From positions 66-64,065 of the forward strand of contig CACZDM010000006.1 of assembly GCA_902779915.1 (NCBI GenBank): a stretch of DNA of 64,000 bases, written 5' to 3'. This document shows positions 1-64,000 of the stretch, piece after piece. How positions within the stretch are numbered: the first letter of the stretch is position 1; every line of letters starts with the position of its first letter. Source of the DNA: Oscillospiraceae bacterium. GTDB lineage: Bacteria > Bacillota > Clostridia > Oscillospirales > Ruminococcaceae. Below the pieces are notes generated by a model that saw nothing but the letters and a program-made list of their open reading frames with translations, did no database searches and was not told the origin of the DNA. The position numbers were made by a program, and so were the translations under genes.

Positions 1-127
1 GCGGCGCTTAAATTGGCTCCCCGCATGGTTTTTTTGGAACGCGATTGAGGGCGGCTTGAAAGAGACGGTTTTTAACCAAAGAGTCGGATATTTTAAGCAG
101 GAGCGATTGAGGGGACAAATCTAACCC
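1..127 (-). repeat. Foldback-element family, A-arm copy cut by the window edge; outer terminus at 111-127
   Basis: Reverse complement reads GGGTTAGATTTGTCCCCTCAATCGCTCCTGCTTAAAATATCCGACTCTTTG..., nearly identical to the start of the copy at 16965. Confidence 0.75.
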
Positions 128-160
128 TAATCTAAAATACAAATCGTATTTTTTAAGATT

Positions 161-215
161 GAGTTATGTTTGTCCCCTCGTCTTTGATAAACCCGCATTT
201 TTAAAAAAATATCAG
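161..215 (+). repeat. Short internally deleted fragment of the same family (terminus-like GAGTTATGTTTGTCCCC ... CAGACGCCAAA)
   Basis: Terminus-like 17-mer at 161-177. The end resembles the CTGACGCCAAA apex of the 16965 copy. It overlaps the gpsA stop codon. Confidence 0.4.
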
Positions 216-1234
216 ACGCCAAACCAAAATTTTTCCGACTCGTATTTTGAATGCCGGCTCATAAGGTGATTCAGCGCATCTTTAATGTTTCTTCCTTTAT
301 ATAGCACATTATACAGCTGGTCGGTTATCGGCATATACACGCCTTTTTCCCTAGACAGTTCGTATGCGGCTTTGGTTGCAAAATAGCCTTCAACCGTCAT
401 CCCAACTTCACTTAAAGCCTCATCCGCAGTTTTTCCTTGGCCAATCAAAATCCCAGCCCTCCTGTTGCGGCTGTGGACACTGGTGCATGTCACAATTAAA
501 TCGCCAATTCCAGAAAGCCCAGCAAACGTTTGACTTCTAGCTCCAAGAGCAACTCCAAGCCTTCCAATTTCGGCTATTCCGCGCGTCATCAAGGCAGCCT
601 TAGTGTTGTCTTTAAAGCCAAATCCATCGCATATTCCAAGCGCAAAGGCTATTATATTTTTTAAAGCGCCCCCGATTTCAACCCCAATTAGGTCATCATT
701 GACATATAATCTAAATATTTGAGAATTTAATACATCCTGGATTTTTTCAGCAACACTCAAACTCTCAGAAGCAACAACAACCGCAGTCGGAACAAGTCGC
801 GCTATTTCCTCGGCATGAGACGGCCCAGACAAAGCAGCAAACGAACAATTTCCAATCTCCTCACATATAACCTCGGACAGCCTTTTAAAAGTCTTTTGCT
901 CAAGACCCTTAGCGACGTTGACAACGATTGCTCCCTTTTTAACATACCCAGAAACTTGACGCGCAACCTCCCTGACATAGCTCGAAGCAGCCGCAAAAAT
1001 GACGACATCTGCAGAAGATATATCACAAGGATTTAAAGTTAGCTTGACACGGTCAGTGTCTATGACAACTCCAGGCAGGCATTTTTTATTTTCCTTATCT
1101 CTAATAATGCTCTGGATTTCAGCTTCAACCGCCGACCATAAAACAACATCACAATTTTCATATCCGCTGATCAACTTCGCCAAAGCTGTTCCAAAGCTCC
1201 CGGCTCCCAAAATAGCAATAACTCTCTTTTTCAT
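212..1234 (-). CDS. gpsA: NAD(P)H-dependent glycerol-3-phosphate dehydrogenase
   Basis: 340-aa ORF with N-terminal GAGSFGTA Rossmann motif; GpsA-like throughout; sits next to plsY. Confidence 0.9.
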   Translation of the reverse strand: MKKRVIAILGAGSFGTALAKLISGYENCDVVLWSAVEAEIQSIIRDKENKKCLPGVVIDTDRVKLTLNPCDISSADVVIFAAASSYVREVARQVSGYVKKGAIVVNVAKGLEQKTFKRLSEVICEEIGNCSFAALSGPSHAEEIARLVPTAVVVASESLSVAEKIQDVLNSQIFRLYVNDDLIGVEIGGALKNIIAFALGICDGFGFKDNTKAALMTRGIAEIGRLGVALGARSQTFAGLSGIGDLIVTCTSVHSRNRRAGILIGQGKTADEALSEVGMTVEGYFATKAAYELSREKGVYMPITDQLYNVLYKGRNIKDALNHLMSRHSKYESEKFWFGV

Positions 1235-1259
1235 ACACCAGCACCCTTTCGTTTTAATT

Positions 1260-1898
1260 TTAAACTCCGGTTCCGTTAATCAAGCGCTTTATGTTGGATC
1301 TGTGCATAAAAATAACCATAAAAGAAATGAAAATCGCCGCAACAATGCGAACAATAAATTCCCAAAACGAACTTCCAAAAATCAAATATTTCAAAAAAAC
1401 AAATATTGGATATGATATAGAGGCAAATATTGAACTCACGGAAACTATTTTAGAGATGAGAAAAACAATGCAAAAAACAAAGACAACAAGCAAAAAAACA
1501 GTCCAGTCTAGAATTAGCAAAACTCCAGCCGAAACCGCAACTCCTTTTCCCCCTTGAAATTTATAAAATATCGGAAAAACATGACCCATCAGAGCAAAAA
1601 CTCCAACCAAAATCCCCGAATATATCGGCGCTCTCACTTCAAACAAAACAAGAAACATAAAATCGCAAAAAACAATCGAAACTATGCCTTTGATAAAATC
1701 GCCTAAAAAAGTCAAAACAGCCGGCATCTTCCCGAACGTCCGCCAAACATTGGTTGTTCCCGCGTTGCTGCTCCCATATTCCCTTATGTCCCTGCCATAA
1801 AAAATTGTCGAAATCAAAATAGCAAAATCTACGCTACCAAGAAAATATCCCACCACACAAAAAACGGCAATGACAACTATTTCAGAATTAAAAAACAT
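1260..1898 (-). CDS. plsY: Glycerol-3-phosphate acyltransferase PlsY
   Basis: 212-aa polytopic membrane ORF with GSSNAGTTNV motif typical of PlsY. Confidence 0.9.
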   Translation of the reverse strand: MFFNSEIVVIAVFCVVGYFLGSVDFAILISTIFYGRDIREYGSSNAGTTNVWRTFGKMPAVLTFLGDFIKGIVSIVFCDFMFLVLFEVRAPIYSGILVGVFALMGHVFPIFYKFQGGKGVAVSAGVLLILDWTVFLLVVFVFCIVFLISKIVSVSSIFASISYPIFVFLKYLIFGSSFWEFIVRIVAAIFISFMVIFMHRSNIKRLINGTGV

Positions 1899-1906
1899 AT
1901 TTTCGA

Positions 1907-3229
1907 CTAATCCTCTTTTCTTCGCTCTCGAACAACTATTTTCATCGGAGTTCCAATAAATCCAAACGATTCACGAATTTGATTTTCTAAATATCTTTGA
2001 TATGAAAAATGAAATAATTCCTTTTTATTCACAAAAAAAATAAATGTTGGGGGGGCAACTGAGGCTTGCGTTATATAATATATTTTTAATCTGTGACCCT
2101 TATCCGACGGAGGCTGAACTCTTGAGATTGAATACGCAAGCATTTCATTTAAAGCGCCAGTTGAAATTCTCTTTTGGCTTTGCAAATAAACTTCATCAAT
2201 CAAGCTATATATTTGAGCTAACCTCTGACCAGTTTTGGCAGATATGTATATAAACGGAGCATATGGCATGAAAGAAAAGTCTTTTCTGAGATTTTTATTA
2301 AACTCATTCATCGTTTCGGAATTTTTTTCAACCAAATCCCACTTATTGACAGCAATTATTGAAGCTTTTCCCTTCTCAAGAGCATATCCAGCAATTTTTG
2401 ATTCCTGTTGAGCAAATCCCTCCAGAGCATCAATAACTATCAAACAAACATCCGCCCGATCAACCGCCATATGCGCCCGAATAACACTGTAGCGCTCGAT
2501 GTTTTGGGTTACCCTGGCTTTTCTTCTCATTCCAGCTGTGTCTATGAAAACATATTCTTTACCGCCGCGCCTAATAAAAGTGTCTATTGCGTCTCTTGTT
2601 GTTCCCGCAACGTCCGAAACAATAACCCTATCCTGGCCAACAAGCGCATTAATCAGGGAAGACTTCCCGACATTCGGCCTCCCAACAATCGCAATTTTAA
2701 CCCTATCTTCTAGAAAATCAGAATCCAACCCTTTTTTAAAATGTGATATAACCTCGTCAAGCAAATCTCCAACTCCATGCCCATGAACAGAAGAAACCGG
2801 AAACGGATCACCCTGCGCAAGGTTATAAAATTCATATAATTCAGCAGGAACATCACCAATGCTGTCACATTTATTGACACATAAAACAACGGGCTTTTTG
2901 CTTTTTTTCAACATGTTCGAAATTTCCAGATCTGAAGAATTAACTCCGCTTTTTATGTCAACAACAAAAACTATCACATCCGCATCAGACATTGCAAATT
3001 GCGCCTGGCTTTTCACTTGCTCAAAAATAAACCCGCCGCCATCTTCCAAGCCACCAGTATCGATCAGATTAAATTTAGCGCCCGCCCACTCGCCTTCAGC
3101 ATATATCCTGTCACGAGTCACCCCCGGAGCATCATCAACAATCGAAACGCGTTTTCCAACTATTTTGTTAAACAACGTTGACTTTCCAACATTCGGCCTG
3201 CCTATTATCGCCACAATCGGCATGGACAT
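1907..3229 (-). CDS. der: Ribosome-associated GTPase Der/EngA (two GTPase domains plus KH-like C-terminus)
   Basis: Two GRPNVGKS P-loops, DTAG/DTGG and NKxD motifs. Start moved to the ATG 8 nt after GGAGG (MSMPIVAIIG...). Confidence 0.9.
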   Translation of the reverse strand: MSMPIVAIIGRPNVGKSTLFNKIVGKRVSIVDDAPGVTRDRIYAEGEWAGAKFNLIDTGGLEDGGGFIFEQVKSQAQFAMSDADVIVFVVDIKSGVNSSDLEISNMLKKSKKPVVLCVNKCDSIGDVPAELYEFYNLAQGDPFPVSSVHGHGVGDLLDEVISHFKKGLDSDFLEDRVKIAIVGRPNVGKSSLINALVGQDRVIVSDVAGTTRDAIDTFIRRGGKEYVFIDTAGMRRKARVTQNIERYSVIRAHMAVDRADVCLIVIDALEGFAQQESKIAGYALEKGKASIIAVNKWDLVEKNSETMNEFNKNLRKDFSFMPYAPFIYISAKTGQRLAQIYSLIDEVYLQSQKRISTGALNEMLAYSISRVQPPSDKGHRLKIYYITQASVAPPTFIFFVNKKELFHFSYQRYLENQIRESFGFIGTPMKIVVRERRKED

Positions 3230-3328
3230 AACCATGACCTCCCAAATTATATGACACAATCATAAAAAATATCACTAAAAATGAAAAATGCGAAAACAGA
3301 CGAGGCCCCCTCGCCTGAACCATCCCCC

Positions 3329-3511
3329 CTAGGCTTCCTTTTTAACAACTTGAACGCCTTTATAGTAGCCACAATTTCCGCAAACCCTGTGGGGAAGTCC
3401 TAATTCGCCACATTTAGTGCATCTAGAAAAACCCGGAACAGCCAACTTCCAAACGTTAGAACGCCTTTTACCACGCCTTGCCTTGGAAGTTTTTCTCTTT
3501 GGCACTGCCAC
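3329..3511 (-). CDS. rpmF: 50S ribosomal protein L32 (Cys-containing, zinc-ribbon form)
   Basis: [19 protein letters not shown]-terminus and CxxC...CxxC. Confidence 0.9.
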
Positions 3512-3601
3512 TTCACAACGCCTCCTTTAAAAAATACTAAAAATCACATCAACGAAAAAAATCAAAAACATAAAAAATTCAAACAATGAATCTCCATAGC
3601 T

Positions 3602-3630
3602 ATTATATCACAACCCATAAAATTTGTCAA
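3602..3630 (-). promoter_or_regulatory. Sigma-70-type promoter for rpmF
   Basis: On the minus strand: TTGACA, 17 nt, TATAAT. The -35 overlaps the pgi stop codon. Confidence 0.5.
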
Positions 3631-4973
3631 GGTTTTTTTGAAATTAAATTCAAAATCTCATCGCGCATGTTTTCAAAACCAGGCTTTCCCAAAAGCGCAA
3701 ACATATTTTTTTTATATTTCTCAACTCCTGGCTGGTTAAACGGATTAACCCCCATCATATAGCCCGAAATCGCACATGCCTTTTCGAAAAAATATATCAA
3801 ATTTCCTATTTCAAACTCATTAATTGTTTCAAGCTCTAAAATTATGTTGGGCACTTTGCCTTCAGTGTGGGCAAGTGTTGTCCCCTCAAACGCCCTTCGA
3901 TTAACCTCACTCATATTTTGGTTCGCCAAAAAATTCAGCCCATCAAAATTGCCTCTGTCTTCATGAATATAAAAATCCTCTCTTGGCTTTTTAAAATCCA
4001 AAACCGTTTCAAAAATTATCTTAGAACCATCCTGTATATACTGCCCGAGAGAGTGAAGATCAGTTGAAAATATAGCCGAAGTTGGCAAAAGCCCCTTATC
4101 ATCCTTTCCCTCGCTCTCCCCAAAAAGCTGTTTATACCATTCCAAAAACGCCGTCATCGAAGGCTCATATGAAACAAGCATCTCGACCCGCTTTCCTTTG
4201 TTATATAAAATATTGCGAATCGCAGCATATTTATAGCAATCATTTTTTTCCAGGTCACAATCACAAAAACTCTCAACCGCCTCAGCCGCTCCAGACATAA
4301 CAGCGGATATGTCCAGCCCAGCGACAGCCATCGGAAGCAAGCCAACAGCTGTTAGAACAGAAAACCTTCCCCCGATGTCGTCTGGAATAACAAACTGCTC
4401 ATAGGAATTCCTCAAAGCGAGCTCTTTCAATTTTCCTTTATTTTTGTCAGTTGTGCAATAAATTCGGGACCTCGCCCCCTCAACGCCATATTTTTCCTCA
4501 AGCCAATTTTTAAACACTCGAAACGCAATCGCGGGCTCAGTTGTTGTCCCTGATTTCGAAATCACATTAACGCAAACGTCTTTCCCTTCACAAAGCCTCA
4601 AAATTTCATTAAAATATGTCGGGCTGATGCTGTTGCCAACAAAATAAACACGCGGCGCATCTGAACAAGTGAGATTATATAACTGGGAATTTATGGCTTC
4701 AATAACAGCTCTAGAGCCCAGATATGACCCCCCAATCCCAATAACAACCAAAACATCTGAATCTTGTCGTATTTTTTCAGCCGCAGCCTTTATCCTGCTA
4801 AGCTCACCCTTGTCATAATTTACAGGCAAATCAAGCCAGCCTAAAAAATCGCCACCAGCTCCCGACCTGCAAACCAATAATTCGTGCGCAGCCCTAACAA
4901 TCGGAAATATTTCACGCAATTCGCGTTCCGAAATAAATCCCTTCAAATAGCCCGAATTCAAACAAACCGACAT
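3627..4973 (-). CDS. pgi: Glucose-6-phosphate isomerase
   Basis: 448-aa ORF with the typical Firmicutes-type PGI length and motifs ([16 protein letters not shown]). Confidence 0.9.
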
Positions 4974-5084
4974 TTAAAATATCACTCTCAATTCCATCAT
5001 ACTGTCAAAGTTTAAAACCACCTGTCCCAATTATATCACAATTTTTTTTTAAGTCAAGCCATAAATTTTAAAAATTATTGAATT

Positions 5085-5532
5085 GGGTTATATTTGTCCC
5101 CTTGAGTTTTATTTCTTAAAATATCAGGCTCTTTATCTAAAATTTCAAACAATTTAAAATATCCTTGATCGCGTTTTAAAAAATAATGCAAAAGCAAGCA
5201 AACCGCCGCCAGCTCCTGGCTAACTGTAATATTAAATCCTCCTAAGCCTCCAAGCCATTTTGAAAATTTCCTTAACAAGCGGTAGGCTGGCGTCCTCAAG
5301 AAAGATCCAATTCAAGGCGTTTACCTACCACTTGTTATGGACATTTTAAAAAATCCGAGCATTTTTAATTGGGTTTGACCTGCGCAGTTGATGGTGAGCC
5401 GGCGGCGTTTTAGTTTATTTGATCGCTCGTTTTGGAATGTGTTTTTGAGGACAGTTTAAAATAGACGGAGAGTATTAAACTGGAAAGCCACCAACCTTGA
5501 GCAACGAAGCTTTATTGGAACAAATATAATTA
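5085..5532 (+). repeat. Full-length foldback element (A arm about 5085-5300, B arm about 5301-5532)
   Basis: GGGTTATATTTGTCCCC at the left end and GGAACAAATATAAT at the right end. The arms pair, e.g. CGCCGCCAGCTC with GAGCCGGCGGCG and AACAAGCGGTAGG with CCTACCACTTGTT. Confidence 0.8.
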
Positions 5533-5556
5533 ACAAACCAACATAAATTTTAAAAA

Positions 5557-6714
5557 TTAAATGGCCGTTCCATTAAAAAAATTATTGATCATTGAGGTTA
5601 AAAGGAAAACAAAATCAACTTTCCCAACGCCATCATCAGTCACTATATCGTACGAAGATATTTCCTCATCACCCAATAAATACACAACCCGCCCACAGCA
5701 CCTGCCCTCTTGAACAGGCGCCTCAACCGAGCTTTCAAGCTCCACTTTCTTTTCGACTTTTTTAGAGCTGCTTTTTGGGATCAACATAGGACCAGCCCCA
5801 TCAACTCTCAGCGCAACCGAATCCTTTTTCCCATTGACAACTTCTATCGACCCAGCTTCCATTTCATCCAAATTAGGGCTTAACAATTCCCAACCAGAAA
5901 ATCCATAATCAAGCAATGACCTGCACGAATCGAAACGGTCTTTTGAGGTTTCAGAGCCCATAGAAACCGCAATAAGCGTCATTTCTTTTCTTGTTGCAGT
6001 TGCGCAAAGACACGACCCAGCCAAGTCAGTCGTCCCAGTCTTTAAACCGTTGCACCCCTCGTAAAATCTGACCATTTTGTTGGTGTTGACTAACTCGGTC
6101 TTGCCATTTCTTAAATCATCCATATATTTTGAAGTATATTTAATAATTAATGGGTGTTTAATTAATTCTCTTCCCATTATGGCAATATCTCTTGCTGTTG
6201 ATAAATGCCCATCTGCATCCAGCCCGGAAGCATTGCAAAAATTACTCCCCGTCATACCTAACTCAGCGGCTTTTTGATTCATCAGCTCAACAAACTGCTC
6301 TTCGCTGCCGGCGATATGCTCAGAAATGGCAACAGCTGCGTCATTTGCGGAATTTATCGCCGTCGCTTTGAGCAAATCTTCAATCGACATCTGCTCCCCA
6401 ACGTCCAGCCAAACCTGCGATCCTCCCATAGAATTAGCATGTTTACTGGTTGTGACCATATCATCCATCGAAACTTCACCCAAATCGAGTTTCTCCGCAA
6501 GCAAAAGCATCGTCATTATCTTGGTTATTGAAGCAGGAGGCATCTTTTCATCAGCGTTTTTTTCCGCTAAAACTTTGCCTGTGTTGGCTTCAACTAAAAT
6601 ATATGACTTGGCGGGCAAATTTTCAATATTTTGACCTTCCGCTTGAACCAAACCATGAATTGACAACAAAAACACAAAAATTACAACAAAACACAACGGC
6701 TTTTTGGATAGCAT
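5557..6714 (-). CDS. Serine-type D-Ala-D-Ala carboxypeptidase (PBP5/DacF-like) with signal peptide
   Basis: SITK (SxxK) active-site motif after a signal peptide; S11 peptidase-like; C-terminal PBP5-type domain. Confidence 0.85.
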   Translation of the reverse strand: MLSKKPLCFVVIFVFLLSIHGLVQAEGQNIENLPAKSYILVEANTGKVLAEKNADEKMPPASITKIMTMLLLAEKLDLGEVSMDDMVTTSKHANSMGGSQVWLDVGEQMSIEDLLKATAINSANDAAVAISEHIAGSEEQFVELMNQKAAELGMTGSNFCNASGLDADGHLSTARDIAIMGRELIKHPLIIKYTSKYMDDLRNGKTELVNTNKMVRFYEGCNGLKTGTTDLAGSCLCATATRKEMTLIAVSMGSETSKDRFDSCRSLLDYGFSGWELLSPNLDEMEAGSIEVVNGKKDSVALRVDGAGPMLIPKSSSKKVEKKVELESSVEAPVQEGRCCGRVVYLLGDEEISSYDIVTDDGVGKVDFVFLLTSMINNFFNGTAI

Positions 6715-6810
6715 AAAACCACCTCTAGTTTAGTTAAATCAATGCCATTTTATGCCAAATATGCCAAAATATTCATAAAATTTATGTTAAAGAAAATATA
6801 AAATCAAAAA

Positions 6811-7653
6811 TCAATCGCTTTTTTTCAGTTTAGCAAAATAAAAAACTAAAAATATAACAACAAAAATCGCCAAAACAAAGTCCAACGTCACAAGATCAGA
6901 AACATTCAGATAATATTTTCGACTAAACCCGCGGCTAAAAGAAAATATATACCTTGGCAGCGCGCTGCAAAATATCAAACATGCTGATAAACATCCCGAA
7001 AAAAACATCTTGATGTTTGCGCCTCTGGATGAAAAACCGGCTAAAAACCTGCCCATATAGAACAAAAACACACATATCGAACATGTCTTTAAAACATTCA
7101 AAACATTCTCTTGAGTTGAAAACATCGCCATATGGTTTAAAAGCATTCCAATAAGCCGAAAAATCGCCCAAATTGCGGGCAAAAGCAACAAAACGTCCGC
7201 CGGACTCTCATCACTTCTCCTAAACCGATAGGCAAAATACAAAAATCCAAAAATCAAAATTAAATTCCCAACAAACAAAAGCGTCGGAACTATCGGATCC
7301 GTTGATTCGTAACCGCTAGTGATGTTGTCGCGCATTGCAAAAATAATCAAATATATCACAGAAAAAAACGCGCAAACAATCGACCCGAAGCTGAGGATCT
7401 TGTTGCTGCCGGGCTCATACGCATCAATCCCATCAGCAAAGTATGATGAAAAAGCCAGAAGCAAAGCCAAAAGACAAATTCCGCCAAAAAAGCAATAATT
7501 TAAATAGTCCGGCCCTTTATAAAACCCGGTCCGAAAGTCCATAAAATTCAAGATCTGATATGTTCGGATCGCAATTAATCCAACAGTGAACACAAGGCAA
7601 ATAATAAAATTTGAAAACAATGAAATTTTAAACGTTTTTTTCACTTTCAACAC
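6811..7653 (-). CDS. Polytopic membrane protein of unknown function
   Basis: 280-aa ORF with about 8 hydrophobic segments and no motif I recognise. The real start is probably the GTG at 7644, 8 nt after GAGG. Confidence 0.6.
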   Translation of the reverse strand: MLKVKKTFKISLFSNFIICLVFTVGLIAIRTYQILNFMDFRTGFYKGPDYLNYCFFGGICLLALLLAFSSYFADGIDAYEPGSNKILSFGSIVCAFFSVIYLIIFAMRDNITSGYESTDPIVPTLLFVGNLILIFGFLYFAYRFRRSDESPADVLLLLPAIWAIFRLIGMLLNHMAMFSTQENVLNVLKTCSICVFLFYMGRFLAGFSSRGANIKMFFSGCLSACLIFCSALPRYIFSFSRGFSRKYYLNVSDLVTLDFVLAIFVVIFLVFYFAKLKKSD

Positions 7654-7666
7654 CTCTTAGCAAAAA

Positions 7667-9040
7667 TTATCTTTCATTTAGTGGTTTATATTTCAAGGCT
7701 CTTTTTATTGATTTGTATGCAGGCCGAATTATCCTGCCGCCGGTTAAAAGCTCCTCCATCCTGTGAGCCGACCATCCCGCAATCCGCGCAGTTGCAAAAA
7801 GAGGCGTGTATAGCTCTGGCGGAATTCCAAGCATTTGATACACCAATCCAGAATACATATCAACATTTGCCGATATCACTTTAGAACCCTTCTTCTTTTG
7901 GGCAAAAACCTCAGGCGATAATTTTTCAATTTTGTCAATTAATTTAAACTGGGCTTCATATTCCGTCCCCTCGGCCAAATCCATAGCGCATTTTTTAAGT
8001 ATAACCGCCCTGGGATCGGATTTTGTATATACCGCGTGGCCCATGCCATATATCAGCCCCGAGCCATCTCCCGCTTTTTTATCCATTATTTTGCAAAGAT
8101 ATGACCGAATTTCATCCAAATCCTCCCAGTCACGAACTCCTTCTTGAATTTCTCGAAGCATAACCATAACCTTGCTGTTTGCGCCCCCATGTTTTGGCCC
8201 TTTTAAAGACCCGATCGCCCCCGCATACGCTGAATATGCATCCGTTCCGGTTGATGTCAAGCAACGGCATGTGAATGTTGAATTATTTCCGCCTCCATGT
8301 TCTGCATGAAGCATCAACATAACGTCTAGAAGGTGCGCCTCTTGTAAAGTATACTTTCTGTCAATTCTTAAAGTTGACAGTATACTCTGCGCAATACTTT
8401 CTTCTGGGTTTATCGAATGAATCACCAAACTCTCTTTGTCAAACGCTTTACATTTTGCATGATATGCGCAAATCATTATGTTTGAAAGCCGAGCTGTTAT
8501 TTCAATTGCTCTCCTGAGTTCCTGCTCAATAGTGATAACATCAGCATATTCGTCATAGGTATATAATGAAAGAAGCGAAGACTGCATCTTGTTCATTATG
8601 TTTCGCGAAGGACGCTTTAAAATGACATCCTCAACAAAACCCTCCGGCAGAGCACGATACATTGCTAGGACGGATTTAAAATAATTTATTTCTTCAATTT
8701 TAGGCAATTCTCCAAACAGTAATAAATATATCACTTCTTCAAATCCAAACCTGCCTGTGTCTATGCAATCATTAATTATGTCATTAATATTATATCCTCT
8801 ATAAATTAACTTGCCTTCTTCAGGTTTTTTCTCACCATCATCAATGACATATCCATGAACGTTGCATATCAAAGTCAGCCCCGCCAAAACCCCCGTTCCA
8901 TCAGCATTGCGTAGGCCCCTTTTGACGTCTAGAGTTGAATATAGCTCGGATTCTATGTGATTATTTTTCTTAAATTCTTTGCATAAAATATCTATGGCTT
9001 CCTTCTTTCGCGCCCCATAGTTTGGCACTTCATTTAGCAT
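7667..9040 (-). CDS. Citrate synthase
   Basis: HAEHGGGNNSTF and GHAVY motifs of the citrate synthase family. Start moved to the ATG 9 nt after GAGGTG. Confidence 0.85.
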   Translation of the reverse strand: MLNEVPNYGARKKEAIDILCKEFKKNNHIESELYSTLDVKRGLRNADGTGVLAGLTLICNVHGYVIDDGEKKPEEGKLIYRGYNINDIINDCIDTGRFGFEEVIYLLLFGELPKIEEINYFKSVLAMYRALPEGFVEDVILKRPSRNIMNKMQSSLLSLYTYDEYADVITIEQELRRAIEITARLSNIMICAYHAKCKAFDKESLVIHSINPEESIAQSILSTLRIDRKYTLQEAHLLDVMLMLHAEHGGGNNSTFTCRCLTSTGTDAYSAYAGAIGSLKGPKHGGANSKVMVMLREIQEGVRDWEDLDEIRSYLCKIMDKKAGDGSGLIYGMGHAVYTKSDPRAVILKKCAMDLAEGTEYEAQFKLIDKIEKLSPEVFAQKKKGSKVISANVDMYSGLVYQMLGIPPELYTPLFATARIAGWSAHRMEELLTGGRIIRPAYKSIKRALKYKPLNER

Positions 9041-9277
9041 TCTCCATACCACCTCAATTTTTAATATATTACAGTTTGTCTTTAAACAAATTCCAAATCA
9101 TATACTCCTTAATTATACACCACTAATTTCTAAAAGTCAAGAAAGATAGAATAAAGAGGATTTTTCGGGTTTTCAAACTGATGAAAAAAAACAACTATGT
9201 ATAATAAACAATATTCATGTCAAAAATATATATGCATACCAAAAGTCGAATTTATTGGAAGGGCTTTGAATTTACAT

Positions 9278-10237
9278 ATGAAAATCAATAAAATTTTAAT
9301 TACATCCATTTTTTTAGCATTAATTCCCACACTTGGCCTTGCATCGAAAAATAAAAATCAAGAATTAAATTTTTGGCCAAATGAAACAAAAATTTCAACT
9401 GAAACTGACGAAAATATGTTGAAAATGCCAGTGAAAATAAAAATAAATGACGAAATAATAGACGAAACTTTGGAAGAATATTTAATCGGAGTCGCAGCAG
9501 CAGAAATCTCTCCAACATACCACCCCGAAGCAATCAAAGCCCAAATCATCGCTGCCCACACATATGCCATAAACAGATACGGCCCAAGCGGTCCATATCC
9601 CGCAGACCCATCAATTTTTCAAGCATATCTAACAAAACAACAAAGACGTCAAAAATATCAGGATAATTTTGAAAAATATGAAAACATTTTAAAAAACGCA
9701 GCTCGAAGCGTCGCAAATAAAATAATAACATATGAAAATTTGCCAATAAAAGCCGCTTTCCACTCCATGTCGGCCGGAAAAACCGAAAGCAGCGCAAACG
9801 TTTGGGGAAGCGAAGTTCCATATCTGGTTGAAACAGACAGCCAATTTGAATCAAGCTTAAAAAATTTTCAAACAAAAATTTCAAAAAACATAGACGAATC
9901 TTTCAAAAAAATCAAACAAAAACACCCAAACGCGACCATGCCAAAAAATAGGCAAAATTCAATAAAAATCATCTCAAAAACCCCTGCGCAATATGTTAAA
10001 TCTGCACAAATTTTTGGCGTCGAACTCTCCGGAGCCCAAATCAGATCCGCGCTAAATCTGCCGTCCGCAAGCTTCGACGCTTCGGTTGAAAACCAAAACA
10101 TCATATTCACCTGCAAGGGAAACGGACATGGCGTTGGAATGAGCCAATGCGGCGCAAACCAACTGGCAGCCCAAGGGAAAACATGCGAAGAAATATTAAA
10201 ACATTACTATAAAGGCGTCTCAATCGATTTAATGTGA
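9278..10237 (+). CDS. spoIID: SpoIID/LytB-domain lytic transglycosylase (stage II sporulation protein D-like)
   Basis: Signal/anchor segment, then AAHTYA...FHS.SAGKTE...[10 protein letters not shown] motifs. Start set at the ATG at 9278 that precedes the signal peptide. Confidence 0.8.
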
Positions 10238-13069
10238 ATCTTCTAGAATTTTCTTTAAATACCTGCCAGTGTGTGAATTTTCATTTTCAGCAATTTGCTC
10301 CGGCGTTCCAACTCCAACAACCTCTCCGCCCTTGTCCCCGCCATCCGGACCAAGATCTATAACAAAATCCGCAGTTTTTATGACATCAAGATTGTGTTCA
10401 ATCAGAAGAACTGTGTTTCCCAAGTCAACCAATTTTTGCAAAACACAAATCAATTTATTAACATCGTCCGTGTGAAGCCCGGTTGTTGGCTCGTCCAAAA
10501 TATATATCGTCCTGCCGGTTGACCTTTTGGAAAGCTCAGTCGCAAGCTTAACCCGCTGAGCCTCCCCCCCTGAAAGAGTTGTTGCGGGCTGTCCAAGCTT
10601 AATATACCCCAGCCCAACGTCAAAAAGCGTCTTGAGTTTTCTTTTTATTTTAGGATGGTTTTCGAAAAACAACATAGCTTCTTCAACCGTCATATCTAAT
10701 ATGTCATATATATTCTTGTCTTTATATTTTATTTGTAAAGTTTCTCTATTATATCGCTTACCGGAACAAACTTCACATGGTATATATATATCCGGCAAAA
10801 AATGCATCTCTATTTTGACAATCCCATCGCCCTGACAGTTTTCACACCGACCGCCTTTAACATTAAAACTAAACCTTCCAGCGCCATATCCACGCATTTT
10901 AGCATCATTTGTGTTTGAAAAAAGCTCTCTAACATCATTAAAAATCGATGTGTATGTCCCTGGATTAGAGCGCGGCGTCCTTCCGATCGGACTTTGATCT
11001 ATTCCAATGACCTTGTCCAAATTTTCAAGCCCTTTTGCAGTTTTAAATTCGCCCGCCCTGATTCGAGCTCGATTTAATTTTGCAGCCAAATGCCGGTGAA
11101 TTATTTGATTAACAAGCGAACTTTTGCCCGAGCCAGAAACCCCCGTGACGCAGGTGAACGTTCCTAAATTTATCCTAACATTGATGTTTTTTAGATTATT
11201 TTCACAACATCCGCCAAATTCTAAAAATTTTCCATTTCCTTTTCTTCGACTTTTGGGAATTTCAACGCGCTTTTTGCCGGATAAATACTGGCCAGTTAAA
11301 GAATTTTCACACTTTTGGATATCGCTAACCAATCCATTAAAAACAACCTCTCCGCCATGAACTCCAGGCCCAGGACCTATGTCAACAACCCAATCAGCAG
11401 CACGAATTGTGTCTTCATCGTGTTCAACAACAATCAAAGTATTTCCAATATCTCGAAGTTTTTTTAATGTTTTGATTAATTTATCATTGTCTTTTTGATG
11501 AAGGCCGATTGAGGGCTCGTCCAAAATATACAAAACCCCGATTAATGAAGAGCCAATTTGAGTTGCAAGCCGAATTCGCTGGCTCTCCCCTCCTGAAAGC
11601 GTCCCCGATGAACGCGAAAGTGTCAAATATTCCAGCCCAACCGACTGCAAAAATTTAAGCCTGCTTTTGATTTCTTTCAAAATTAGGTCAGATATTTTAA
11701 TTTCTCTTTGATTCAGCTTCAAATTTTCCAAAAAATCAATCGAATCCTTAACGCTCAAATTTGTTAATTCACTGATATTTTTTTCCCCAACCGTGACATT
11801 CAAAATAACCGGATTCAGCCTGGCTCCACCGCATTCCGGACAAACGACCTCGTTCATATAGTCAGAAATTTCGTTTTTAGTCCACTCGCTCTTGCTTTCT
11901 TTAAATCTCCTCTCCAAATTGTTGACAATTCCCTCAAAAGCGACCTCATAGGTTCCGCTGGTGTATTTAGTGTTTCGAGATATTTTGATTCGTTTGCCAT
12001 TTGTTCCATATAGCAAAATTTTTTTGACTTTTTTCGAAAGTTTGCGATATGGAGAATCCAGAGAAAAGTCATATTCTTTCGCCAGGGCATCATAATACAT
12101 CGTTGCCACACTATTTTTTTCACCATACGCCCAACCTGGCCCTTTGATTGCTCCTTCTTGGATTGATAAATCTTCGTTTGGAATGATTAATTTTGGGTCT
12201 ATTTTAGTGAATGTCCCAATACCCAAACAGGATTTGCAGGCTCCATATGGATTGTTAAATGAAAACATCCTCGGCGTCAATTCCTCGATCGAAACGTCGT
12301 GATCAACGCAGGCATAGTCTTGAGAAAACAAAATGTCCTGCCCGTCCTGCAAAGCGACAATAACCAGCCCCCCCGAAATTTTAAAAACAGTTTCCAAACT
12401 GTCCGCAAGCCTTGATTTAATCCCTTCCTTTATTATTAGCCGATCAACAACGATTTCTATGGCGTGTTTTTTGTTTTTATCAAGGTCAATTTGCTCCGAA
12501 AGGTCATATAAAATTCCGTCAACACGAACCCGAATAAACCCGCTTTTTCTCGCAAAATCCAATTCTTTAACATGCTCCCCTTTTTTGCCACGAACGATTG
12601 GCGCCAGAAGCTGAATTTTTGTTCCTGGAGAAAGCTCTAAAACTCGGTCAACTATTTGGTCGATTGTTTGGTGTTGGATCTGCTTTTTACATATCGGACA
12701 GTGGGGAATTCCAATCCGAGCATATAAAAGTCTTAAATAGTCATATATTTCAGTCACAGTTCCAACGGTTGACCTGGGATTTTTAGACGTTGTTTTTTGA
12801 TCTATGGAAATTGCGGGCGACAATCCTTCAATATAGTCAACATTTGGTTTTTCCATCTGCCCCAAAAATTGCCGCGCATATGATGAAAGGCTCTCCATAT
12901 ATCGCCTCTGGCCGTCTGCAAATATTGTGTCAAAAGCCAGCGAACTCTTTCCCGATCCAGAAACTCCAGTGAAAACAATCATTTTGTCGCGCGGAATCTC
13001 CAAGTCAACACTTTTCAAATTATTTTCTTTAGCGCCTTTAATAATTATCTTTTTTTTCATAATTTTCAC
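10229..13069 (-). CDS. uvrA: Excinuclease ABC subunit A
   Basis: 946 aa, two ABC ATPase modules (GVSGSGKSS twice, LSGGE signature twice) and zinc-finger Cys clusters. Its 3' end overlaps spoIID by 9 nt (convergent). Confidence 0.95.
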
Positions 13070-13090
13070 ATTTCTCCTAATTTTATTTGC

Positions 13091-15055
13091 TCAAATCAAT
13101 TTTTTTAGCTGATCAATCCTGTCTCGAATCAAAATTGCATATTCAAAATCTAAAATTTTTGCAGCATCTTTCATCTGAACTTGAAGCTCATCGATCAAAT
13201 TCAAAACCTCTTTTTTGCTCAATCGAGCATCACTCTCAGCCCGATCTGAATCGTCTTTTTTGGATATCTCAATAACATCCCGAATGCCCTTTTTAATCGT
13301 CCTTGGAACAATCGAATGCTCTTTGTTATATTTCATCTGGATTTGCCGACGCCTCAAAGTTTCTTCAATTGCTCTTTGCATCGACCCTGTTACCTCGTCT
13401 GCATACAAAATAACCTTTCCATTTTCATTCCTCGCAGCCCGCCCCATGGTTTGAATCAAAGAGGTTTCTGAACGCAAAAAGCCCTCTTTATCCGCATCTA
13501 AAATTGCAACTAAAGAAACCTCGGGGATGTCAAGCCCCTCACGAAGCAGGTTTATTCCAACCAAAACGTCAAATTTTCCAAGCCTCAAATCTCGAATGAT
13601 CTCCATTCTTTCAAGCGTGTCAATCCCAGAATGCATATATTTGACTTTTATGTCTATGTTTTCGAAAAATTCCGACAAATCCTCCGCCATCTTTTTAGTC
13701 AGCGTCGTTATCAAAACCCTCTCATTTTTGTCTGCCCTGATTTTTATCTGCGAGACCAAATCCTCAATCTGCCCCAAAACAGGCTTGACCTCAACCTCTG
13801 GATCCAAAAGCCCTGTCGGCCGAATCATCTGCTCAACAATTGCTTTGCTATGCTGCTTTTCAAATTGGCCAGGCGTTGCGCTAACATATATTACTTGATG
13901 TATTTTTTTATAAAACTCGTCAAAATTAAGCGGCCGATTATCATACGCTGACGGCAAGCGAAATCCAAAGTCAATCAGCGTTTTCTTTCTCGCGTGGTCC
14001 CCAGCATACATCCCTCCAACCTGAGGCAGCATAACGTGGCTTTCATCAACAAACATCAAAAAATCATCGGGAAAATGGTCAAGAAGCGTGTATGGAGTTG
14101 AGCCTGCAGGGCGCCTGGCGAGAATTCTAGAATAGTTCTCAATTCCTTTGCAAAACCCCGTTTCTTTAAGCATCTCAATGTCATACATGGTCCGCTGGCG
14201 GATCCTCTGCGCCTCAACCAACATATTACTCTCGGTAAAATATTTTTCTCTTTCCAAAAGCTCGGCCTCAATGTCGGATATCGCAACATCAAGCTTTTCG
14301 CGCCCAACAATATAATGAGAAGCCGGAAATATTGCAACATGCCTGACTCTCTCTTTAACCTTTCCAGTCATTGCATTTATAATGCTTATTTTATCTATTT
14401 CATCTCCAAAAAATTCAACTCTATAGGCATTTTCTGAAGAATACGCCGGAAATATATCAACAACGTCTCCGCGAACCCTGAACTTATTTCGGCTGAAACT
14501 GATGTCATTTCGCTCATATTGCAAGCTAACCAGCTGCTTTAAAAGATCATCTCGGCTTTTCTTCATGTCCTGCCTCAAACTAATAACCATGCTGCGATAG
14601 TCTATCGGGCTTCCCAAACTATATATGCACGAAACGCTGGCAACAATTATGACGTCTCTCCTCTCAGAAAGCGCGCAGGTTGCAGAATGCCGAAGCTTAT
14701 CAATTTCGTCGTTTATTGAAGAGTCCTTTTCTATATATGTGTCGGTTGAGGGAATATATGACTCTGGTTGATAATAATCATAATAAGAGACAAAATATTC
14801 AACCGCATTTTTCGGAAAAAACTCCTTAAATTCGCTGCAAAGCTGGGCGGCCAAAGTCTTGTTGTGGGCTAAAACCAGGGTTGGACGATTAAGCTTTGCT
14901 ATGATGTTTGCCATTGTGAAAGTCTTTCCGGACCCAGTCACCCCAACCAAAGTCTGCTCCCTGTTTCCATTTTTGACGCTTTCTAAAAGCGCTTCTATAG
15001 CGTGAGGCTGGTCACCTGTTGGCAAATATTCAGATTTCAATTCAAATTTTTCCAA
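13091..15055 (-). CDS. uvrB: Excinuclease ABC subunit B
   Basis: 654 aa with GVTGSGKT Walker A, DESH box, helicase motifs and a C-terminal UVR domain. TTG start as in the ORF track. Confidence 0.95.
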
Positions 15056-15124
15056 AACAAATCACTTATTTCCTTCTTTATTCAAAAATTTATAAAACCT
15101 AAAATATATGACATAACAAAAAAT

Positions 15125-16126
15125 TTAAATCAATGATTCATATATTTTCTTCAATTTCTCACCTATAATTTTCAAATCCCTCTGGCGAGCAACTTCATAT
15201 GATTTTTCTGAAATATCTTTTAATTTTCCCTCAAAAAACAATTTTATTTTAGACTCAAATTCATCTAAATTTTTGGCTTTATAGACATTCTCTCCATCAA
15301 CCAACCATTCATTAAATACGGGAATATCGCGTATAATCGCGCTTTTTTTACACGCACACGCTTCGACTATTGGGATTCCTTCTGTTTCCTCAAAAGTTGG
15401 AAATAAATATAGATCCGCCCCGTTCATCGCTTGCTTTATGACCTCCGGTTCAACATATCCAGCAAAAGTTAAATTGTCAAGCTGCGTTCGAATCGCCCGC
15501 CGAACCCGCCTCCCAGCAAAAATCAAGGGGCTATATCCAAACCATATGAATTTATACTGCGGCAACCTTTTTGCAAGCTCAACAAAGTCCAAAATCCCCT
15601 TTCTTTCAATATATAACCCAATTCCAAAGATGATTTTGTCGGTTTCTTTATAAAAAAACCGCTTTCTAAATTTTTCCCTTAACGAAGCGTCATTTTCAAA
15701 AAAATTCAACTCTATCCCATTAGATATGTCAACAATTCTTTTATTTTCCAGTCCTTTATATTTACATAACAGCCTTTTGGAATATATGGTTGGAGTGAGT
15801 ATAACATCTCCCAAACTATAGCATTTTATCAGCCACTTTTTAAATATTTTAGAGGTTATGTTGCTGAAAATAAAGCCATTTTTATAGTCCTCCTCTGTTG
15901 AATGGGCGTGGTATACAATCTTTTTTCCATTTTTTTTCGCTCTTTTTGCAATAAAATATGACTGTAGAAAATATGTGTTTATATGTAAAATATCATAATC
16001 ATCATCTTTATTTAAAGTGTATTCAACGCCTGCAAAATTCAAAGCCTTAATTTGATGCTCAATCGCCTTTCCCAGGCCGGATTTTTTAAGCAACTTTTGT
16101 CGTTCAGTATATAACAAAACTTTCAT
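15125..16126 (-). CDS. GT4-family (GT-B fold) glycosyltransferase
   Basis: C-terminal FPTFEETEGIPIVEA (E-x7-E) motif and typical GT4 length. Confidence 0.75.
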   Translation of the reverse strand: MKVLLYTERQKLLKKSGLGKAIEHQIKALNFAGVEYTLNKDDDYDILHINTYFLQSYFIAKRAKKNGKKIVYHAHSTEEDYKNGFIFSNITSKIFKKWLIKCYSLGDVILTPTIYSKRLLCKYKGLENKRIVDISNGIELNFFENDASLREKFRKRFFYKETDKIIFGIGLYIERKGILDFVELAKRLPQYKFIWFGYSPLIFAGRRVRRAIRTQLDNLTFAGYVEPEVIKQAMNGADLYLFPTFEETEGIPIVEACACKKSAIIRDIPVFNEWLVDGENVYKAKNLDEFESKIKLFFEGKLKDISEKSYEVARQRDLKIIGEKLKKIYESLI

Positions 16127-16170
16127 ATATTTTAATCCCTTTCAAAATAAATTCAAATCAAAAATTGGTC

Positions 16171-16893
16171 CTACCTTATTATATTATATTCTCTCATCGA
16201 AGTCGAATCGCCGCTTTTTCCAAAAATAAAATGGTCAACCAAAGTCATGTTCAAAGCCCGAAGCGCCGCAACCAGATCCTGGGTTTTGATTTTGTCCTGA
16301 ATTGAGGGGGTTGCGACTCCATTGGGGTGGTTATGAGCCAAAACTATCCGATCAACATTCCAACGCATCGCAAATCTAACAATGAGTTCACACGAAATGT
16401 TAACAGCCTTCCTGCTTCCCTGATTTAAAAGTTCGCAAGCAACAAAGCGCGCAAAATCATCCATTCCAGCAACAAACAAAACTTCGTTAACCCTGCCGAC
16501 AAATTTAGCTTTAAAAAATTTTTTCCATTTGTCCGGAGTGTCCATAATTTCGCTGGGCTTGGCCATATCTTCGCTATATAAACGAAACATTTGGGGCATT
16601 TGCTTTAGCAAAATCGCAACATGCTCCCCAACGCCTTTAACTTGAAGCAAAAGCTCATATGGAGCGTTCATAACCCCCGCAATCGAGCCAAACTGTTCTA
16701 TTAAATCATGAGCTAATTTATTAGTGTCGCGCTTGGGTATTGCGTAAAACAGCAAAAGTTCCAGAGCTTCGTGGGGCTCAAAGCCATCAAAACCTGTCTT
16801 TAAAAATCTATTCTTCATCCTGCTTCTGTGGCCTGAATGCGAGTGCTGCGCCAAAATATATCCCCACCCATCCGACTTTATATTTATATACAT
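16171..16893 (-). CDS. radC: RadC-like JAB-domain protein
   Basis: GHRSR..RF N-terminal region, HhH-like segment and C-terminal HNHPNG JAMM-like motif. Exact start uncertain. Confidence 0.85.
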   Translation of the reverse strand: MYINIKSDGWGYILAQHSHSGHRSRMKNRFLKTGFDGFEPHEALELLLFYAIPKRDTNKLAHDLIEQFGSIAGVMNAPYELLLQVKGVGEHVAILLKQMPQMFRLYSEDMAKPSEIMDTPDKWKKFFKAKFVGRVNEVLFVAGMDDFARFVACELLNQGSRKAVNISCELIVRFAMRWNVDRIVLAHNHPNGVATPSIQDKIKTQDLVAALRALNMTLVDHFIFGKSGDSTSMREYNIIR

Positions 16894-16964
16894 ACAGATT
16901 CATTATACCACATGACAAGCAAAAAATCTAGCCTTTGTTATAAAAATAATCGCTAAATTTTTTT

Positions 16965-17184
16965 GGGTTATATTTGTCCCCTCAATCGCTCCTGCTTAAA
17001 ATATCCGACTCTTTGTCTAAAATTTTCGATGAATTAAGCCGTCCTCGATCACGTTCCAAAAAACCATGCAAAAACCGATTAAACCGCCTCCGTCTCACAA
17101 CTGACTGTAATATTAAACCTCCCTCAAGCTCAAGTCCCTTTGAAAGCGTCCGTGAGAAGTGGTAGGTTGGCGTCCTGACGCCAA
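16965..17184 (+). repeat. Half copy (A arm only) of the foldback family, ending in the small hairpin TTGGCGTC-CT-GACGCCAA
   Basis: Starts GGGTTATATTTGTCCCC and carries all A-arm blocks (CTTAAAATATCCGACTCTTTG, CTCACAACTGACTGTAATATTAAAC, GTGGTAGGTTGGCG). No B arm follows. Confidence 0.8.
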
Positions 17185-17289
17185 ATACAAATTGTATATT
17201 TTAAAAATATTTCGCGCACTAATCTCAGCCTTGCAAAATTGACTCCAATAAATTTTGTAAATATTTTTTAATTTTTTTTAAATTAGGTA

Positions 17290-17319
17290 TTGACAAGCCG
17301 GTTTTATGTGTGCTATAAT
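17290..17319 (+). promoter_or_regulatory. Promoter of the tRNA-Thr/tRNA-Tyr pair
   Basis: TTGACA, 18 nt, TGcTATAAT (extended -10), about 25 nt upstream of tRNA-Thr. Confidence 0.6.
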
Positions 17320-17347
17320 ATTTGAGCAGGTGATATTTGAGATGCGC

Positions 17348-17423
17348 GCTGGTGTAGCTCAGTTGGTAGAGCAGCTGATTTGTAATCAGCAGGTCGGGGG
17401 TTCAAGTCCGTCCACCAGCTCCA
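17348..17423 (+). tRNA. tRNA-Thr (anticodon UGU), CCA encoded
   Basis: Cloverleaf by eye: acceptor GCTGGTG/CACCAGC, anticodon stem GCTGA/TCAGC with loop TTTGTAA. One G-G mismatch in the T stem. Confidence 0.85.
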
Positions 17424-17436
17424 TTTTGAATTATTT

Positions 17437-17521
17437 GGGAGATTTCCCGAGCGGCCAAAGGGGGCAGACTGTAAATCTGTTGCTTTATGCTTCGGTGGTT
17501 CGAATCCACCATCTCCCACCA
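17437..17521 (+). tRNA. tRNA-Tyr (anticodon GUA), long variable arm, CCA encoded
   Basis: Acceptor GGGAGAT/ATCTCCC, anticodon loop CTGTAAA, T arm GGTGGTTCGAATCCACC, 85 nt. Confidence 0.85.
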
Positions 17522-17588
17522 GGTGTTATTTTTTAAACTGTTCTATAAATGTGGAATTTTTCGTGTGTTGAAGCGGGAGACGTGTGAT

Positions 17589-18746
17589 ATGGAAAAGATT
17601 GTGAATGCAAAAAATCATTTTGAAAAGTTAATCAAAGCTCAGCTCGATAGGGTTAGGTCCATAAAGTCGCAGGGGGATTTTATTGACTATGCTCGCTTAG
17701 ATAAAATAAAAATCGGGATATGTGGGGGCGATGGAATTGGTCCCGTGATAACTGATGAAGCTAGAAGGGTTCTCGAGTTTTTGCTCAAGGGTTCTGTTTG
17801 TTCTGGAAGGGTTGAATTTAAAAACATAGACGGTTTAACAATTGAAAATCGAGCAAAAGCCGGGAAGGCCATTCCGGACGACGTTTTAGCAGATTTGAAA
17901 AAATGCCATGTTATATTAAAAGGCCCAACCACAACTCCAAGAAAAGGCGATCCTTGGCCGAACATTGAAAGCGCTAATGTTGCGATGAGGAAAGAGCTGG
18001 ATTTGTTCGCTAATGTTCGTCCTGTTAAGGTTCCAAGCGAAGGGATAGACTGGACGTTTTTCAGGGAAAACACTGAGGGTTCGTATGCACTGGGCTCTTG
18101 CGGAATCAACATAGATGAAGATTTAGCAATAGATTTTACAGTCACAACTCGCCAAGGATCTCAGCGGATCGCTAGGATGGCTTTTGAATATGCCAGGAAA
18201 AATTCTAAAAAGAAAGTTTCGATCATAACTAAAGCTAATGTCATAAAAACGACAGACGGCAATTTTTTGCGCGATTGCAAAGAGGTCGCCAAAGAGTTTC
18301 CTGAAATCCAAGTGGATGATTGGTATATAGACATAACAACCGCTAAATTGATCGATAAAAACCGTCGAAAGGATTTTTCGGTGTTTATCCTGCCTAATCT
18401 TTATGGCGACATTATAACTGACGAGGCCGCTGAATTTCAAGGAGGGGTCGGAACTGCTGGCAGCGCAAATTTAGGGAAACGATACGCTATGTTTGAGGCA
18501 ATTCACGGTTCTGCTCCAAGAATGGTTGAGGAAGGTCGGGACATATACGCTGATCCCTGTTCAATCCTCAGGGCTTCTGTTTTGCTACTATCACACATAG
18601 GATATCAAAATGAAGCAGATAAACTTGAAAAAGCTTTGGATGTCTGCATGTTTAAAGAGAAAAAATTAAAAATAACAGGCAGGAAAGACGGTGCAACGAC
18701 CAAAGATTTTGGGGATTATGTCATGTCGACAATCGAAAGCATTTAA
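17589..18746 (+). CDS. Isocitrate dehydrogenase, NAD-IDH-like (isocitrate/isopropylmalate dehydrogenase family)
   Basis: NLYGDIITDEAA and GSAP motifs. Start moved to the ATG at 17589 after GGGAGA, because the ORF-track start lies inside tRNA-Tyr. Confidence 0.8.
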   Translation: MEKIVNAKNHFEKLIKAQLDRVRSIKSQGDFIDYARLDKIKIGICGGDGIGPVITDEARRVLEFLLKGSVCSGRVEFKNIDGLTIENRAKAGKAIPDDVLADLKKCHVILKGPTTTPRKGDPWPNIESANVAMRKELDLFANVRPVKVPSEGIDWTFFRENTEGSYALGSCGINIDEDLAIDFTVTTRQGSQRIARMAFEYARKNSKKKVSIITKANVIKTTDGNFLRDCKEVAKEFPEIQVDDWYIDITTAKLIDKNRRKDFSVFILPNLYGDIITDEAAEFQGGVGTAGSANLGKRYAMFEAIHGSAPRMVEEGRDIYADPCSILRASVLLLSHIGYQNEADKLEKALDVCMFKEKKLKITGRKDGATTKDFGDYVMSTIESI

Positions 18747-18769
18747 TCTTGATTTTAGTTAATGAGTTT

Positions 18770-18796
18770 TGAGCAAGTTAGAATTTATCTTGCTCA
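18770..18796. terminator. Hairpin between the convergent dehydrogenase and yjbR-like genes
   Basis: TGAGCAAG, 11-nt loop, CTTGCTCA, followed by TTTTGTT. Confidence 0.5.
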
Positions 18797-19114
18797 TTTT
18801 GTTATTTCGTAGCTGTCCCAAATCATTTCCTTGAGCAAAGATAAATCAACTTTATTCACAAAAACTGTGTTCCAGTGGACTTTATTCATATGCCACGCCG
18901 GGATGACTGACGAATTAACGCTCCTTAAAAAATCAGCCTTCATCGGATCACATTTCAAATTAACTGCCAATTCGCCATTTAGTTCAAACACCAAAGCAAA
19001 CCACTTTTTATTGTTCTTATGACGAGCGACGACATGCTCTCCTTTTCTAAACGGATTGTCTATTAAAGTGCTGGGAAATGTCTTTAACAAATCTATGAAT
19101 TCTCTTTTTGTCAA
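18794..19114 (-). CDS. MmcQ/YjbR-family DNA-binding protein
   Basis: 106-aa ORF with family-typical length and a ...KWF... central region. Recognition from memory only. Confidence 0.65.
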   Translation of the reverse strand: MTKREFIDLLKTFPSTLIDNPFRKGEHVVARHKNNKKWFALVFELNGELAVNLKCDPMKADFLRSVNSSVIPAWHMNKVHWNTVFVNKVDLSLLKEMIWDSYEITK

Positions 19115-19150
19115 AATAGTCTCCTTTTTTCTGAAACACCAAATAAAAAT

Positions 19151-20302
19151 TTAATTTTGCAACAACTTTAGAGCCGCTTGATATTGATCATCATCACACA
19201 AATTGAGTTTAGAATTTAAATATAATTTTTCTTTATCTTCACTTAAATCCACATCTATGTCAGGAATAACTCCAACCTCATTAAAATTTTCGCTTTTAGC
19301 TGGATTAAAATATGCAGTTGTCACCTTGACCGCGCCCCCATCTCCCAACATCTTAGTTGTCTGCAAAACGCCCTTGCCATAGGTTTTTTTGCCAACTTGC
19401 CTGGCTTTCCCATAGTCTTTTAAATCGCAAACAAAAAGCTCTGCTGCGCTTGCGGTGTTTTCATTGGTTACCACAACCATCGGAAGATTTATCTCATTTT
19501 CATCAGAAGTTCCCAAAACCGATTCGTGGCCATTTAAATCGACTTGAGTTGCTATAATTCCAGAGGGTATTAACATGTTCAACATTTTACACACCGAGCT
19601 AAGCGTTCCCCCGCCGTTGTTTCTAACGTCAAATATTAAAGCACGAGCGCCCTTGCTTTGCAGGTTTAACAAAGCTTCTTCAAATTGCCTGGCTGAAGAT
19701 TCTGTAAAAACATCTATTTTAACATACCCATTCTCCCCATCCATAAAATATTCAACGCTCGGAATTTCAACATTCTCTCGAACCAATGTCCGCGCAAAAA
19801 CATCTCCATTTCTGTTTATTGTCAAACTGACTTCGCTGCCAACCTCTCCTTTTAAAAGTTCAGATATATTACTTTGAGTAATTTCAATTTCATCAACCTT
19901 AACAATAACGTCACCAGCTTGAATTCCTGCAGCGGCAGCAGGCGAATTTGGATACACCGTAACAACAATCAATTCTCCTTTGTCATTAGTGCTTAATGAT
20001 ATTCCTATCCCAGAAATCACGCCACTGTTAAAATCTTCCCATTTTTTCCACTCATCGCTTGTGTAATATTTTGCATATTTATCACCCAAACCTTCAATAT
20101 AACCATTTGCAGCGCATTTAAAGAGGGATTTTTCATCGATTTTGCCTAAATATGCCCCCCTAACATATTGATCGATTTCATGTAGCTTCATGTTCAAACT
20201 GTCAAAACCGCCCAACTGAAAAAAGGCAAACCCCATTCCTCCAGTCCACGCAACCACAGCGCAAATAACAAAAGCTAAATATTTTGATACTATTTTTTTC
20301 AT
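19151..20302 (-). CDS. ctpA: S41 carboxy-terminal processing protease with PDZ domain
   Basis: N-terminal membrane anchor, PDZ segment (GDVIVKVDE), then RNNGGG and ..SASAAE.. catalytic region. Confidence 0.85.
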   Translation of the reverse strand: MKKIVSKYLAFVICAVVAWTGGMGFAFFQLGGFDSLNMKLHEIDQYVRGAYLGKIDEKSLFKCAANGYIEGLGDKYAKYYTSDEWKKWEDFNSGVISGIGISLSTNDKGELIVVTVYPNSPAAAAGIQAGDVIVKVDEIEITQSNISELLKGEVGSEVSLTINRNGDVFARTLVRENVEIPSVEYFMDGENGYVKIDVFTESSARQFEEALLNLQSKGARALIFDVRNNGGGTLSSVCKMLNMLIPSGIIATQVDLNGHESVLGTSDENEINLPMVVVTNENTASAAELFVCDLKDYGKARQVGKKTYGKGVLQTTKMLGDGGAVKVTTAYFNPAKSENFNEVGVIPDIDVDLSEDKEKLYLNSKLNLCDDDQYQAALKLLQN

Positions 20303-20420
20303 TACATCAGTCCCTTAATGCACACAACTTTATTTCAATACACCTAAAAAATTCAAAACAAGTTAAAAGTTGATTATACTCACAGTAAAACCAACTTTTA
20401 ACCGACTGTTTTTCTAACCA

Positions 20421-21674
20421 TCAACCAAACGGCGTACGTATGGGGCGTCCGTGATGTCTTATTTCAAAATGACAGTGAATGCCATAAGATTCGCCCGTGT
20501 TTCCAACAAGCCCTATGCAATCGCCTCTGCTAACAAATTGCCCAACGTGCACACGTCGCTCAAGCATATGCCCATATAAAGTTGAATATCCATCACCGTG
20601 GTCTATAACAACAACATTTCCATATCCGCCCAAGCCATCTCCTCTGATTCCAAACCTAGATGCAATAACCCTGCCGCCTCGGGATGCAAGAATCTGACTG
20701 TGCCTGCCATGTGTTCCAATGTCAACACCGAAATGAGGCGTGGATGGGTTATAGCCTCTGATAAAAGTGGTTGATCCGGCGACAGGATACAAATACCCCG
20801 AACAATCAACCGGCATTGGCGTTGAGCCCCAATCTCGAGACTGGAGAGAACGAACAAGATCCGTTGCATCCTCCAACTCACACTGAGCGCTCGAACGAGC
20901 CTGCTGCAAGCGCTTTCTAGCCCTCTCTATATTTGCTGTTTCTTGTGTGCTCTTTTCGAGCTGAGCCGCTAACTGACTACTTGCGGACTGCTGGCTTTCT
21001 TTTAATCCACTAACTTCGTTCAATTTGAGGTTTATCTCACTGATCGAATCAATGACAGTCTGCTTATCCGTGACAATCTGAGCCATGTTTTCTTCAACTT
21101 TAGATTTTCTTTGATCGATTTGGCTGATTTGCTCGTCCATCTTATCAGTTAATTGTTTATCATACTCAGCTATTTTTTGCAGATACACAGCATTTGATAT
21201 GAATTCGCCAAAATCTTGCGAAGAAAACAAAACATCTAAAGCGCTAGACTGTCCATATTCATAGTCCTCACCAAGCCTTGCTCTGAGTTTGTCTTCAGTC
21301 TCCTTCTTTTCCACTTCCAAAGCGTCAATCTCTTTTTGCATTTTAAAAACTTGTTCTTCAAGCTGAACGATCTGCAAACTAAGCTCATCAACAACTCTTT
21401 GCTTTGCCGATATCTTAAAATTTAGCTCATTAATCTGCATATCACAAGCATGAATTTGATTAGCAAGAGCACCTATTTGCTTTGATAGAACTTCCTGAAA
21501 TTTACTTTGACTTTGCTTGCTCTCCTCAAGCCGAGAAAGCTCCCTCCCGTAACGCTCAATCTCTTTTCTAAGCTCCGAAACTGTTTTTGCGTAGGTTGGG
21601 GTGAAAAATAATTGAGACAAAATAGCCACGCACAAAAACAAGATAACGCAACGCCGACCTTTTAACTTAAACAA
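20421..21674 (-). CDS. M23 peptidase with long N-terminal coiled coil (EnvC-like)
   Basis: Signal peptide, about 250 aa of heptad-rich sequence, C-terminal HxGxD...GxTGxSxGxHLHFE-type LytM domain. Directly downstream of ftsEX. Confidence 0.85.
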   Translation of the reverse strand: MFKLKGRRCVILFLCVAILSQLFFTPTYAKTVSELRKEIERYGRELSRLEESKQSQSKFQEVLSKQIGALANQIHACDMQINELNFKISAKQRVVDELSLQIVQLEEQVFKMQKEIDALEVEKKETEDKLRARLGEDYEYGQSSALDVLFSSQDFGEFISNAVYLQKIAEYDKQLTDKMDEQISQIDQRKSKVEENMAQIVTDKQTVIDSISEINLKLNEVSGLKESQQSASSQLAAQLEKSTQETANIERARKRLQQARSSAQCELEDATDLVRSLQSRDWGSTPMPVDCSGYLYPVAGSTTFIRGYNPSTPHFGVDIGTHGRHSQILASRGGRVIASRFGIRGDGLGGYGNVVVIDHGDGYSTLYGHMLERRVHVGQFVSRGDCIGLVGNTGESYGIHCHFEIRHHGRPIRTPFG

Positions 21675-21741
21675 AACAAACTCCTCCTATAGTTTAAACA
21701 ATGTGTATAAAAATATCATAAAATTTTGAAATGTATTAAAT

Positions 21742-22644
21742 TTAAACACTCAAATATTTTCTAACACTTATCAAACTTCCAGCAACACCTGCCAAAATTC
21801 CGCCAAACAAAAATCCAAAAACAACCAAAAGCCCAACATTTCCAAACCTAATCCAACTTGAGAACATGGATTTCAAAAACGCAGAACTGTTCTCAGTGAG
21901 TATGACTGAAATGGCTTCATATCCAACAAAAATCATAACAAAAGCAACGATAGCTGAAATCACGCCAATTGCCATTCCTTCAACTAAAAACGGCAGTCTA
22001 ACAAAATTATCAGTCGCTCCAACCTGCTTCATTATCGCAATCTCCCTCCTTCTTGCAAAAACCGTTGCGCGAATTGTGTTGGAGATGATGACAAGCGAAG
22101 TCAATATCAACGCAAGAACAACAGCTGTTCCAAACCAGCCAACCGTCCTCCCGAGCTCTTTAATCATGTTGGTGAGATTTGTCGGAAGCGAAACATGCTC
22201 AACCAATGAAGAATTTTGCGCAATCTGAACAACGTCATCCACTTTTGCCATGTCTTTTATATGTACGTTAACTGATGCTGGCAAAATATTCTCCTCTGAA
22301 AGCGTTTTAATAGCTGAATCACTGTTAACCCTTTTAGAATAGTTCAAAAGCGCCTGTTCTTTAGAAATATATTCCGCATCCTTGACGCTGTCATTACTTT
22401 CAATCGAATGGATTAAACAATCAACCTCCGCCTGCTCAACATCATTTTTTAAAAATGCGACCATCGTGCTTTGTTCGCCAATATAAGCAACCATATTATT
22501 GATATTTCCCGTCACTAAAATTGAACACCCAACTGCCAGCAAACACGCAGTTAAAACTCCAATCGAAGCCAAAGCCATGAGCTTATTTTTAATGACATTT
22601 TTCAACCCCTCGAAAAACAAATACTTTAAACTATTAACGTTCAT
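21742..22644 (-). CDS. ftsX: Cell-division ABC transporter permease FtsX
   Basis: Four TM segments and a large first extracytoplasmic loop. Start moved to MNVNSLKYLFFEG; the ORF-track extension runs into ftsE. Confidence 0.85.
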   Translation of the reverse strand: MNVNSLKYLFFEGLKNVIKNKLMALASIGVLTACLLAVGCSILVTGNINNMVAYIGEQSTMVAFLKNDVEQAEVDCLIHSIESNDSVKDAEYISKEQALLNYSKRVNSDSAIKTLSEENILPASVNVHIKDMAKVDDVVQIAQNSSLVEHVSLPTNLTNMIKELGRTVGWFGTAVVLALILTSLVIISNTIRATVFARRREIAIMKQVGATDNFVRLPFLVEGMAIGVISAIVAFVMIFVGYEAISVILTENSSAFLKSMFSSWIRFGNVGLLVVFGFLFGGILAGVAGSLISVRKYLSV

Positions 22645-23362
22645 TTGCCCCTCCAACAACCTTTTCATTTTTTTCAACAGATGAAATCTTTCCAACAATA
22701 TTTTCATCAAATGCGATTTTTCCGCCTTCAATTCCAATAACCCGGCCACCAAAACTGCGAACAAGCTCATGTTCATGCGTGACAATAACGATGGTGGTCC
22801 CGCAATATTTGTTAATCTCAACAAGCAAATCAACAATTTGCATTGACAACTCAGGATCTATGTTTCCGGTTGGCTCGTCAGCAACAAGTATTGGCGGATC
22901 GCTGGCTAAAGCCCTAGCTATTGCAACACGCTGCTGCTCGCCGCCGGAAAGCTCATTTGGAAATTTATTTAGCGATTCAGACAAATTAACCAAATCCAAA
23001 ACATACGGCACCCTTGTTTTTATATATTTGTTTGAATAGTTCGTCACGCGTAAAACAAATGCAACATTATCAAAAACAGACATGCTGGGAATCAGTCTAA
23101 AATCCTGAAAAACCATCCCTATCGTCCGCCGAAACCTTGGGATTTCTTTCCTACCCATCTTTCCCAGATTATAGCCATTTATCACCACATCGCCACGAGT
23201 TGCGACATTTTCACGAGTTATCAATTTCAGAAGCGAACTTTTTCCGGCTCCAGATTGGCCAACAATGAAAACAAACTCCCCATCCGCAACTTTCAAATTA
23301 ACATCACGCAAAGCGCAAGTCCCATTTTCATAGTTAAAACAAACATTTTTCATTTCTATCAT
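22634..23362 (-). CDS. ftsE: Cell-division ATP-binding protein FtsE
   Basis: GQSGAGKSS Walker A, LSGGEQQR signature, Walker B ILVADEPTG. Confidence 0.9.
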   Translation of the reverse strand: MIEMKNVCFNYENGTCALRDVNLKVADGEFVFIVGQSGAGKSSLLKLITRENVATRGDVVINGYNLGKMGRKEIPRFRRTIGMVFQDFRLIPSMSVFDNVAFVLRVTNYSNKYIKTRVPYVLDLVNLSESLNKFPNELSGGEQQRVAIARALASDPPILVADEPTGNIDPELSMQIVDLLVEINKYCGTTIVIVTHEHELVRSFGGRVIGIEGGKIAFDENIVGKISSVEKNEKVVGGANER

Positions 23363-23417
23363 TTAAAAAATACTCACTTTCTAAAATTAATCTACAAAAT
23401 CAACTTTTTCAAAAGAT

Positions 23418-24503
23418 CTAATTATCTCTCAGCCTCGAAGCCAAATATTTTCTAACCATCAAAGCTATTCTAAAAACTATGGCATCATCAAATTCCCTCA
23501 AATCCAGCCCGGTTATTCTCTTTATCTTTTCCAGCCTATAGACAAGCGTGTTCCTGTGGACAAACAGCCTCCTGGACGTCTCTGAAACATTTAAATTATT
23601 TTCAAAAAATTTGTTTATTGTAAAAAATGTTTCTTCATCTAGAGCTTCAATCGGCTCCTTTCTAAAAACTTCACCCAAAAAATCTTCGCAAAGCTTAACT
23701 GGCAACTGATATATTAACCTATACACCCCCAAATGGCCATAACTGGTGACTGGCGAATTCATGTCGAACGCCTTTGAAATATCCAAAGAGACCTTGGCTT
23801 CCCTAAACGAACCAGCAAGGTCTTTTATGTTGTCAACAAAACTTCCAATTCCAACAACCACCTTCGCCTCAAGCTCCGAAAACAAGCTGTCGACGATTGA
23901 TGTTGCTAATTTCTTTAAATCACCCAACAAAATATCATTGCCCACTTCTTTTATCAAAATGACATCCGTTTCGTTTATATTAAAAACAAAATCCTTTTGC
24001 CGATCTGGAAACAACTTCCGAATAACCTCAAAAACAGGAACTTCCTGGCCAACAACAATTCTTATCAAAAAAGCAACCCTTTTAACATCAGTTTTAAAGC
24101 TCAATTCCTTAGCTTTTATATATATCTCGCCAGGCAAAATATTGTCCAATATAATGTTTTTAACAAAATTGTTTCTGTCATATTTTTCGTCATAGTACTG
24201 CTTTATGTTTGATAAAGCAACAGCCAGTATTTTGACGCAACGTATTGCAGTTTCATCGACGCCTTCAACAAAAACAGCATACTCTAAACTACTATGAATT
24301 CCAAACATTTTATATACATATCCATCAAATATAAAGACGTCTTGAGACCCCATCAAATTGGCAGACAAAACATCTCGATATGCCCCCATTTTAGACAAAT
24401 CGCTGCAAGCTATGACAGTGTCTTTGCTGTCAACAACGCCAAAGACTCTTTTAACAACATCTTTCATTTGATTTACCACAGTTTGAAACAGCCTGCTGGA
24501 CAT
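23418..24503 (-). CDS. PucR/CdaR-family transcriptional regulator
   Basis: C-terminal HTH (...ETSRRLFVHRNTLVYRLEKI...) typical of the PucR C-terminal domain. Confidence 0.7.
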   Translation of the reverse strand: MSSRLFQTVVNQMKDVVKRVFGVVDSKDTVIACSDLSKMGAYRDVLSANLMGSQDVFIFDGYVYKMFGIHSSLEYAVFVEGVDETAIRCVKILAVALSNIKQYYDEKYDRNNFVKNIILDNILPGEIYIKAKELSFKTDVKRVAFLIRIVVGQEVPVFEVIRKLFPDRQKDFVFNINETDVILIKEVGNDILLGDLKKLATSIVDSLFSELEAKVVVGIGSFVDNIKDLAGSFREAKVSLDISKAFDMNSPVTSYGHLGVYRLIYQLPVKLCEDFLGEVFRKEPIEALDEETFFTINKFFENNLNVSETSRRLFVHRNTLVYRLEKIKRITGLDLREFDDAIVFRIALMVRKYLASRLRDN

Positions 24504-24925
24504 CCCAAAATCTCCTCTTCATGATTCTTGCAAAAATAAAAACACACAAATCTAAAAGCCCAAAAAATTACAAAACCAAAACAAAAACAACAATCACCAT
24601 TACATAGTGATATAATAGTAACATTTTTGTAGATAATTGTCAACAACTAATGCAAATAATTTTTTAAAAATTTTAAAGTTTTGCACACATTTTGAAACCA
24701 CCTAGATCAAAATTGTTTATATAAATAATATATTTATGTCTATATTGAAATTTTAAACAGACAAACATTAAAATTATATGGAAAATAATATGAAAAATTA
24801 GACTGCAAAAAAACAGTGTTTGTAATAAATTAATTTTAAAAGCGATTCATTTAAAACAATTTTTATATTTCAATGAATTATTCAAGTTTATTCGTCATAA
24901 ACATATATAAAGGGGCTGGTTTTAA

Positions 24926-25348
24926 TTGTTTGCGATTAATTTTAAAATTAATAAATTTATGGCGTGTTCGATGACTATTGCAGTTTTTCTCGCAATAGTT
25001 TTTATATCAACAATTATATTTAAACAAAAAAGCAACCTGGATCCAGAACAATATCTGCGCAATTTGGGGTATGAGATCGAATTTTTGTGTGAAGAAAAAA
25101 TAACAATACCAAAAAAATTCAACAATGTTTTAATTAGTTACAATAAATTACAAAAAGAACAAGGATTTGATCTGTCAAAATTCTGCGGAAAAACATGCGC
25201 CAAAAAGAGATTTCTAGTCACATCCTCCAAAAACAAGTCTGAAAAATATGTTGCGGACATGATAGTGTATGAAGACAAATTAATTGGCGGCGATATACAC
25301 AAACAAGAATATAAACAATCTCCAATGAAAATAAACAGTATAAAATAA
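24926..25348 (+). CDS. Small membrane-anchored protein, DUF4830-like
   Basis: N-terminal TM, then ...LGYEI....E.ITIPKKFN.V...YN.LQKEQGFDLSKF.GK... pattern recalled for DUF4830. TTG start 10 nt after AAAGGGG. Confidence 0.5.
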   Translation: MFAINFKINKFMACSMTIAVFLAIVFISTIIFKQKSNLDPEQYLRNLGYEIEFLCEEKITIPKKFNNVLISYNKLQKEQGFDLSKFCGKTCAKKRFLVTSSKNKSEKYVADMIVYEDKLIGGDIHKQEYKQSPMKINSIK

Positions 25349-25378
25349 AAAATGTCGTTTTAGTAATAAATATATAAA

Positions 25379-26536
25379 TTAATCTAAAAAATCTTTCAGC
25401 TTTTTTGACCTGCTGGGATGACGAAGTTTCCTCAAAGCCTTGGCCTCTATTTGCCGTATGCGCTCCCTAGTCACGTCAAACTCTTTTCCAACCTCCTCCA
25501 AAGTCCTGGAGCGCCCGTCTTCCAAGCCAAATCGCATCCTCAAAACCCTTTCTTCCCTGCCAGTTAAAGTCCCCAAAACGTCTTTGAGCTGCTCTTTAAG
25601 CAAAGCGTGCGAAGCAGCATCAGACGGGGCTGGAGCATCATCATCCGGTATAAAATCCGACAAATGGCTGTCTTCCTCCTCGCCAACGGGAGTCTCCAAA
25701 GAAACAGGTTCCTGCGAAATTCGAATAATTTCCTTAATCTTCTGCTCCGGCAAATCCAAAATTTCAGCTATCTCCTCAGGCTTGGGCTCCCTTCCGTTTT
25801 TATGTAGAAGTTGACTAGAAATTTTTTTAACTTTATTAATTATTTCAACCATATGCACCGGAATTCGTATTGTTCTGGCCTGATCCGCAACAGCCCTTGT
25901 TATCGCCTGACGGATCCACCATGTGGCATATGTTGAAAATTTAAAACCTTTAGTATAATCAAATTTTTCGACAGCTTTTATAAGCCCCAAATTTCCTTCC
26001 TGAATCAGGTCCAAAAACTGCATTCCGCGCCCTAAATATCTTTTTGCTATGGAAACAACCAATCTCAAATTAGCCTCCGAAAGACGTTTTCTCGCTTCAA
26101 TATCACCCTCAGTCATTTGCCGCGCAAGGCTTATCTCCTCTTCAGCCGACAAAAGCGAAACTTTTCCGATCTCTTTGAGATATATTTTAACGGGGTCATC
26201 AACGCTGATTGGCTCATTATACATAACGCTTTCAACGTCCGAATTAACCTCAATGTCTGCGCTAAGGTCAATGTCAAAATCGTCTTCCAGCTCATCCACC
26301 AACTCAATGTTATATTGCTCAAATTTTTCATAGAGCTGTGTGACTTGGTCTGAATCGAAATCAAGCTCCTCAATAGCAACTGCAACCTCTTGTATGCTGA
26401 GTTTTCCTTCTTTTTTGCCCCGATCAATCAAATCTTTAATAACCACTTTCGGGTCGATCTCAATCGGCTCTCTAATTTCAAAATTCAAATCATCGATTTC
26501 GTTTGACAAATCTCCAGATTTTAAATTTTCTTCCAT
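25379..26536 (-). CDS. rpoD: RNA polymerase primary sigma factor
   Basis: Regions 1.1-4.2 recognisable ([20 protein letters not shown], acidic N-terminus). Start moved to the ATG 6 nt after AGGAGG (MEENLKSG). Confidence 0.9.
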
Positions 26537-26564
26537 TTCTTGCCTCCTAAAAGCCATTTTTGAT

Positions 26565-28310
26565 CTAACGCTTTCCACTAGCATATTTCTTTCTCCTTAA
26601 TTCAATCTGCTCCAGCGTCATGGCTGATATATTTTCAGCTTCCTTCTCATATTTCCCTTTAATCAGACGCATATAATCATCAATTTCTTGGGTTGTGTTC
26701 GCAAAATCTTTTCCTTCGTTGACTATTTTCGAAAAAACTCCCATTTCATCAGCGGTTAATATTTCATGAAACAGCAAAAAATCCAAAGCAAAGTTTGATT
26801 TTATTCTATCACATATAATATTGTATATTTTTTTATTTAATTCCAAACTAAACCAACTGGCATCAATTTTACTTGATATATACTCAAGATAATCGGGATT
26901 ATTATACAAAAATCTGATTATTCCCCGCTCCGCCTTTTCATATTTTGAACAGACATTTTTGTCTATACGTTTAGTATATATATTGCGCGAAATTTCCTTG
27001 TCAAACCGTTTCCGTCGAATCTTTCTCTTTTTTTGCAGCAAATATTTAACATGATTGTTAATAATTTCATGCCCAACCTTCAAAGACTGGCAAAGCTGGC
27101 CAACATAAACCTCTCTTTCCAACGGATCAGGTATATCTGAAACAACATGACAATATTCATTGATATAGCGTTTTTTTTGTTCAGGATCATTTAAATTATA
27201 TTTTGAAGCAATATTTTCAATTTTAACTTCAATGGCGCTTCTAGACTGATCTATCGCCAATTTAAGCCTGGCGGATCCATATTTTTTAACATATTCATCG
27301 GGATCTTTAGCCCCCTTAAGCCGCAGTGCTCTCGGATTGATTCCAACTTCCAAAAACATTTTATATGCACGATCAGTGGCCAAAGCCCCGGCCTCGTCTG
27401 CGTCAAAAAGTATAACAATATCGTCAACATGGCGCGAAATAAGCCGAACCTGCGCCTGAGTCAACGCCGTCCCTAGAGCAGCAACGCAACCTCTAAAGCC
27501 GTTTTGATGCATAGATATGACGTCCATATATCCTTCACACAAAATAAACCTCTCCAAACCAGCATTTTTTGCAAAATTTAAGCCATACAGGCCCAAACTT
27601 TTCTTAAACGCCAAAGTGTCCGAAGTGTTTAAATATTTCGGCTTGCTCTCGTCCAAAACCCTTCCGCCAAATCCAACAACATCACCTTTAGCGTCTATTA
27701 TTGGAAACATGACCCGGTTCCTGAATTTGTCGTAATATGTGCCTTTAGTGGATTTTATGATCAAGTCAGCATCACACATCTCTTCGAAAAAAAATCCATT
27801 GGCATGCAAATAATTTTTCAATGAATCCCATGAATCGTCAGCATATCCCAGTCCAAATTTTGTGATGGTCTCCAAAAAAAGCCCTCTATTTTGAAAATAT
27901 TCAAGCCCAAGACGACCCGCTCTAGACTTTAAATTATTGTAAAAAAATCTTGCTGCAAGCCTGTTCATGGCTAAAATGCGCTGTCTTTTTTTGCTGACTT
28001 GGTCATCCAAATCGTCATCTGGAATGGATAAACCAACTCTTTGCGCTAAAAATTTAACAGAATCAACATAATTTAGATTTTCAATTTTTTCAATAAACGT
28101 TATAACATCGCCGCCAACGCCACAGCCAAAGCAATAAAAGCTCTGCGTGTCTTCGTAAACGACCATGGAGGCGGTTTTTTCCGAATGAAACGGACACAAA
28201 CACTTCCTGCTCTTTCCAACAGACTTCAGTTCAACATATGAAGAAACAATAGCCACAATATCACACAAATTTTTTAATTCATATATAAAATTTTCTCCTA
28301 TTTTTGCCAT
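26565..28310 (-). CDS. dnaG: DNA primase
   Basis: [11 protein letters not shown] zinc-binding motif, TOPRIM (EGYMDV), C-terminal helicase-binding region. Confidence 0.9.
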
Positions 28311-28328
28311 ATTTTCTTCATTCCTCAG

Positions 28329-29336
28329 TCATGTCCCTAAAAATTTTGGAATAAAAAAGTCTATATATTGTTCAGTAATATATATATCACTCATGCCGGA
28401 AATATAATCACATATTGCCCTATCAACATCAAATTTTTTAGCAATCTGTTTATAAAACTCGGGCAGTTTGGAATTATGAGACTGATAGTATTTATACAGC
28501 ATTTTGACGATATTTCTCGCTTTATCCTGCTCAAGTTGAACTTTATTCGAATAATATATATTTTTAAACATATAGTCACGAAGTTTAAACTGGGCTTGGC
28601 TGACCTCGGAAGACATTTTTATGTCGCTGTCACTGTTTTGGATGATAGACCTGGCAACCGTCGCTATCCTCTGACTTTTGCTTGAGCCCAAAACCTTCAA
28701 ACAATCCTGCGGCAAATCCCCGATCGAAAGCATCCCAGCGCGAATCGCATCGTCTATGTCATGATTGACATATGCAACTTTATCGCAAACGCTAACAAGC
28801 CTTCCTTCCAATGTCTTGGCCTTGTCCCCGCCAAACGAGTGACACTTTATCCCGTCTATAACTTCATATGTTAAATTTAAACCCCGGCCATGATTTGCCA
28901 AAAAATCAACGACCCTGACTCCGTTTTCTGAATGCGAAAAACCGTGAGGACAGACCTGATTCAAAACTTCCTCGCCAGAATGCCCAAAAGGAGAATGGCC
29001 TATATCGTGGCCCAAAGCGATCGCCTCAACCAAATCCTCATTAAGCCCAAGCCCTCTCGCAATGGTCCTTGAAATTTGCGAAACCTCGAGAGAATGAATA
29101 AGGCGCGTCCGATAATGGTCTCCGCAAGGAGCCAAAAAAACCTGCGTCTTTTCTTTGAGCCGACTGAATGCATTGCTGTTTAAAATCCTGTCCCGGTCTC
29201 TCTGAAAATCCGTTCTCAAATCGTCTGCTTTTTCCTCCTTCGCCCTCCCCTTGCTTTCGCTAACCAAACACGCATTTGAACTCAAGACCTGTCTTTCAAT
29301 TTCTTGTGTCCTGTGTCTGATTGAAAAATGATCCAT
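28329..29336 (-). CDS. dgt: dGTP triphosphohydrolase-like HD-domain protein
   Basis: HSLEV...GHDIGHSPFGH HD motif; typical position upstream of dnaG-rpoD. Confidence 0.85.
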   Translation of the reverse strand: MDHFSIRHRTQEIERQVLSSNACLVSESKGRAKEEKADDLRTDFQRDRDRILNSNAFSRLKEKTQVFLAPCGDHYRTRLIHSLEVSQISRTIARGLGLNEDLVEAIALGHDIGHSPFGHSGEEVLNQVCPHGFSHSENGVRVVDFLANHGRGLNLTYEVIDGIKCHSFGGDKAKTLEGRLVSVCDKVAYVNHDIDDAIRAGMLSIGDLPQDCLKVLGSSKSQRIATVARSIIQNSDSDIKMSSEVSQAQFKLRDYMFKNIYYSNKVQLEQDKARNIVKMLYKYYQSHNSKLPEFYKQIAKKFDVDRAICDYISGMSDIYITEQYIDFFIPKFLGT

Positions 29337-29379
29337 ATAGTCAAATTCTCCTTAAAAAAATGATATTTTGAAAAATATA

Positions 29380-30012
29380 TCATAATCTTTTTATTCTTTC
29401 CCACGCCTCTCCAATATTTTCTATTTTGAATCCGCCACAAGTTCTTTCAGACAACAATTTTTCAAATTTTCCCTTATTTTCGACATCTATCAACAATTCT
29501 AGCCCAACCTTATCTGAAAAATTTTTCTCAACAACCCTCACATCAAAATTTTCAATTAAATTCTGCAGCTTCGAAAATTCTCCATATTCAACAAAAATTT
29601 TCACACGCGCACACAACAAGCACTTAGCAATAACTGCGTTTTCCAGCAATTTTTTACAAACGCTCGAATATGCCCCAACCAAACCACCGGTCCCAAGCAA
29701 AACGCCTCCAAAATATCGAGTCACAACAACACACACATCGTATATCTGCTCTCGCTTCAACATTTCTAAAATGGGTTTTCCAGACGTTCCGTGCGGCTCG
29801 CCGTCATCAGAACAGTACATAACGCCGCTTTTGTAAATAGAGTAGGCTGGGACATTGTGGGTTGCGTCTTTATATTCCGATCTAATCGCGGATATGAAAC
29901 TCTCTGCCTCTTGCCTGCTTTTAACGTGAACCATGTGGCCCAAAAATTTTGAACGCTTCTCAACCATTTCAACCTCAACCGGGTCCATTATAGTTAAATA
30001 AGGTCTTTCCAT
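29380..30012 (-). CDS. yigZ: YigZ/IMPACT-family protein
   Basis: UPF0029-type N-domain (KSKF.GH......DATHNV.AY) plus a DUF1949-like C-domain. Confidence 0.8.
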   Translation of the reverse strand: MERPYLTIMDPVEVEMVEKRSKFLGHMVHVKSRQEAESFISAIRSEYKDATHNVPAYSIYKSGVMYCSDDGEPHGTSGKPILEMLKREQIYDVCVVVTRYFGGVLLGTGGLVGAYSSVCKKLLENAVIAKCLLCARVKIFVEYGEFSKLQNLIENFDVRVVEKNFSDKVGLELLIDVENKGKFEKLLSERTCGGFKIENIGEAWERIKRL

Positions 30013-30115
30013 CCCAAAATCAACACCCTTTTAAACACCAGGCCCATCGCCAACAGAACAAGACGGTGCACCCAATAATAAAACACCGCCTATATTAAGT
30101 TCAGCAAATCCGCCA

Positions 30116-30319
30116 TCACTTGCCAAGATTGAAACGTCTCCTAAACCGATCAACACGGCCGCCAGTGTCAACTAACTTCTGTTTTCCAGTGAAGAAAGGA
30201 TGACACCTCGAGCAAATCTCAATTTTGATGTCTTGCTTTGTTGAGCGAGTTTCAATCACATTCCCACAAGCGCAAGTGATTGTTGTCGACTCATATTTTG
30301 GATGTATATCTTTTTTCAT
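30116..30319 (-). CDS. rpmE: 50S ribosomal protein L31 (Cys-containing type A)
   Basis: MKKDIHPKY start and CxC...CSxCHPF motif. Confidence 0.9.
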
Positions 30320-30374
30320 TCCAAGTCACCTCCAAACTTAAAATGCGCAAATTCTTAAAATCAACACTTCCTTC

Positions 30375-30403
30375 ATTATAACATAACATAAAACAAATTG
30401 CAA
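30375..30403 (-). promoter_or_regulatory. Promoter for rpmE
   Basis: Minus strand: TTGCAA, 17 nt, TATAAT. Confidence 0.5.
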
Positions 30404-30506
30404 TAACTTTATTAAAAAAATTTTTAAAAATTTTTGGCAGGTTTAAAGTTAACATCTCACAGGTAAGTAAACAGTCGCCAGGGCCAACGAATTATATTAT
30501 TAAATT

Positions 30507-30956
30507 GGTTTATATTTGTCCCAATAAACCTTCTTTTTTAAAAACCCAACTCTTTGCTCAAAAACCCCAACAATTTCAAATATGCTTGATCGCGTTAAAA
30601 AAACAATTCAAAAATCAATCCAAGCGCCGCCAGCTCACAACCAACTGTATTATTCAACTTTTCTCAACCACAAACCATTTTGAAAGCTTCCTCAACAAGC
30701 GGTAGGTTAATGCCCGCGAGATCGGCCGGTTTTAAGCTGGAACGCTTTTTGACCTTGACTTGTTAAGGAATTTTCGAGAAAGCTGGGAGTTAAAAACAAG
30801 GTCAGATTGCATGGTTTATGGTTGGCAGGAGGCGTTTTAAGGCATTTTATCAATGTTTTTTCAAACGCCCTTCGAGGACATCCTAATTTGAGACGGTTTT
30901 TTTCAATCAAATTCCCAGATTTTCAAGAAGAAGGATTAAGGAAACAAATATAACCC
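30507..30956 (+). repeat. Full-length foldback element (A arm about 30507-30722, B arm about 30723-30956)
   Basis: GGTTTATATTTGTCCC at the left end and GGAAACAAATATAACCC at the right end. A-arm blocks present: GATCGCGTT, AAGCGCCGCCAGCTCACAACCAACTGTATTATT, AACAAGCGGTAGG. Confidence 0.8.
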
Positions 30957-31066
30957 AAATCCAAATTTGTCAAATTTTTTAACTTATATCTAATTTATTC
31001 AACTGCATCTCAAGACTAATTGTAATATGAAGCCCTAATAAGATATACTTTTAGTAATGCAACTGG

Positions 31067-32791
31067 TTATTCGTTAATATATTTTTCGACCTCTTCCTTC
31101 ATTTTTAATTGATATTCCTCTGCTTCTGAAAAAGTTGAACCGGTTGAAGTATAATATACTTTAATTTTTGGCTCTGTCCCAGACGGCCGAATAATCAAGG
31201 ACGAGTCCTTCTCCAGCTTAAACTCAATAACATTCGACTTTGGCAAATCAATGCTGCTGATCGTGGTGTTGATGATATCGAAATCCTTGCTAAGCAAATA
31301 GTCTAAAAACCGCAAAACCTTAAGCCCGCCTATGGTTTTCGGGGAATCATCCCTGATTTTAGAAATTATTTTTTGCATTTTAATCGCACCGTTCACACCA
31401 TCAAAAACATAACTGTCAATCGCATTTTTGCACACGCCGTATTCTTTATATATATGACTCAAAGCTTTTAAAACCGACATACCCGATTTTTTATAAAAAG
31501 CTGTCATCTCGCAAACAAGCATTGTCGCAATGACTCCGTCCTTATCCCTAACATAGCTTCCCGCCAAATATCCGTGGCTCTCTTCAAACCCAAAAATAAA
31601 GCTGTCTTGCCTGCCTAATTTTTCTAAAATACCAATTTGCTCTCCAATATATTTAAAACCAGTTAAAACATTTTTTAGTTTTACGTTATATTTTTTGGCA
31701 ATTTTTTCAGCAATATCACTCGAAACAATCGTCTTAACAGCAATAGGATCTTTGGGCAAAGTTCCCAAAGCCGCTCTCTGACAGCATATATATTCAAGCA
31801 AAAGCGCGCCGATCTGATTTCCGGTCAGCAAAACATATTCTCCCGCTTCATCAGGAACCGCAACTCCAATCCTGTCGCAATCCGGATCAGTCGCAATCAG
31901 TATGTCGGGTTTATAAATTTTGCAATCCCGAAGCCCCAAATCAAGCGCCTCTTTAATTTCAGGGTTGGGGACTTGGCATGTTGAAAAATTTCCATCTGGA
32001 TTCTCCTGCTCCAAAACAACGTGAACAGATTTAACCCCCATGCGCGAAAACATCGTCCTAATCACCCGATTCCCAGCTCCATGAAGCGGCGTATACACAA
32101 CGCAAAAACCGGGATCAGCCAAAACATCGGGATGAATCAAACAGCTTTCAACACAGTCCATATAGGATTTTTCAACATCATCGGATATATATTTTATCAC
32201 GCCTTTATAAAGTCCCTGTTCAAAATCCATCAATTTTATGTCTTTAAACATATCTATATTCAATGATATCTCATATATTTGACTTGCGTCATCTTCTCTC
32301 AACTGACATCCATCTTTTCCATACACTTTATATCCGTTATATTGAGCGGGATTGTGGCTTGCGGTGACCATAATTCCAGCATCACATCCAAGATTTCTGA
32401 CTGCATACGATAAACATGGAACAGGCATAATTTCTTTATATATATTGACAAATATTCCATTGGCTGCAAAAACACACGCAGCCTCTTTGGCAAAAAGATC
32501 GGATTTTATCCTGCTATCATAGCCAATCGCAATGGAGGGGTTTTTAAAGTTTTTTGTTAAATATTCACAAAACGCCTGCGTCACTTTGCGGACGACATAT
32601 ATGTTCATTCGGGCCGTCCCAGCTCCAATAATTCCCCTGATTCCAGCGGTTCCAAACTCTAATTCTTTATAAAACCGCTCCTCTATGGCTTTTTTATCAT
32701 TTTCTATTTTATCAAGTTCATGTACTAAATCAACATCATCAGTTGCACATTTCCTCCAAAGTTCATAAATTTTAATCTCTGGTCCACCCAT
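31067..32791 (-). CDS. Phosphoglucomutase/phosphomannomutase (alpha-D-phosphohexomutase family)
   Basis: TASHNPAQYNGYK active-site serine loop, DPDCDR metal loop, 574 aa. Confidence 0.85.
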   Translation of the reverse strand: MGGPEIKIYELWRKCATDDVDLVHELDKIENDKKAIEERFYKELEFGTAGIRGIIGAGTARMNIYVVRKVTQAFCEYLTKNFKNPSIAIGYDSRIKSDLFAKEAACVFAANGIFVNIYKEIMPVPCLSYAVRNLGCDAGIMVTASHNPAQYNGYKVYGKDGCQLREDDASQIYEISLNIDMFKDIKLMDFEQGLYKGVIKYISDDVEKSYMDCVESCLIHPDVLADPGFCVVYTPLHGAGNRVIRTMFSRMGVKSVHVVLEQENPDGNFSTCQVPNPEIKEALDLGLRDCKIYKPDILIATDPDCDRIGVAVPDEAGEYVLLTGNQIGALLLEYICCQRAALGTLPKDPIAVKTIVSSDIAEKIAKKYNVKLKNVLTGFKYIGEQIGILEKLGRQDSFIFGFEESHGYLAGSYVRDKDGVIATMLVCEMTAFYKKSGMSVLKALSHIYKEYGVCKNAIDSYVFDGVNGAIKMQKIISKIRDDSPKTIGGLKVLRFLDYLLSKDFDIINTTISSIDLPKSNVIEFKLEKDSSLIIRPSGTEPKIKVYYTSTGSTFSEAEEYQLKMKEEVEKYINE

Positions 32792-32833
32792 ATGCGCTCT
32801 CTCCTAAAAATTAATCGCAGCAATAAAAATTTT

Positions 32834-33985
32834 TCACTTGTTTAAAATTAAATTAGAATATATCCCAAAAGACTCTAATTCTTCTAAAATTTTCGAATTG
32901 CTACTAGAACTAACAAAAGCCGGAAAAACTGAAACATCCGAGCCAACATTTCTGGCGCACTCAACAAATTTTTTTATTGGATCTCCACCACCGCCAGCAA
33001 AATTCAACCTATTATTTAAATCTATCAAAGGGGCCTGATTTTTTGCTCCATATGTTGAAATATTCCCACCATATAAAATATCTGCAACATTTCCTTCCCC
33101 AAAGACCCTCCAGTCATACGCCAGAATATATAAAACATTTCTCGAATTCAATTCATCCAAAAACTGGCGCAAAATCTCGCCCTTGCTCTTTGCGTCGGAG
33201 CCCAAACTGACTTTGGAATTTAGCTCAACCGGAGGAAATGAAACGTGATTCAAAAAAACCTGCCTATATCCCAATTCAGAAACTTCAGCCACAATATCAC
33301 AAATATATTTCCTGGCCGAGCTTTCATATGGATTAAGCCACCTCTCAGACCGCTTGGTTACTGGATTTGTGAATAAATAGGTCACCTTTTGAGAGGAATA
33401 CACATAGGAATTATTTCGTTTAAAATGAGGGGCTGTTTGGTCGTAAAATGCATTAACTTTGGCTATTGGAACCAGACCCGCAGCCTCAATCTCAGCCGCA
33501 ATTTTTCGCGCATCAACAGCCGACCGGGAAATCGCTCCCCATTCCCGAGCTTGAGGGATTTGGCTTGGATATAACAAAATTCCATTTTCATCCTTTAGCG
33601 GAACAACGATTGCAGTTTTTCCCTCGCTCTTTGACTTATTTATGAATTCAGTCACATATTTAGCATTTGACAATTTATCCGCCAAAAGCTCAACAGCAAC
33701 AATTTTTTCTGCCTTTTTTTGGGGGGCGTCTTCAGGATCAGCCTCTTTCAAATCTGGCTCAGCGCTTTCATATGAACTCTCAGCGATTTCGATTTCAACA
33801 CACCTCTCGCGATTGACATAGCTGTTGATTCCCATAGCCACCAAATACACAACAAAAGCAACAACAACAAATAAAACAAAGCATATAAAAATATGATATG
33901 CCGTCCCTTTTTTTCTGCCATATCCTCTGTATATCTTGGAATATCTCTTCACCCTATTTTTCTTAGACACAAAAAATTCCCCCAT
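32834..33985 (-). CDS. Membrane-anchored extracytoplasmic protein of unknown function (possibly a GHL/DUF4015-type TIM-barrel)
   Basis: Basic N-terminus plus a single TM, then about 330 aa. Family assignment is a weak recollection. Confidence 0.45.
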   Translation of the reverse strand: MGEFFVSKKNRVKRYSKIYRGYGRKKGTAYHIFICFVLFVVVAFVVYLVAMGINSYVNRERCVEIEIAESSYESAEPDLKEADPEDAPQKKAEKIVAVELLADKLSNAKYVTEFINKSKSEGKTAIVVPLKDENGILLYPSQIPQAREWGAISRSAVDARKIAAEIEAAGLVPIAKVNAFYDQTAPHFKRNNSYVYSSQKVTYLFTNPVTKRSERWLNPYESSARKYICDIVAEVSELGYRQVFLNHVSFPPVELNSKVSLGSDAKSKGEILRQFLDELNSRNVLYILAYDWRVFGEGNVADILYGGNISTYGAKNQAPLIDLNNRLNFAGGGGDPIKKFVECARNVGSDVSVFPAFVSSSSNSKILEELESFGIYSNLILNK

Positions 33986-34100
33986 AAATCAAACATATAT
34001 GCATCCGCAAAACAATACAATCTAATTGTACCCCAAAATTTAAGTATATGCAAGGCTAAAATACCATAAAATTAAAAAAACTTGAAAATAAATTTAACCA

Positions 34101-34688
34101 ATGAAAAGATGTGATATATTGAACATTGAAATTTTAGACAATCACGTTATAAAAATCACACTATCATCAAAAGATATGGAAAAACATGGAATAATCTATG
34201 AAAAAATTGACTATAATGACAAAAAAACCAGACAATTTGTTGTCAGTCTTCTATATAAACTAAAAAAATTATCGCAAATAGACATTTCTAGAAGCAAAAT
34301 ATTCATTGAAGCATTCCAAACTGAAGAAAAGGGATGTGTGTTATATCTAAATATAGTCAGCGAAAAGACAATAAGTCATATATTAAAAACAGAAACAAAA
34401 AATCCATTAATCACACAATTTAAAGATATGCAGAGCTTAAAGCAAATGTTAAAAAATCCACCATTTCAAAAATATATTAACACAATATTTAAAAGCGAAC
34501 TGTATTATAAAAATAATACCCTCATATTAATTATTTATTCATGTTGCAAACAAGTAAAAAAACTGTCATCCTGCCTTTTTGAACACGGAAAGCTCATAGG
34601 ATTTGGCGAATTAAACAAAAAACTCATCAAAGAACACTCGGAATTAGTCATAAACAACAACGCCATCCAAAAAATATTGAAAAGCTAG
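34101..34688 (+). CDS. MecA-like adaptor protein
   Basis: N-terminus (I..LD.HVIKITLS..DMEKHGI) resembles the MecA N-domain; length about 195 aa; weak. Confidence 0.5.
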   Translation: MKRCDILNIEILDNHVIKITLSSKDMEKHGIIYEKIDYNDKKTRQFVVSLLYKLKKLSQIDISRSKIFIEAFQTEEKGCVLYLNIVSEKTISHILKTETKNPLITQFKDMQSLKQMLKNPPFQKYINTIFKSELYYKNNTLILIIYSCCKQVKKLSSCLFEHGKLIGFGELNKKLIKEHSELVINNNAIQKILKS

Positions 34689-35341
34689 GCGGGATGATTT
34701 CCTGGAAATCTCAAATTTTTAACCGCCTTTTTAAAATCTTTTTCACCAAATATCGCTGACCCAGCAACCAATAAATTAGCTCCAGCATCCCAAACACTTT
34801 TTGCGTTTTTAGGATTGATCCCACCGTCCGCCTGCAAATCAATTTTTGGATTCAAACTCCTAATTTGCCTGATTTTATCGAGCATACCCGGCATAAACGC
34901 CTGCCCCGCAAAACCCGGCTCAACAGTCATAACCAAAACCATGTCAACCAAGTCAAGATATGGCAAAATAGCATCGACAGAGGTCTTAGGCTTGATTGAT
35001 ATTCCACATCGACACCCAAATTCTCGCAACATATCTATGCAATCAGTGATATTATCATCACACTCGACGTGGAAAGTTATGCTGCTAGCTCCAGCATCAA
35101 CCAAAGCTTTAATATGTCGACACGGATTAGTCGCCATGAGATGAACGTCCATAAACATATCGCACGAGGCAGACAAACTCCTCAAAACAGGGACTCCAAA
35201 TGAAATGTTTGGAACAAAATGCCCATCCATAACATCAACATGCAAAATATCCACCCCAGCTTTTTCAAGACGCTCAACCTCGCTCATCAAACAAGCAAAA
35301 TTAGCCGACAATATTGATGGACAAACCAAAACCTTTTTCAT
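34685..35341 (-). CDS. rpe: Ribulose-phosphate 3-epimerase
   Basis: PSILSANF, HVDVMDGHFVPN, VMTVEPGFAGQ motifs. Start moved to MKKVLVCPSIL. Confidence 0.9.
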   Translation of the reverse strand: MKKVLVCPSILSANFACLMSEVERLEKAGVDILHVDVMDGHFVPNISFGVPVLRSLSASCDMFMDVHLMATNPCRHIKALVDAGASSITFHVECDDNITDCIDMLREFGCRCGISIKPKTSVDAILPYLDLVDMVLVMTVEPGFAGQAFMPGMLDKIRQIRSLNPKIDLQADGGINPKNAKSVWDAGANLLVAGSAIFGEKDFKKAVKNLRFPGNHPA

Positions 35342-35449
35342 AAACACCTCTAACCCAGTAACAAAAATCAACGTTAATTATAGCTCAAAAAGAGCTTTAA
35401 GTCAAATGATATTTAAAATTATTTTTAAAACCGAAAAAATTTTGTCTAT

Positions 35450-36637
35450 TTAAAAGAAAAATGTCAGAGTCAGCATATCATCGGAAGAAGATTGATATAA
35501 AGTTTCACCTTGATTTTTAGAAATATAATCCCTAATTTTTCCATCCTGAATCAATATTTTCTTCATTTTACTATATATCTCTTGAGAGCCACATTTTATT
35601 GATATAACGTGTTTTTTATTGCTTATTTGACGTTTTACTAAACTGCCAAATTTATCTAGATCCACCGTCTCAAAATATGCGCCTTCTCGAACAAAATAGT
35701 TTTGCTCTGAATGGTTACACAACGGGACTTTGATGTTTTCACTCACTTTGTGCGCTATGTTAAATTCATTAGTTGTGCATAAAAGGTAGTCGTAGTTTAT
35801 CGGCTTTCCTCCTTTTTCAGACGTGCCTTCACTTGAAAATCCGCCGCCCCAAGTCGTGTCTACGCAATACCAATTTCCATCAATCAAAACTTGATTCCAT
35901 GCGTGATTATCGCCTTGATTTCCGGCTGAAATATGAACTCCGTTAATGACAATATTGGCATATCCAGTAACCAAAATGGTTTTAACGCCCAAACAGTTCA
36001 AAAGATACTGCGTTGCCTTAGAATAACCCATACAGACGGATTTCCCCAAAATGAAGACAGAGCATATGTTTTGGTCCTCTCCTTCAACGCTTTCATACCG
36101 AGTGTTTGAAATTATATACTCATAGACATTTTTAACCTTTGTATAACCATCCGCATTAGTTGGTATATGCGCAAAACATTTTGCAACATATTCATCTATT
36201 TTCTGCTTGCGCGAATTTATTTCCTCTTTGCTATATATATATGTTCCTGAAAAATATGTTTCAGAGCCTTGAGTTAAACTATATCCAGACACATAAAAAA
36301 TCTCGGGATGATCATTCATAACACAGGAATATATTTTGTCGATTGTTGCTTTATCCCGAACGGAAATTTTAACCTTTTCCCCGCGTTTTTGCAAAGTGGC
36401 AAGAATCTCTCTATATAAGCCCTGCTCTTTTGGCGTCAGTTGTTCATAAAAATATGTGCTATATCCTTCAAATTTTTCATCTATTCCTAGCTGCTGGTCC
36501 TGCTCAGCAGCTTGTTTATCATTTGAATTAAAATTAAAACCAACATTTTCGCATCCACACAAATTAAACACTAAAAAAGCTGAAATAATCATCAAAACAA
36601 GTCTTTTGTATATTTTTTTAAAAATATTCAATGTCAA
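35450..36637 (-). CDS. Transglutaminase-like (Cys-protease fold) lipoprotein
   Basis: Lipobox-like FNLCGC after a K/R-rich n-region, then C..Y...........GDNHAWN..L.DG.WY.VDTTW core. Probable TTG start after AGGAGAGG. Confidence 0.7.
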   Translation of the reverse strand: MTLNIFKKIYKRLVLMIISAFLVFNLCGCENVGFNFNSNDKQAAEQDQQLGIDEKFEGYSTYFYEQLTPKEQGLYREILATLQKRGEKVKISVRDKATIDKIYSCVMNDHPEIFYVSGYSLTQGSETYFSGTYIYSKEEINSRKQKIDEYVAKCFAHIPTNADGYTKVKNVYEYIISNTRYESVEGEDQNICSVFILGKSVCMGYSKATQYLLNCLGVKTILVTGYANIVINGVHISAGNQGDNHAWNQVLIDGNWYCVDTTWGGGFSSEGTSEKGGKPINYDYLLCTTNEFNIAHKVSENIKVPLCNHSEQNYFVREGAYFETVDLDKFGSLVKRQISNKKHVISIKCGSQEIYSKMKKILIQDGKIRDYISKNQGETLYQSSSDDMLTLTFFF

Positions 36638-36764
36638 GCATCCTCTCCTGGCAAGATCAGAACATTCCACGCCGCTGCCATTATAACACAGTATTTCAAA
36701 TATTGCAAGCATTTATTCATAATAAAATAATGACTATACACACATATATTTAATATATATGTAA

Positions 36765-37778
36765 TTATATAATTTTTTTTGAGAATTTAACTAATGCTTT
36801 AATATTTTTCATCAAATTATCAAATTCATCTAAATCCAATGACTGCTTACCATCAGACAACGCCCTAGACGGAGAGTTATGAACTTCAATCATAACGCCA
36901 TCTGCCCCAGCAACAACCGCCGCCTTGGATAGCGGAGCAACCATCCATTTCCTGCCCGTTGCGTGGCTGGGGTCAATAATAATTGGCAAATGCGAAATTT
37001 TTTTAACCATAGGTATGGCCGAAATGTCCAAAGTATTTCTCGTCAGCGGCTCGTACGTCCTAATCCCTCTTTCACACAATATCACATTATCATTACCGCC
37101 GGACAGTATATATTCAGCGCTCAAAAGCCATTCACGAATTGTGTTTGATATGCCCCTTTTCAAAATTATCGGCTTGTCGCATCTCCCCAACTGGCGAAGC
37201 ATTTCAAAATTTTGCATATTCCTTGCTCCAACCTGTATAACGTCTATATCCGAAAACAAATCTAAATATTTGAGATCGGTTAGCTCGCTCACCACACAAA
37301 GCCCTATGGCTCTTTTAACTTCCAAAAGCAGCTCTATTCCCCGACGTCTGAGGCCTTGAAAGGAATATGGAGAAGTTCGCGGCTTGAACGCTCCCCCTCG
37401 CAAAAGCCCGCAACCCGCCATTTTTATCCTTTTTGCAATAGCATATATTTGCTGCTCACTTTCAACAGAACACGGACCCGATATAACGCAAAAATTTCCC
37501 TCTCCAACAATTTTATTTCCAATTGAAATCATTGTGTCATCTGATTTGAAAAATCTACTGACCAGTCCCATTAATTCGCCCGAATCATCAATATAATCAA
37601 CAAAGTCAAATGATTTTAACAAACCAACATCAATCTTCAAATTATTCTCAAAAATAACAATGATTTTTTTATCATTTTTTACCACTAACCTAGCATCAGC
37701 GTTATATGTTTTTTTTAATCCAGTCAAAAATTTCTCAATTTCTCGGTTTTCAACATCAGACTTTAAAATCACAAACAT
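36765..37778 (-). CDS. aroF: 3-deoxy-7-phosphoheptulonate (DAHP) synthase, type I-beta, with about 75-aa N-terminal regulatory domain
   Basis: KPRTSPYSFQG, DPSH and the rest of the KDOPS/DAHPS I-beta core, preceded by a short ferredoxin-like extension. Confidence 0.85.
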   Translation of the reverse strand: MFVILKSDVENREIEKFLTGLKKTYNADARLVVKNDKKIIVIFENNLKIDVGLLKSFDFVDYIDDSGELMGLVSRFFKSDDTMISIGNKIVGEGNFCVISGPCSVESEQQIYAIAKRIKMAGCGLLRGGAFKPRTSPYSFQGLRRRGIELLLEVKRAIGLCVVSELTDLKYLDLFSDIDVIQVGARNMQNFEMLRQLGRCDKPIILKRGISNTIREWLLSAEYILSGGNDNVILCERGIRTYEPLTRNTLDISAIPMVKKISHLPIIIDPSHATGRKWMVAPLSKAAVVAGADGVMIEVHNSPSRALSDGKQSLDLDEFDNLMKNIKALVKFSKKII

Positions 37779-37886
37779 AAAAAAATAAACCTCATTTAAT
37801 TATTTATTAAATAATTAAAAATTTTAAAGCGCCATATTAAAATAAAAACAAAAAGCCAACAGAAAAAACCAACCTGTTAGCTTTTT

Positions 37887-37960
37887 TGGAGGCGACGACC
37901 AGATTCGAACTGGTGATCAGGGTGTTGCAGACCCATGCCTTACCTCTTGGCTACATCGCC
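37887..37960 (-). tRNA. tRNA-Cys (anticodon GCA), CCA encoded
   Basis: Reverse complement GGCGATGTAGCCAAGAGG...CTGCAAC...GGTTCGAATCTGGTCGTCGCCTCCA folds as a cloverleaf. Confidence 0.85.
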
Positions 37961-37962
37961 AT

Positions 37963-38038
37963 TGGAGCGGGTTACGAGACTCGAACTCGCCACCTCCACC
38001 TTGGCAAGGTGGCGCTCTACCGGATGAGCTAAACCCGC
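37963..38038 (-). tRNA. tRNA-Gly (anticodon GCC), CCA encoded
   Basis: Reverse complement GCGGGTTTAGCTCATCCGGTAGAGCGCCACCTTGCCAAGGTGG...AACCCGCTCCA; anticodon stem CCACC/GGTGG. Confidence 0.9.
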
Positions 38039-38210
38039 GGGAGATCACGATATAATTAATATGCAAAACCCAAAGGAAAAATTCAAGACTTAATCCACAA
38101 ACAACCTCAACAGCCCATATTATACACCAAACAATTTCAGTTGTCAATAGTTTATTTAAAATTTTTAAAAATAAATTTTTAAAACCCGAAAAATCAAGTC
38201 AAACCAACAC

Positions 38211-39707
38211 TCATCCGCTTCTGGATCTTCTTTTGTATCTGTAAAATATCATGACAGCAGCTAGGAAAAACAAAATCGGCCCACCAACCATCCACACAAC
38301 CTGATACACCGCATCGCTCTCCCCGGCTAGTATGGGGTGGATAACGATAAATATATTGGCTAACAAATCAACAAAAAAAACCAAACCAGCTGCCAGATAG
38401 ACCATAGCCCTGGACTTAAACAAGGTGTATTCATGATTTAAAGCGCTGTTTTTTCTAAAGGCGGGAAAAGCAGCAGAGATGAACAAATACGGCATAGTCT
38501 GCGCAACATTAGCAAGCAAAATTAAAATATTGTAAAACGATTTAGCCCCCTGGCCGCCGAAAGAAAATATGAGAACAAAAAAACAAATAACTCCCGTTTG
38601 AATCCACATTGCAATATGCGGCATGTCAAACCTATTCTTCGTCGAAAAAAACTTCGGCCAAAGCCCCTGCGGCGCTCCGTCTAAAATCGTCTTGAGCGGA
38701 GAATATATTATTGTGAAAAATGCCCCCATATAGGTCATAAAAACTGAAAAACCAACCGCCCGAGCAAACCACACACCCATCGACAAAGCCGACTCAGCCG
38801 AAAGCCCCAAAACAATCCCGAGTCTATGGCCTAAATTACCCATCATAACATATAAAACATTACCCATGTTGACGCCTTCTGCTGAAAAAAGCTCAGACCA
38901 ATTATGGCTGATTCCCCAGCAAAATATCGAAAAAGAATATCCAAAAGCTATAAACAGCGCCGAAATCAAAATGCCGCGAGAAAACGCTCTAGTCGACTTG
39001 GTCTTTTCAACCAAACTTCCCAAACTTTCCGGACCTGCATACGCAAACAAAGCAAATGTAATGAAGCCAAAAATGAAGAACAAATCCCCGCCCTGAGGGT
39101 TTGGAGAGCAAAAAAACGACTCCACGCCCTCAATAGGCTGCGCAAACTCCCCGCCCGTCAAAACCAAAACAACCAAACTGGCCAGGTAAAGAAGGCAGTT
39201 TATCGCAGCATTTGCAATTCCGCCAAACTTGGCAATAAAAGAGATTTTATTAAATCCCCTGGTCGCGAAAAAGGTTATCAAAAGCATCAAAACAACCGCT
39301 AAAACGCCTATGGTCTGGGTTGAACTTAGCCCCAAAACACTCCAACTCTGCGTCGTGTCCTCGCCAAACAAAAATGATGACATGGGAATCCATATTTTGA
39401 TCGAGACGGTTATCATCCAAACCATAAAAGCAAAATAGAAAATGAACGCTCCAACAAAGCCATAAAGCTCCCCCTTGGCCGCCGCCAGCCATGTATACAT
39501 ACCGCCGCCACTGTTTTTAAAAGACGACGCATATTCAGCAACCATAAACATAACAGGGAGGAAAAAAGTAGCCCCAGCGAACAAATACCACAATATTGAA
39601 GCATATCCCAGGCGATAAAAAGCCAGAGGAGAATTATTAAATCCAAAAACTACGGAAAATATCACCAAAACAACGCCCGCAGTGGATAATTTCTTTAAAT
39701 CAGACAC
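38211..39707 (-). CDS. APC-superfamily amino acid permease (YjeM/GadC-like)
   Basis: 498 aa, about 12-13 TM segments. GTG start 6 nt after GAGGAGG. Confidence 0.75.
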   Translation of the reverse strand: MSDLKKLSTAGVVLVIFSVVFGFNNSPLAFYRLGYASILWYLFAGATFFLPVMFMVAEYASSFKNSGGGMYTWLAAAKGELYGFVGAFIFYFAFMVWMITVSIKIWIPMSSFLFGEDTTQSWSVLGLSSTQTIGVLAVVLMLLITFFATRGFNKISFIAKFGGIANAAINCLLYLASLVVLVLTGGEFAQPIEGVESFFCSPNPQGGDLFFIFGFITFALFAYAGPESLGSLVEKTKSTRAFSRGILISALFIAFGYSFSIFCWGISHNWSELFSAEGVNMGNVLYVMMGNLGHRLGIVLGLSAESALSMGVWFARAVGFSVFMTYMGAFFTIIYSPLKTILDGAPQGLWPKFFSTKNRFDMPHIAMWIQTGVICFFVLIFSFGGQGAKSFYNILILLANVAQTMPYLFISAAFPAFRKNSALNHEYTLFKSRAMVYLAAGLVFFVDLLANIFIVIHPILAGESDAVYQVVWMVGGPILFFLAAVMIFYRYKRRSRSG

Positions 39708-39923
39708 CTAACCCCTCCTCAACTCTTGCAGATATAGAACAAAAAGCCGCCTACTGTGATGTGAATAATACACACTTCCAAAACATCACAAACGAAACAA
39801 CATCATTTTACAACTTAAAACAATTCTTGTCAATACCATAATCAAATATTTGTTAAATATCACCCAAAATAACACATTTTAAAGGTGTGAAATAGTGCAA
39901 TTATGCTAAAAATCAGAAACATT

Positions 39924-40844
39924 CTAATTCTGCTTCTCGTGTAAAACCACTACTTCTTCCTCTTCATGCGCCTCGTTCAGCACTACGACATCTTCCTCTT
40001 CTTCATGCGCCGCGTTCAGCACTACAACGTCTTCTTCTTCGTCATGCGCCGCGTTCAGCACCACAACGTCTTCTTCTTCGTCATGCGCCGCGTTCAGCAC
40101 TACAACGTCTTCTTCTTCGTCATGCGCCGCGTTCAGCACTACGACATCTTCCTCTTCGTCATGCGCCGCGTTCAGCACTACAGCGTCTTCTTCTTCACCA
40201 TGCGCCGCGTTCAGCACCACAACGTCTTCTCCTTCACCATGCGCCGCGTTCAGCACCACAACGTCTTCTCCTTCGTCATGCGCTGCATTCAGCACCACAA
40301 CGTCTTCTTCTTCGTCATGCGTCGCGTTCAGCACCACAACGTCTTCTCCTTCGTCATGCGCTGCATTCAGCACCACAACGTCTTCTTCTTCGTCATGCGC
40401 CGCATTCAGCATCACAACGTCTTCTTCTTCGTCATGCGCCGCGTTCAGCACCACAACGTCTTCCTCAGCGTCATGCGCCGCGTTCAGCACTACAACGTCT
40501 TCCTCAGCGTCATGCGCCGCCTTCAGCACCACAACGTCTTCCTCAGCGTCATGCGCCTCGTGCAGCACCACAACGTCTTCCTCAGCGTCATGCGCCGCAT
40601 TCAGCACCACAACGTCTTCCTCAGCGTCATGCGCCGCGTTCAGCACTACAACGTCTTCTTCTTCACCATGCGCCGCATTCAGCACCACAACGTCTTCTCC
40701 TTCGTCATGCGCCTCATTCAGCACCACAACGTTTTTTTCTTTCTCGCTATCAGCATAAACTGCACTATTAAAAGCATGTATGGGCGAAACACCCGCAACA
40801 ATCAAAAAACAAGTCAACTTTGAAACCAGTTTTTTTAACACCAT
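39924..40844 (-). CDS. Secreted acidic tandem-repeat protein: signal peptide plus about 20 copies of VVVLNAAHDEEED
   Basis: ATG 9 nt after GGAGG, hydrophobic signal sequence (..CFLIVAGVSPIHAFNS), then 13-aa repeats to the C-terminus. Confidence 0.7.
   Translation of the reverse strand: MVLKKLVSKLTCFLIVAGVSPIHAFNSAVYADSEKEKNVVVLNEAHDEGEDVVVLNAAHGEEEDVVVLNAAHDAEEDVVVLNAAHDAEEDVVVLHEAHDAEEDVVVLKAAHDAEEDVVVLNAAHDAEEDVVVLNAAHDEEEDVVMLNAAHDEEEDVVVLNAAHDEGEDVVVLNATHDEEEDVVVLNAAHDEGEDVVVLNAAHGEGEDVVVLNAAHGEEEDAVVLNAAHDEEEDVVVLNAAHDEEEDVVVLNAAHDEEEDVVVLNAAHDEEEDVVVLNAAHEEEEDVVVLNEAHEEEEVVVLHEKQN
39939..40730 (-). repeat. 39-bp tandem repeat array, about 20 units, in frame within the CDS
   Basis: Plus-strand unit GTCATGCGCCGCGTTCAGCACCACAACGTCTTCTTCTTC, with point variants mainly in the acidic-codon part. 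Confidence 0.95.
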
Positions 40845-40883
40845 TAAAAGCAACCTCCGTTTAATAAAAAATTCACGCCCCTG

Positions 40884-40913
40884 ATTATATCACAAAACGG
40901 AAAATCTTGTCAA
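40884..40913 (-). promoter_or_regulatory. Promoter of the tandem-repeat protein gene
   Basis: Minus strand: TTGACA, 18 nt, TGaTATAAT. Confidence 0.55.
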
Positions 40914-40961
40914 GCGAAATTTATTAGTAACACCAATCGCGCTGACAAATCAATCAAGGCC

Positions 40962-42449
40962 TCAACAATCTTCAATCCTGCCTCCATTTAAAACCACTGT
41001 TGCGCATCCACCACTATACACAGCGCCCCTGCCTTCAGCTTTACATCTTTTAATGCTGCTATTTGCATTTATGGTTACCTTTCCGTTGAGAACATCTATG
41101 GCTCCGCCCTCTCCAGCTTGACAGTCACTAATGCTGCTGTTTTGGTTCATAAAAACGTTTCCATTAAGAACATCTATCGCTCCGCCATACTCCGCTTCAC
41201 AATCGCTAATCATGCTATTTCCGTTCATAGACACATCGCCTTTTCTAACATATATAGCTCCGGCTTCCATGCCTTTACACTTGCTAATCTTGCTTTTTCC
41301 GTTCATTTCCACCAAACCGTAAAAAACGCATATTGCTCCATTACGCCTGGTTTTACACCCACTGATCTCACTGCTTGCATTCATAAAAACCTTTCCCTCA
41401 TCAACAAGTATTGCCTCAGTGCGACTGAATTCACGGCCAACAACCCTGCAGTTTTCGTTCATATTTACTGTTCCGCTTTCCAAACATATCGCCCATCCGC
41501 CAAAATCAGCAGCCTCACAACCAACAATTTCGCTGTTTTGGTTCAAACTAACCGTTGCGCTCTTTCCATATATCGCTCCGCCGCCGCAACCAGCCCTGCA
41601 AGAACTAATCCTGCTTTTCCCATACATGTTCACTGTTCCGCTTTTAACGGATATGGCGCCTCCGCTTTTTTGTGACCCACATTCAACAATGCTGCTGTTT
41701 GCGTTCAGATTGATGCAGACTGAGCTTTGCGCACATATTGCCCCTCCATTTTTATCCACACAATCCACACCCTTTTGCGCAATAAGCGTCTCGATCCAGT
41801 CGCGACTTTCAACAAAACATCCGCTAATAACACTGTCATCGTTCATATTGACCACAGTCGAGCTCTCAGCAAATATGGCTCCCCCGTTGATCAAGGAACA
41901 AAATCCTTCGATGCTGCTGCTTCCATTTAAATTCAAAACCGATTTTTGCCCTTCTGAAGGCGCGCCCAGATGTATGCAACTGCTTTGTCTGGTCAGACCA
42001 TGACGAGAACTGACCCTAACATCATTTAAATTAACAACGCAATCACTAGCACGCAAAAAAAGCAAATCACGTTTGCAATCGGTTATCTTTTTCCCATGAC
42101 CATTTATGTTGATCGTCATGCCCTTAAATCTTGAATCAGTAAAATTAAAAATATAATCTCCCCCTGGATCCATGCCACAAGCGCCATTATCCAAACCCAA
42201 AACGTCATAGCCTATATAAATGTCATCACACAATTCGATGTTAATGGCGTTCACGTCATCAAGACCAGCCAATTCGCAATCAAGCCAGCCTTTAACATCC
42301 TCAATTTTGCTTAATTTCAAATTTATCTCCCCCGCGGCATAAACCACTCCAGCAGCCATATTAAGCAGAAAAACCATCATAAAACAAACCAAAACCAAGA
42401 AAAATTTTCTCAGTCCACTTTTTAAAATAAACCTTTGCCTAAACTTCAT
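40962..42449 (-). CDS. Secreted PMP-like parallel beta-helix repeat protein (paralog P1)
   Basis: Signal peptide, shared N-domain (YIFNFTDSRFKGMTININ, LLFLRA..C.V.L.DV), then about 12 coils of the type GGAI.V..G.V.MN.NS.IS.C.A. Start at the ATG 8 nt after GGAG. Confidence 0.7.
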   Translation of the reverse strand: MKFRQRFILKSGLRKFFLVLVCFMMVFLLNMAAGVVYAAGEINLKLSKIEDVKGWLDCELAGLDDVNAINIELCDDIYIGYDVLGLDNGACGMDPGGDYIFNFTDSRFKGMTININGHGKKITDCKRDLLFLRASDCVVNLNDVRVSSRHGLTRQSSCIHLGAPSEGQKSVLNLNGSSSIEGFCSLINGGAIFAESSTVVNMNDDSVISGCFVESRDWIETLIAQKGVDCVDKNGGAICAQSSVCINLNANSSIVECGSQKSGGAISVKSGTVNMYGKSRISSCRAGCGGGAIYGKSATVSLNQNSEIVGCEAADFGGWAICLESGTVNMNENCRVVGREFSRTEAILVDEGKVFMNASSEISGCKTRRNGAICVFYGLVEMNGKSKISKCKGMEAGAIYVRKGDVSMNGNSMISDCEAEYGGAIDVLNGNVFMNQNSSISDCQAGEGGAIDVLNGKVTINANSSIKRCKAEGRGAVYSGGCATVVLNGGRIEDC

Positions 42450-42485
42450 CACAAAATCTCCATTCAAATAAAAACTATTTTTTCA

Positions 42486-42515
42486 ATTATATCACATAAT
42501 GTAAAATATTGTCAA
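42486..42515 (-). promoter_or_regulatory. Promoter of P1
   Basis: Minus strand: TTGACA, 18 nt, TGaTATAAT. Confidence 0.55.
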
Positions 42516-42550
42516 GAAAACTCTGTGAAATTTCATAATTTTTTCGATCA

Positions 42551-42620
42551 GGTTATGTTTGGCCAATAAAACCCCTTGCTTAAAAAGTCCGTGACAATCG
42601 GCACGGGTTAACGACCTTAA
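42551..42620 (+). repeat. Degenerate mini-fragment of the foldback family
   Basis: GGTTATGTTTGGCCAATAAAACC..CTTGCTTAAAAAGTCCGTGACAATCGGCACGG resembles terminus plus AATAAACC plus the GTCCGTGACAAGCGGTAGG block. Confidence 0.35.
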
Positions 42621-42633
42621 AAACAAAAAAATC

Positions 42634-42662
42634 TAGCATAAATTGTCATAATATGATATAAT
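42634..42662 (+). promoter_or_regulatory. Promoter of P2 (extended -10, weak -35)
   Basis: TGaTATAAT at 42654-42662; -35 position reads TAGCAT. Confidence 0.45.
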
Positions 42663-42706
42663 TTAAATATGGGTGAAGTTAGGGTTGGCTTTATCCTTCT
42701 AGTCCA

Positions 42707-42726
42707 CTTTCCAGCGGTTTGGAAAG
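42707..42726 (+). promoter_or_regulatory. Conserved 5'-leader hairpin / inverted repeat upstream of P2
   Basis: CTTTCCA-GCGGTT-TGGAAAG, 47 nt before the ATG. A counterpart lies upstream of P3 at the same distance. Confidence 0.5.
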
Positions 42727-42773
42727 CGAATTTTCAAAACATATTTTAAATTATTTTGTTAGGAGGATTTGTT

Positions 42774-45700
42774 ATGTCACATTCATTAAAAATTATTTTA
42801 AATGGCGGATTAAAAAGGCTAATTTCAAGTTTAATTTGTTTGTCCATGGTTTTATCGACTTTTCCATTATTGTTGCTTAAAAGCATGGTTTGCGCAGGCG
42901 GTGATGATACTGCAACTATTACACTGAGTAATTTAAATGACTGTAATAATTTAAATAGCAATTTGTCAACTGCCAACCTGAACGGTAAAACAACTATAAA
43001 TATTGTTATAGGCACAAATTTTACTATTGACAACACATCGACTCCAACAATGACTACTGGTTCTGGGAATAAATACCTTTTCGATTTCACCGACAATAGA
43101 TTTAAGGACAAAACTATAAATATATCGGGAAATTCAACTCCGAGATCAATAAGTATATCAGATCCGAATTTGTTTTTCCTGTGTATGAAGTATGCAACAG
43201 TAAATTTACAAGACATAATAATTAACGGACAAGGTCAAAACAGGCCGGGAGCTTTTATTAATTTGCAAAAAAGCGGAAACTCAATTCCAATATTAAACGT
43301 GGGCAAAGGTGTAAAAATTCAAAATTGCATCAATAAAGGAAACGATGGAACCTCTGGACAAGACGGGGAGGATGCTTTGGGAGGCGCAATATATTGCAAA
43401 GGCGGTCAAGTGACAATTGGCGTTGGCAGTGGCGTCAATCTTGCCAGCAACGCGCAAATTACTTCATGTCAAGCTATTGGAGGAAATGGCGGAAAAGGAG
43501 CAGATGGAGTGTGGGGATGCGATGGCCAAGACGGCGGCAATGGCGGCAGAGGCAAAGGCGGAGCGATTTATTGCTGTGGCGGCGGAAAAATTGTCCTCAA
43601 TAACGGAACAATTAGCAATTGTTTAAGCGTGTATGGAGATGGAGGAGATGGAGGAGATGGAGGAGATGGAGGAGATGCACTTCCAACCACAAGCGTTAAA
43701 AAACTAACGTATAGTATATACTATGTATATTATGAAAATACTACGGAAACGAAAAAAGAAAGATTAAATATCACCCAACTGGAAAACGGCGGCAATGGGG
43801 GACGTGGCGGCAATGGGGGACGTGGCGGCAATGGGGGACGCGGCAGCAATGGCAAAAGCGCAAAAAACTCTGATCCCAATTGGAATACCAAAAGCAAGTT
43901 AATAGAACTAGATTCAGGTATTAAGCACCGTGACCAATGTGATGGATTTAGTGGCGGAAACGGAGGAAACGGTGGCGACGGTGGCATGGGAACAGAAACT
44001 AAAGGCGGAGACGGCGGAGACGGCGGAAAAGGTGGAATGGGAAACTTATTAGGATGTGGAGGTAACGGAGGTAATGGTGGTAATGGTGGTAATGGTGGTA
44101 ATGGTGGTAATGGTAATTATAATTATCTTGATAAAACCATTTACGATGACCTAAATACTAAATCGATAAACTCATTTTTTCTCAACTTTTCACTTCCTGA
44201 ATACAAATCTATTAACCATGGTGGCAATGGTGGCAATGGTGGCAATGGTCACAATGGCGGCAATGGCGGCAATGGTGGTATTGGAGCACAGAAAATAATT
44301 ATAAACTCTATGATTATGCCTGATAATCAACTCATATTTTACGCTTCTAGCGGAAACGGCGGAAGCGGCGGCATGGGAATCAACGCAGGAAACGGCGGCA
44401 AGGCCGGAATGTTGATCGTGTCAAGGTGGACAAAAAACAAACACGAAATTATAAAGGTAAAGGATGATAACAGTATGGTTGGCAAAGCCGGCCAAGAAGG
44501 ACACGTGATTGAAAAAGAAACAGTGCCAATTATCGGATTTTATGAAGAAGGCGGCGGCGGTGGAGGCGCGATATGCATTGAAGATGGAGAATTAAGACTA
44601 ATGGACGGCAAAATTGAAAACTGTTCATCTAATGAGAGAGGAAGCAATATCTTTATTGGACCCTATGTTAAGTGTAGTTTTAGCACAGATTTAGTAATTT
44701 CTAAACCGTCCCAATTTAAAAATCCTAATGACCAAAACAGAACATTGTCAGTTAGTGATTTACAAAAATACTATAATTCTCCCCAAGATAAAACGATTGG
44801 ATATCCCGGAGTTTATTGCAGCAGTCATTTTAGACAAGCATATTATAAACTGGTTTTTGTTAATGCTGACGATCCTTCAGAAAAATTATATGTTCAAGAT
44901 TTTGCAACCGAGAGAAACGGCTATATTGTTCCCAGCAGACCCGGATATAAATTCAATAAACTGACATATGGCGATGACAATAAAGATATTGAAACAAAAC
45001 AAACAGGTGATACGTATACGTTCGATTTAAACGACAATATTATTAATACTGAAAAAAATTGGGTTATAACTCTTAAAGCTAAATACGATAAACTATACAC
45101 AATAAATTATATTTGTAAAAATAAGCGTATCAGATCAGCAAAAGATCAAACAATTGGTCTTTCCTTTGATCTTGCGAATCCTGTTCCAAAGGATGATGCA
45201 TTTGAGAAAGCAATCGAGCCAGACCAGGGTTATAAATTTTCTAAAATCACCTATGGCCGTGATAATGTTCCAATTCCCAAAGAAGGCCTAACCCGTGATG
45301 GGTTGATAAATCAAGCTGATGGCGATGTGATAACGTTCATGATAAATCATGAGCCAAAACAATACAGTTTGGAATATGTTGATGAAAATAAAGACCCCAT
45401 GACCGTTAAAGACTTGGATGGCAATCAAGCCGATTCGCAACAAGTCAAATTCGGCGATGATATTAAAACAATGACGCCTAAGGATGAAAAACTGGGATAT
45501 GATTTTAAATGCTGGCATGTTTTGGATAAAAATGGAAATGAATTGAAGGAGAAGGGCCAACCGATTGACTTCGAAACAGCAAAAGCTTCTTGGAAAACTT
45601 TATCAAATGCTGCTGATGATGATAATAAAATAAAATTAAAAGCGGTCTACACGCCAAAAAAATATATTATAAAATATAACACAAGGAGTGACAAGACTAT

Positions 45701-45950
45701 TTATGATAAGGAATTTTATATTGGCAAGGATAAAGACTCACAATTAGACCAAAAAATTGCGAATAGCTACATCTCAAAGGCATATTCAAACGGCAGAACT
45801 AAAAATACTATTAGTAATAAATATTGGAAATATGGCGTAAATGGTTCATTTGATGCAAACAATAAACCAACTTGGAGAGAATTGATAAAAAGCGCGATTG
45901 TTGACGAATACGGCAACAACCTGATCATTTTGGAAGCTGTATATCAATAA
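42774..45950 (+). CDS. Large secreted protein (paralog P2): shared N-domain, GGAIY beta-helix coils interrupted by GGN/GGD glycine-rich blocks, C-terminal Listeria/Bacteroides-type (Flg_new-like) repeats
   Basis: ATG 7 nt after AGGAGG, signal peptide LKRLISSLICLSMV, KYLFDFTDNRFKDKTINI, GGAIYC motifs, G-rich blocks, GY.F..(W/L) repeat modules. Confidence 0.75.
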   Translation: MSHSLKIILNGGLKRLISSLICLSMVLSTFPLLLLKSMVCAGGDDTATITLSNLNDCNNLNSNLSTANLNGKTTINIVIGTNFTIDNTSTPTMTTGSGNKYLFDFTDNRFKDKTINISGNSTPRSISISDPNLFFLCMKYATVNLQDIIINGQGQNRPGAFINLQKSGNSIPILNVGKGVKIQNCINKGNDGTSGQDGEDALGGAIYCKGGQVTIGVGSGVNLASNAQITSCQAIGGNGGKGADGVWGCDGQDGGNGGRGKGGAIYCCGGGKIVLNNGTISNCLSVYGDGGDGGDGGDGGDALPTTSVKKLTYSIYYVYYENTTETKKERLNITQLENGGNGGRGGNGGRGGNGGRGSNGKSAKNSDPNWNTKSKLIELDSGIKHRDQCDGFSGGNGGNGGDGGMGTETKGGDGGDGGKGGMGNLLGCGGNGGNGGNGGNGGNGGNGNYNYLDKTIYDDLNTKSINSFFLNFSLPEYKSINHGGNGGNGGNGHNGGNGGNGGIGAQKIIINSMIMPDNQLIFYASSGNGGSGGMGINAGNGGKAGMLIVSRWTKNKHEIIKVKDDNSMVGKAGQEGHVIEKETVPIIGFYEEGGGGGGAICIEDGELRLMDGKIENCSSNERGSNIFIGPYVKCSFSTDLVISKPSQFKNPNDQNRTLSVSDLQKYYNSPQDKTIGYPGVYCSSHFRQAYYKLVFVNADDPSEKLYVQDFATERNGYIVPSRPGYKFNKLTYGDDNKDIETKQTGDTYTFDLNDNIINTEKNWVITLKAKYDKLYTINYICKNKRIRSAKDQTIGLSFDLANPVPKDDAFEKAIEPDQGYKFSKITYGRDNVPIPKEGLTRDGLINQADGDVITFMINHEPKQYSLEYVDENKDPMTVKDLDGNQADSQQVKFGDDIKTMTPKDEKLGYDFKCWHVLDKNGNELKEKGQPIDFETAKASWKTLSNAADDDNKIKLKAVYTPKKYIIKYNTRSDKTIYDKEFYIGKDKDSQLDQKIANSYISKAYSNGRTKNTISNKYWKYGVNGSFDANNKPTWRELIKSAIVDEYGNNLIILEAVYQ
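43635..43676 (+). repeat. 9-bp in-frame microsatellite (GGAGATGGA x about 4.7) encoding (GDG)n
   Basis: Read directly from the sequence. Confidence 0.9.
43788..43841 (+). repeat. 18-bp in-frame tandem repeat x3 (GGCGGCAATGGGGGACGT) encoding GGNGGR x3
   Basis: Read directly from the sequence. Confidence 0.9.
44058..44117 (+). repeat. 9-bp in-frame microsatellite (GGTAATGGT, 5 perfect units plus degenerate flanks) encoding (GNG)n
   Basis: Read directly; the perfect units span 44070-44114. Confidence 0.9.
44220..44279 (+). repeat. 9-bp in-frame repeat (GGTGGCAAT / GGCGGCAAT, about 6.5 units) encoding (GGN)n
   Basis: Read directly from the sequence. Confidence 0.9.
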
Positions 45951-45979
45951 GCTCAAAAACACAAAATATCACAAAAACA

Positions 45980-46017
45980 AACCAACCGTCAGCCCGACAA
46001 AGAGCTGGTGGTTGGTT
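45980..46017. terminator. Bidirectional hairpin between convergent P2 and P3
   Basis: AACCAACCGTCAGC, 10-nt loop, GCTGGTGGTTGGTT; T-run after it on the plus strand and A-run before it. Confidence 0.6.
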
Positions 46018-46052
46018 TTGAAATGAAATTCTTGCTCTGTAAATTTAAAATC

Positions 46053-48497
46053 TTAAGCGTTTCCAAAAAAACTCTGATTTGTAATAACGGAGCCGCTTTC
46101 GTATGCTATGCCATTGACATAGGAAGGATTTTTTGGAGAAGACTTTTTCGCTTCTTGAGGCTCGATCTTTTCGTATGTGGCTCTGAGAACGATCACATTA
46201 TTGCCTGCCGAATCAACCATTGCGCTTTTTATTAATGTGTCCCATGTGACTCCATTAACATCCGCATCACTTCCGTCAGGTTGGGTATATACCCACTTTT
46301 TAAATTCATAACCTAATTTACTTGGTTTTGTAGAAGATACTTCAACATAAGAGTTAAGATTTTTATCTTGACTAATTGTGTAAGTTGTGGGATCAACCAC
46401 ATCTGTGCTATATGGATTATATTTTATAGTATATGTTTTTGGCGCGTAGACCGCTTTTAATTTTATGGTGTTATTATCATCAGCAGCATTTGCTAAAGTT
46501 TCCCAAGAAGCTTTTGCCGTTTCAAAGTCAATAGGATCGCCATTATCCTTCAATTCATTTCCATCACTGCCCAAAACATGCCAGCATTTAAAATCATATC
46601 CCAGTTTTTTAAATGGGGTGACTGCTTTAATGTCTTCGCCGAACTTGACTTCTTGAGTTTGAATTTGAGAACCGCCGGCATCAGTAACATTTATAGATGT
46701 GGTACCGTCCTCATCCATATACATTATGTTATATGTTCTTGGCTCATGATTTAAAAAAATAGATATCACATCACCAACTGCAGCTTGACTCAAGCTGTCC
46801 CAAATTGTCGCAGTGTCTCCCGAAGCAACATACTTCAAAGCGTCGCCATAAGTAATTTCCGAAAATGTATAACCAAGCTTTGGCGTTGCTATTTCATTAA
46901 GTTTTTTATTGTCATCCACAGCGATATTATTCCAATTAGCATCCATAATCGCGCTAATGAGCGTTTGATCGCGTATACAGTCTTTCTTTGTTGCAACAAC
47001 TTTATTGTCATAAATATATTGGATTGTATATATTTTTTTATACGTGGCGGTTAAAGTTATCACGCCATCCTGCTTTGCGTTTTGTATAATATCACCGTCT
47101 AATTTAAATTTATTATCCGCCACATCTATTGAGTTTTCTCCTTCATCATTTAAGCTAATAAGTCTATATCCTGCTCTCTCAGGAACACACACATCAGAAT
47201 ACTTGGTGAACATTCCTTGCCCTAATTTTTCACTCGTACCAGCCTCAACAAACTGAATGTTATAATTTGGATTTGCTCGAACAATTCCATCATCATTATA
47301 AATTCCTTTATATCCATAAACTTCATTAGCCGTGCTATTGTGGTCGCAGGAAGCGTGCTCCTCAGGCAATACAATAGTTAACAGTTCTAATTGTGTATAC
47401 GGAAGCATCAAAACGCCTTTATTATATATAGCATCTGCGCGTTCAGTTTCCTCTTCAGAAAAAGTGACATGACAACCAGTAATATAGCATTTGTTAATAG
47501 TTAATGCTCCAGTACTGTTGTTATATATAGCGCCTCCAAAATCATTGGCAAAACAGTTCTCAATTTTGCCACTGTCAATAGTCACCACTCCAACACTGTC
47601 GTTATATATTGCTCCACCAACACTCGCATTTTGACCTTCTGATATGTTAATGTGACCATTAATCGAGCTTTCTCCCGCAATTATCAGCTGATTAAGGTTA
47701 TATATAGCACCTCCACTTTTCACGCAAGCACAATCGTTAATCTCGCATTTTTCATCCATTATCAATATTCCAGTGTTATATACCGCGCCTCCGCACCCGT
47801 TTTCGCCCTCACAAGTGCAATTACTAATTTTACTGTTTTGTAAAAACTTCAAATTTCCAGCATTGTTTATCGCGCCTCCATAGCCACTTTGCTCAGAATT
47901 ACAACAATCTTGAATGGTTGATGAACGTGTTTCTAGTTCCGACGCCAGCCCAACATTAATGAAAGCGCCTGCTCTTTCTATTGCACTATCACTTCGGCCA
48001 TCAATCACAATATTTTTCAAAATAACTTTGCAATTTTGCATATTCAAGAAAAATAAAGCAGCATTATCTATGGTTATTGTGCTGCGTCCTCCACTTTTTG
48101 TCCCATCTATAGTTATCGTTTTATCTTTAAATCGCTTATCAGTGAAATCAAAAAGATATTTATTTCCATCACTCCCGGTCGTCATTGTTGGAACATTATC
48201 CACTGTATAGGAGGAATTGACGTTAATATCTTCGGTTACATTAATAACTATTTCATCTGGCGCATCATCCGCAACCAAGGCAGTCTTGCTCAAAGGGCCC
48301 TCTGTTTCACTCATCCAAGTGGCCACACTACCGATCTTGTCTGATTTCAGTTCAATAGTTATGTCAGAATCCGTTGCCCAAACCGATCCTTGAAACATAT
48401 GCATTGGAAAAGTTGCCGAAACCATCATCAAATAAATTAAAGTTGAAATTAATCTTTTTAAGCCGCCCTTTAAATTAATTTTTAATAAACCTTGCAT
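46053..48497 (-). CDS. Large secreted PMP-like beta-helix protein (paralog P3) with C-terminal Listeria/Bacteroides-type repeats
   Basis: ATG after GGAGAGG, signal peptide LKRLISTLIYLMMV, KYLFDFTDKRFKDKTITI, six or more GGAIYN/GGAINN coils. The C-terminal half is collinear with P2. Confidence 0.75.
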   Translation of the reverse strand: MQGLLKINLKGGLKRLISTLIYLMMVSATFPMHMFQGSVWATDSDITIELKSDKIGSVATWMSETEGPLSKTALVADDAPDEIVINVTEDINVNSSYTVDNVPTMTTGSDGNKYLFDFTDKRFKDKTITIDGTKSGGRSTITIDNAALFFLNMQNCKVILKNIVIDGRSDSAIERAGAFINVGLASELETRSSTIQDCCNSEQSGYGGAINNAGNLKFLQNSKISNCTCEGENGCGGAVYNTGILIMDEKCEINDCACVKSGGAIYNLNQLIIAGESSINGHINISEGQNASVGGAIYNDSVGVVTIDSGKIENCFANDFGGAIYNNSTGALTINKCYITGCHVTFSEEETERADAIYNKGVLMLPYTQLELLTIVLPEEHASCDHNSTANEVYGYKGIYNDDGIVRANPNYNIQFVEAGTSEKLGQGMFTKYSDVCVPERAGYRLISLNDEGENSIDVADNKFKLDGDIIQNAKQDGVITLTATYKKIYTIQYIYDNKVVATKKDCIRDQTLISAIMDANWNNIAVDDNKKLNEIATPKLGYTFSEITYGDALKYVASGDTATIWDSLSQAAVGDVISIFLNHEPRTYNIMYMDEDGTTSINVTDAGGSQIQTQEVKFGEDIKAVTPFKKLGYDFKCWHVLGSDGNELKDNGDPIDFETAKASWETLANAADDNNTIKLKAVYAPKTYTIKYNPYSTDVVDPTTYTISQDKNLNSYVEVSSTKPSKLGYEFKKWVYTQPDGSDADVNGVTWDTLIKSAMVDSAGNNVIVLRATYEKIEPQEAKKSSPKNPSYVNGIAYESGSVITNQSFFGNA

Positions 48498-48544
48498 AAA
48501 AACCTCTCCTTCTTTGAACATTTAAAATATGTTTTTAATATTTA

Positions 48545-48561
48545 TTCCCAAACCATGGGAA
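48545..48561 (-). promoter_or_regulatory. Conserved 5'-leader hairpin upstream of P3 (counterpart of 42707-42726)
   Basis: Minus strand TTCCCA-TGGTT-TGGGAA, 47 nt before the ATG, followed by AAAACATATTTTAAAT as in P2. Confidence 0.5.
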
Positions 48562-48612
48562 AGGAAGCAAAGATAAAAAATTAAATCAACATTTACATTC
48601 ATTTACGCTTCA

Positions 48613-48642
48613 ATTATATCATTTTACGTCATAATATGTCAA
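48613..48642 (-). promoter_or_regulatory. Promoter of P3
   Basis: Minus strand: TTGACA, 18 nt, TGaTATAAT. Confidence 0.55.
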
Positions 48643-48852
48643 GCGACATCTAAAAAAAACACAATTTGTAGCTTTGATTAGAGCTGTGTTGCGCCAATAA
48701 AGCCCTGAAATTTTCCATTTATTCAAGCAAGTTCACAATTATTAACAAATATTTAATAAAATTTTAACACATTTTCGCAAAATATGTGATATAATTAAAA
48801 AAGCGAATCAGGATTAAAATATTAATTGATACATAGAAGGAGAAATGTTAAA

Positions 48853-50268
48853 ATGAAAATTAAATTTTTTAAAAGGATTATGGCTGTTTTTTGCGCAACA
48901 GCTGTTTTGGCAACTTTTGAAACCTCGATTGGAGCAATAAAAGCCAACACTAAAAATGTCGCCCTTTTCAACAAAGTTAAAGAGGTTAATGAAACCATAA
49001 ATTCGCTCAAAAACGCTTTAGAGGCTTATGGTGTGGAAGAGACGTTAAAAGTCTGCAAATTATTGGAAGAAATAGACACTTTAGATATTGGTGATTATAA
49101 CAAACTATTTCTTTTTGAACTTGAAAAATCAATCAAATCATTAACTCAGCTAATGGGTTGTCTTTTGGATGAACAGGACGAAGATATTGAAAAAATAGTT
49201 AAACTGGAATCTAAAATATGCTATCAAAATTTAAAAAAGCTCAAAGAAAACCCAAATGATTTTGAAATCGCGGTCAGGATTGGATTTGAAGACGCAATTA
49301 GGCTCAAACCCAGGCAAAATTTTAATGATGATATTTTAAAAGAATATCAAAACTATTATGATGCGGGATATGAAAATGGCTCTGGTGATATATATAAAGA
49401 AAAGCTCAAATCACTCATCACAAAAATTTACTATTCAAACGACCCAATAGAGGAAAAAATGGAAGTAATTTCCAAAATTTTAAAATTGAGGAAAAACGAA
49501 AACTATATAGACCGAGCTAAAGTTATTATTGACGTTTTAAATCCGCTCTATCTCCCAGAAGATCGCCATCAGCGCGCAAAGCTCAAAGACGCTCTCGTCG
49601 AGTGCATAAAAACATATATAGACGAAGATATGAAAATGTATGAAAACTTTGAGCCAGCCACAAGCTTGGTGGAATATATTCAAACAGAAAAGAAACATGA
49701 GATTGCAAATCGAGTCGCTGGAGCTGTTATTAGCTCAACTTTTAAAAACAAATTCGACTCAATCGGAAAGCTAGAATTGCTTATATATGAACAATTATTT
49801 GATGAAAAAGAAAATTTTAAAGTTCGCCTTAACAAAATTGAATCATCGAAAATATATAAACACGAACTGAATTACATCACGCGCACAATAAAAACCACGC
49901 TGGAACAGCATAATGAAGCCGACGCCCAAAAAATTTTAATTGATCTAATATCTTCAACAAACCAGAAATTTACTCAAATATTTAGAAGATTTGCTAATGT
50001 GACAACCGGCGAAAACACCAACATCGAAAGCACTTTGAGAAACGTTGACCTTGCTCTCCAAAACATCGAAATGGACGAGATAGACCACTTAAATGATGTC
50101 CTCAAAAACCATCCCCAGCTTGAAAAAATTAGAGACTCATTTTGCAAAATAGTTGACGAAATTTCTGGGATTGACGTTGACCAAAGCAAATCCTTTAATG
50201 AAAGAATTTTGGCGGCGGTTGATGAATTTCAAAGCAATATAAATTTATATGTCAACTCTATAAAATAA
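48853..50268 (+). CDS. Secreted, predominantly helical protein of unknown function
   Basis: ATG after GAAGGAG, signal peptide ending ..SIGAIKA, Lys/Glu/Leu-rich sequence, no motif I recognise. TGaTATAAT at 48787-48795 upstream. Confidence 0.6.
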   Translation: MKIKFFKRIMAVFCATAVLATFETSIGAIKANTKNVALFNKVKEVNETINSLKNALEAYGVEETLKVCKLLEEIDTLDIGDYNKLFLFELEKSIKSLTQLMGCLLDEQDEDIEKIVKLESKICYQNLKKLKENPNDFEIAVRIGFEDAIRLKPRQNFNDDILKEYQNYYDAGYENGSGDIYKEKLKSLITKIYYSNDPIEEKMEVISKILKLRKNENYIDRAKVIIDVLNPLYLPEDRHQRAKLKDALVECIKTYIDEDMKMYENFEPATSLVEYIQTEKKHEIANRVAGAVISSTFKNKFDSIGKLELLIYEQLFDEKENFKVRLNKIESSKIYKHELNYITRTIKTTLEQHNEADAQKILIDLISSTNQKFTQIFRRFANVTTGENTNIESTLRNVDLALQNIEMDEIDHLNDVLKNHPQLEKIRDSFCKIVDEISGIDVDQSKSFNERILAAVDEFQSNINLYVNSIK

Positions 50269-50284
50269 TCAACATTTAAATAAA

Positions 50285-50330
50285 AACCTTTTGAGTTTAA
50301 ACTTTTTGACTCGTAAGGTTTTTGTTTTTT
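50285..50330 (+). terminator. Rho-independent terminator after the 48853 gene
   Basis: AACCTTTTGAGT, 12-nt loop, ACTCGTAAGGTT, then TTTGTTTTTT. Confidence 0.65.
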
Positions 50331-50352
50331 GGCATATTAAGATTTTTTCGAA

Positions 50353-50721
50353 CTAAAATAATTTATTAAAATGTTCTCTCAATTTTTCAAATGTCTCCTC
50401 GCTCATAACGTGTTCTATTTTGCATGCATCTTCTTGGGCATTTTTCTCAGAAACGCCTAAAAATTTAAAGCATTTTATTAAAAAACAATGTCTTTCATAT
50501 ATTTTTTCAGCAATTTTTCTGCCATCGGAAGTTAAAAAGATCATTCCCTCGTCATCAATCAAGATATATCCCAATCTTTTCAGAATCGAAACCGCTCTTG
50601 AAACGCTGGGCTTGGAAAAAGACAATTTTTTAGCTATATCAACAGATCGAATATATCCCTTTTCCTGGCTCAAAACCAACATAACCTCAAGATAATTTTC
50701 ACCAGACTCGCGAATCTTCAA
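50353..50721 (-). CDS. mntR: DtxR/MntR-family metal-dependent transcriptional repressor
   Basis: ENYLE..L.L......R..DIA..L..S.PSVS.A...L winged-helix N-domain plus dimerisation domain. TTG start 7 nt after AAGGAGG. Confidence 0.8.
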   Translation of the reverse strand: MKIRESGENYLEVMLVLSQEKGYIRSVDIAKKLSFSKPSVSRAVSILKRLGYILIDDEGMIFLTSDGRKIAEKIYERHCFLIKCFKFLGVSEKNAQEDACKIEHVMSEETFEKLREHFNKLF

Positions 50722-50773
50722 TTCTTCCCCTCCTTTGCTCTTCAAAAGATTATTCTAGCATTTTATTTTTAAA

Positions 50774-50839
50774 TTTTCAAGCAAAGAGTTTGGATTTTTT
50801 AAAAGTTCAAAGAGGGTTTTATTGGAATAAATATAGCCC
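50774..50839 (-). repeat. Truncated foldback-family fragment (terminus plus about 50 nt) in the mntR leader region
   Basis: Minus strand GGGCTATATTTATTCCAATAAAACCCTCTTTGAACTTTTAAAAAATCCAAACTCTTTGCTTGAAAA, collinear with the first about 65 nt of the 30507 copy. Confidence 0.55.
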
Positions 50840-50960
50840 AATTAAATCATATAAATTAGTGGATTTTTTTTACAGGCCCCTTTGTTTTTTACATACTAAC
50901 TATATATCACGCCATTGTCAAGCCGACGAAAATTTTTTCTTTCTCACTTTGCGAATTGTC

Positions 50961-50989
50961 TTGCAATTTTTGAGTTGATGATGTATAAT
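50961..50989 (+). promoter_or_regulatory. Promoter of the ttcA-like gene
   Basis: TTGCAA, 17 nt, TATAAT. Confidence 0.55.
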
Positions 50990-51033
50990 GACCCTAACGC
51001 AATGTGCTTCTGAATTTATGGGAGGTTTGATTT

Positions 51034-51786
51034 TTGCAGAAAATATTTGGTTTGATTAAAAAAGCTATTGATGAGTTTGATTTAATTGAAACTGGAGATA
51101 AAATTGCAATTGGAGTTTCAGGCGGCAAGGACAGTTTGCTTTTGCTTGAAGGCTTGTGTAGAGTCAAAAAATACTTGCGCTTGAATTTTAGCATCATTGC
51201 AATAACGCTGGATTTACAGTTTGGTGGCACGCCTTCTAACTATGACTCTGTAAAAAATATTTGTGATAATTATAATATTCCATATATAGTCAAATTAACT
51301 GATATAGGAGATGTTATTTTCAACATCAGAAAAGAAACTCACCCCTGCAGTTTGTGCGCGAGGATGCGGCGCGGGGCTCTTCATGACATAGCAAAAGAAA
51401 ACGGCTGCAACAAAATTGCTTTTGGCCATCATTTAGATGACGCTGTTGAGACATTTCTCATGAACTTGTTTAATGAGGGAAGGATTGGCTGTTTTGCCCC
51501 AAAAACCTATCTTTCCAGGAAGGAAATAACCCTGATCAGGCCGCTTGTTTTTGTGACTGAAAGCGAGGTTTGTCGCGTCGCTAAAAAGCTTGGCTTTCAG
51601 GTCGTCAGGAGCGCTTGCCCAGCAGACGGCAAAACCGCCCGCCAATCAACAAAAGAATTTGTGGCCGGTCGTGAAAAGGTTGACGGCGGCTTTAAAAGGC
51701 GCATATTTGGCGCTATGCGAAGGGCAGGAATTGACGGTTGGGGGGAAAAATCAAATTTTTGCTGTGGTAAGTGTTTTCGGGCCTGA
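51034..51786 (+). CDS. ttcA: PP-loop ATPase, TtcA-like tRNA 2-thiocytidine synthase family
   Basis: GVSGGKDS PP-loop, CSLCARMRRG and GHH.DD motifs. TTG start after GGGAGG. Confidence 0.75.
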   Translation: MQKIFGLIKKAIDEFDLIETGDKIAIGVSGGKDSLLLLEGLCRVKKYLRLNFSIIAITLDLQFGGTPSNYDSVKNICDNYNIPYIVKLTDIGDVIFNIRKETHPCSLCARMRRGALHDIAKENGCNKIAFGHHLDDAVETFLMNLFNEGRIGCFAPKTYLSRKEITLIRPLVFVTESEVCRVAKKLGFQVVRSACPADGKTARQSTKEFVAGREKVDGGFKRRIFGAMRRAGIDGWGEKSNFCCGKCFRA

Positions 51787-51959
51787 ATCCTGTTCGGCTT
51801 TTTCAAGATGTGTGCGCTTTATATATGCCGCTTAAATTTCACAATGTGAATAAAATTATTTTTTTAAAATATTTATGACTATGTTTTGGATTTTCAAACC
51901 CAAATCCAACATTTGCCGCCCAGTCCTCTAGTTATTCATGACGTTGAGTTAAATTTGAT

Positions 51960-51988
51960 TTGACATTTCGAGAAAATTGTTGTAAAAT
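51960..51988 (+). promoter_or_regulatory. Candidate promoter of rny, implying a leader of about 210 nt
   Basis: TTGACA, 17 nt, TAAAAT. Confidence 0.45.
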
Positions 51989-52200
51989 TAAATGGACATA
52001 TCCTAGATCATGCTTTAGATTATGGTTTTAGATACAAATGAACTTTATATTACTTTTGGTTTTTTTGAATGAAAATATTTCGAAGTGTGATTGGAGTGCT
52101 TTTTTGATTATTAAAAAGCATAGGTCTTTTTGTGCTAGCAAAATTGGATGTTTTTTGAATTTGAGAAAGTGAGAATCAAGGGAGGTATATTTTAGAAGTT

Positions 52201-53766
52201 ATGGACACATTAATGGTTATTTTGTTAATAGTTTTGTCAACTTTAGTTTCGGGTTGTTTTGTTGCGTTTTTATTTTTCAAAATTGGAGTTAGGTATCGCA
52301 AAAAAATTGCTGAATCTGAAATTGGAAGCGCAGAGGAACATGCAAAAAATCTGGTTGAATCCGCAAAAAAAGAAGCCCAGTCAAGCAAAAAGCAAGCAAT
52401 TGTCGACGCTAAAGACGAGATCCACAAACTCCGAGCTGAGGCGGAAAAAGAGATCAAAGACAGGCGCTCAGAACTGAATCAACAGGAACGACGCCTCTTG
52501 AAAAAAGAAGAATCTTTAGAAAAAAAGATGACTCAGTTTGAAAAAAAAGAAGAAGGTTTAACAATAAAAACAGTTCAAATTGATAAAACGCTTGAGGAAG
52601 TTGAGCAGATTAAGCAAAATCAGCTAAATGCATTGGAAAAAATATCCGGAATGACTAAAGACCAAGCTATATCTCAGCTTTTATCAAGTTTTGACCACGA
52701 ACTTGAACACGAAAAAGCCGTCAGAATCGCCGTTTTGGAGCAGCAGATTAAGGATGATGTTGAGCAGAAAGCTCGAAATTTGATTTCTCTTGCCATTTCC
52801 AGATTTGCTGTTGATCAAACGTCGGAAATTGCGGTTTCTGTTGTTCCTTTGCCGTCGGATGAAATGAAGGGAAGAATAATTGGAAGAGAGGGCCGAAACA
52901 TTCGCTCGCTTGAAACTTTAACCGGCGTTGACCTTGTCATAGACGACACTCCAGAAGCAATAACTTTATCCTGTTTTGATCCCATTCGAAGAGAAATTGC
53001 GAGGCTGACTTTGGAGCATTTGATGGCAGACGGACGCATACATCCCGCTAAAATTGAAGAGACTGTTGAAAAATCTTCGCGCGAAGTTGAACAAATGATC
53101 AAATCAGAGGGCGAACGAGCGATCCTTGAAACAAATGTCCATGGAATCAATGCCGATATGACTAAATTGCTGGGGCGCTTAAAATATAGAACAAGTTATG
53201 GTCAAAATGTTTTAAACCACAGCATCGAGGTCTCTTTGATTGCGGGAATGATTGCTAGTGAACTTGAGCTAGACGCTCTTGCTGCCCGACGCGCTGGCCT
53301 TTTGCATGACATCGGAAAAGCTTTAAACCACGAAATCGAAGGATCTCATGTTAAAATAGGCGTTGACATAGTTAAAAAATATAAAGAATCTCCCGATATA
53401 GTCCATGCAATCCAGGCGCATCACGGCGATATAGAGCCCAAAACCCCCCTTGCTTTCATCATTCAGGCGGCTGACGCTATTTCGGCTGCGCGACCGGGAG
53501 CAAGACGTGAAAATGTCGAAAATTATCTAAAACGTCTTGAAAAACTGGAAGAAATCGCAAATTCATTTGAAGGAGTCGAAAATTCCTATGCGCTTCAGGC
53601 TGGTCGTGAAATCCGAATCATGGTTAAACCAGACGAAATTTCTGATGATAAAATGCAAATCATAGTCAATGATATTGTCAAGAGAATTGAAAATGAGCTA
53701 AACTATCCCGGCCAGGTTAAGGTCAATATGATTCGTGAAAGCAGGGCTGTGGGGTATGCTAAATAG
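52201..53766 (+). CDS. rny: Ribonuclease Y
   Basis: N-terminal TM, coiled coil, KH domain ([12 protein letters not shown]), HD domain (LLHDIGKA). Confidence 0.92.
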
Positions 53767-53787
53767 ACAAGATTTTTTGAGGCGAAA

Positions 53788-54669
53788 ATGAAAAATTTTG
53801 AATATAACCTATATAATCCCAAACATATTAAAAAATTGCTGAGTGAGCATGGTTTTTTTGTTTCAAAGTCTCTTGGGCAAAATTTTTTGACAAATTCATC
53901 AGTTGGGGCGAAAATGGCCAAACTGTCGGGAGCGGAGGATGGATTTGTTTTGGAGATCGGGCCCGGAATTGGCGCTTTAACAAAAGAATTGGCAAAAGTT
54001 TCGAAAAAAGTTTGCAGCATTGAAATAGATTCCAGGTTGATCCCAATTTTGAACCAAACGCTTTTGGGGTTTAAAAATGTCGAGATAATAAACGAAGATA
54101 TTTTGAAAACAGACATAAAAACTCTAATTCGCGAAAAATCCGATGGAATGAAAGCGGTTGTGTGCGCTAATTTGCCATATTACATCACCTCGCCAATCAT
54201 TATGCGCCTTTTAGAGCTGGATCTTGGCGTTAAAGCAATAACTGTTATGGTTCAAAAGGAGGCGGGGCGTCGAATTTGCGCAGAGCCTGGGAGAAGAGAG
54301 TGCGGCGCGATCAGTTTAGCAGTCAGATACTATTCAACGCCTAGACTTCTTTTTGATTTGCCGAATTCTTCTTTTTTCCCCAAGCCGAATGTTGACAGCT
54401 CGGTGATTCGCCTAGAAATTAATCAAATCGCCCCAGTTAAAATAAAAAATCGGGATGGCTTTTTTAGGTTGGTTCGGGTCGCTTTTTCGCAAAGAAGAAA
54501 AATTTTGATAAATCCCGTTGCTTCAAGCTTTAACATATCAAAAGATCATCTTAGAAATATTTTGCTGAATTTGAAAATTCCCCCAAGCGCTCGAGCAGAA
54601 CAGCTTTCCCTGGAGCAATTTGCAAGCATTTCGAATTCAATTGAAAATTTTTTATGTATTCGCAAATAA
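53788..54669 (+). CDS. rsmA: 16S rRNA (adenine1518/1519-N6)-dimethyltransferase
   Basis: GQNFL, EIGPGIGALT SAM motif, NLPYYI. Confidence 0.9.
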   Translation: MKNFEYNLYNPKHIKKLLSEHGFFVSKSLGQNFLTNSSVGAKMAKLSGAEDGFVLEIGPGIGALTKELAKVSKKVCSIEIDSRLIPILNQTLLGFKNVEIINEDILKTDIKTLIREKSDGMKAVVCANLPYYITSPIIMRLLELDLGVKAITVMVQKEAGRRICAEPGRRECGAISLAVRYYSTPRLLFDLPNSSFFPKPNVDSSVIRLEINQIAPVKIKNRDGFFRLVRVAFSQRRKILINPVASSFNISKDHLRNILLNLKIPPSARAEQLSLEQFASISNSIENFLCIRK

Positions 54670-54721
54670 TGCTGCGATATAAAAAAACAACCGCTGTGAG
54701 TTAAATTTTTTCTTAGTTTTA

Positions 54722-55146
54722 GGTTATATTTGTCCCATTAATCCTTCTTTAGCCAAAACTTGCTCTTTAATTTAAAAACCTGGCCCAAATCAATCCTTCC
54801 TCAAACAAGCTCTAAAAAAACAATAGCGATTGGCCGCTTAATCTTTTGCCGGCCCACCATCAACCACGACCTTAAAACCAATTTAAAACGCCCCCTCTTT
54901 TGCCGCCAATAACAAGCCAAGGTCAAAACTCTTGAGGGCGCAAACCTACCACCTGTCGCGGACGCTTCCAAAGAAACTTTTGCTTGAGTAAAGTTTAATA
55001 TTACAGTTAGTTGTGAGATGGCGGCGCTTTTTTGGTTTTTGCATGGCTTTTTGAAACGTGATCAAGGATATTGTAATTTATTGAACTTTTTAGATAAATA
55101 ATCAGATATTTTAAGCGAGGAGTTTTAATGGGACAAATATAACCCA
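54722..55146 (-). repeat. Full-length foldback element with perfect 16-nt terminal inverted repeat (B arm 54722-54930, A arm 54931-55146 on the minus strand)
   Basis: GGTTATATTTGTCCCA at the left end and TGGGACAAATATAACC at the right end. The A arm carries CCATCTCACAACTAACTGTAATATTAAAC and GGTGGTAGGTTTGCGCCCTCAAG. Confidence 0.85.
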
Positions 55147-55233
55147 ATAAAATAATACAATCAGTTTTTGAGATTTCAATTACCATTAGTTGTCAACCTT
55201 CAAGATTTACAATTTTTGATGTTTTGGAATAAC

Positions 55234-55262
55234 TTGACTTTGAAAATGACATGATATATAAT
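55234..55262 (+). promoter_or_regulatory. Promoter of pflB
   Basis: TTGACT, 17 nt, TATAAT. Confidence 0.5.
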
Positions 55263-55325
55263 AATGGACAGATTTTGTTTTTTATGATTCGAAATTTCTT
55301 TAAAATAAAATAGGGAGATGGTGCT

Positions 55326-57539
55326 GTGAACTTTAGGAAAGGAAACTGGAGCTCGGAAATTGACGTTAGAGATTTTATTGTTTTGAACTACACTCCTTAT
55401 GATGGCGATGAAAGTTTTTTGAGCGGACCAAGCAAAAAAACTAAAAAATTGTGGAGCGTTGTTAAAGATCTGCTAGACAAAGAAAGAGAAGCTGGTGGCG
55501 TTTTGTCAATAGACGCAAAAACCATCTCCAACATAGACGCTTTTGAGCCCGGATATATAGACAAAGAAAACGAGTCAATCGTTGGCCTCCAAACCTCCCG
55601 TCCCCTTGAGCGAGCAATCATGCCATATGGCGGAATAAGAATGGTTAAAAATTCTTTGAGTGCATATAAAATGCAACTTGATCCCTCAATTGAAGAAATT
55701 TTTACCCACAGAAAAACTCACAATGACGGCGTTTTTGATGCATACACAGATGAAATGAAAAAAGCCCGCCACTATGGGATAATCACCGGTTTGCCGGATG
55801 CGTATGGAAGAGGCAGGATCATTGGCGACTATCGAAGGGTTGCGCTTTATGGGGTTGATCGCTTAATTGAGAGCAAAACTTTGGCTCTTGATGATCTGGA
55901 CGTTGATTCTATGACTGAGGACATTATTCGAAAAAGGGAGGAAACCAACGAGCAGATACGCGCGCTTAAATCGCTCAAAAACATGGCAGCAAGATATGGT
56001 TTTGACATTTCCTTACCAGCAAAAGATTCAAAACAGGCAATACAGTGGCTGTATTTTGCATATTTGGCCGCAACTAAAGATCAAAATGGCGCGGCGATGT
56101 CTTTGGGAAGAGTTTCGACATTTTTAGACATATATTCCGAGCGCGACTTGGCAAAGGGCATATATAGCGAAGAGGAAATTCAAGAGTTTGTCGATCATTT
56201 TGTCATGAAGCTGCGGCTGATTAAATTTTTGCGAACTCCTGCGTATGACCAGCTTTTTTCAGGCGATCCAACTTGGGTGACCGAAGCTATAGGCGGCGTT
56301 TGCGTTGATGGGCGCCATATGGTCACTAAAATGTCATATCGTTTTCTACACACACTGACAAATTTAGGCCATGCTCCAGAGCCAAATTTGACGATTTTGT
56401 GGTCTGAAAATTTACCTCAAAATTTCAAGCTATACGCAAGTTCTGTTTCCATAAACACTTCCTCAATTCAATATGAAAATGACGATGTTATGAGGGCAAA
56501 GCTTGGAGATGACTATGCTATTGCGTGTTGCGTTTCGCCAATGAAAGTTGGAAAACAGATGCAGTTTTTTGGCGCAAGATGCAACTTGGCTAAAGCTTTG
56601 TTATACGCGCTAAATGGTGGAAAAGACGAAATGGCTGGAGAACAGGTTGCCCCAGAAACTTGCCCAGTTGGAGATGGCAAGTTGCTTTATGATGATGTGT
56701 TGAAAAAATATGGAGCGGTTTTAGACTGGCTTGCAAAATTATATATTAATGCGCTAAACATTATACACTATATGCACGATAAGTATTGCTATGAAAAAAT
56801 CCAAATGGCGCTTCACGACGACGATATCACAAGAACTATGGCAGGCGGAATAGCAGGGCTTTCGGTTGTTGCGGACAGCTTAAGCGCGATAAAATATGCA
56901 GATGTCTATCCTGTTCGAAATTCCCAGGGGCTGATTGTTGACTTTAAAATCCAAGGGCAGTATCCCGCTTTTGGAAACAATGACGATCGAGTTGACAAAA
57001 TCGCAATTGACGTCGCGAAAGGATTCATGAAGCGCTTGAGAAAACACAAAGCCTATAGAAACAGCAGGCCAACCATGTCCATATTAACCATAACATCCAA
57101 CGTTGTGTATGGAAAAAAGACAGGCTCAACCCCAGACGGAAGAAAAGCGGGCGTTCCATTTGCTCCTGGCGCAAATCCGATGCATGGACGGGATAGCAAC
57201 GGCTCTGTTGCTTCAATGAGATCGGTTGCAAAGCTTCCGTTTGAATATGCCCAAGACGGAATTTCATACACATTTTCAATTGTCCCTGGCGCGCTGGGAA
57301 AAAATTCAAACGACAAAAAGCAAAATTTAGTCAGCTTGCTTGATGGATATTTTGCAGACCGAGGCCACCACATAAACGTTAACGTTATAGATAAAGACGT
57401 TTTAATCGACGCGATGGACCACCCTGAGAAATACCCTCAACTGACAATCCGCGTTTCTGGATATGCTGTTAATTTTGTTAAACTGACAAGAGAGCAACAG
57501 CTGGACGTTTTGAGCAGGACATTCCACTCGAGGCTGTGA
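55326..57539 (+). CDS. pflB: Formate C-acetyltransferase (pyruvate formate-lyase)
   Basis: 737 aa, active-site ACCVSPM, C-terminal glycyl-radical motif RVSGYAV. GTG start as in the ORF track. Confidence 0.92.
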
Positions 57540-58273
57540 CGAAAGATATGGACGTTAAAGGAAGGATCCACTCCATCGAAACTCTGGGCTTGGTTGACGG
57601 GCCAGGTCTTCGGTTTGTTGTTTTTTTGCAGGGCTGCCATTTGAGATGTCTATACTGTCACAATCCGGATTCATGGGAGGAAAATCAGGGAAGGATTATT
57701 GGGGCAAAAGAGCTGGCCTTGAAAATTCAAGAATATGAGCCGTATATAAAAAATGGCGGCGTGACGCTGTCTGGAGGAGAGCCTCTTTTGCAAAGCGAGT
57801 TTTGCGCAGAGGTCTTGAGGTTATGTAAACAACTTGGATTTCACACCGCCTGCGACACTGCAGGAAGCGTTTCGCTAAAAACAGCAGTCAAAGTCCTGGA
57901 GCAAACCGACCTTGTTTTGCTGGACATTAAAGATTTAGACAAAGATGACTGCAAAAAACTTTGTGGAATATCGCCAAAAATGCCAATAGATATTTTAAGA
58001 TATTGTGAAAAAGTTGAAAAAGACGTTTGGATCCGCCATGTCCTGCTCCCGGGCTACACATTAAAACAGTCTAAACTTGAACGTCTTGCGGATTTTTTAA
58101 AAAAATTTTCCTGCGTTAAAAAAATTGAGCTGCTCCCGTTTCACAAAATGGGCGAGTTTAAATGGAAAACGCTAAAAATCAGATACTTGCTTTCAAACGT
58201 TTTAGAGCCCTCGAAAGAAGAAATCAAGACAGCAATTGAAATTTTTCGCTCTCGTGGATTAAAAGTTGATTAG
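57536..58273 (+). CDS. pflA: Pyruvate formate-lyase activating enzyme (radical SAM)
   Basis: [13 protein letters not shown] CxxxCxxC cluster. The start is either the GTG overlapping the pflB stop or the ATG at 57548. Confidence 0.9.
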
Positions 58274-58304
58274 TTATTAAATATATTTTTTGCGCCACAT
58301 AAAT

Positions 58305-58775
58305 TTAAAAATTTTTACAGAGATTTGCCATTTCTATTGCAGACATAGCCGCATCAAACCCTTTGTTTCCGGCTTTTGTTCCGGCTCTTTCGACCGCTTG
58401 CTCAAGGTTGTCTGTTGTCAAAATCCCAAAAATAACGGGGATATCTTGGCCAAGAGAAACGCTTGCAATCCCTTTGGAAACTTCTGCGCAGACGTGGTCA
58501 TAATGTGATGTTGCCCCGCGAACAACCGCTCCAAGGCATATTATTGCATCATATTTTTTTGATTTTGCCATTTTGCTCGCAATCAGCGGAATCTCAAACG
58601 CCCCCGGGACCCACGCAACGTCTATATGATCTTCCAAAACACCGTGACGATTTAAGCAGTCCGCCGCCCCTTCAAGCAATTTTTGAGTTATAAATTCATT
58701 AAATCTTGAAACAACAATCCCAAATTTTAGATCAGTTGCAGTTAATTTCCCATTAAAAACTCTCATAAAATTCAA
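58305..58775 (-). CDS. ribH: 6,7-dimethyl-8-ribityllumazine synthase
   Basis: 156 aa, WVPGAFEIP motif. Confidence 0.9.
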
Positions 58776-58782
58776 ATCCTTT

Positions 58783-59976
58783 CTATAAAATATGACCCAT
58801 TTTTTCTTTTTTAGTCTTTAAATAAAATTCATTATGCATATTGGGCTTTATCCTAATTGGAATTCGCTTTGAAACCTCTATGCCATATTTTTTCAAATCA
58901 TTAACTTTTTTTGGATTGTTTGTTATTAATTTAACGCTTCCAACCCCCAGGTCTTTCAAAATCTGCGCTCCTAAAAAATATTCACGCGGATCTTCCTCAA
59001 ATCCCAGCGCAACGTTAGCCTGAGCGGTGTCGAGGCCTTTTTCTTGAAGGTGATATGCTCGAAGTTTATTTAAAAGGCCAATCCCCCTCCCCTCCTGGCG
59101 AAGATATATTAAAACGCCCTTTTTTGCTTTTTTGATCATGTCCATTGACGCCAAAAATTGTTCGCCACAGTCACATTTTTTAGACCCGAAAACATCGCCG
59201 GTTATACACTCAGAGTGAATCCTGCAGAGAATTTCATCTCCATCATCAACCTCTCCCATGACCAAAGCGACGTGGCTTTGGTTTGCTATTTCATACGCAT
59301 ATCCATGTAAAACGAAATCGCCATATTTTGTCGGCAGATCAACAGCCTCAATTTTTTTAATCAATTTTTCATGAGCTTTTCTATATTCAGCCAGCTCACT
59401 GATAGATATATATACTAAATCAAATTTTTTAGAAAACGCTTCCAGCTCAGATCTTTGCATCATCTCCCCATCATCGTTCATGATTTCACAACACAATCCG
59501 CATTCTTCAAGTCCCGCCAACCTGCAAAGATCAACAGTTGCTTCGGTATGGCCTGCTCTTTGCAAAACTCCACCCGATCTTGCAACCAGAGGAAACATAT
59601 GGCCAGGTCTTCGAAAGTCGGACGCTTGAGAGCTTTTTTTAACAAATTCAGTCGCCGTCATTGAGCGATCGCCAGCAGAAATTCCAGTTGAAGTTTTTAT
59701 GTGATCGATGGAAACTGTGAATGCAGTGTTGTGGTTATCAGTGTTTTCAAAGGTCATTGGCGCCAATTTAAATTTATCTGCAAATTTTTGGGATATTGGC
59801 ATGCAAATGAGCCCCCGCCCATGAGTTGCCATGAAATTCACATTTTGTTTAGTTGCAAATTCAGCTGAGCATATTAAATCCCCTTCATTTTCTCGATTTT
59901 TATCATCTGAAACGATAATTATTTTTCCATCTCGAAGATTTTTAAGCGCAAGCTGCATTTTTTCTTTGTTTTTCAT
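58783..59976 (-). CDS. ribBA: Bifunctional 3,4-dihydroxy-2-butanone-4-phosphate synthase / GTP cyclohydrolase II
   Basis: DHBP synthase N-half (RENEGDL) and GCH-II C-half (CxC...[11 protein letters not shown]). Confidence 0.9.
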
Positions 59977-60004
59977 TTTAAAACGTCTCCCTTAAAATGT
60001 CGAA

Positions 60005-60658
60005 TCAACCAAAAAACCCAGCATTAATCAGACTTTGTTTGGTCAATTTGCTGGAATTTTTTTGGGTGGAACCTGCGTTTAGCAGTTTTTCAACATGCTT
60101 TGCCACTATATCGGCCTCTATATTAACAACAAGGTTTTTTTCAAACAATCCAGCAGTCGTTTGCGAAAGAGTGTGTGGAATAATTGAAACTGTGAAACTT
60201 TTTTCATCAACCGAGACAACAGTCAGACTTATCCCATCAACACAAACTGATCCTTTTTTTACTATATATTTTAAAATTTTTGACGGCGCTTTAATTTTAT
60301 ATGAAATCGATATCCCATCACGCCTTTTTTCAGCCACAACTCCAACGCCGTCAATGTGGCCTGTGACGATATGCCCATCAAAGCGTCCCGACGCCGAAAC
60401 TGCGCGCTCCAAATTAACCAAACTTCCAACGCAAAAAAATTTTGCCGCGCTGTTTTTTATGGTCTCATTCATTATGTCAACAGCAAAAATTTTAGATTTG
60501 ATATCAACAATAGTCAAACATATCCCATTAACAGCAACGCTATCACCAATATTTAACTGATTTGATATTATACTAGAGCAAACATTCATTTTCATCCCAT
60601 TGCAATTTTTTTCAATATATGTTACTTTTCCAATCTCTTCAACAATTCCCGTAAACAA
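60005..60658 (-). CDS. ribE: Riboflavin synthase alpha chain
   Basis: (M)FTGIVEEIG start and duplicated lumazine-binding repeats. Start moved to the TTG giving the canonical MFTGIVE N-terminus. Confidence 0.88.
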   Translation of the reverse strand: MFTGIVEEIGKVTYIEKNCNGMKMNVCSSIISNQLNIGDSVAVNGICLTIVDIKSKIFAVDIMNETIKNSAAKFFCVGSLVNLERAVSASGRFDGHIVTGHIDGVGVVAEKRRDGISISYKIKAPSKILKYIVKKGSVCVDGISLTVVSVDEKSFTVSIIPHTLSQTTAGLFEKNLVVNIEADIVAKHVEKLLNAGSTQKNSSKLTKQSLINAGFFG

Positions 60659-60662
60659 AAAA

Positions 60663-61763
60663 TCACTTCCCAAAATGACTGGATCTATATTCAATCAAAA
60701 CATCATCGCCCAAAACTTGAATTTTGCTCCTTTTGAGGGCGGTGGCTTGACTCAAATTTTCAAATCCTTGCCCTCCAACAGGCGTTTTAGCCATAACCCC
60801 TCCAATAATTTTTGGCGCAATATATGAATATATAACGTTTATTAGATTATTTTCGACAAAGCTGTGATTTATTTCTGAGCCTCCCTCAACCAAAACGCTG
60901 TCAATCCCGATTTGATATAATTTTTTCAAAAGCTCTTTCAAATCAACTCGCCCCTTGACGCTCCGAACTTTTAAAATTTTAACGCCTGCTCTTTGAAGCT
61001 TGGCAATTTTTTTGCTATTTTCAACAGAACATGCAATATATGTCTTTTGAATTTTAGCAGTTTTGACAATTTTTGAATTTAAAGGCGTTTTCAAATGGGT
61101 GTCACAAACTATTCGAACGGGATCTCTTTTTTGCGGCAATCTGCAGTTTAGTTGAGGGTTGTCAGATATTACAGTGTTGATGCCAACCAAAACAGCGCCA
61201 TACACACTTCTTAAATAATGAGCATGTCGGCGAGAGAGTTCACCTGTGATCCACTTGGAATTTCCTGTATATGTTGAAATTTTCCCGTCCGCAGTCATCC
61301 CGAATTTTAGCGCAACAAAAGGCATTTTAGTCTTCATATTGTGGAAAAAAATTTCATTTAATTTTTCACATTTTTTTTGCATGCATCCAACGCAAACTTC
61401 TATTCCACTTTTTTTCAGCAGCTTTATCCCTTTGCCAAAAACAAGCGGATTGGGATCCAGCGTTCCAACAACAACCCTTTTGATTTGGCTGTTTATTATT
61501 AAATTTGCGCATGGAGGCGTTTTGCCATAATGCGAACAAGGCTCTAGGTTAACATAAAGCGTTGCTCCATAGGCCGAGCCTTTGAGGTTTAAAATAGCGT
61601 TTCGTTCTGCATGATATCCGCCGAAAAATTTGTGATATCCTGTAGATAATATTTGCCCATCTTTAACAATAACCGCCCCAACCAGAGGATTAGTTTTAAC
61701 ATATCCTTTGCCTTTTTTTGCAAGATTTAAAGCTAAATTCATATATTTTGAATCAATTTTCAA
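60663..61763 (-). CDS. ribD: Bifunctional riboflavin biosynthesis deaminase/reductase
   Basis: HAE...PCSH....PPC CMP/dCMP deaminase zinc motif plus a C-terminal reductase domain. TTG start. Confidence 0.9.
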   Translation of the reverse strand: MKIDSKYMNLALNLAKKGKGYVKTNPLVGAVIVKDGQILSTGYHKFFGGYHAERNAILNLKGSAYGATLYVNLEPCSHYGKTPPCANLIINSQIKRVVVGTLDPNPLVFGKGIKLLKKSGIEVCVGCMQKKCEKLNEIFFHNMKTKMPFVALKFGMTADGKISTYTGNSKWITGELSRRHAHYLRSVYGAVLVGINTVISDNPQLNCRLPQKRDPVRIVCDTHLKTPLNSKIVKTAKIQKTYIACSVENSKKIAKLQRAGVKILKVRSVKGRVDLKELLKKLYQIGIDSVLVEGGSEINHSFVENNLINVIYSYIAPKIIGGVMAKTPVGGQGFENLSQATALKRSKIQVLGDDVLIEYRSSHFGK

Positions 61764-61815
61764 AAAAACACCACACTTTATCGCAACACATATAACATCA
61801 AAAGTAACATTATTA

Positions 61816-61844
61816 AATATACAATATTATTTTGAAAATGTCAA
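61816..61844 (-). promoter_or_regulatory. Candidate rib operon promoter (leader only about 45 nt)
   Basis: Minus strand: TTGACA, 17 nt, TATATT. Confidence 0.45.
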
Positions 61845-61888
61845 TTGATTTAAATCAAAAATCCCCTGCTTGATTTTTTTACTGGATT

Positions 61889-62105
61889 GGGTTACATTTG
61901 TCCTAATAACTTCTCTCACTTAAAATATGCGACTTTTTGCTTAAAAAAACAATATATTATGATATCATTTATTGCGTTCCAAAAAACAATGCAAAAGTGG
62001 AATAAGCGCCTCCATCTCACAACTAACTGTAATATTCAATCTTGCGGGGGCTCCCAGTCCATTTAAAACCGTCCGTAACAAGCGGTAGGCTTGCGCCCTC
62101 AAAAG
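61889..62105 (+). repeat. Half copy (A arm) of the foldback family; a degenerate remainder may extend to about 62190
   Basis: GGGTTACATTTGTCC..., CTTAAAATATGCGAC, CCATCTCACAACTAACTGTAATATT, AACAAGCGGTAGGCTTGCGCCCTCAA. Confidence 0.8.
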
Positions 62106-62281
62106 CTCTTTTTGATTAAAAAAATTTTATGAAACCCTCAACAAACAATAAACTGTGAGTGATGACCAAAGCTTTATTACTGATAAAACTGGATGGCTGC
62201 GAAAATATCAAATTATTTCAGCGGATTTGATTTATTTTTTATCATCAAGAAAATTTATATTAATTATTTTTTTATTCACTG

Positions 62282-62310
62282 TTGACAAACAATTCAAAAT
62301 GTGATAATAT
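62282..62310 (+). promoter_or_regulatory. Promoter of the 62392 gene
   Basis: TTGACA, 17 nt, TGaTAATAT. Confidence 0.5.
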
Positions 62311-62391
62311 AATTTTGGGGATTGTATATATATAAGCTAAAATTTCCCCAGCATAAAAAATTAATTTTAATCAAAAAGGAGCGTGTTTAAA

Positions 62392-63951
62392 ATGAAAAAA
62401 AAATACTTAAAAAAGATGCTTGCGATTATGCTTTCGGCAATGACGGTTTCAGCAACTCCAGGTTTTGTTGGCGCCATAAAGGAGGAGTCAAAAAAAATCA
62501 TCCAAGAGGCCAATTCAAAAATCGAGAATCACTCGTTAACCACAGATGACACAGCAAAATTGCTTAATGAGTTGGAAAAAATAGCAGAGGAAGGTGATGA
62601 TGATTCTCGCAAAGAAGTTGCAAAAACACTTGAAAACATTAGTTCGCAAAATTTGTTTAGAGGAGATTCTATCGATCAAATTTTAAATATATTAAAGGAA
62701 TGTTCAAAATATCATAACCATGGGCGCTATATCGCAAAGACAATTGAAAATATGGCTAATAATAATGTTTTTGGAAACAATTCGCTCAATCAAGTTTTAA
62801 ACATTTTACATGCGTGTTCAAAATATGGAGGATATGATAGTGAATCCGTCCCGCGGGCTATAACAAAGATGGCTGATAACGGCATTTTAAATGATCAATC
62901 GATTGATGAAACCCTGGTGCAGATTCTGCAGAAATGTTCAGAGCATCGCGATTCTAAATATGCAACCGCAGGCGCAATTGAGCGCTTAGCTCAGCTAAAC
63001 CTATTAAATCAATGTTCGACCGATAAATTAAAGCAAGTAATCGATTCTCTGTTGTTATGTCTGGAGGATTACGACTTCTCCCCCAAAGCAAGTGTTTTTA
63101 GCGCAATTAAAACCATGGCCTATAAAAACGTTCTAGATAAATGCGATGCTGATCAAATTTACAAAATAGCTTGTGCATCAATTGACTATATGGGAGATGA
63201 TGAATGTTTAAACTTGGATTTGAGTGATAGCGCCATTAATGATTTGGCCAATAAAAATATGCTAAATAAATGCACTGATAATCAAATTCAGCAAATAGTC
63301 TCGCGCTTAACCGAGTTTTTAGAAAATGATGAGACTCAGCGCCAAGCCACGATCGCCATTTGTTCTATGAATAAAGCGGGTTTGCTAAATAAATGCAGCC
63401 CTGAAAAGCTTCAACAAATATTAAATTTATTTAAAATTCATTTGAAAGATTATTTAGCTGAAGTTAATGATGAGAATTATGAGATGGTTTTTCAAACTTC
63501 CCAAATTTTGAAGACATGTTCAGAAATTGACGCTTTAAAGGCAACTGTTGCAGATATATCAAACGATTTAGCTAAAAATCAAGCGTTTTACCAATATCTT
63601 AATCAAGACTTAACTTTCCAGCCACTAGGAGACATTTTGAAAGCATCCACATCATGTTCAAAAATTCAAAATTATCAAACCCAAACAAAGGCTGTTTCAT
63701 CTGTTGCAAACGTGCTCAAACGGCTAGGCGATGAAATAGAATTAAACGAATGGTCTATTCATCAGGTTAAAGCAAATTTTCAAAACATAATGGAAATGTT
63801 GGCAGAATTTTCAAAAATTAATAGCAGTAATCAAGATATTGTGACAATTATAAATTGCCTGAGTCAAGAAGAAATTTTTAACGCAACAGTCGGGGAGGAT
63901 TTTTTAAATGAACCGCCTCTGGACATTAATAAACTTTGGACGATCCTTTAA
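62392..63951 (+). CDS. Secreted helical-repeat protein with a recurring Cys-containing motif of about 40 aa (HEAT/ARM-like by composition)
   Basis: ATG 10 nt after GGAG, signal peptide ending ..GFVGAIKE. Repeats of the type N.(L/F)...(S/T)(I/L)(D/N)Q(I/V)LNIL..CSKY and N(M/L)LNKC...Q(I/L)QQI. Confidence 0.6.
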   Translation: MKKKYLKKMLAIMLSAMTVSATPGFVGAIKEESKKIIQEANSKIENHSLTTDDTAKLLNELEKIAEEGDDDSRKEVAKTLENISSQNLFRGDSIDQILNILKECSKYHNHGRYIAKTIENMANNNVFGNNSLNQVLNILHACSKYGGYDSESVPRAITKMADNGILNDQSIDETLVQILQKCSEHRDSKYATAGAIERLAQLNLLNQCSTDKLKQVIDSLLLCLEDYDFSPKASVFSAIKTMAYKNVLDKCDADQIYKIACASIDYMGDDECLNLDLSDSAINDLANKNMLNKCTDNQIQQIVSRLTEFLENDETQRQATIAICSMNKAGLLNKCSPEKLQQILNLFKIHLKDYLAEVNDENYEMVFQTSQILKTCSEIDALKATVADISNDLAKNQAFYQYLNQDLTFQPLGDILKASTSCSKIQNYQTQTKAVSSVANVLKRLGDEIELNEWSIHQVKANFQNIMEMLAEFSKINSSNQDIVTIINCLSQEEIFNATVGEDFLNEPPLDINKLWTIL

Positions 63952-64000
63952 AAACGTGGCTAATAAAAATTGATTTTACCTTTGTTATTTGAGTTTTGAT

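What the first reader, a model, noticed from the sequence alone, without database searches (positions are those of the whole stretch)
39939..40730. About 20 tandem 39-bp repeats encode a secreted (VVVLNAAHDEEED)n protein
The gene at 39924-40844 (minus strand) has a good RBS, a strong promoter and a signal peptide. After that it consists almost entirely of about 20 head-to-tail 13-aa units with consensus VVVLNAAHDEEED. Variation is concentrated in the acidic part (DEEED, DAEED, DEGED, GEGED, GEEED, EEEED) and at a few other positions (N to H or K, A to T or E, V to M or A). Each unit pairs a short hydrophobic beta-strand-like VVVL with one His and 4-5 acidic residues. This suggests a very acidic, His-studded solenoid or fibre that could bind divalent cations. 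There is no LPXTG motif or other anchor that I can see. I do not recognise this repeat from any described family. The array is also a substrate for repeat-number variation by slippage or recombination.
Basis: partly seen in the sequence, partly recalled or inferred. Interest (0 to 1): 0.7.

Follow-up and report, generated by a model that had tools for sequence, protein, structure and literature searches.

The report
Secreted, extremely acidic tandem-repeat orphan protein
An uncultured cattle-rumen bacterium carries a real, probably highly expressed gene for an exported protein that is almost nothing but about 20 copies of a 13-residue unit with a net charge near -88; the protein belongs to no described family, evolves fast by repeat shuffling, and has no known function.

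Summary
TRF finds 20.2 copies of a 39-bp unit (91% match, no indels) inside a minus-strand ORF, 39924-40844. Upstream lie an exact TTGACA-18-TATAAT promoter and a GGAGG ribosome-binding site, and the ORF begins with a signal-peptide-like N-terminus.

Variation among units falls on codon position 3 of the minus-strand frame. That frame is therefore the coding one, and the open plus-strand ORF is a by-product.

Orthologues occur at the same position in two related rumen Ruminococcaceae MAGs. Promoter, ribosome-binding site and signal peptide are conserved there. The units differ (13-15 aa, e.g. VIELQKASDDDEEK, VVELHKAHHDDEEED). Only V1, L4, A7 and the acidic run persist, along with a total charge of -88 to -93. 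His is not conserved.

Pfam, NCBIfam, PDB sequences and three very large protein searches returned no real relative.

AlphaFold2 predicts one strand per unit (pTM 0.74-0.84). AF2 is known to produce such solenoid models for near-perfect repeats that have no real fold. The charge-hydropathy plot predicts disorder.

Best reading: an anchorless, exported polyanion, probably a bulk binder of cations, that evolves by concerted evolution. Its signal peptide appears borrowed from neighbouring PMP-like surface-protein paralogues. It is an orphan of a familiar kind, and interest is modest.

The parts
40884..40913 (-). Promoter: exact -35 TTGACA, 18-nt spacer, TG-extended -10 (TGATATAAT)
   Evidence: There are 6 exact-consensus promoters in 64 kb against 0.06 expected; two of the others precede tRNA clusters. 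This promoter is identical in RUG13514 and RUG14392, while sequence upstream of the -35 diverges.
40854..40858 (-). Ribosome-binding site GGAGG, 9 nt before the ATG
   Evidence: Sequence read; conserved in both orthologues.
39924..40844 (-). Coding sequence, 306 aa plus stop codon
   Evidence: Codon-position test 3/17/39. Syntenic orthologues in L007 and L008.
40752..40844 (-). Signal peptide, residues 1-31, predicted cleavage VYA|DS
   Evidence: Read from the sequence. 90-95% DNA identity between species. Homologous to the signal peptides of the three neighbouring PMP-like paralogues.
40731..40751 (-). Short non-repeat linker DSEKEKN (residues 32-38)
   Evidence: Conserved in the orthologues as DSEKEKN or DGEQEKN.
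39954..40730 (-). Array of 20 head-to-tail 39-bp units (the last is 36 bp), consensus GTTGTGGTGCTGAACGCGGCGCATGACGAAGAAGAAGAC = VVVLNAAHDEEED
   Evidence: GC is 56% against 38% for the window, and the codons are rare for this genome.
39927..39953 (-). Degenerate terminal unit VVVLHEKQN, the C-terminus, with no anchor motif
   Evidence: Identical in every allele that reaches the 3' end.
39907..39931 (-). Weak A/U-rich hairpin plus U-run overlapping the stop codon; no convincing intrinsic terminator
   Evidence: z-score -0.42, not significant.
39966..40823 (+). Shadow ORF (MRRVQHHNVFFFV repeats) on the opposite strand; not a gene
   Evidence: It uses the same triplets reversed, so unit variation would fall on its codon position 1.
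40962..42449 (-). Upstream neighbour: 495-aa secreted PMP-like (GGAI-repeat) protein with its own exact-consensus promoter at 42486-42515
   Evidence: Its 5' region is the best blastn match of the array gene's 5' region.
42756..45950 (+). PMP-like paralogue with GGNGG/GGDGG micro-repeats
46053..48521 (-). PMP-like paralogue; its signal peptide is 38% identical and 66% similar to that of the array gene
38211..39707 (-). Downstream neighbour: YjeM-type amino-acid permease with its own promoter (39805-39833); used as the synteny anchor

Best explanation
Shown:
- This is a genuine protein-coding gene of an uncultured rumen Ruminococcaceae lineage.
- It has a consensus promoter, a ribosome-binding site and a cleavable Sec-type signal peptide, and no recognisable wall or membrane anchor.
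- Its mature product is about 20 copies of a 13-residue module. Each module is a short hydrophobic patch (V-x-x-L-x-x-A) followed by a run of 5-7 acidic residues.

Shown by comparison:
- The array evolves by unit gain, loss and homogenisation (concerted evolution). Unit sequence, unit length (13-15 aa) and unit number differ between close relatives.
- The periodic V/L/A pattern and the total charge (-88 to -93) are kept.

Inferred origin: the promoter-proximal region and signal peptide derive from the neighbouring family of PMP-like secreted proteins. The mature part is a locally amplified 39-bp segment with codons atypical for the genome.

Inferred mechanism:
- The protein works through bulk physical chemistry, not through a specific fold. 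It would be a released, largely disordered polyanion, a ribosomally made counterpart of teichoic acid or poly-gamma-glutamate.
- It would bind divalent cations (Ca2+, Mg2+) with high capacity and low affinity, and possibly cationic peptides or surfaces.
- The regularly spaced hydrophobic patches could allow cation-dependent compaction or self-association into extracellular matrix.
For: Gene reality:
- Codon-position variation is 3/17/39.
- Promoter, ribosome-binding site and signal peptide are conserved in two other species, while sequence upstream of the -35 diverges.
- The same gene appears in more than 15 independent rumen metagenome contigs, always in frame.

Likely strong expression: the promoter is one of only six exact-consensus promoters in 64 kb, and two of the others drive tRNA clusters.

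Export without anchoring: the signal peptide has V-x-A at -3/-1, as in its paralogues. There is no LPXTG, lipobox or C-terminal hydrophobic tail, and no wall-binding Pfam domain.

Polyanion character:
- 34% D+E, net charge -88, only 4 basic residues, and no Cys or aromatic residues.
- The orthologues carry -93 and -89 despite different units.
- All three plot as disordered on the charge-hydropathy plot.

Concerted evolution: within-array core identity is 0.915, against 0.69-0.75 between species. The flanking permease is 0.92-0.95 identical and the signal-peptide DNA 0.90-0.95.

Origin:
- The three best blastn hits of the gene's 5' 200 nt in the window are the 5' ends of the three PMP-like genes.
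- BLASTP of the signal peptide against the 822-aa paralogue gives E 3e-6.
- Array codons are atypical: CTG 100% against 11% genome-wide, GCG 81% against 26%, GTG 54% against 11%.
Against: - There are no expression, localisation or binding data of any kind. The functional part rests on composition.
- AF2 twice gives a fairly confident all-beta repeat model. If that is right, the protein is folded rather than disordered.
- The hydrophobic patch (V, L, A invariant across 3 species) suggests more than charge is selected.
- The charge-hydropathy plot ignores counter-ions.
- The alleles with 6-16 units would carry far less charge, so 'conserved total charge' rests on three full-length sequences, two of them from short-read MAGs.
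- The protein databases searched do not even contain this family's own full-length members, so 'orphan' is less certain than the empty searches suggest.
Confidence: 0.45

Rival explanations
1. Folded beta-solenoid or functional-amyloid-like fibre. Each 13-aa unit would form one strand plus an acidic turn. Units would stack into a solenoid whose acidic turns are neutralised by Ca2+, as in RTX beta-rolls or the Ca2+-dependent MpAFP beta-helix.
For: - AF2 gives pLDDT 73 / pTM 0.74 for the full protein and 82 / 0.84 for the mature part, with one roughly 10-residue strand per unit.
- All weak Foldseek hits are beta-solenoids, including RTX, MpAFP, CsgA and FapC.
- VVVL is beta-prone, and the L-N resembles the V-x-L-N turns of the neighbouring PMP-like beta-helix proteins (marginal E 0.006).
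Against: - No Foldseek hit is significant (best E 0.22, TM no higher than 0.36).
- The five AF2 models range from pLDDT 53 to 82.
- AF2 is documented to give confident, unrealistic beta-solenoids for perfect repeats of even random sequence, with stacked uncompensated charges (PMC11795689).
- Orthologous units VEELHKAH and VIELQKAS have no hydrophobic face in a strand. They look more like short helices with i/i+4 Glu-Lys pairs.
- Unit length varies between 13, 14 and 15 aa within one protein.
Confidence: 0.2
2. A variable surface or secreted decoy whose main selected property is variability itself. The array would change unit number and sequence to escape phage, protozoal or salivary-antibody recognition, like other bacterial VNTR surface antigens. 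The acidity would be incidental.
For: - The array diverges rapidly while its flanks stay conserved.
- There are two allele groups and several unit numbers among rumen samples.
- The gene lies in an island of polymorphic secreted paralogues, one of which also varies in length between assemblies.
Against: - No anchor is present, so the protein is not obviously displayed on the cell.
- Net charge and the V/L/A periodicity are conserved, which points to a physico-chemical constraint.
- In-frame 39-bp units cannot switch expression on and off.
- The length differences may be short-read assembly artefacts.
Confidence: 0.15
3. A polyprotein precursor cut into many copies of a 13-residue peptide (a signal or an anionic peptide), like yeast alpha-factor or multi-core RiPP precursors.
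For: A signal peptide followed by many near-identical short units.
Against: - There are no conserved cleavage sites: no dibasic sites, and Lys positions differ between species.
- The mature window protein has no Cys, one Ser (in the DSEKEKN linker) and one Thr, so it has almost nothing to modify.
- No modifying enzyme, protease or dedicated transporter gene is adjacent.
- Unit sequence is not conserved between close species.
Confidence: 0.03
4. Not a real gene: a non-coding minisatellite, an assembly artefact, or a gene on the plus strand.
For: - Both strands are open.
- Short-read contigs often break or disagree inside the array.
- GC content and codon usage are atypical.
Against: - The codon-position bias fits only the minus-strand frame.
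- Promoter, ribosome-binding site, ATG and signal peptide are conserved in three species.
- All alleles and orthologues keep the frame despite different unit lengths.
Confidence: 0.02

Closest known systems
Treponema pallidum acidic repeat protein Arp (TP0433)
   Same: A bacterial protein dominated by near-perfect in-frame tandem repeats rich in Glu. Unit number varies between strains (2-22), sequence variation is confined to a few positions per unit, short-read assemblies fail on it, and its function is unknown (PMC9531955).
   Different: The Arp unit is 60 bp / 20 aa, against 39 bp / 13 aa here. The phylum and unit sequence are unrelated. No homology was detected or expected.
Ehrlichia tandem-repeat proteins TRP32/47/120
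   Same: Secreted, pI about 4, dominated by tandem repeats, anomalous gel migration, species-specific units (abstracts of PMC2832021 and PMC3417381).
   Different: They are exported by type I secretion in a Gram-negative intracellular pathogen. Units are 19-80 aa and Ser-rich. They act as effectors inside host cells. There is no sequence relation.
RTX beta-roll and Ca2+-dependent beta-helix proteins (e.g. CyaA RTX, MpAFP 3p4g)
   Same: Acidic repeat proteins that are disordered without Ca2+ and fold on binding it (own knowledge). They are the top, though non-significant, Foldseek neighbours of the AF2 model.
   Different: RTX repeats are Gly/Asp-rich nonapeptides (GGxGxD), absent here. There is no HemolysinCabind Pfam hit. 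RTX proteins use type I secretion with a C-terminal signal, not an N-terminal Sec signal.
Poly-gamma-glutamate and teichoic acids (functional analogues, not homologues)
   Same: Extracellular polyanions of Gram-positive bacteria that sequester divalent cations and cationic peptides (own knowledge).
   Different: These are non-ribosomal polymers made by dedicated synthases. Here the polyanion is a gene product, and the analogy is untested.
Sarcoplasmic histidine-rich Ca2+-binding protein and calsequestrin-type acidic proteins
   Same: Tandem units that pair His with long acidic runs, and high-capacity low-affinity Ca2+ binding by a largely disordered chain (own knowledge; general discussion of Glu-rich disordered proteins in PMC5424795, listed but not read in full).
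   Different: These are eukaryotic lumenal proteins with different unit length and sequence. His is not conserved in this bacterial family.
[quoted passage not shown]
   Same: Variable-number tandem repeats in microbial membrane-targeted or secreted ORFs, with both strands open (PMC2996958).
   Different: The PARCEL motif is 25 residues and its DNA has dyad symmetry. The 39-bp unit here has none: best circular self-complement match 18 of 39, shuffles 16.9 +/- 1.8.

Membership tests
Any Pfam / NCBIfam family | Score at or above the curated cut-off of a family model | tested here: not met
   Pfam gives only sub-threshold, zero-stretch composition matches (BetaGal_dom2 23.6 < 25, and others). NCBIfam gives none. 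The PHROGs hit phrog_10405 has no stretch passing on its own.
RTX Ca2+-binding beta-roll | Gly/Asp nonapeptide GGxGxDxUx repeats | tested here: not met
   The regex GG.G.D has 0 hits in all three orthologues. There is no HemolysinCabind hit.
RTX Ca2+-binding beta-roll | Type I secretion with a C-terminal signal and adjacent ABC/MFP genes | tested here: not met
   The protein has an N-terminal Sec-type signal peptide instead. The neighbours are a permease and PMP-like proteins.
Sortase-anchored (LPXTG) repeat adhesins, e.g. Ser-Asp repeat proteins | C-terminal LPXTG motif, hydrophobic stretch and a basic tail | tested here: not met
   No [LN]Px[TAS][GNDAS] motif is present. The C-terminus is ...VVVLHEKQN.
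Bacterial lipoproteins | Lipobox [LVI][ASTVI][GAS]C at the end of the signal peptide | tested here: not met
   0 hits. The only Cys (C12) lies in K-L-T-C, before the hydrophobic core.
Chlamydia-type polymorphic membrane protein repeats (PF02415), the family of the neighbours | GGAI and FxxN repeat motifs forming a beta-helix | tested here: not met
   The array protein has no PF02415 hit. BLASTP of the mature part against the 495-aa neighbour is only marginal (E 0.006, 22% identity).
Chlamydia-type polymorphic membrane protein repeats (PF02415), the family of the neighbours | Shared N-terminal leader of the local paralogue family | tested here: met
   Signal peptide against the 822-aa paralogue: 38% identity over 29 aa, E 3e-6. 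The three best DNA hits of the 5' region are the three paralogues' 5' ends. This indicates a shared origin of the leader only, not membership of the family.
Curli / Fap functional amyloids | Curlin or Fap repeat motifs (Q/N-rich strand-turn-strand) and dedicated secretion/nucleator genes | tested here: not met
   No Curlin_rpt Pfam hit. Foldseek to CsgA and FapC gives E of 1 or more and TM no higher than 0.16. No csg- or fap-like genes are nearby.
Curli / Fap functional amyloids | Forms amyloid fibres | not testable with these tools
   Needs thioflavin-T or EM on the protein.
T. pallidum Arp-type acidic repeat proteins | 60-bp (20-aa) Glu-rich units | tested here: not met
   The unit here is 39 bp / 13 aa. 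Arp unit length comes from PMC9531955. This is an analogy only.
PARCEL repeats | 25-residue motif encoded by DNA with dyad symmetry | tested here: not met
   The unit is 13 residues with no dyad symmetry. The definition comes from PMC2996958.
Multi-core RiPP or pheromone precursors | Conserved core peptides flanked by cleavage sites, with modifying or processing genes adjacent | tested here: not met
   No dibasic or conserved cleavage sites. Cores are not conserved between species. No such neighbouring genes.
Sec-exported proteins with a cleavable type I signal peptide | Basic n-region, hydrophobic h-region, small residues at -3/-1 | tested here: inconclusive
   The pattern is present and conserved. 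No signal-peptide predictor was available and no experiment exists.

The most novel reading that the evidence does not exclude
A young gene made by placing a locally amplified 39-bp segment behind a duplicated promoter and signal peptide of a surface-protein family. It would yield a new class of ribosomally made extracellular polyanion that folds or assembles only when loaded with Ca2+/Mg2+, as a cation-triggered solenoid or matrix fibre. In rumen Firmicutes it would play the role that teichoic acids or poly-gamma-glutamate play elsewhere.
Probability: 0.12. Interest if true: 0.55.

Novelty: new member of a known kind. Interest (0 to 1): 0.3.

Why it matters
If the protein is made in quantity, as its tRNA-grade promoter suggests, a polymer carrying 88 negative charges and released by a rumen Firmicute could affect local Ca2+/Mg2+ availability. 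Cellulosome assembly and wall enzymes depend on Ca2+. It could also affect biofilm cohesion or resistance to cationic bacteriocins.

It is also a clean small example of two general processes:
- a new secreted protein arising from repeat amplification behind a borrowed leader;
- concerted evolution that keeps charge and periodicity while the sequence drifts.

Practically, it is a warning case. Short-read assemblies break or collapse on it. The large protein collections searched here lack it. AF2 gives it a confident fold that may be an artefact. Without expression or binding data it remains one more orphan low-complexity secreted protein.

Tried and rejected
- Exact look-up of the protein and its alleles in the 15-billion protein collection found none present. 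The three word-index searches (full protein, N-terminal profile, 4-unit profile) returned only P0037, a 33-aa fragment of this same gene.
- The exhaustive phmmer search of 1.84 billion representatives gave 106 hits. The eight full-length top hits I inspected are unrelated, eukaryote-looking proteins that merely share 13-aa periodicity and acid/His composition.
- Two JGI metagenome scans found nothing: signal-peptide patterns and a degenerate VVLN[AE]AHD DNA pattern.
- tblastn against phages gave no match. Against plasmids it gave only unrelated repeat proteins.
- The PDB sequence search gave nothing. Two Foldseek PDB searches gave nothing significant.
- A PARCEL-type element was rejected.
- Plus-strand coding was rejected.
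- Derivation of the repeat unit from the PMP-like V-x-L-N coils is inconclusive.
- EF-hand, DxDxDG, HExxH and collagen-like motifs are absent, apart from one chance HEAQH in RUG14392.
- No Rfam family other than tRNAs is present in the window.
- An intrinsic terminator after the gene was not found convincingly.
- An operon with the permease is unlikely, because each gene has its own promoter.
Full report
**1. What is there**

Tandem Repeats Finder reports one outstanding array in the window: 39953-40741, period 39 bp, 20.2 copies, 91% matches, no indels, score 1165. It lies inside a minus-strand ORF, 39924-40844.

Parsed in frame, the protein has these parts:
- a 31-residue signal-peptide-like N-terminus, MVLKKLVSKLTCFLIVAGVSPIHAFNSAVYA;
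- a 7-residue linker, DSEKEKN;
- 20 units with consensus VVVLNAAHDEEED;
- a degenerate last unit, VVVLHEKQN.

The ATG at 40844 is preceded at 9 nt by GGAGG. An exact TTGACA-18-TATAAT promoter with a TG extension lies at 40913-40884.

**2. Which strand codes**

A 39-bp unit without stop codons leaves several frames open, and the plus strand also carries a 285-aa ORF (39966-40823). Among the 20 units, the variable sites number 3, 17 and 39 at codon positions 1, 2 and 3 of the minus-strand frame. The plus-strand ORF uses the same triplets reversed, so most of its variation would fall on position 1. Together with the ribosome-binding site, start codon and signal peptide, this settles the minus strand as coding.

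**3. Where it comes from, and relatives**

The adjacent YjeM-type permease is found with identical sequence on rumen metagenome contigs. Some carry Stewart-2019 'STEW19' or PRJEB21624 labels. That these label cattle-rumen studies is my own knowledge.

A scan of one genome per GTDB species with the permease found four MAGs, all titled 'Ruminococcaceae bacterium RUG...'.
- RUG13514 (permease 96% identical) and RUG14392 (93%) carry an orthologue in the same position.
- RUG14389 and RUG13599 (62-63%) do not.

In the two orthologues the -35 and -10 hexamers, the spacer, the ribosome-binding site and the signal peptide are conserved. In RUG14392 the sequence upstream of the -35 is unrelated.

The repeat units are different:
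- RUG13514 has VVVLNEAHDD(D)ENN and VIELQKASDD(D)EEK;
- RUG14392 has VVELHKAHHDDEEED, VEELHKAHHDDEEEH, VSVLHEAQNDDAGSN and others;
- unit lengths are 13, 14 and 15 aa.

Only V1, L4, A7 and the acidic run are invariant. His8 is often Ser or Gln.

Within the window's array the 24-nt unit cores are 91.5% identical. Between species they are 69-75% identical. The permease is 92-95% identical and the signal-peptide DNA 90-95%. This is concerted evolution of a fast-changing array between stable flanks.

**4. Alleles**

Complete ORFs on independent rumen assemblies have 6, 15, 15 and 16 units against 20 here. Two allele groups differ in the first unit. The last two units and the tail are constant.

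The 16-unit allele (L014) equals the window's array minus units 4-7. Many contigs end inside the array. Two contigs from one sample disagree on unit order (L002 and L011).

All of these are short-read assemblies. Real length polymorphism is therefore likely but not proven.

**5. No known family**

- Pfam and NCBIfam give nothing above threshold. The PHROGs hit is a composition artefact.
- The PDB sequence search gives nothing.
- Three word-index searches of 5.8 billion clusters returned only a 33-aa fragment of this same gene.
- An exhaustive phmmer scan of 1.84 billion representatives returned 106 hits. The eight full-length top hits I inspected are unrelated, eukaryote-looking proteins with 13-residue periodicity.
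- Two JGI metagenome scans, and tblastn against phage and plasmid collections, found no relative.

One caution applies. The protein collection does not contain even the full-length alleles seen on ENA contigs. The absence of hits is therefore weaker evidence than the database sizes suggest.

**6. Physical character**

The mature protein is 275 aa and about 29.7 kDa. Its composition is V 22%, E 21.5%, A 15%, D 13%, H 8%, L 8% and N 7%. It has 94 acidic and 4 basic residues, net charge about -88 at pH 7, and no Cys, aromatic or Arg residues.

The orthologues carry -93 and -89. All three lie on the 'natively unfolded' side of the charge-hydropathy boundary, the orthologues by a wider margin.

No LPXTG, lipobox, RTX, DxDxDG, dibasic or collagen-like motif is present.

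**7. Structure prediction and its limits**

AF2 without an alignment gave pLDDT 73 / pTM 0.74 for the full protein and 82 / 0.84 for the mature part. Both have one roughly 10-residue strand per unit. The five models span pLDDT 53-82.

Foldseek against the PDB returns only non-significant matches (best E 0.22-0.28, TM no higher than 0.36). Almost all are beta-solenoids: RTX, MpAFP, RsaA, tapirin, CsgA and FapC.

Pratt et al. [quoted passage not shown] This protein is exactly that kind of input.

Orthologous units such as VEELHKAH and VIELQKAS have no hydrophobic strand face, and their helical hydrophobic moment exceeds their strand moment.

I therefore treat the solenoid as an open possibility, not a result.

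**8. Context and origin**

Upstream lie three paralogous secreted proteins with GGAI-type (Chlam_PMP-like) repeats: 40962-42449 (-), 42756-45950 (+) and 46053-48521 (-). Exact-consensus promoters precede the two minus-strand paralogues.

Exact TTGACA-N16-18-TATAAT promoters occur six times in the window against 0.06 expected. Two precede tRNA clusters, two precede the minus-strand paralogues and one precedes the array gene.

The array gene's signal peptide aligns with those of the paralogues. LKKLVSKLTCFLIVAGVSPIHAFNSAVYA aligns with LKRLISTLIYLMMVSATFPMHMFQGSVWA (E 3e-6; alignment).

When its 200-nt 5' region is compared with the rest of the window, the three best blastn hits are the 5' ends of exactly these three genes.

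The array itself has 56% GC in a 38% GC genome. It uses codons that are rare in the window's other genes: CTG 100% against 11%, GCG 81% against 26%, GTG 54% against 11%, GAC 94% against 36%. This fits recent amplification of a single founder unit.

The inference is that the gene arose when a leader of the PMP-like family was joined to an amplified 39-bp segment. Whether the unit derives from a V-x-L-N coil of a PMP-like gene is undecided.

**9. Most likely mode of action**

- Shown: gene structure, conservation of expression and export signals, lack of an anchor, polyanionic composition, concerted evolution.
- Inferred: the product is released and acts through bulk charge, as a high-capacity, low-affinity binder of divalent cations and perhaps of cationic peptides or surfaces. 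The spaced hydrophobic patches may allow cation-dependent compaction or self-association.

I put about 0.45 on this combined statement. The rivals are:
- a genuinely folded, Ca2+-stabilised solenoid or fibre (0.2);
- a variable decoy whose variability is the point (0.15);
- a peptide polyprotein (0.03);
- not a gene (0.02).

**10. Comparison with known systems**

In appearance and evolutionary behaviour the closest described cases are the T. pallidum acidic repeat protein Arp (PMC9531955) and the acidic secreted tandem-repeat proteins of Ehrlichia (PMC2832021). In possible mechanism the closest are Ca2+-dependent RTX-type repeats and non-protein polyanions.

It is a member of none of these. 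Every defining sequence feature that could be tested was not met (see the membership table). PARCELs were considered and rejected.

**11. Verdict**

- secreted, acidic, family-less and variable: yes;
- solenoid: unproven and at risk of being an AF2 artefact;
- His-studded: not conserved.

It is a new, lineage-restricted member of the familiar class of secreted low-complexity tandem-repeat proteins. Interest is 0.3.

Noticed in passing
window 40962-48521: An island of three paralogous secreted proteins with GGAI-type (Chlam_PMP-like) repeats, of 495-501, 1064 and 822 aa. Pairwise identity is 29-39%. They share a leader (LKxGLKRLISxLI) and a YLFDFTDxRFKDKTI motif. The two long ones share a C-terminal domain of about 450 aa with a weak Listeria-Bacteroides-repeat signal. 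None has a recognisable wall anchor.
   Followed up: partly
window 42756-45950 (micro-repeats at 43635-44278): This paralogue contains perfect 9- and 18-bp tandem repeats encoding GGDGG/GGNGG runs. Its length differs between assemblies: 1064 aa here, 1046 aa in L011, 1156 aa in L001, L012 and L013, and 752 aa in RUG14392. It is therefore a second length-variable gene next to the finding.
   Followed up: partly
window 40962-42449 and L007 5329-7122: The 495-aa PMP-like protein ends at ...VVLNGGRIEDC, exactly where a longer paralogue in RUG13514 continues (...FRGGLIEDCSVTFDG...). It therefore looks like a truncated family member, with the acidic-repeat gene sitting where its C-terminal part would be.
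   Followed up: no
window 3602-3630, 17290-17319, 38119-38147, 40884-40913, 42486-42515, 48613-48642: There are six exact TTGACA-N16-18-TATAAT promoters in 64 kb against 0.06 expected. Five of the six have TG just before the -10 hexamer. Two drive tRNA clusters and three drive the secreted repeat-protein genes.
   Followed up: partly
window 39722-39779 (leader of the permease gene): The 5' leader of the YjeM-type permease carries a roughly 58-nt insertion that is absent from both related MAGs. It contains a hairpin (TGTGATG...CATCACA) followed by a T-run, so it may be an acquired attenuator or a small insertion.
   Followed up: no
window 41080-41306: A 78-bp tandem repeat (about 2-3 copies, 75-80% match) lies inside the 495-aa PMP-like gene. 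It corresponds to its roughly 26-aa GGAI coils.
   Followed up: no
window 39954-40730: The array has 56% GC in a 38% GC genome. It uses CTG, GCG, GTG and GAC almost exclusively, all minority codons in the window's other genes. The orthologous arrays are less extreme, at 42% and 47% GC.
   Followed up: yes
protein collections used by the tools: Full-length alleles of this protein are called as genes on ENA contigs, yet they are absent from the 15-billion protein collection. Only a 33-aa fragment (P0037) is present. Empty homology searches for such repeat proteins are therefore less informative than the database sizes imply.
   Followed up: yes

Follow-up and report, generated by a model that had tools for sequence, protein, structure and literature searches.

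Copy-number variation of glycine-encoding repeats and a strain-variable cassette in P2, a predicted surface protein of a rumen Ruminococcaceae bacterium

P2, a protein encoded in the DNA analysed here (the window, a stretch of 64,000 nucleotides from an Oscillospiraceae bacterium), contains in its central part eight strict Gly-X-X runs within residues 236-544 (about 310 residues), and the four long segments between these runs are hypervariable in sequence and in length. One species carries at least two unalignable cassettes in this module, and the copy number of intragenic repeats differs between near-isogenic strains at three arrays, R1, R2 and R3. The explanation that best accommodates these observations, and to which we attach an evenly balanced degree of confidence, is that P2 is a secreted cell-surface protein of an uncultured bacterium, with a predicted signal peptide at its N-terminus, a right-handed beta-helix of the Pmp-like kind and repeats of the Listeria-Bacteroides type at its C-terminus, and that its central 310 or so residues would act as a diversification module.

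Results

Architecture of P2 and its paralogs

The P2 gene, its domains and its two paralogs are laid out as follows:

40962..42449, minus strand: P1, shorter paralog, beta-helix only, with a Chlam_PMP repeat match
42774..45950, plus strand: P2 gene, 1058 aa from the ATG, with an alternative TTG start at 42756 (from the list of open reading frames)
42774..42896, plus strand: predicted Sec-type signal peptide or N-terminal anchor of P2, a basic n-region followed by hydrophobic residues 15-41
42951..43634, plus strand: N-terminal domain and right-handed beta-helix rungs, with two GGAIY rungs inside (residues 203 and 262)
44553..44633, plus strand: final beta-helix rung (GGGGGGAICIEDGELRLMDGKIENCSS), with a coil HMM match (i-E 8e-6), kept in all orthologs
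44841..45947, plus strand: C-terminal Listeria-Bacteroides type repeats (Flg_new-like), homologous to the P3 region matching PF09479
46053..48497, minus strand: P3, paralog of 43% identity; ordinary GGAIY rungs occupy the place of the Gly module

The ATG of P2 agrees with the start common to P1 and P3 and with the gene calls on related contigs. Residues 15-41 reach a Kyte-Doolittle peak of 2.18; the signal-peptide cleavage site is putative. A coil HMM built from 33 rungs matches P2 only at residues 203, 262 and 597; P1 matches Pfam Chlam_PMP with 23.8 bits, the cut-off being 20.6. A Pfam search of P2 itself returned no family at E<=0.1, PF09479 included; this family aligns to P3 with E 5e-5 and 23.7 bits, short of its curated threshold of 27, and has precomputed matches on the orthologs P0010 and P0011. 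GC content is 38%, that of a low-GC Firmicute source.

The alignment agrees with the preliminary description of this DNA in that neither P1 nor P3 has the glycine insert, P3 having five ordinary rungs in its place. Gly-triplet hairpins between 'NCxA' and 'GGAIY' are no peculiarity of P2: they occur in the wider family and are present also in Pmp-like beta-helices of other phyla.

Glycine runs and their DNA arrays

In ATG numbering, the eight Gly-X-X runs cover residues 236-263, 288-300, 339-360, 391-406, 411-423, 427-447, 483-504 and 527-544, and a ninth short Gly run, GNDGTSGQDGED, lies upstream of the module at residues 189-200. The runs, the segments between them and the underlying arrays, whose coordinates and copy numbers were obtained with Tandem Repeats Finder (TRF), are:

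43479..43562, plus strand: Gly block 1 (residues 236-263), an unbroken row of ten G-X-X triplets; it lies between 'SCQA' and the second of the GGAIY rungs
43635..43677, plus strand: Gly block 2, encoded by array R1 (unit GGAGATGGA, period 9 bp, 4.8 copies, 100% matches), at the left edge of the strain-variable cassette
43670..44481, plus strand: strain-variable cassette, type A (window) and type B being unalignable within the same species
43674..43787, plus strand: variable segment 1, 38 aa
43788..43853, plus strand: Gly block 3, encoded by array R2 (TRF 43788-43852, unit GGCGGCAATGGGGGACGT of 18 bp, 3.6 copies, 95% matches)
43854..43943, plus strand: variable segment 2, 30 aa (8-30 aa in orthologs, sequence unconserved)
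43944..44114, plus strand: Gly blocks 4a-4c, three runs linked by connectors of 3-5 residues
44004-44027, plus strand: short array in block 4 (9 bp x 2.7 copies, 100%)
44057-44114, plus strand: array R3 in block 4 (GGTGGTAAT, 9 bp x 6.4 copies, 93%), of which 44070-44114 is perfect
44115..44219, plus strand: variable segment 3, 35 aa (15-35 aa in orthologs, columns mostly gapped)
44220..44285, plus strand: Gly block 5, which is array R4 (TRF 44218-44278, 9 bp x 6.8 copies, 88%, interrupted)
44286..44351, plus strand: variable segment 4, 22 aa, with a conserved F-Y at its end
44352..44405, plus strand: Gly block 6, GNGGSGGMG..GNGGKAG

The preliminary description had counted six glycine blocks starting at 43480 and separated by spacers of 22-37 aa. 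The sequences quoted there are correct, but strict parsing gives eight runs, three of which had been merged into one; the first codon of block 1 is actually at 43479, and the long spacers measure 38, 30, 35 and 22 aa. Similarly, of the four arrays described as perfect, 43635-43676 and 44070-44114 are so, 43788-43841 is the perfect part of a longer array, and 44220-44279 is interrupted, with 88% matches.

At period 9 the longest perfect tract measures 45 nt and at period 18 it measures 53 nt; when the same protein was re-encoded with the codon usage of the window none of 2000 synonymous resamplings attained them; the repetition of the DNA therefore goes beyond what the protein repeat imposes. 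Moreover, the codon unit differs from block to block (GGA-GAT-GGA; GGC-GGC-AAT-GGG-GGA-CGT; GGT-GGT-AAT; GGT-GGC-AAT), which points to separate expansions in place.

Conservation of the runs and replacement of the cassette

The conservation of the module was evaluated in a set of five orthologs (the two alleles of the window's species, two sequences from RUG13514 and one from RUG14392), which are only 45-65% identical. Across all five, the Gly runs keep their order, number and triplet phase, with lengths varying by a few triplets: the phase-0 position is Gly in 52/52 cases and invariant in 46/52. Gapped columns amount to 1 of 116 in the blocks versus 48 of 142 in the spacers, and the majority fraction is 0.84 versus 0.53. 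Block 1 is 28 aa long in four of the five orthologs and its phase-0 Gly is invariant (10/10), its central residues being strain-dependent, VWGC in the window and KLGC in type B. The three-run layout of blocks 4a-4c is found in every ortholog (16-19, 13-15 and 21-26 aa). Variable segment 1 is unalignable between types A and B as well as between species, and spans 38-51 aa. The alternation of Gly blocks with variable segments proposed in the preliminary description consequently holds across the five orthologs and between cassettes.

Type B, present in four contigs (L005, L007, L008, L013), encodes a protein of 1156 aa with flanks 99.4-100% identical to the window. DNA identity between the two types is 0.99-1.00 in the flanks versus 0.10-0.54 in the interior of the cassette, and blastn alignments stop at about 43670 and 44481. 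An origin of the type-B hydrophobic hairpin by frameshift from Gly-repeat DNA was discarded, the other frames being filled with stops and not Gly-rich; the idea that the long spacers are degenerate beta-helix rungs finds no support either, since the 33-rung HMM matches nothing in them. No donor of a 12-mismatch patch in L008 was found among the fetched loci.

The same module is retained in an intact ortholog of 1100 aa and in a giant relative of 2570 aa, for which L016 is identical to L012 and hence provides no second allele. The related contig L003 has lost the module by a deletion that runs from block 1 to block 6, and its gene carries a frameshift, the orthologs of both P2 and P3 being broken up by stops and frameshifts; in L011 the gene is interrupted. 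Some lineages can therefore dispense with the module or are letting it decay.

Repeat copy number in near-identical strains

Five type-A contigs were compared (the window, L001, L002, L009 and L014); the last four are metagenome contigs with 0-4 SNPs relative to the window over 7-18 kb when the neighbouring 39-bp repeat gene is left out. R1 has 5 units in the window, L009 and L014 and 4 in L001 and L002; R2 has 3 units in the window, L009 and L014 and 2 in L001 and L002; R3 has 6 units in the window and L014 and 5 in L001, L002 and L009. Each difference is of exactly one unit, a multiple of 9 bp and in frame every time. L002, for example, has 3 SNPs in 15.3 kb, each more than 13 kb away from P2, yet it has one unit fewer at R1, R2 and R3, and L009, with 4 SNPs in 7 kb, is one unit shorter at R3. 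R4 showed no length variation in the five type-A contigs, among which the short array 44350-44371 of block 6 is also invariant, and the four type-B contigs showed no repeat-number variation despite a perfect 9 bp x 6 array. The reading frame of P2 is unbroken in each of the ten contigs from the window's species. The in-frame slippage that had been predicted for four named arrays is thus borne out at three of them, the uninterrupted ones, where strains that are nearly identical differ by one unit.

That these differences stem from errors of short-read assembly in the repeats is highly improbable. Every comparison sequence is indeed a metagenome assembly, L006 has a gap within the gene and contig ends fall at the neighbouring 39-bp repeat gene; however, the arrays (43-65 bp) are shorter than the assembly k-mers given in the contig names (k141, k87) and than typical reads, the allele set common to L001 and L002 was assembled independently from two separate samples, and that of the window was found again in L014.

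Structure prediction

With an alignment of 25 rows, AlphaFold2 predicted the N-terminal region with a mean pLDDT of 87.7, a pTM of 0.84 and strand triplets. Block 1 (pLDDT 90-98) and the upstream run GNDGTSGQDGED (pLDDT 95) are assigned neither helix nor strand, which suggests that block 1 is ordered and makes it a candidate polyglycine-II element in this model. Residues 288-548 have a pLDDT of about 30 in a run in which the alignment did not cover the module, so that for these residues neither is disorder shown nor a fold supported. The best Foldseek matches were all beta-helix enzymes and tailspikes and were non-significant, as were those to snow-flea and springtail antifreeze proteins (E 0.6-0.9) and to a gp38-domain protein (E 0.35). 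The preliminary description had considered that pure disorder without conserved spacing, together with repeat numbers fixed across strains, would speak against a structured variable module; neither was found.

Relatives in sequence collections

Searches of all PDB chains with phmmer and with a profile gave no match to gp38, snow-flea antifreeze protein or PE_PGRS, the profile picking up nothing beyond artificial GGS linkers and further low-complexity tails; among 1.84 billion proteins searched exhaustively with HMMER, none matched the Gly module. The likeness to these three protein groups that had been proposed for P2 has therefore no significant link by sequence, profile or Foldseek. A word-indexed search with the whole of P2 returned nothing useful, glycine words being dominant, and a repeat-free P2 profile recovered only 8 clusters and no full-length P2 from a collection of 5.8 billion proteins. 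Exact look-ups of P2 and of the L001 allele gave no record; the P2 alleles were reached via the neighbouring gene P3. No relatives emerged from JGI metagenomes scanned with protein patterns and a 30-nt DNA pattern, a profile built on the 'rung plus Gly hairpin' unit found 11 short fragments only, and nothing relevant was found in the literature on glycine-rich Pmp-like beta-helix proteins in Firmicutes. P2-type proteins are a very narrow rumen family.

Discussion

Proposed explanation and its alternatives

In the diversification module that we propose, the Gly runs would form an ordered scaffold of polyglycine-II type joined to the beta-helix, on which the variable segments would be displayed as surface loops. 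Slipped-strand mispairing would add or remove one triplet or one hexapeptide in single Gly runs, while homologous recombination, anchored in the conserved DNA of the Gly runs and in the flanks, would swap or delete the intervening segments. The payoff is likely to be strain-specific surface variation, that is altered ligand binding or evasion, the latter possibly as escape from phages, predators or antibodies.

The Gly runs could instead be disordered low-complexity linkers, a stalk or spacer without scaffold or binding loops in which changes of length and cassette are near-neutral drift. We regard this as a possible but doubtful reading: the low pLDDT over residues 288-548, where the alignment had no coverage, the PDB profile matches limited to GGS linkers and low-complexity tails, the recent expansions shown by the perfect DNA arrays, the deletion in L003 and the interruption in L011 all agree with it. 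However, disordered linkers are normally free to vary in length, whereas in P2 the number, order, length and phase of the runs are kept at 45-65% identity despite DNA that is prone to slippage, and block 1 and the upstream run are modelled as ordered (pLDDT 90-98) once the alignment covers them. The fragmented P2 and P3 orthologs of L003, the interruption in L011 and the five ordinary rungs of P3 at the position of the module can also be read as signs of a decaying beta-helix, whose GGAIY rungs were lost under relaxed selection on the way to pseudogenisation. This we consider improbable, as none of the 10 contigs of this species has lost the frame, each of the three changes in length is a multiple of 9 bp, the phase of the Gly residues is under strict conservation and the module persists in the 1100-aa ortholog and in the 2570-aa relative.

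Two known folds with glycine periodicity were also taken into account and dropped for lack of Pfam matches, short runs, low proline and wrong period. A collagen-like triple helix, as in bacterial BclA and Scl, would explain Gly at every third position in all runs, and repeat-number polymorphism is known for BclA; P2, however, has no Pfam Collagen (PF01391) match at E<=0.1, its runs comprise 3-10 triplets broken by segments of 22-38 aa, proline makes up 1.3% of the module and nothing hints at trimerisation in a Pmp-like beta-helix, so that a collagen origin of the runs is very unlikely. That the GGD/GGN runs are calcium-binding RTX-type beta-roll repeats is scarcely credible: they are rich in Gly and Asp and include two loose GGxGx[DN]xUx matches (residues 239 and 296), but tandem nonapeptides with a hydrophobic eighth position and a HemolysinCabind (PF00353) match are absent, and the runs repeat every 3 or 6 residues instead of every 9.

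Significance

The P2 locus represents a candidate polyglycine-II family in gut and rumen Firmicutes. If the proposed likeness to gp38 is true, no earlier polyglycine-II scaffold family would be on record for Firmicutes, and rumen Ruminococcaceae would gain strain-specific surfaces for binding or evasion. The locus also shows, from metagenome contigs alone, that the surface of uncultured commensals varies at two levels, by slippage of repeat units and by replacement of cassettes, and R1, R2 and R3 could serve as strain markers. P2-type proteins break assemblies and full-length P2 was not retrieved; therefore such modules may be systematically under-sampled.

Comparison with known systems

To our knowledge natural polyglycine-II scaffolds are few: gp38, springtail antifreeze proteins, the Obg N-domain and the predicted PGRS domains. 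In gp38, a beta-helix is combined with a polyglycine-II (PGII) sandwich and hypervariable loops, and conserved glycine-rich motifs, at which recombination takes place, set apart the hypervariable segments (PMC12892980, PMC3157838). Like gp38 of T2, T6, S16 and PP01, P2 has a beta-helix followed by conserved Gly motifs alternating with hypervariable segments, and in both cases variation sits in the segments; the exchanges proposed for P2 would, like those of gp38, be anchored in conserved motifs and flanks. Unlike gp38, which is a phage tail-fibre tip of about 260 aa, P2 is a cellular surface protein of 1058 aa with no detectable homology to it, its Gly runs are simple GGX arrays on slippage-prone DNA, and its PGII fold and receptor binding are hypothetical. 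We tentatively entertain the idea that the P2 family is a cellular, independently evolved counterpart of gp38, that is a beta-helix with a PGII sandwich, helices tuned by slippage and loop cassettes swapped by recombination, but we hold it to be rather unlikely.

The GGX triplets of PGRS domains are arranged in PGII helices 3-5 triplets long; each triplet strictly retains its first Gly, and GGX indels that keep the frame are tolerated (PMC10216338). P2 shares with mycobacterial PE_PGRS proteins the GGN/GGD/GGX triplets, the (predicted) surface location, the in-frame indel polymorphism and the conservation of the first triplet Gly; unlike them it has neither a PE domain nor an ESX-type context, its N-terminus being a predicted Sec-type signal followed by a beta-helix, and its runs are split by long non-Gly segments inside a beta-helix protein. 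Snow-flea and springtail antifreeze proteins have the same Gly-X-X periodicity, and block 1 (GGNGGKGADGVWGCDGQDGGNGGRGKGG) is similar to them in composition, but they are stand-alone polyproline-II bundles of 81-126 aa and have no sequence match with P2.

With Chlamydia-type Pmp proteins P2 has in common GGAI(Y) rungs, three in its case, a predicted right-handed beta-helix and Gly-rich turns before GGAI. Unlike Pmp (PF02415), it has 'IxNC' in place of FxxN, which is absent, and no Pfam match; the autotransporter barrel is also missing, the C-terminus consisting of Flg_new-like repeats, and the host is Gram-positive. Copy number that varies between strains while the frame is kept is known from the collagen-like region of Bacillus BclA and from staphylococcal SD repeats; unlike these, P2 joins several short independent arrays in one module that also undergoes whole-cassette replacement.

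Glycine runs and DNA arrays of P2

The gene carrying the glycine module, P2, is flanked by two paralogs:

40962-42449, - strand: P1, reaching the Chlam_PMP cut-off
42756/42774-45950, + strand: P2, ORF, 1058 aa from the ATG common to the paralogs
46053-48497, - strand: P3, with a Flg_new match just under the cut-off

P2 has no Pfam or NCBIfam match. A strongly hydrophobic segment, residues 15-41, is preceded by basic residues, an arrangement that would fit a signal peptide. The glycine blocks of the preliminary description are confirmed, although a strict parse of residues 236-544 gives eight Gly-X-X triplet runs (residues 236-263, 288-300, 339-360, 391-406, 411-423, 427-447, 483-504 and 527-544) rather than six blocks, three runs having been merged. 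The location of the module was also right but for one base, the first codon being at 43479. The runs are separated by long non-glycine segments of 38, 30, 35 and 22 aa and by two short connectors. As had been stated, the insert is missing from P1 and P3; in P3 ordinary GGAIY rungs occupy its place.

Tandem Repeats Finder reports the following arrays in P2:

43635-43677: 9-bp array (R1), 100% matches
43788-43852: 18-bp array (R2), 95% matches
44004-44027: 9-bp array, 100% matches
44057-44114: 9-bp array (R3), 93% matches
44218-44278: 9-bp array, 88% matches, interrupted

On these percentages, the arrays originally called perfect are so at their cores in three cases out of four, with interruptions in the fourth. 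The repetition of the DNA exceeds what the protein repeats require; in fact, the observed perfect tracts were reached in none of 2000 synonymous resamplings of P2 with the codon usage of the window. The codon unit differs from one glycine run to the next, an indication that the runs expanded locally and separately.

Other repeats occur in the neighbourhood. In P1, 78-bp tandem repeats (41080-41306, 2-3 copies, 75-80% matches) correspond to beta-helix rungs. The convergent P2 and P3 share 242 bp with 85.5% identity (45438-45679 and 46417-46655); these are inverted copies some 740 bp from each other, through which conversion or inversion could take place. A gene next to P1-P3 (39924-40853, - strand) is made up of a 39-bp repeat in about 20 copies (91% matches); its product, in which acidic 13-aa units (HDAEEDVVVLNAA) come after a signal peptide, has 309 aa in the window and 241, 281 and 134 aa in the comparison contigs L005, L011 and L003, and several contigs terminate within it. 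Two tRNA gene pairs are found at 37890-38038 (-), just past the amino-acid permease gene bordering the P1-P3 cluster, and at 17348-17518 (+).

Variation within the species

The exact sequence of P3 and the sequences of its close variants gave access to ten conspecific metagenome contigs, and five of them carry the window-type P2. Units were counted at the three uninterrupted arrays.

Repeat units at R1 (9 bp), R2 (18 bp) and R3 (9 bp), with differences from the window
Window: 5, 3, 6; reference
L001: 4, 2, 5; 0 SNPs outside the neighbouring 39-bp repeat gene
L002: 4, 2, 5; 3 SNPs in 15.3 kb, all >13 kb from P2
L009: 5, 3, 5; 4 SNPs in 7 kb
L014: 5, 3, 6; 2 SNPs in 7 kb

The slippage prediction is thus confirmed: among near-identical contigs the length of P2 changes always by single units and in frame. 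Across the window-type contigs, neither the interrupted array nor any of the short arrays of two copies varies. An assembly artefact is unlikely, since no array is as long as the assembly k-mers that appear in the contig names and two samples independently yielded one and the same allele set.

Four further contigs (L005, L007, L008 and L013) encode a P2 of 1156 aa, here called type B; L006 appears to be type B too, with a gap within the gene. Type-B DNA matches the window at 99-100% identity as far as about 43670, inside the GGD array, and is near-identical again from about 44481-44990 onward, whereas identity in between is 0.10-0.54. The genes flanking P2 are 99.4% identical, so that two or more alternative cassettes exist at the centre of P2 in a single species. 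The cassette of type B retains the glycine runs, differs in the spacers and has about 110 additional aa, including a hydrophobic hairpin of 40-50 aa.

This hairpin (L005 12548-16018, - strand, residues 583-633; also L011 residues 642-680 and L003 9962-11734) directly follows the last glycine run, with Kyte-Doolittle values of 2.2-2.7, and is missing from the window allele and L010. It may be a mid-protein membrane anchor; a frameshifted glycine repeat was rejected. In L008, gene positions 2913-3002 (about 45686-45775 of the window) have 12 mismatches in 90 bp in an otherwise identical type-B allele, which resembles a patch of gene conversion; the loci compared included no donor (best match 91%).

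Distribution and conservation of the runs

P2 belongs to a very narrow family, with 8 clusters in a collection of 5.8 billion proteins. An exhaustive HMMER search of 1.84 billion representatives gave 30 matches, none covering the glycine module. Among GTDB species representatives, relatives occur only in two rumen MAGs, 'Ruminococcaceae bacterium' RUG13514 and RUG14392, and the JGI metagenomes scanned contained none. Full-length P2 proteins (1031-1156 aa) exist as gene calls on ENA contigs; they are absent from the 5.8-billion-protein collection and from exact look-up, and the glycine-free fragments P0012, P0013 and P0017 are the only P2 pieces in protein collections.

We aligned the window allele, a type-B allele, L010 (intact, 1100 aa), L011 and the last module of a 2570-aa relative (L012/L016). 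The series of glycine runs is common to all five, with similar lengths: block 1 has 28 aa in four of them, and the parts of the three-run unit measure 16-19, 13-15 and 21-26 aa. In the window protein all 52 phase-0 positions are glycine, 46 of them invariant across the alignment. The proposed alternation of conserved runs with variable segments holds, 1 of 116 block columns being gapped versus 48 of 142 in the spacers, figures that a low-complexity alignment can flatter. Even so, for DNA this prone to slippage the conservation of run order and run length is striking.

In L003, from a related species, the P2 ortholog (9051-11734) passes from block 1 straight to block 6 and is frameshifted; this jump is either a real deletion between stretches of glycine-run DNA or an assembly collapse. 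The P3 ortholog (11848-14302) is split into at least five ORFs, and both genes are either pseudogenes or collapsed in assembly. The 2570-aa protein of RUG13514 (L016 13273-20985, - strand, identical to L012 94-7410) has three tandem beta-helix modules, the last P2-like, with long GGT, GGN or GGS hairpins on nearly every rung (for example, an array of 15.7 copies of 9 bp).

In the relatives each beta-helix rung closes with 'NCxA', followed by a pair of GGX runs flanking a short non-glycine stretch and then by the next 'GGAIY'. Matches probably from other phyla (P0034 of 3872 aa, fragments P0044-P0054) have the same layout, and the theme is apparently widespread. The form 'N(C)xA, GGxGGxGG..., GGAIY' is seen in the large proteins P0034, P0001, P0036, P0043 and P0044-P0054, apparently of other phyla; the 3872-aa protein has an N-terminal subtilase. 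We found no description of this hairpin between beta-helix rungs in the literature. In P2, block 1 follows this theme, and only the P2 subfamily has blocks 2-6 and the long variable spacers that go with them; a 33-rung HMM gave no rung signal in the spacers.

Structure and interpretation

AlphaFold2 predicted a confident N-terminal beta-helix for residues 40-700 (11 alignment rows), with pLDDT about 30 at residues 288-595, where the alignment had no rows. For residues 60-320, with 25 rows including sequences with glycine hairpins, mean pLDDT was 87.7 and pTM 0.84. Block 1 (236-259) reached pLDDT 90-98 and the upstream run GNDGTSGQDGED 95, neither being assigned helix or strand, and the model fits an ordered polyproline-II/polyglycine-II-like conformation. 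Foldseek gave only non-significant matches, mostly right-handed beta-helix enzymes and tailspikes; a protein with a gp38 domain came up at E 0.35, and the antifreeze proteins of springtail and snow flea at E 0.63-0.9. PDB sequence and profile searches with P2 returned only GGS linkers and similar low-complexity stretches.

The central region is best read as a surface diversification module, in which a conserved glycine-triplet scaffold, probably an ordered one of polyglycine-II type, would present strain-variable segments. Slippage would adjust individual runs, and recombination at the conserved DNA of the runs would exchange or remove the intervening segments. The chief alternative is a linker of disordered low-complexity sequence under neutral drift; the conserved number, length and phase of the runs, and the ordered model of block 1, make it less likely. 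Collagen-like and RTX readings were rejected or considered unlikely.

The structural and binding readings of the module are plausible. In the phage adhesin gp38, glycine-rich motifs form the core from which hypervariable segments radiate, exchanges occur at the conserved motifs, and the architecture consists of a beta-helix, a polyglycine-II sandwich and loops (PMC3157838, PMC12892980). Models of the mycobacterial PGRS domains have helices of 3-5 triplets in which every triplet retains its first glycine and GGX insertions and deletions are tolerated (PMC10216338). The layout of P2 matches the published behaviour of gp38 and the PGRS models, but P2 has no detectable homology to either, and both are therefore analogies of design, not of membership.

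Follow-up and report, generated by a model that had tools for sequence, protein, structure and literature searches.

A modular intergenic repeat family with one conserved box in a narrow lineage of uncultured rumen Clostridia

A repeat family in the 64-kb window

Between a gene of the rRNA adenine dimethylase (RrnaAD) family and pflB lies an intergenic repeat, at positions 54722-55146, that carries GGTTATATTTGTCCCA at 54722 and TGGGACAAATATAACC at 55130. It had been flagged in an earlier reading of the window (the whole 64-kb stretch of DNA that was analysed), and the perfect 16-nt inverted repeat attributed to it can be read directly in the sequence. The genes of the window were called via matching rumen metagenome contigs, where they are ordinary housekeeping genes: among them are the rRNA adenine dimethylase gene, pflB and its activase, as well as the rib operon, uvrAB, pgi, rpmE, dnaG and rpoD. 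The called genes of the window include no transposase, in agreement with the original prediction, and its statement that every copy is intergenic holds for all units when they are set against these calls.

When up to three mismatches are allowed, the GGGTTATATTTGTCCC box is matched 11 times in the window, where 0.44 matches are expected; none of 100 shuffles of the window reached that count. The matches fall at every coordinate that had been listed, which bears out the claim of a box-like terminus on every copy, and the six listed copies are homologous. A profile HMM run over the window gives 9 units and 3 fragments (Table 1). Together with the box scan it recovers each of the six large copies, and the long strings said to be common to several of them were found again by repeat finding and alignment. 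Density, which had been put at one copy per 10 kb, is corrected here to ~1 unit per 7 kb. No reading frame had been thought to be conserved, and the family is indeed non-coding: the periods of its tandem arrays (94 and 206 nt, described below) are not divisible by 3, and the consensus unit has stop codons in both orientations (our own reading), so protein coding was rejected. This confirms the observation of an intergenic family that is non-coding, present in multiple copies and marked by a conserved end box.

Table 1. Repeat units, fragments and an adjoining host promoter in the window (window positions)
Feature	Coordinates	Strand	Details
Edge-cut unit	1-154	-	Box 112-127 (GGGTTAGATTTGTCCC); outward extension to 154; HMM match 127-1; remainder visible in contig L161
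Short unit fragment	138-211	+	Degenerate box 161-176; HMM E 7.8e-5
A-type unit	5085-5303	+	Box 5085-5100, facing pgi
B-type partner unit	5306-5532	-	Tail to tail with 5085-5303; degenerate box TAATTATATTTGTTCC at 5517-5532
Single A-type unit	16965-17184	+	Divergent intergenic region; box facing radC (16171-16893, - strand)
A-type unit	30507-30725	+	Box facing rpmE (called on matching contig L160)
B-type partner unit	30730-30956	-	Tail to tail with 30507-30725
Weak match: outward extension, box and start of L	42539-42591	+	HMM E 2.9e-5; doubtful
Degenerate unit remnant	50774-50861	-	Box-like 50824-50839; found by box scan and HMM
B-type unit of flagged copy	54722-54930	+	Box begins 53 nt past the stop of the RrnaAD-family gene
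A-type unit of flagged copy	54929-55146	-	Box 55130-55145, facing pflB (55326-57539, + strand)
Canonical pflB promoter, TTGACT-17-TATAAT	55234-55262	+	88 nt beyond the box; host DNA, outside the repeat
Single A-type unit	61889-62108	+	Box facing the ribD operon (60663-61763, - strand)

The short fragment at 138-211 stands head to head with the edge-cut unit. The start of pgi (3627-4973, - strand) is 112 nt from the box at 5085-5100, and 28 nt separate the degenerate box of the partner unit from the stop of the gene that comes next. Beyond the tail of the single unit at 16965-17184 there are tRNA genes, and the promoter of the ribD operon lies at 61844-61816.

Modules, arrays and orientation

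Alignment gives a basic repeat of ~215 nt: a box (positions 1-16), an L module (17-120) that is rich in A-tracts, and an R module (121-216) that holds two conserved blocks. The box, TTGGGTTATATTTGTCCC, is nearly invariant over 16-18 bp and has the highest information content, with lesser peaks at 35-37, 78-84, 95-100, 121-136, 175-180 and 191-201. Short GTCC..CTCAA-like motifs recur near positions ~12, 124 and 210 (our own motif reading), and the tail (...GGTAGG n5 GTCCTYGAGRGC) is distinct from the box. The A-tracts of the L module lie in phase at ~10.3 bp on weak support: the copies are homologous, so the phasing counts as about one observation. The box had been taken for the end of the element. 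It is present as described, yet a looser conserved extension of ~9-28 bp continues outward from it, with TTTGGATTT directly outside the box, a AATTGTAT/ACAATT box ~22 bp away and, in ~40% of copies, a run AAnAAAATAATACAATTAGTGGTTTTT continuing outward. A palindromic operator (ATACAAnTTGTAT) just outside the box was considered and rejected, as only ~10 of 115 copies have it at -16 and it is overall no more frequent than expected by chance.

The profile HMM finds ~180 matches in 57 loci of two related rumen genomes (RUG13514 and RUG14392). Tandem arrays are frequent in these loci (the window holds none) and come in two types. In one, a single boxed full unit is followed by up to eight head-to-tail copies of R (~121-216) with a period of 94 nt (for example L018, L053, L047, L048 and L059). 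In the other, the boxed unit is followed by L-R copies (positions ~12/28-216) with a period of 206 nt (for example L046, L007, L054 and L031). TRF reports 7.6 copies of the 94-nt period at 78% matches and 5.9 copies of the 206-nt period at 94% matches. Because R or L-R is what is repeated, the unit is described here as box, L and R. A CRISPR-like array was rejected: the variable part of the R module consists of variants of one sequence and not of unique spacers.

The coordinates of the three window copies of 425-450 nt were right, but they are not the full form of the element: each is an A-type and a B-type unit joined tail to tail, with the boxes outward. The A-type arm is near the family consensus and the B-type arm belongs to a different recurrent subfamily, one of many (mean pairwise identity of units is 58%). 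Inverted boxes occur only in these tail-to-tail composites. Single units and direct arrays, which are as common as the pairs, have no terminal inverted repeats, only one box and an unrelated tail.

Each unit comes after the terminator of one operon and before the promoter of the following operon, and its box end points to that promoter. Of 111 box ends, 86 face the start of the neighbouring gene and 25 a gene end (binomial p=5e-9), and for single units between co-directional genes the box is at the downstream gene by ~10:1. Arrays nearly always extend away from the gene that the box faces, and B-type boxes often begin 2-60 nt from an upstream stop codon. The A-type units of the window flip orientation twice in 10 kb (- at 55146, then + at 61889); each flip follows the adjacent gene, which excludes replication direction as the cause of the orientation. 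The boxes face generic leading genes of operons. In the window these are pflB, pgi, radC, rpmE and ribD, and in the related loci, by N-terminal sequences, they include rpsB, rpsL, rplU, infC, efp, purA, glyA, pfkA, prs, lon and htpG. A regulon was rejected because the downstream genes are such generic housekeeping leaders.

A strong canonical outward promoter (often TTGACA-17-TGnTATAAT) is present in 71 of 113 outward flanks, its -35 beginning 20-130 nt beyond the box. These promoters were considered as part of the element and are assigned to the host genes instead, because their distance varies and the flanks are homologous only within small paralog groups. A distance that varies from 20 to 130 nt is also unsuited to a classical activator site. 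The box is equally intact in copies that face gene starts and in copies that face gene ends (p=0.36), a poor fit with a purely promoter-linked role. Many units contain a weak inward promoter-like pair, TTGTCC-17-TAAAAT, so that transcription of the unit is possible. Two other promoter readings were discarded: a Bacteroidetes-type promoter (TAnnTTTG) in the box has the wrong TTTG spacing in an organism whose promoters are canonical TTGACA/TATAAT; TGGGTT..TTGT, read as a sigma-54 site, is off by one in its spacing (judged by eye).

Distribution, evolution in place, folding and mobility

An exact scan for the 18-mer TTGGGTTATATTTGTCCC across one genome per species (185,579 species) gave 60 loci, 55 of them in two MAGs named "Ruminococcaceae bacterium" (RUG13514 and RUG14392), the genes of which are 92-97% identical to those of the window. 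The other 5 are isolated single matches in unrelated genomes, and 4 of these have no other part of the unit. No unit was found in 80 loci (828 kb) of the nearest further metagenome relatives, whose protein identity to the dimethylase of the window is at most 56%, or in viral contigs, phage records and plasmids. A phage origin was rejected, as 16-mer matches in viral contigs come without the rest of the unit. A literature text search for the box string returned no match. As judged from these searches, the near-restriction to two MAGs and the absence from relatives, viruses and plasmids confine the family to a single, very narrow lineage among the uncultured Clostridia of the rumen.

Genomes whose genes are 92-97% identical carry units at matching sites. 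By this synteny, the family has been at fixed sites since before the divergence of the three genomes. Orthologous A units are 76-88% identical, compared with 92-96% for the promoter DNA just outside, so that most of the unit drifts about as fast as unconstrained sequence. Divergence is uneven along the unit. In nine orthologous pairs it is 2% in the box (a figure inflated toward conservation, since loci L007-L066 were retrieved with the exact 18-mer, which leaves the internal blocks unaffected), 12-16% at 121-150, 8-16% at 181-200 and 20-34% elsewhere. The window provides an unbiased sample: 11 mismatches in 9 x 16 box positions, or 92% conserved, against a mean of 63% for the whole alignment. 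Between window units and their RUG orthologs 7 of 112 box positions differ (~6%, our count from the sequences), a rate of change several-fold slower than that of whole A units (12-24%). By these alignments the box and both conserved R blocks evolve more slowly than other parts of the unit.

Where orthologous sites differ, they do so by rearrangement. At the site where the window has the single unit 16965, L018 has a unit with eight R modules, followed by a 3.6-kb segment with a surface-protein gene and then another composite; array number also differs between L062 and L039. L058 carries a 231-aa ORF between inverted units at a site orthologous to that of a plain pair in L029. At window position 54711 the B box adjoins a 121-nt indel that contains a unit fragment, and after gpsA synteny breaks exactly at a box remnant. 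On these comparisons array number is labile and units sit at rearrangement breakpoints. The site that matches the remnant at 50774-50861 retains at least 176 nt of the unit in RUG13514 (L043 2-179). An apparent in-place inversion of unit 1-127 relative to L051 was set aside as a synteny break with different downstream genes.

The three large composites had been described as imperfect palindromes over nearly their whole length that could fold into a rod. As RNA they do fold better than shuffles (z = -2.4, -4.1 and -2.2), although two related units in inverted order would give that stability anyway, and outside the box their arms are just ~54% identical. Identity between arms is no higher within a pair (54%) than between A and B arms of different pairs (52.5%; p=0.12, 15 pairs), which argues that complementarity is not maintained inside pairs. 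Single window units fold no better than shuffles (z +1.28 and +0.32), and 24 single units average +0.31 on the forward and +0.24 on the reverse strand. RNAalifold gave -7.4 kcal/mol and no compensatory pair for 5 units, 0.0 kcal/mol on both strands for 126 R modules, and -2.9 and 0.0 kcal/mol for 40 full units, while the top mutual-information pairs are subfamily signals and not Watson-Crick pairs. Searches of Rfam 15 found only tRNAs in the whole window at the gathering score, and only chance-level matches in 54600-55300 at E up to 10. Neither the foldback nor the rod-shaped structured RNA of the original prediction is upheld by these results.

Its other proposal, a non-autonomous MITE, did not fare better. 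Among 28 composites none has a direct repeat of at least 2 nt at the box edge, and a 2-nt repeat at offset 2 in 4 of the 28 is at chance level. No autonomous copy, nor any longer transposase-encoding copy with the same termini, was found in ~0.42 Mb from three genomes. None of the multi-copy ORF families in the 57 loci is a transposase; they are only secreted Ala-rich proteins without Pfam hits, large surface proteins and sigma factors. A 9-member ORF family adjoining units was considered as a transposase and proved to consist of the secreted Ala-rich proteins. Two candidates for an autonomous element, the 231-aa ORF between the inverted units of L058 (no Pfam hit) and a 217-aa ORF in L031 (a DUF6338 protein), are not multi-copy, and ORFs enclosed by inverted units do not resemble transposases. 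No empty site was found: all syntenic comparisons carry the unit on both sides. Identity to the closest paralog in the same genome never exceeds 0.88 (median 0.71; one local tandem pair excepted), which leaves no young copies. The family has some traits of single-strand elements (no inverted ends, no target duplication, orientation bias). The DNA examined showed no HUH or Y1 gene, the GGG/CCC stem around the box is just 3-6 bp and without covariation, and the orientation bias tracks the adjacent gene and not the replication arm.

Explanations, known systems and significance

Several kinds of element could be proposed for this pattern. The better-than-shuffled folds of the window composites are what favours a rod-shaped structured RNA, or a ~200-bp ssDNA hairpin, formed by palindromic copies. 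It is very improbable all the same: inversion of two related units suffices for such stability, single units or direct arrays make up the majority of loci, Rfam has no match, and the arm comparison (no higher identity within pairs than between them) largely refutes it. A classical MITE or foldback element, in which the 425-450-nt palindromic copy would be moved by a transposase encoded elsewhere in the genome and single units would be decayed halves, draws on the inverted boxes at the ends of composites (perfect over 16 nt at 54722-55146) and on copies that are short, AT-rich, non-coding, intergenic and multi-copy; a transposase gene could also be missed in fragmented MAGs. What makes this improbable is the lack of target-site duplications in the 28 composites, the derivation of the arms from different subfamilies without co-evolution, the excess of single units and arrays over pairs, multi-copy ORF families in the loci without a transposase, the lack of empty sites and young copies, and conserved sequence that runs past the supposed terminus. 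The absence of terminal inverted repeats from single units and of target duplications would instead suit a decayed, non-autonomous HUH-type single-strand or rolling-circle element (IS200/IS605-, IS91- or Helitron-like). Here the box would be the origin end, forming a short GGG/CCC stem with an AT-rich 10-nt loop, and one-ended or read-through events would build the arrays. One strongly conserved end with a different, defined tail, a strong orientation bias and tandem arrays behind one boxed unit fit such an origin. However, it is rather improbable: its enzyme genes were not seen in the DNA examined, the stem is short and does not covary, orientation follows the neighbouring gene (two flips in 10 kb) and not replication direction, internal direct motifs alone can explain the arrays, and there are no young copies.

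Transcription of the unit offers a different kind of account. The family might comprise genes for unstructured, C-rich small RNAs, with the box as -35 (TTGTCC), TAAAAT 17 nt on and a start near unit position 44. Transcription would run away from the neighbouring gene, and arrays would yield multi-module RNAs that could serve as sponges or anti-Shine-Dalgarno regulators. A promoter scan does select TTGTCC-17-TAAAAT in three window units, the second hexamer keeps A2 and T6 at a spacing of 16-18 nt in 63 of 91 units, the forward strand is C-rich (A.32, C.25, T.27, G.16) with no more structure than shuffles, and arrays behind one boxed unit resemble one promoter with repeated modules. Yet conservation in the would-be -10 peaks at the central AAA and not at the key A and T, the T at position 6 differs in about half of ortholog pairs, and the inward match is poor beside the real promoters of these genomes (near-perfect TTGACA-17-TGnTATAAT). 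There is no consistent terminator after the tail, and the full 16-nt box is nearly invariant, well beyond TTG alone. Small RNAs are thus a possible but unlikely explanation. It is also unlikely that the units, far from being parasitic remnants, form a lineage-specific promoter-architecture layer maintained by the host or, alternatively, a template for ~150 copies per genome of an unstructured C-rich RNA. As an architecture layer, a polar upstream module (a protein-binding box with phased A-tract DNA and amplifiable R modules) would stand before many housekeeping operons and be read by a dedicated DNA-binding protein, with array length as a tuning knob.

The explanation favoured here, at about even odds (a probability of roughly 0.5), is that the family would be an old, lineage-restricted, BOX/BIME-like modular intergenic DNA repeat that acts at the DNA level and has a putative protein-recognition box. 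It may have spread once, in an ancestor, by a mechanism that leaves no target duplication. Array length may now be altered by unequal recombination between internal direct motifs, for which the GTCC..CTCAA-like motifs at ~12, 124 and 210 are obvious substrates, and recombination between units could reshuffle neighbouring genes. The box and a similar ACAAWT motif ~22 bp (two helical turns) away would make up the putative protein recognition site. Such a site could maintain the polarity of the unit and may act to insulate, or to tune, the housekeeping promoter beside it; the unit would then be direction-dependent, through either its effect on the neighbouring promoter or that promoter's tolerance of it. 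The analysis identified no binding protein or mobilising enzyme, which leaves the recognition-site and insulator roles putative.

The family belongs to a known class, the bacterial interspersed intergenic repeats, and is assigned here to no named family. In behaviour it comes nearest to pneumococcal BOX elements, BrickBuilt of P. gingivalis and the BIMEs of E. coli; it is set apart by its one box, its lack of hairpin potential, its 94/206-nt modules and its polarity toward the next promoter. In E. coli, BIMEs are extragenic mosaics, old and fixed, in which a small set of motif types recurs in changing order and number; host proteins (IHF, gyrase) bind them. REPs, hairpins of 20-40 nt with a link to RAYT transposases, lie at the 3′ ends of transcription units. 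Like REP/BIME sequences, the rumen family is an old fixed mosaic with varying motif order and number and no sign of current mobility; unlike REPs, its units are 215 nt long, lack a hairpin and are polar toward the next promoter.

Pneumococcal BOX elements have the architecture boxA-boxB(n)-boxC (Croucher et al., 2011; PMC3049150). The number of internal modules varies between strains at the same site, for which unequal crossover has been proposed, and an orientation-dependent effect of BOX modules on downstream expression has been reported (PMC3049150). BOX and the rumen family are both small, non-coding, restricted to a species group, intergenic, modular and mostly upstream of genes (PMC3049150), and both vary in tandem module number at fixed loci. 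BOX has inverted-repeat ends (boxA and boxC) that resemble ISSpn2 and a strongly paired predicted RNA (PMC3049150), whereas the rumen family has one box, a different tail and no predicted structure, and is set apart by this architecture. Its amplified modules are distal to one boxed unit; in BOX they lie between two end modules.

BrickBuilt of Porphyromonas gingivalis is a MITE with an internal minisatellite, and segments of it carry promoter activity (Klein et al., 2015; PMC4596501). It shares with the rumen family a leader, tandem repeats and a tail, an intergenic location throughout, a limited host range and a distance of tens to hundreds of nt from coding sequences (PMC4596501). BrickBuilt has 23-nt repeats, small inverted-repeat ends and ~19 copies per genome (PMC4596501); set against these figures, the rumen family differs in its periods of 94 and 206 nt, its single units without inverted ends and its density of ~1 unit per 7 kb. 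Correia elements of Neisseria show clear insertion polymorphism, carry 26-bp terminal inverted repeats and have a TA target duplication (PMC3049150); none of these traits was found in the rumen family. The likeness lies in abundance and position: Correia elements and other MITEs are likewise abundant intergenic repeats able to adjoin promoters, where they can alter expression (PMC3049150).

For practical use, the box is a specific metagenome marker for this lineage. If the BOX/BIME-like explanation holds, ~2-3% of these small rumen genomes would consist of an undescribed repeat family that marks operon boundaries, breaks MAG assemblies (many contigs end inside units) and acts as a recombination substrate, reshuffling surface-protein genes between close relatives. 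Bacterial interspersed repeats are mostly defined by hairpins, and two features of this family are unusual among them: strict promoter-directed polarity, and a single 16-bp box that changes more slowly than the otherwise drifting units. With both, the family would offer a tractable example of a repeat retained for a role at the DNA level.

Genes and open reading frames beside the units

ORF clustering across the related loci (from rumen MAGs RUG13514 and RUG14392) grouped nine secreted, alanine-rich proteins of 300-350 aa into a family that lacks any Pfam match. For six of its nine genes, the distance between the 3′ terminator and a unit tail (the end opposite the box) is 80-105 nt. A second family comprises six surface proteins, often encoded directly past unit tails in the related loci. 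Two of its members are the very large convergent ORFs of the window, which share inverted homologous segments: over 193 nt, 45487-45679 is 89% complementary to 46417-46609, and a second pair is formed by 42761-42896 and 48375-48510. GGNGGN-type repeats (43494-44407) lie within the first ORF.

One RUG13514 locus carries a 231-aa ORF, likewise with no Pfam match, between two inverted units; the matching site in RUG14392 (L029 4156-4693) has only a tail-to-tail pair, without the ORF. A perfect 13-nt palindrome, ATACAAATTGTAT, directly follows the tail of the single unit at 16965-17184 in the window and recurs, 16 nt outward of the box, in about 10 further copies.

Coordinates of features in the window and in related loci (L numbers)
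Feature	Location	Remarks
Palindrome	window 17185-17197	
39-nt-period tandem array	window 39829-40869	repeat finding, family D1
Convergent ORFs	window 42756-48521	1064 aa (+), 822 aa (-)
ribD operon	window 58305-61763	- strand; upstream space 61764-61888
Sigma-70-family genes	L059 1479-2150 and 3071-3787; L049 6385-7056; L019 7296-8000	
Alanine-rich family	L008 295-1299; L036 1259-2302; L034 4041-4955; L047 267-1118; others	
231-aa ORF	L058 4217-4912	RUG13514
Truncated fragments at B-type boxes	L022 1347-1399; L019 3366-3409; L029 4156-4226; L043 4051-4093	

Other coding and regulatory features

Several paralogous sigma-70-family genes in the related loci group by sequence similarity, and the one paralog scanned (L059, 223 aa) has sigma-70 regions 2, 3 and 4. 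These paralogs are possibly sporulation sigma factors; the window also encodes SpoIID. The 39-nt-period array, with some 27 copies that match the reference copy at 60-91% identity, is contained in a 309-aa ORF (39924-40853, - strand), where it would be read as a 13-residue protein repeat.

Rfam reported no FMN riboswitch in the space ahead of the riboflavin operon, and the operon's promoter is predicted at 61844-61816. By eye, the gap from this promoter to the ribD ORF start appears too short for an FMN riboswitch.

Truncated units and contig ends

The box of B-type units (a recurrent subfamily distinct from A-type) is repeatedly adjoined by a truncated unit fragment in the opposite orientation, beginning at position 103-148 of the unit HMM. 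It looks as if older units were landing sites of B units, or recombination partners for them. Many MAG contigs start or end inside a unit or array (L010, L014, L026, L030, L041, L043, L045, L049 and L053); the repeat family therefore appears to be one of the main reasons why assemblies of these genomes break.
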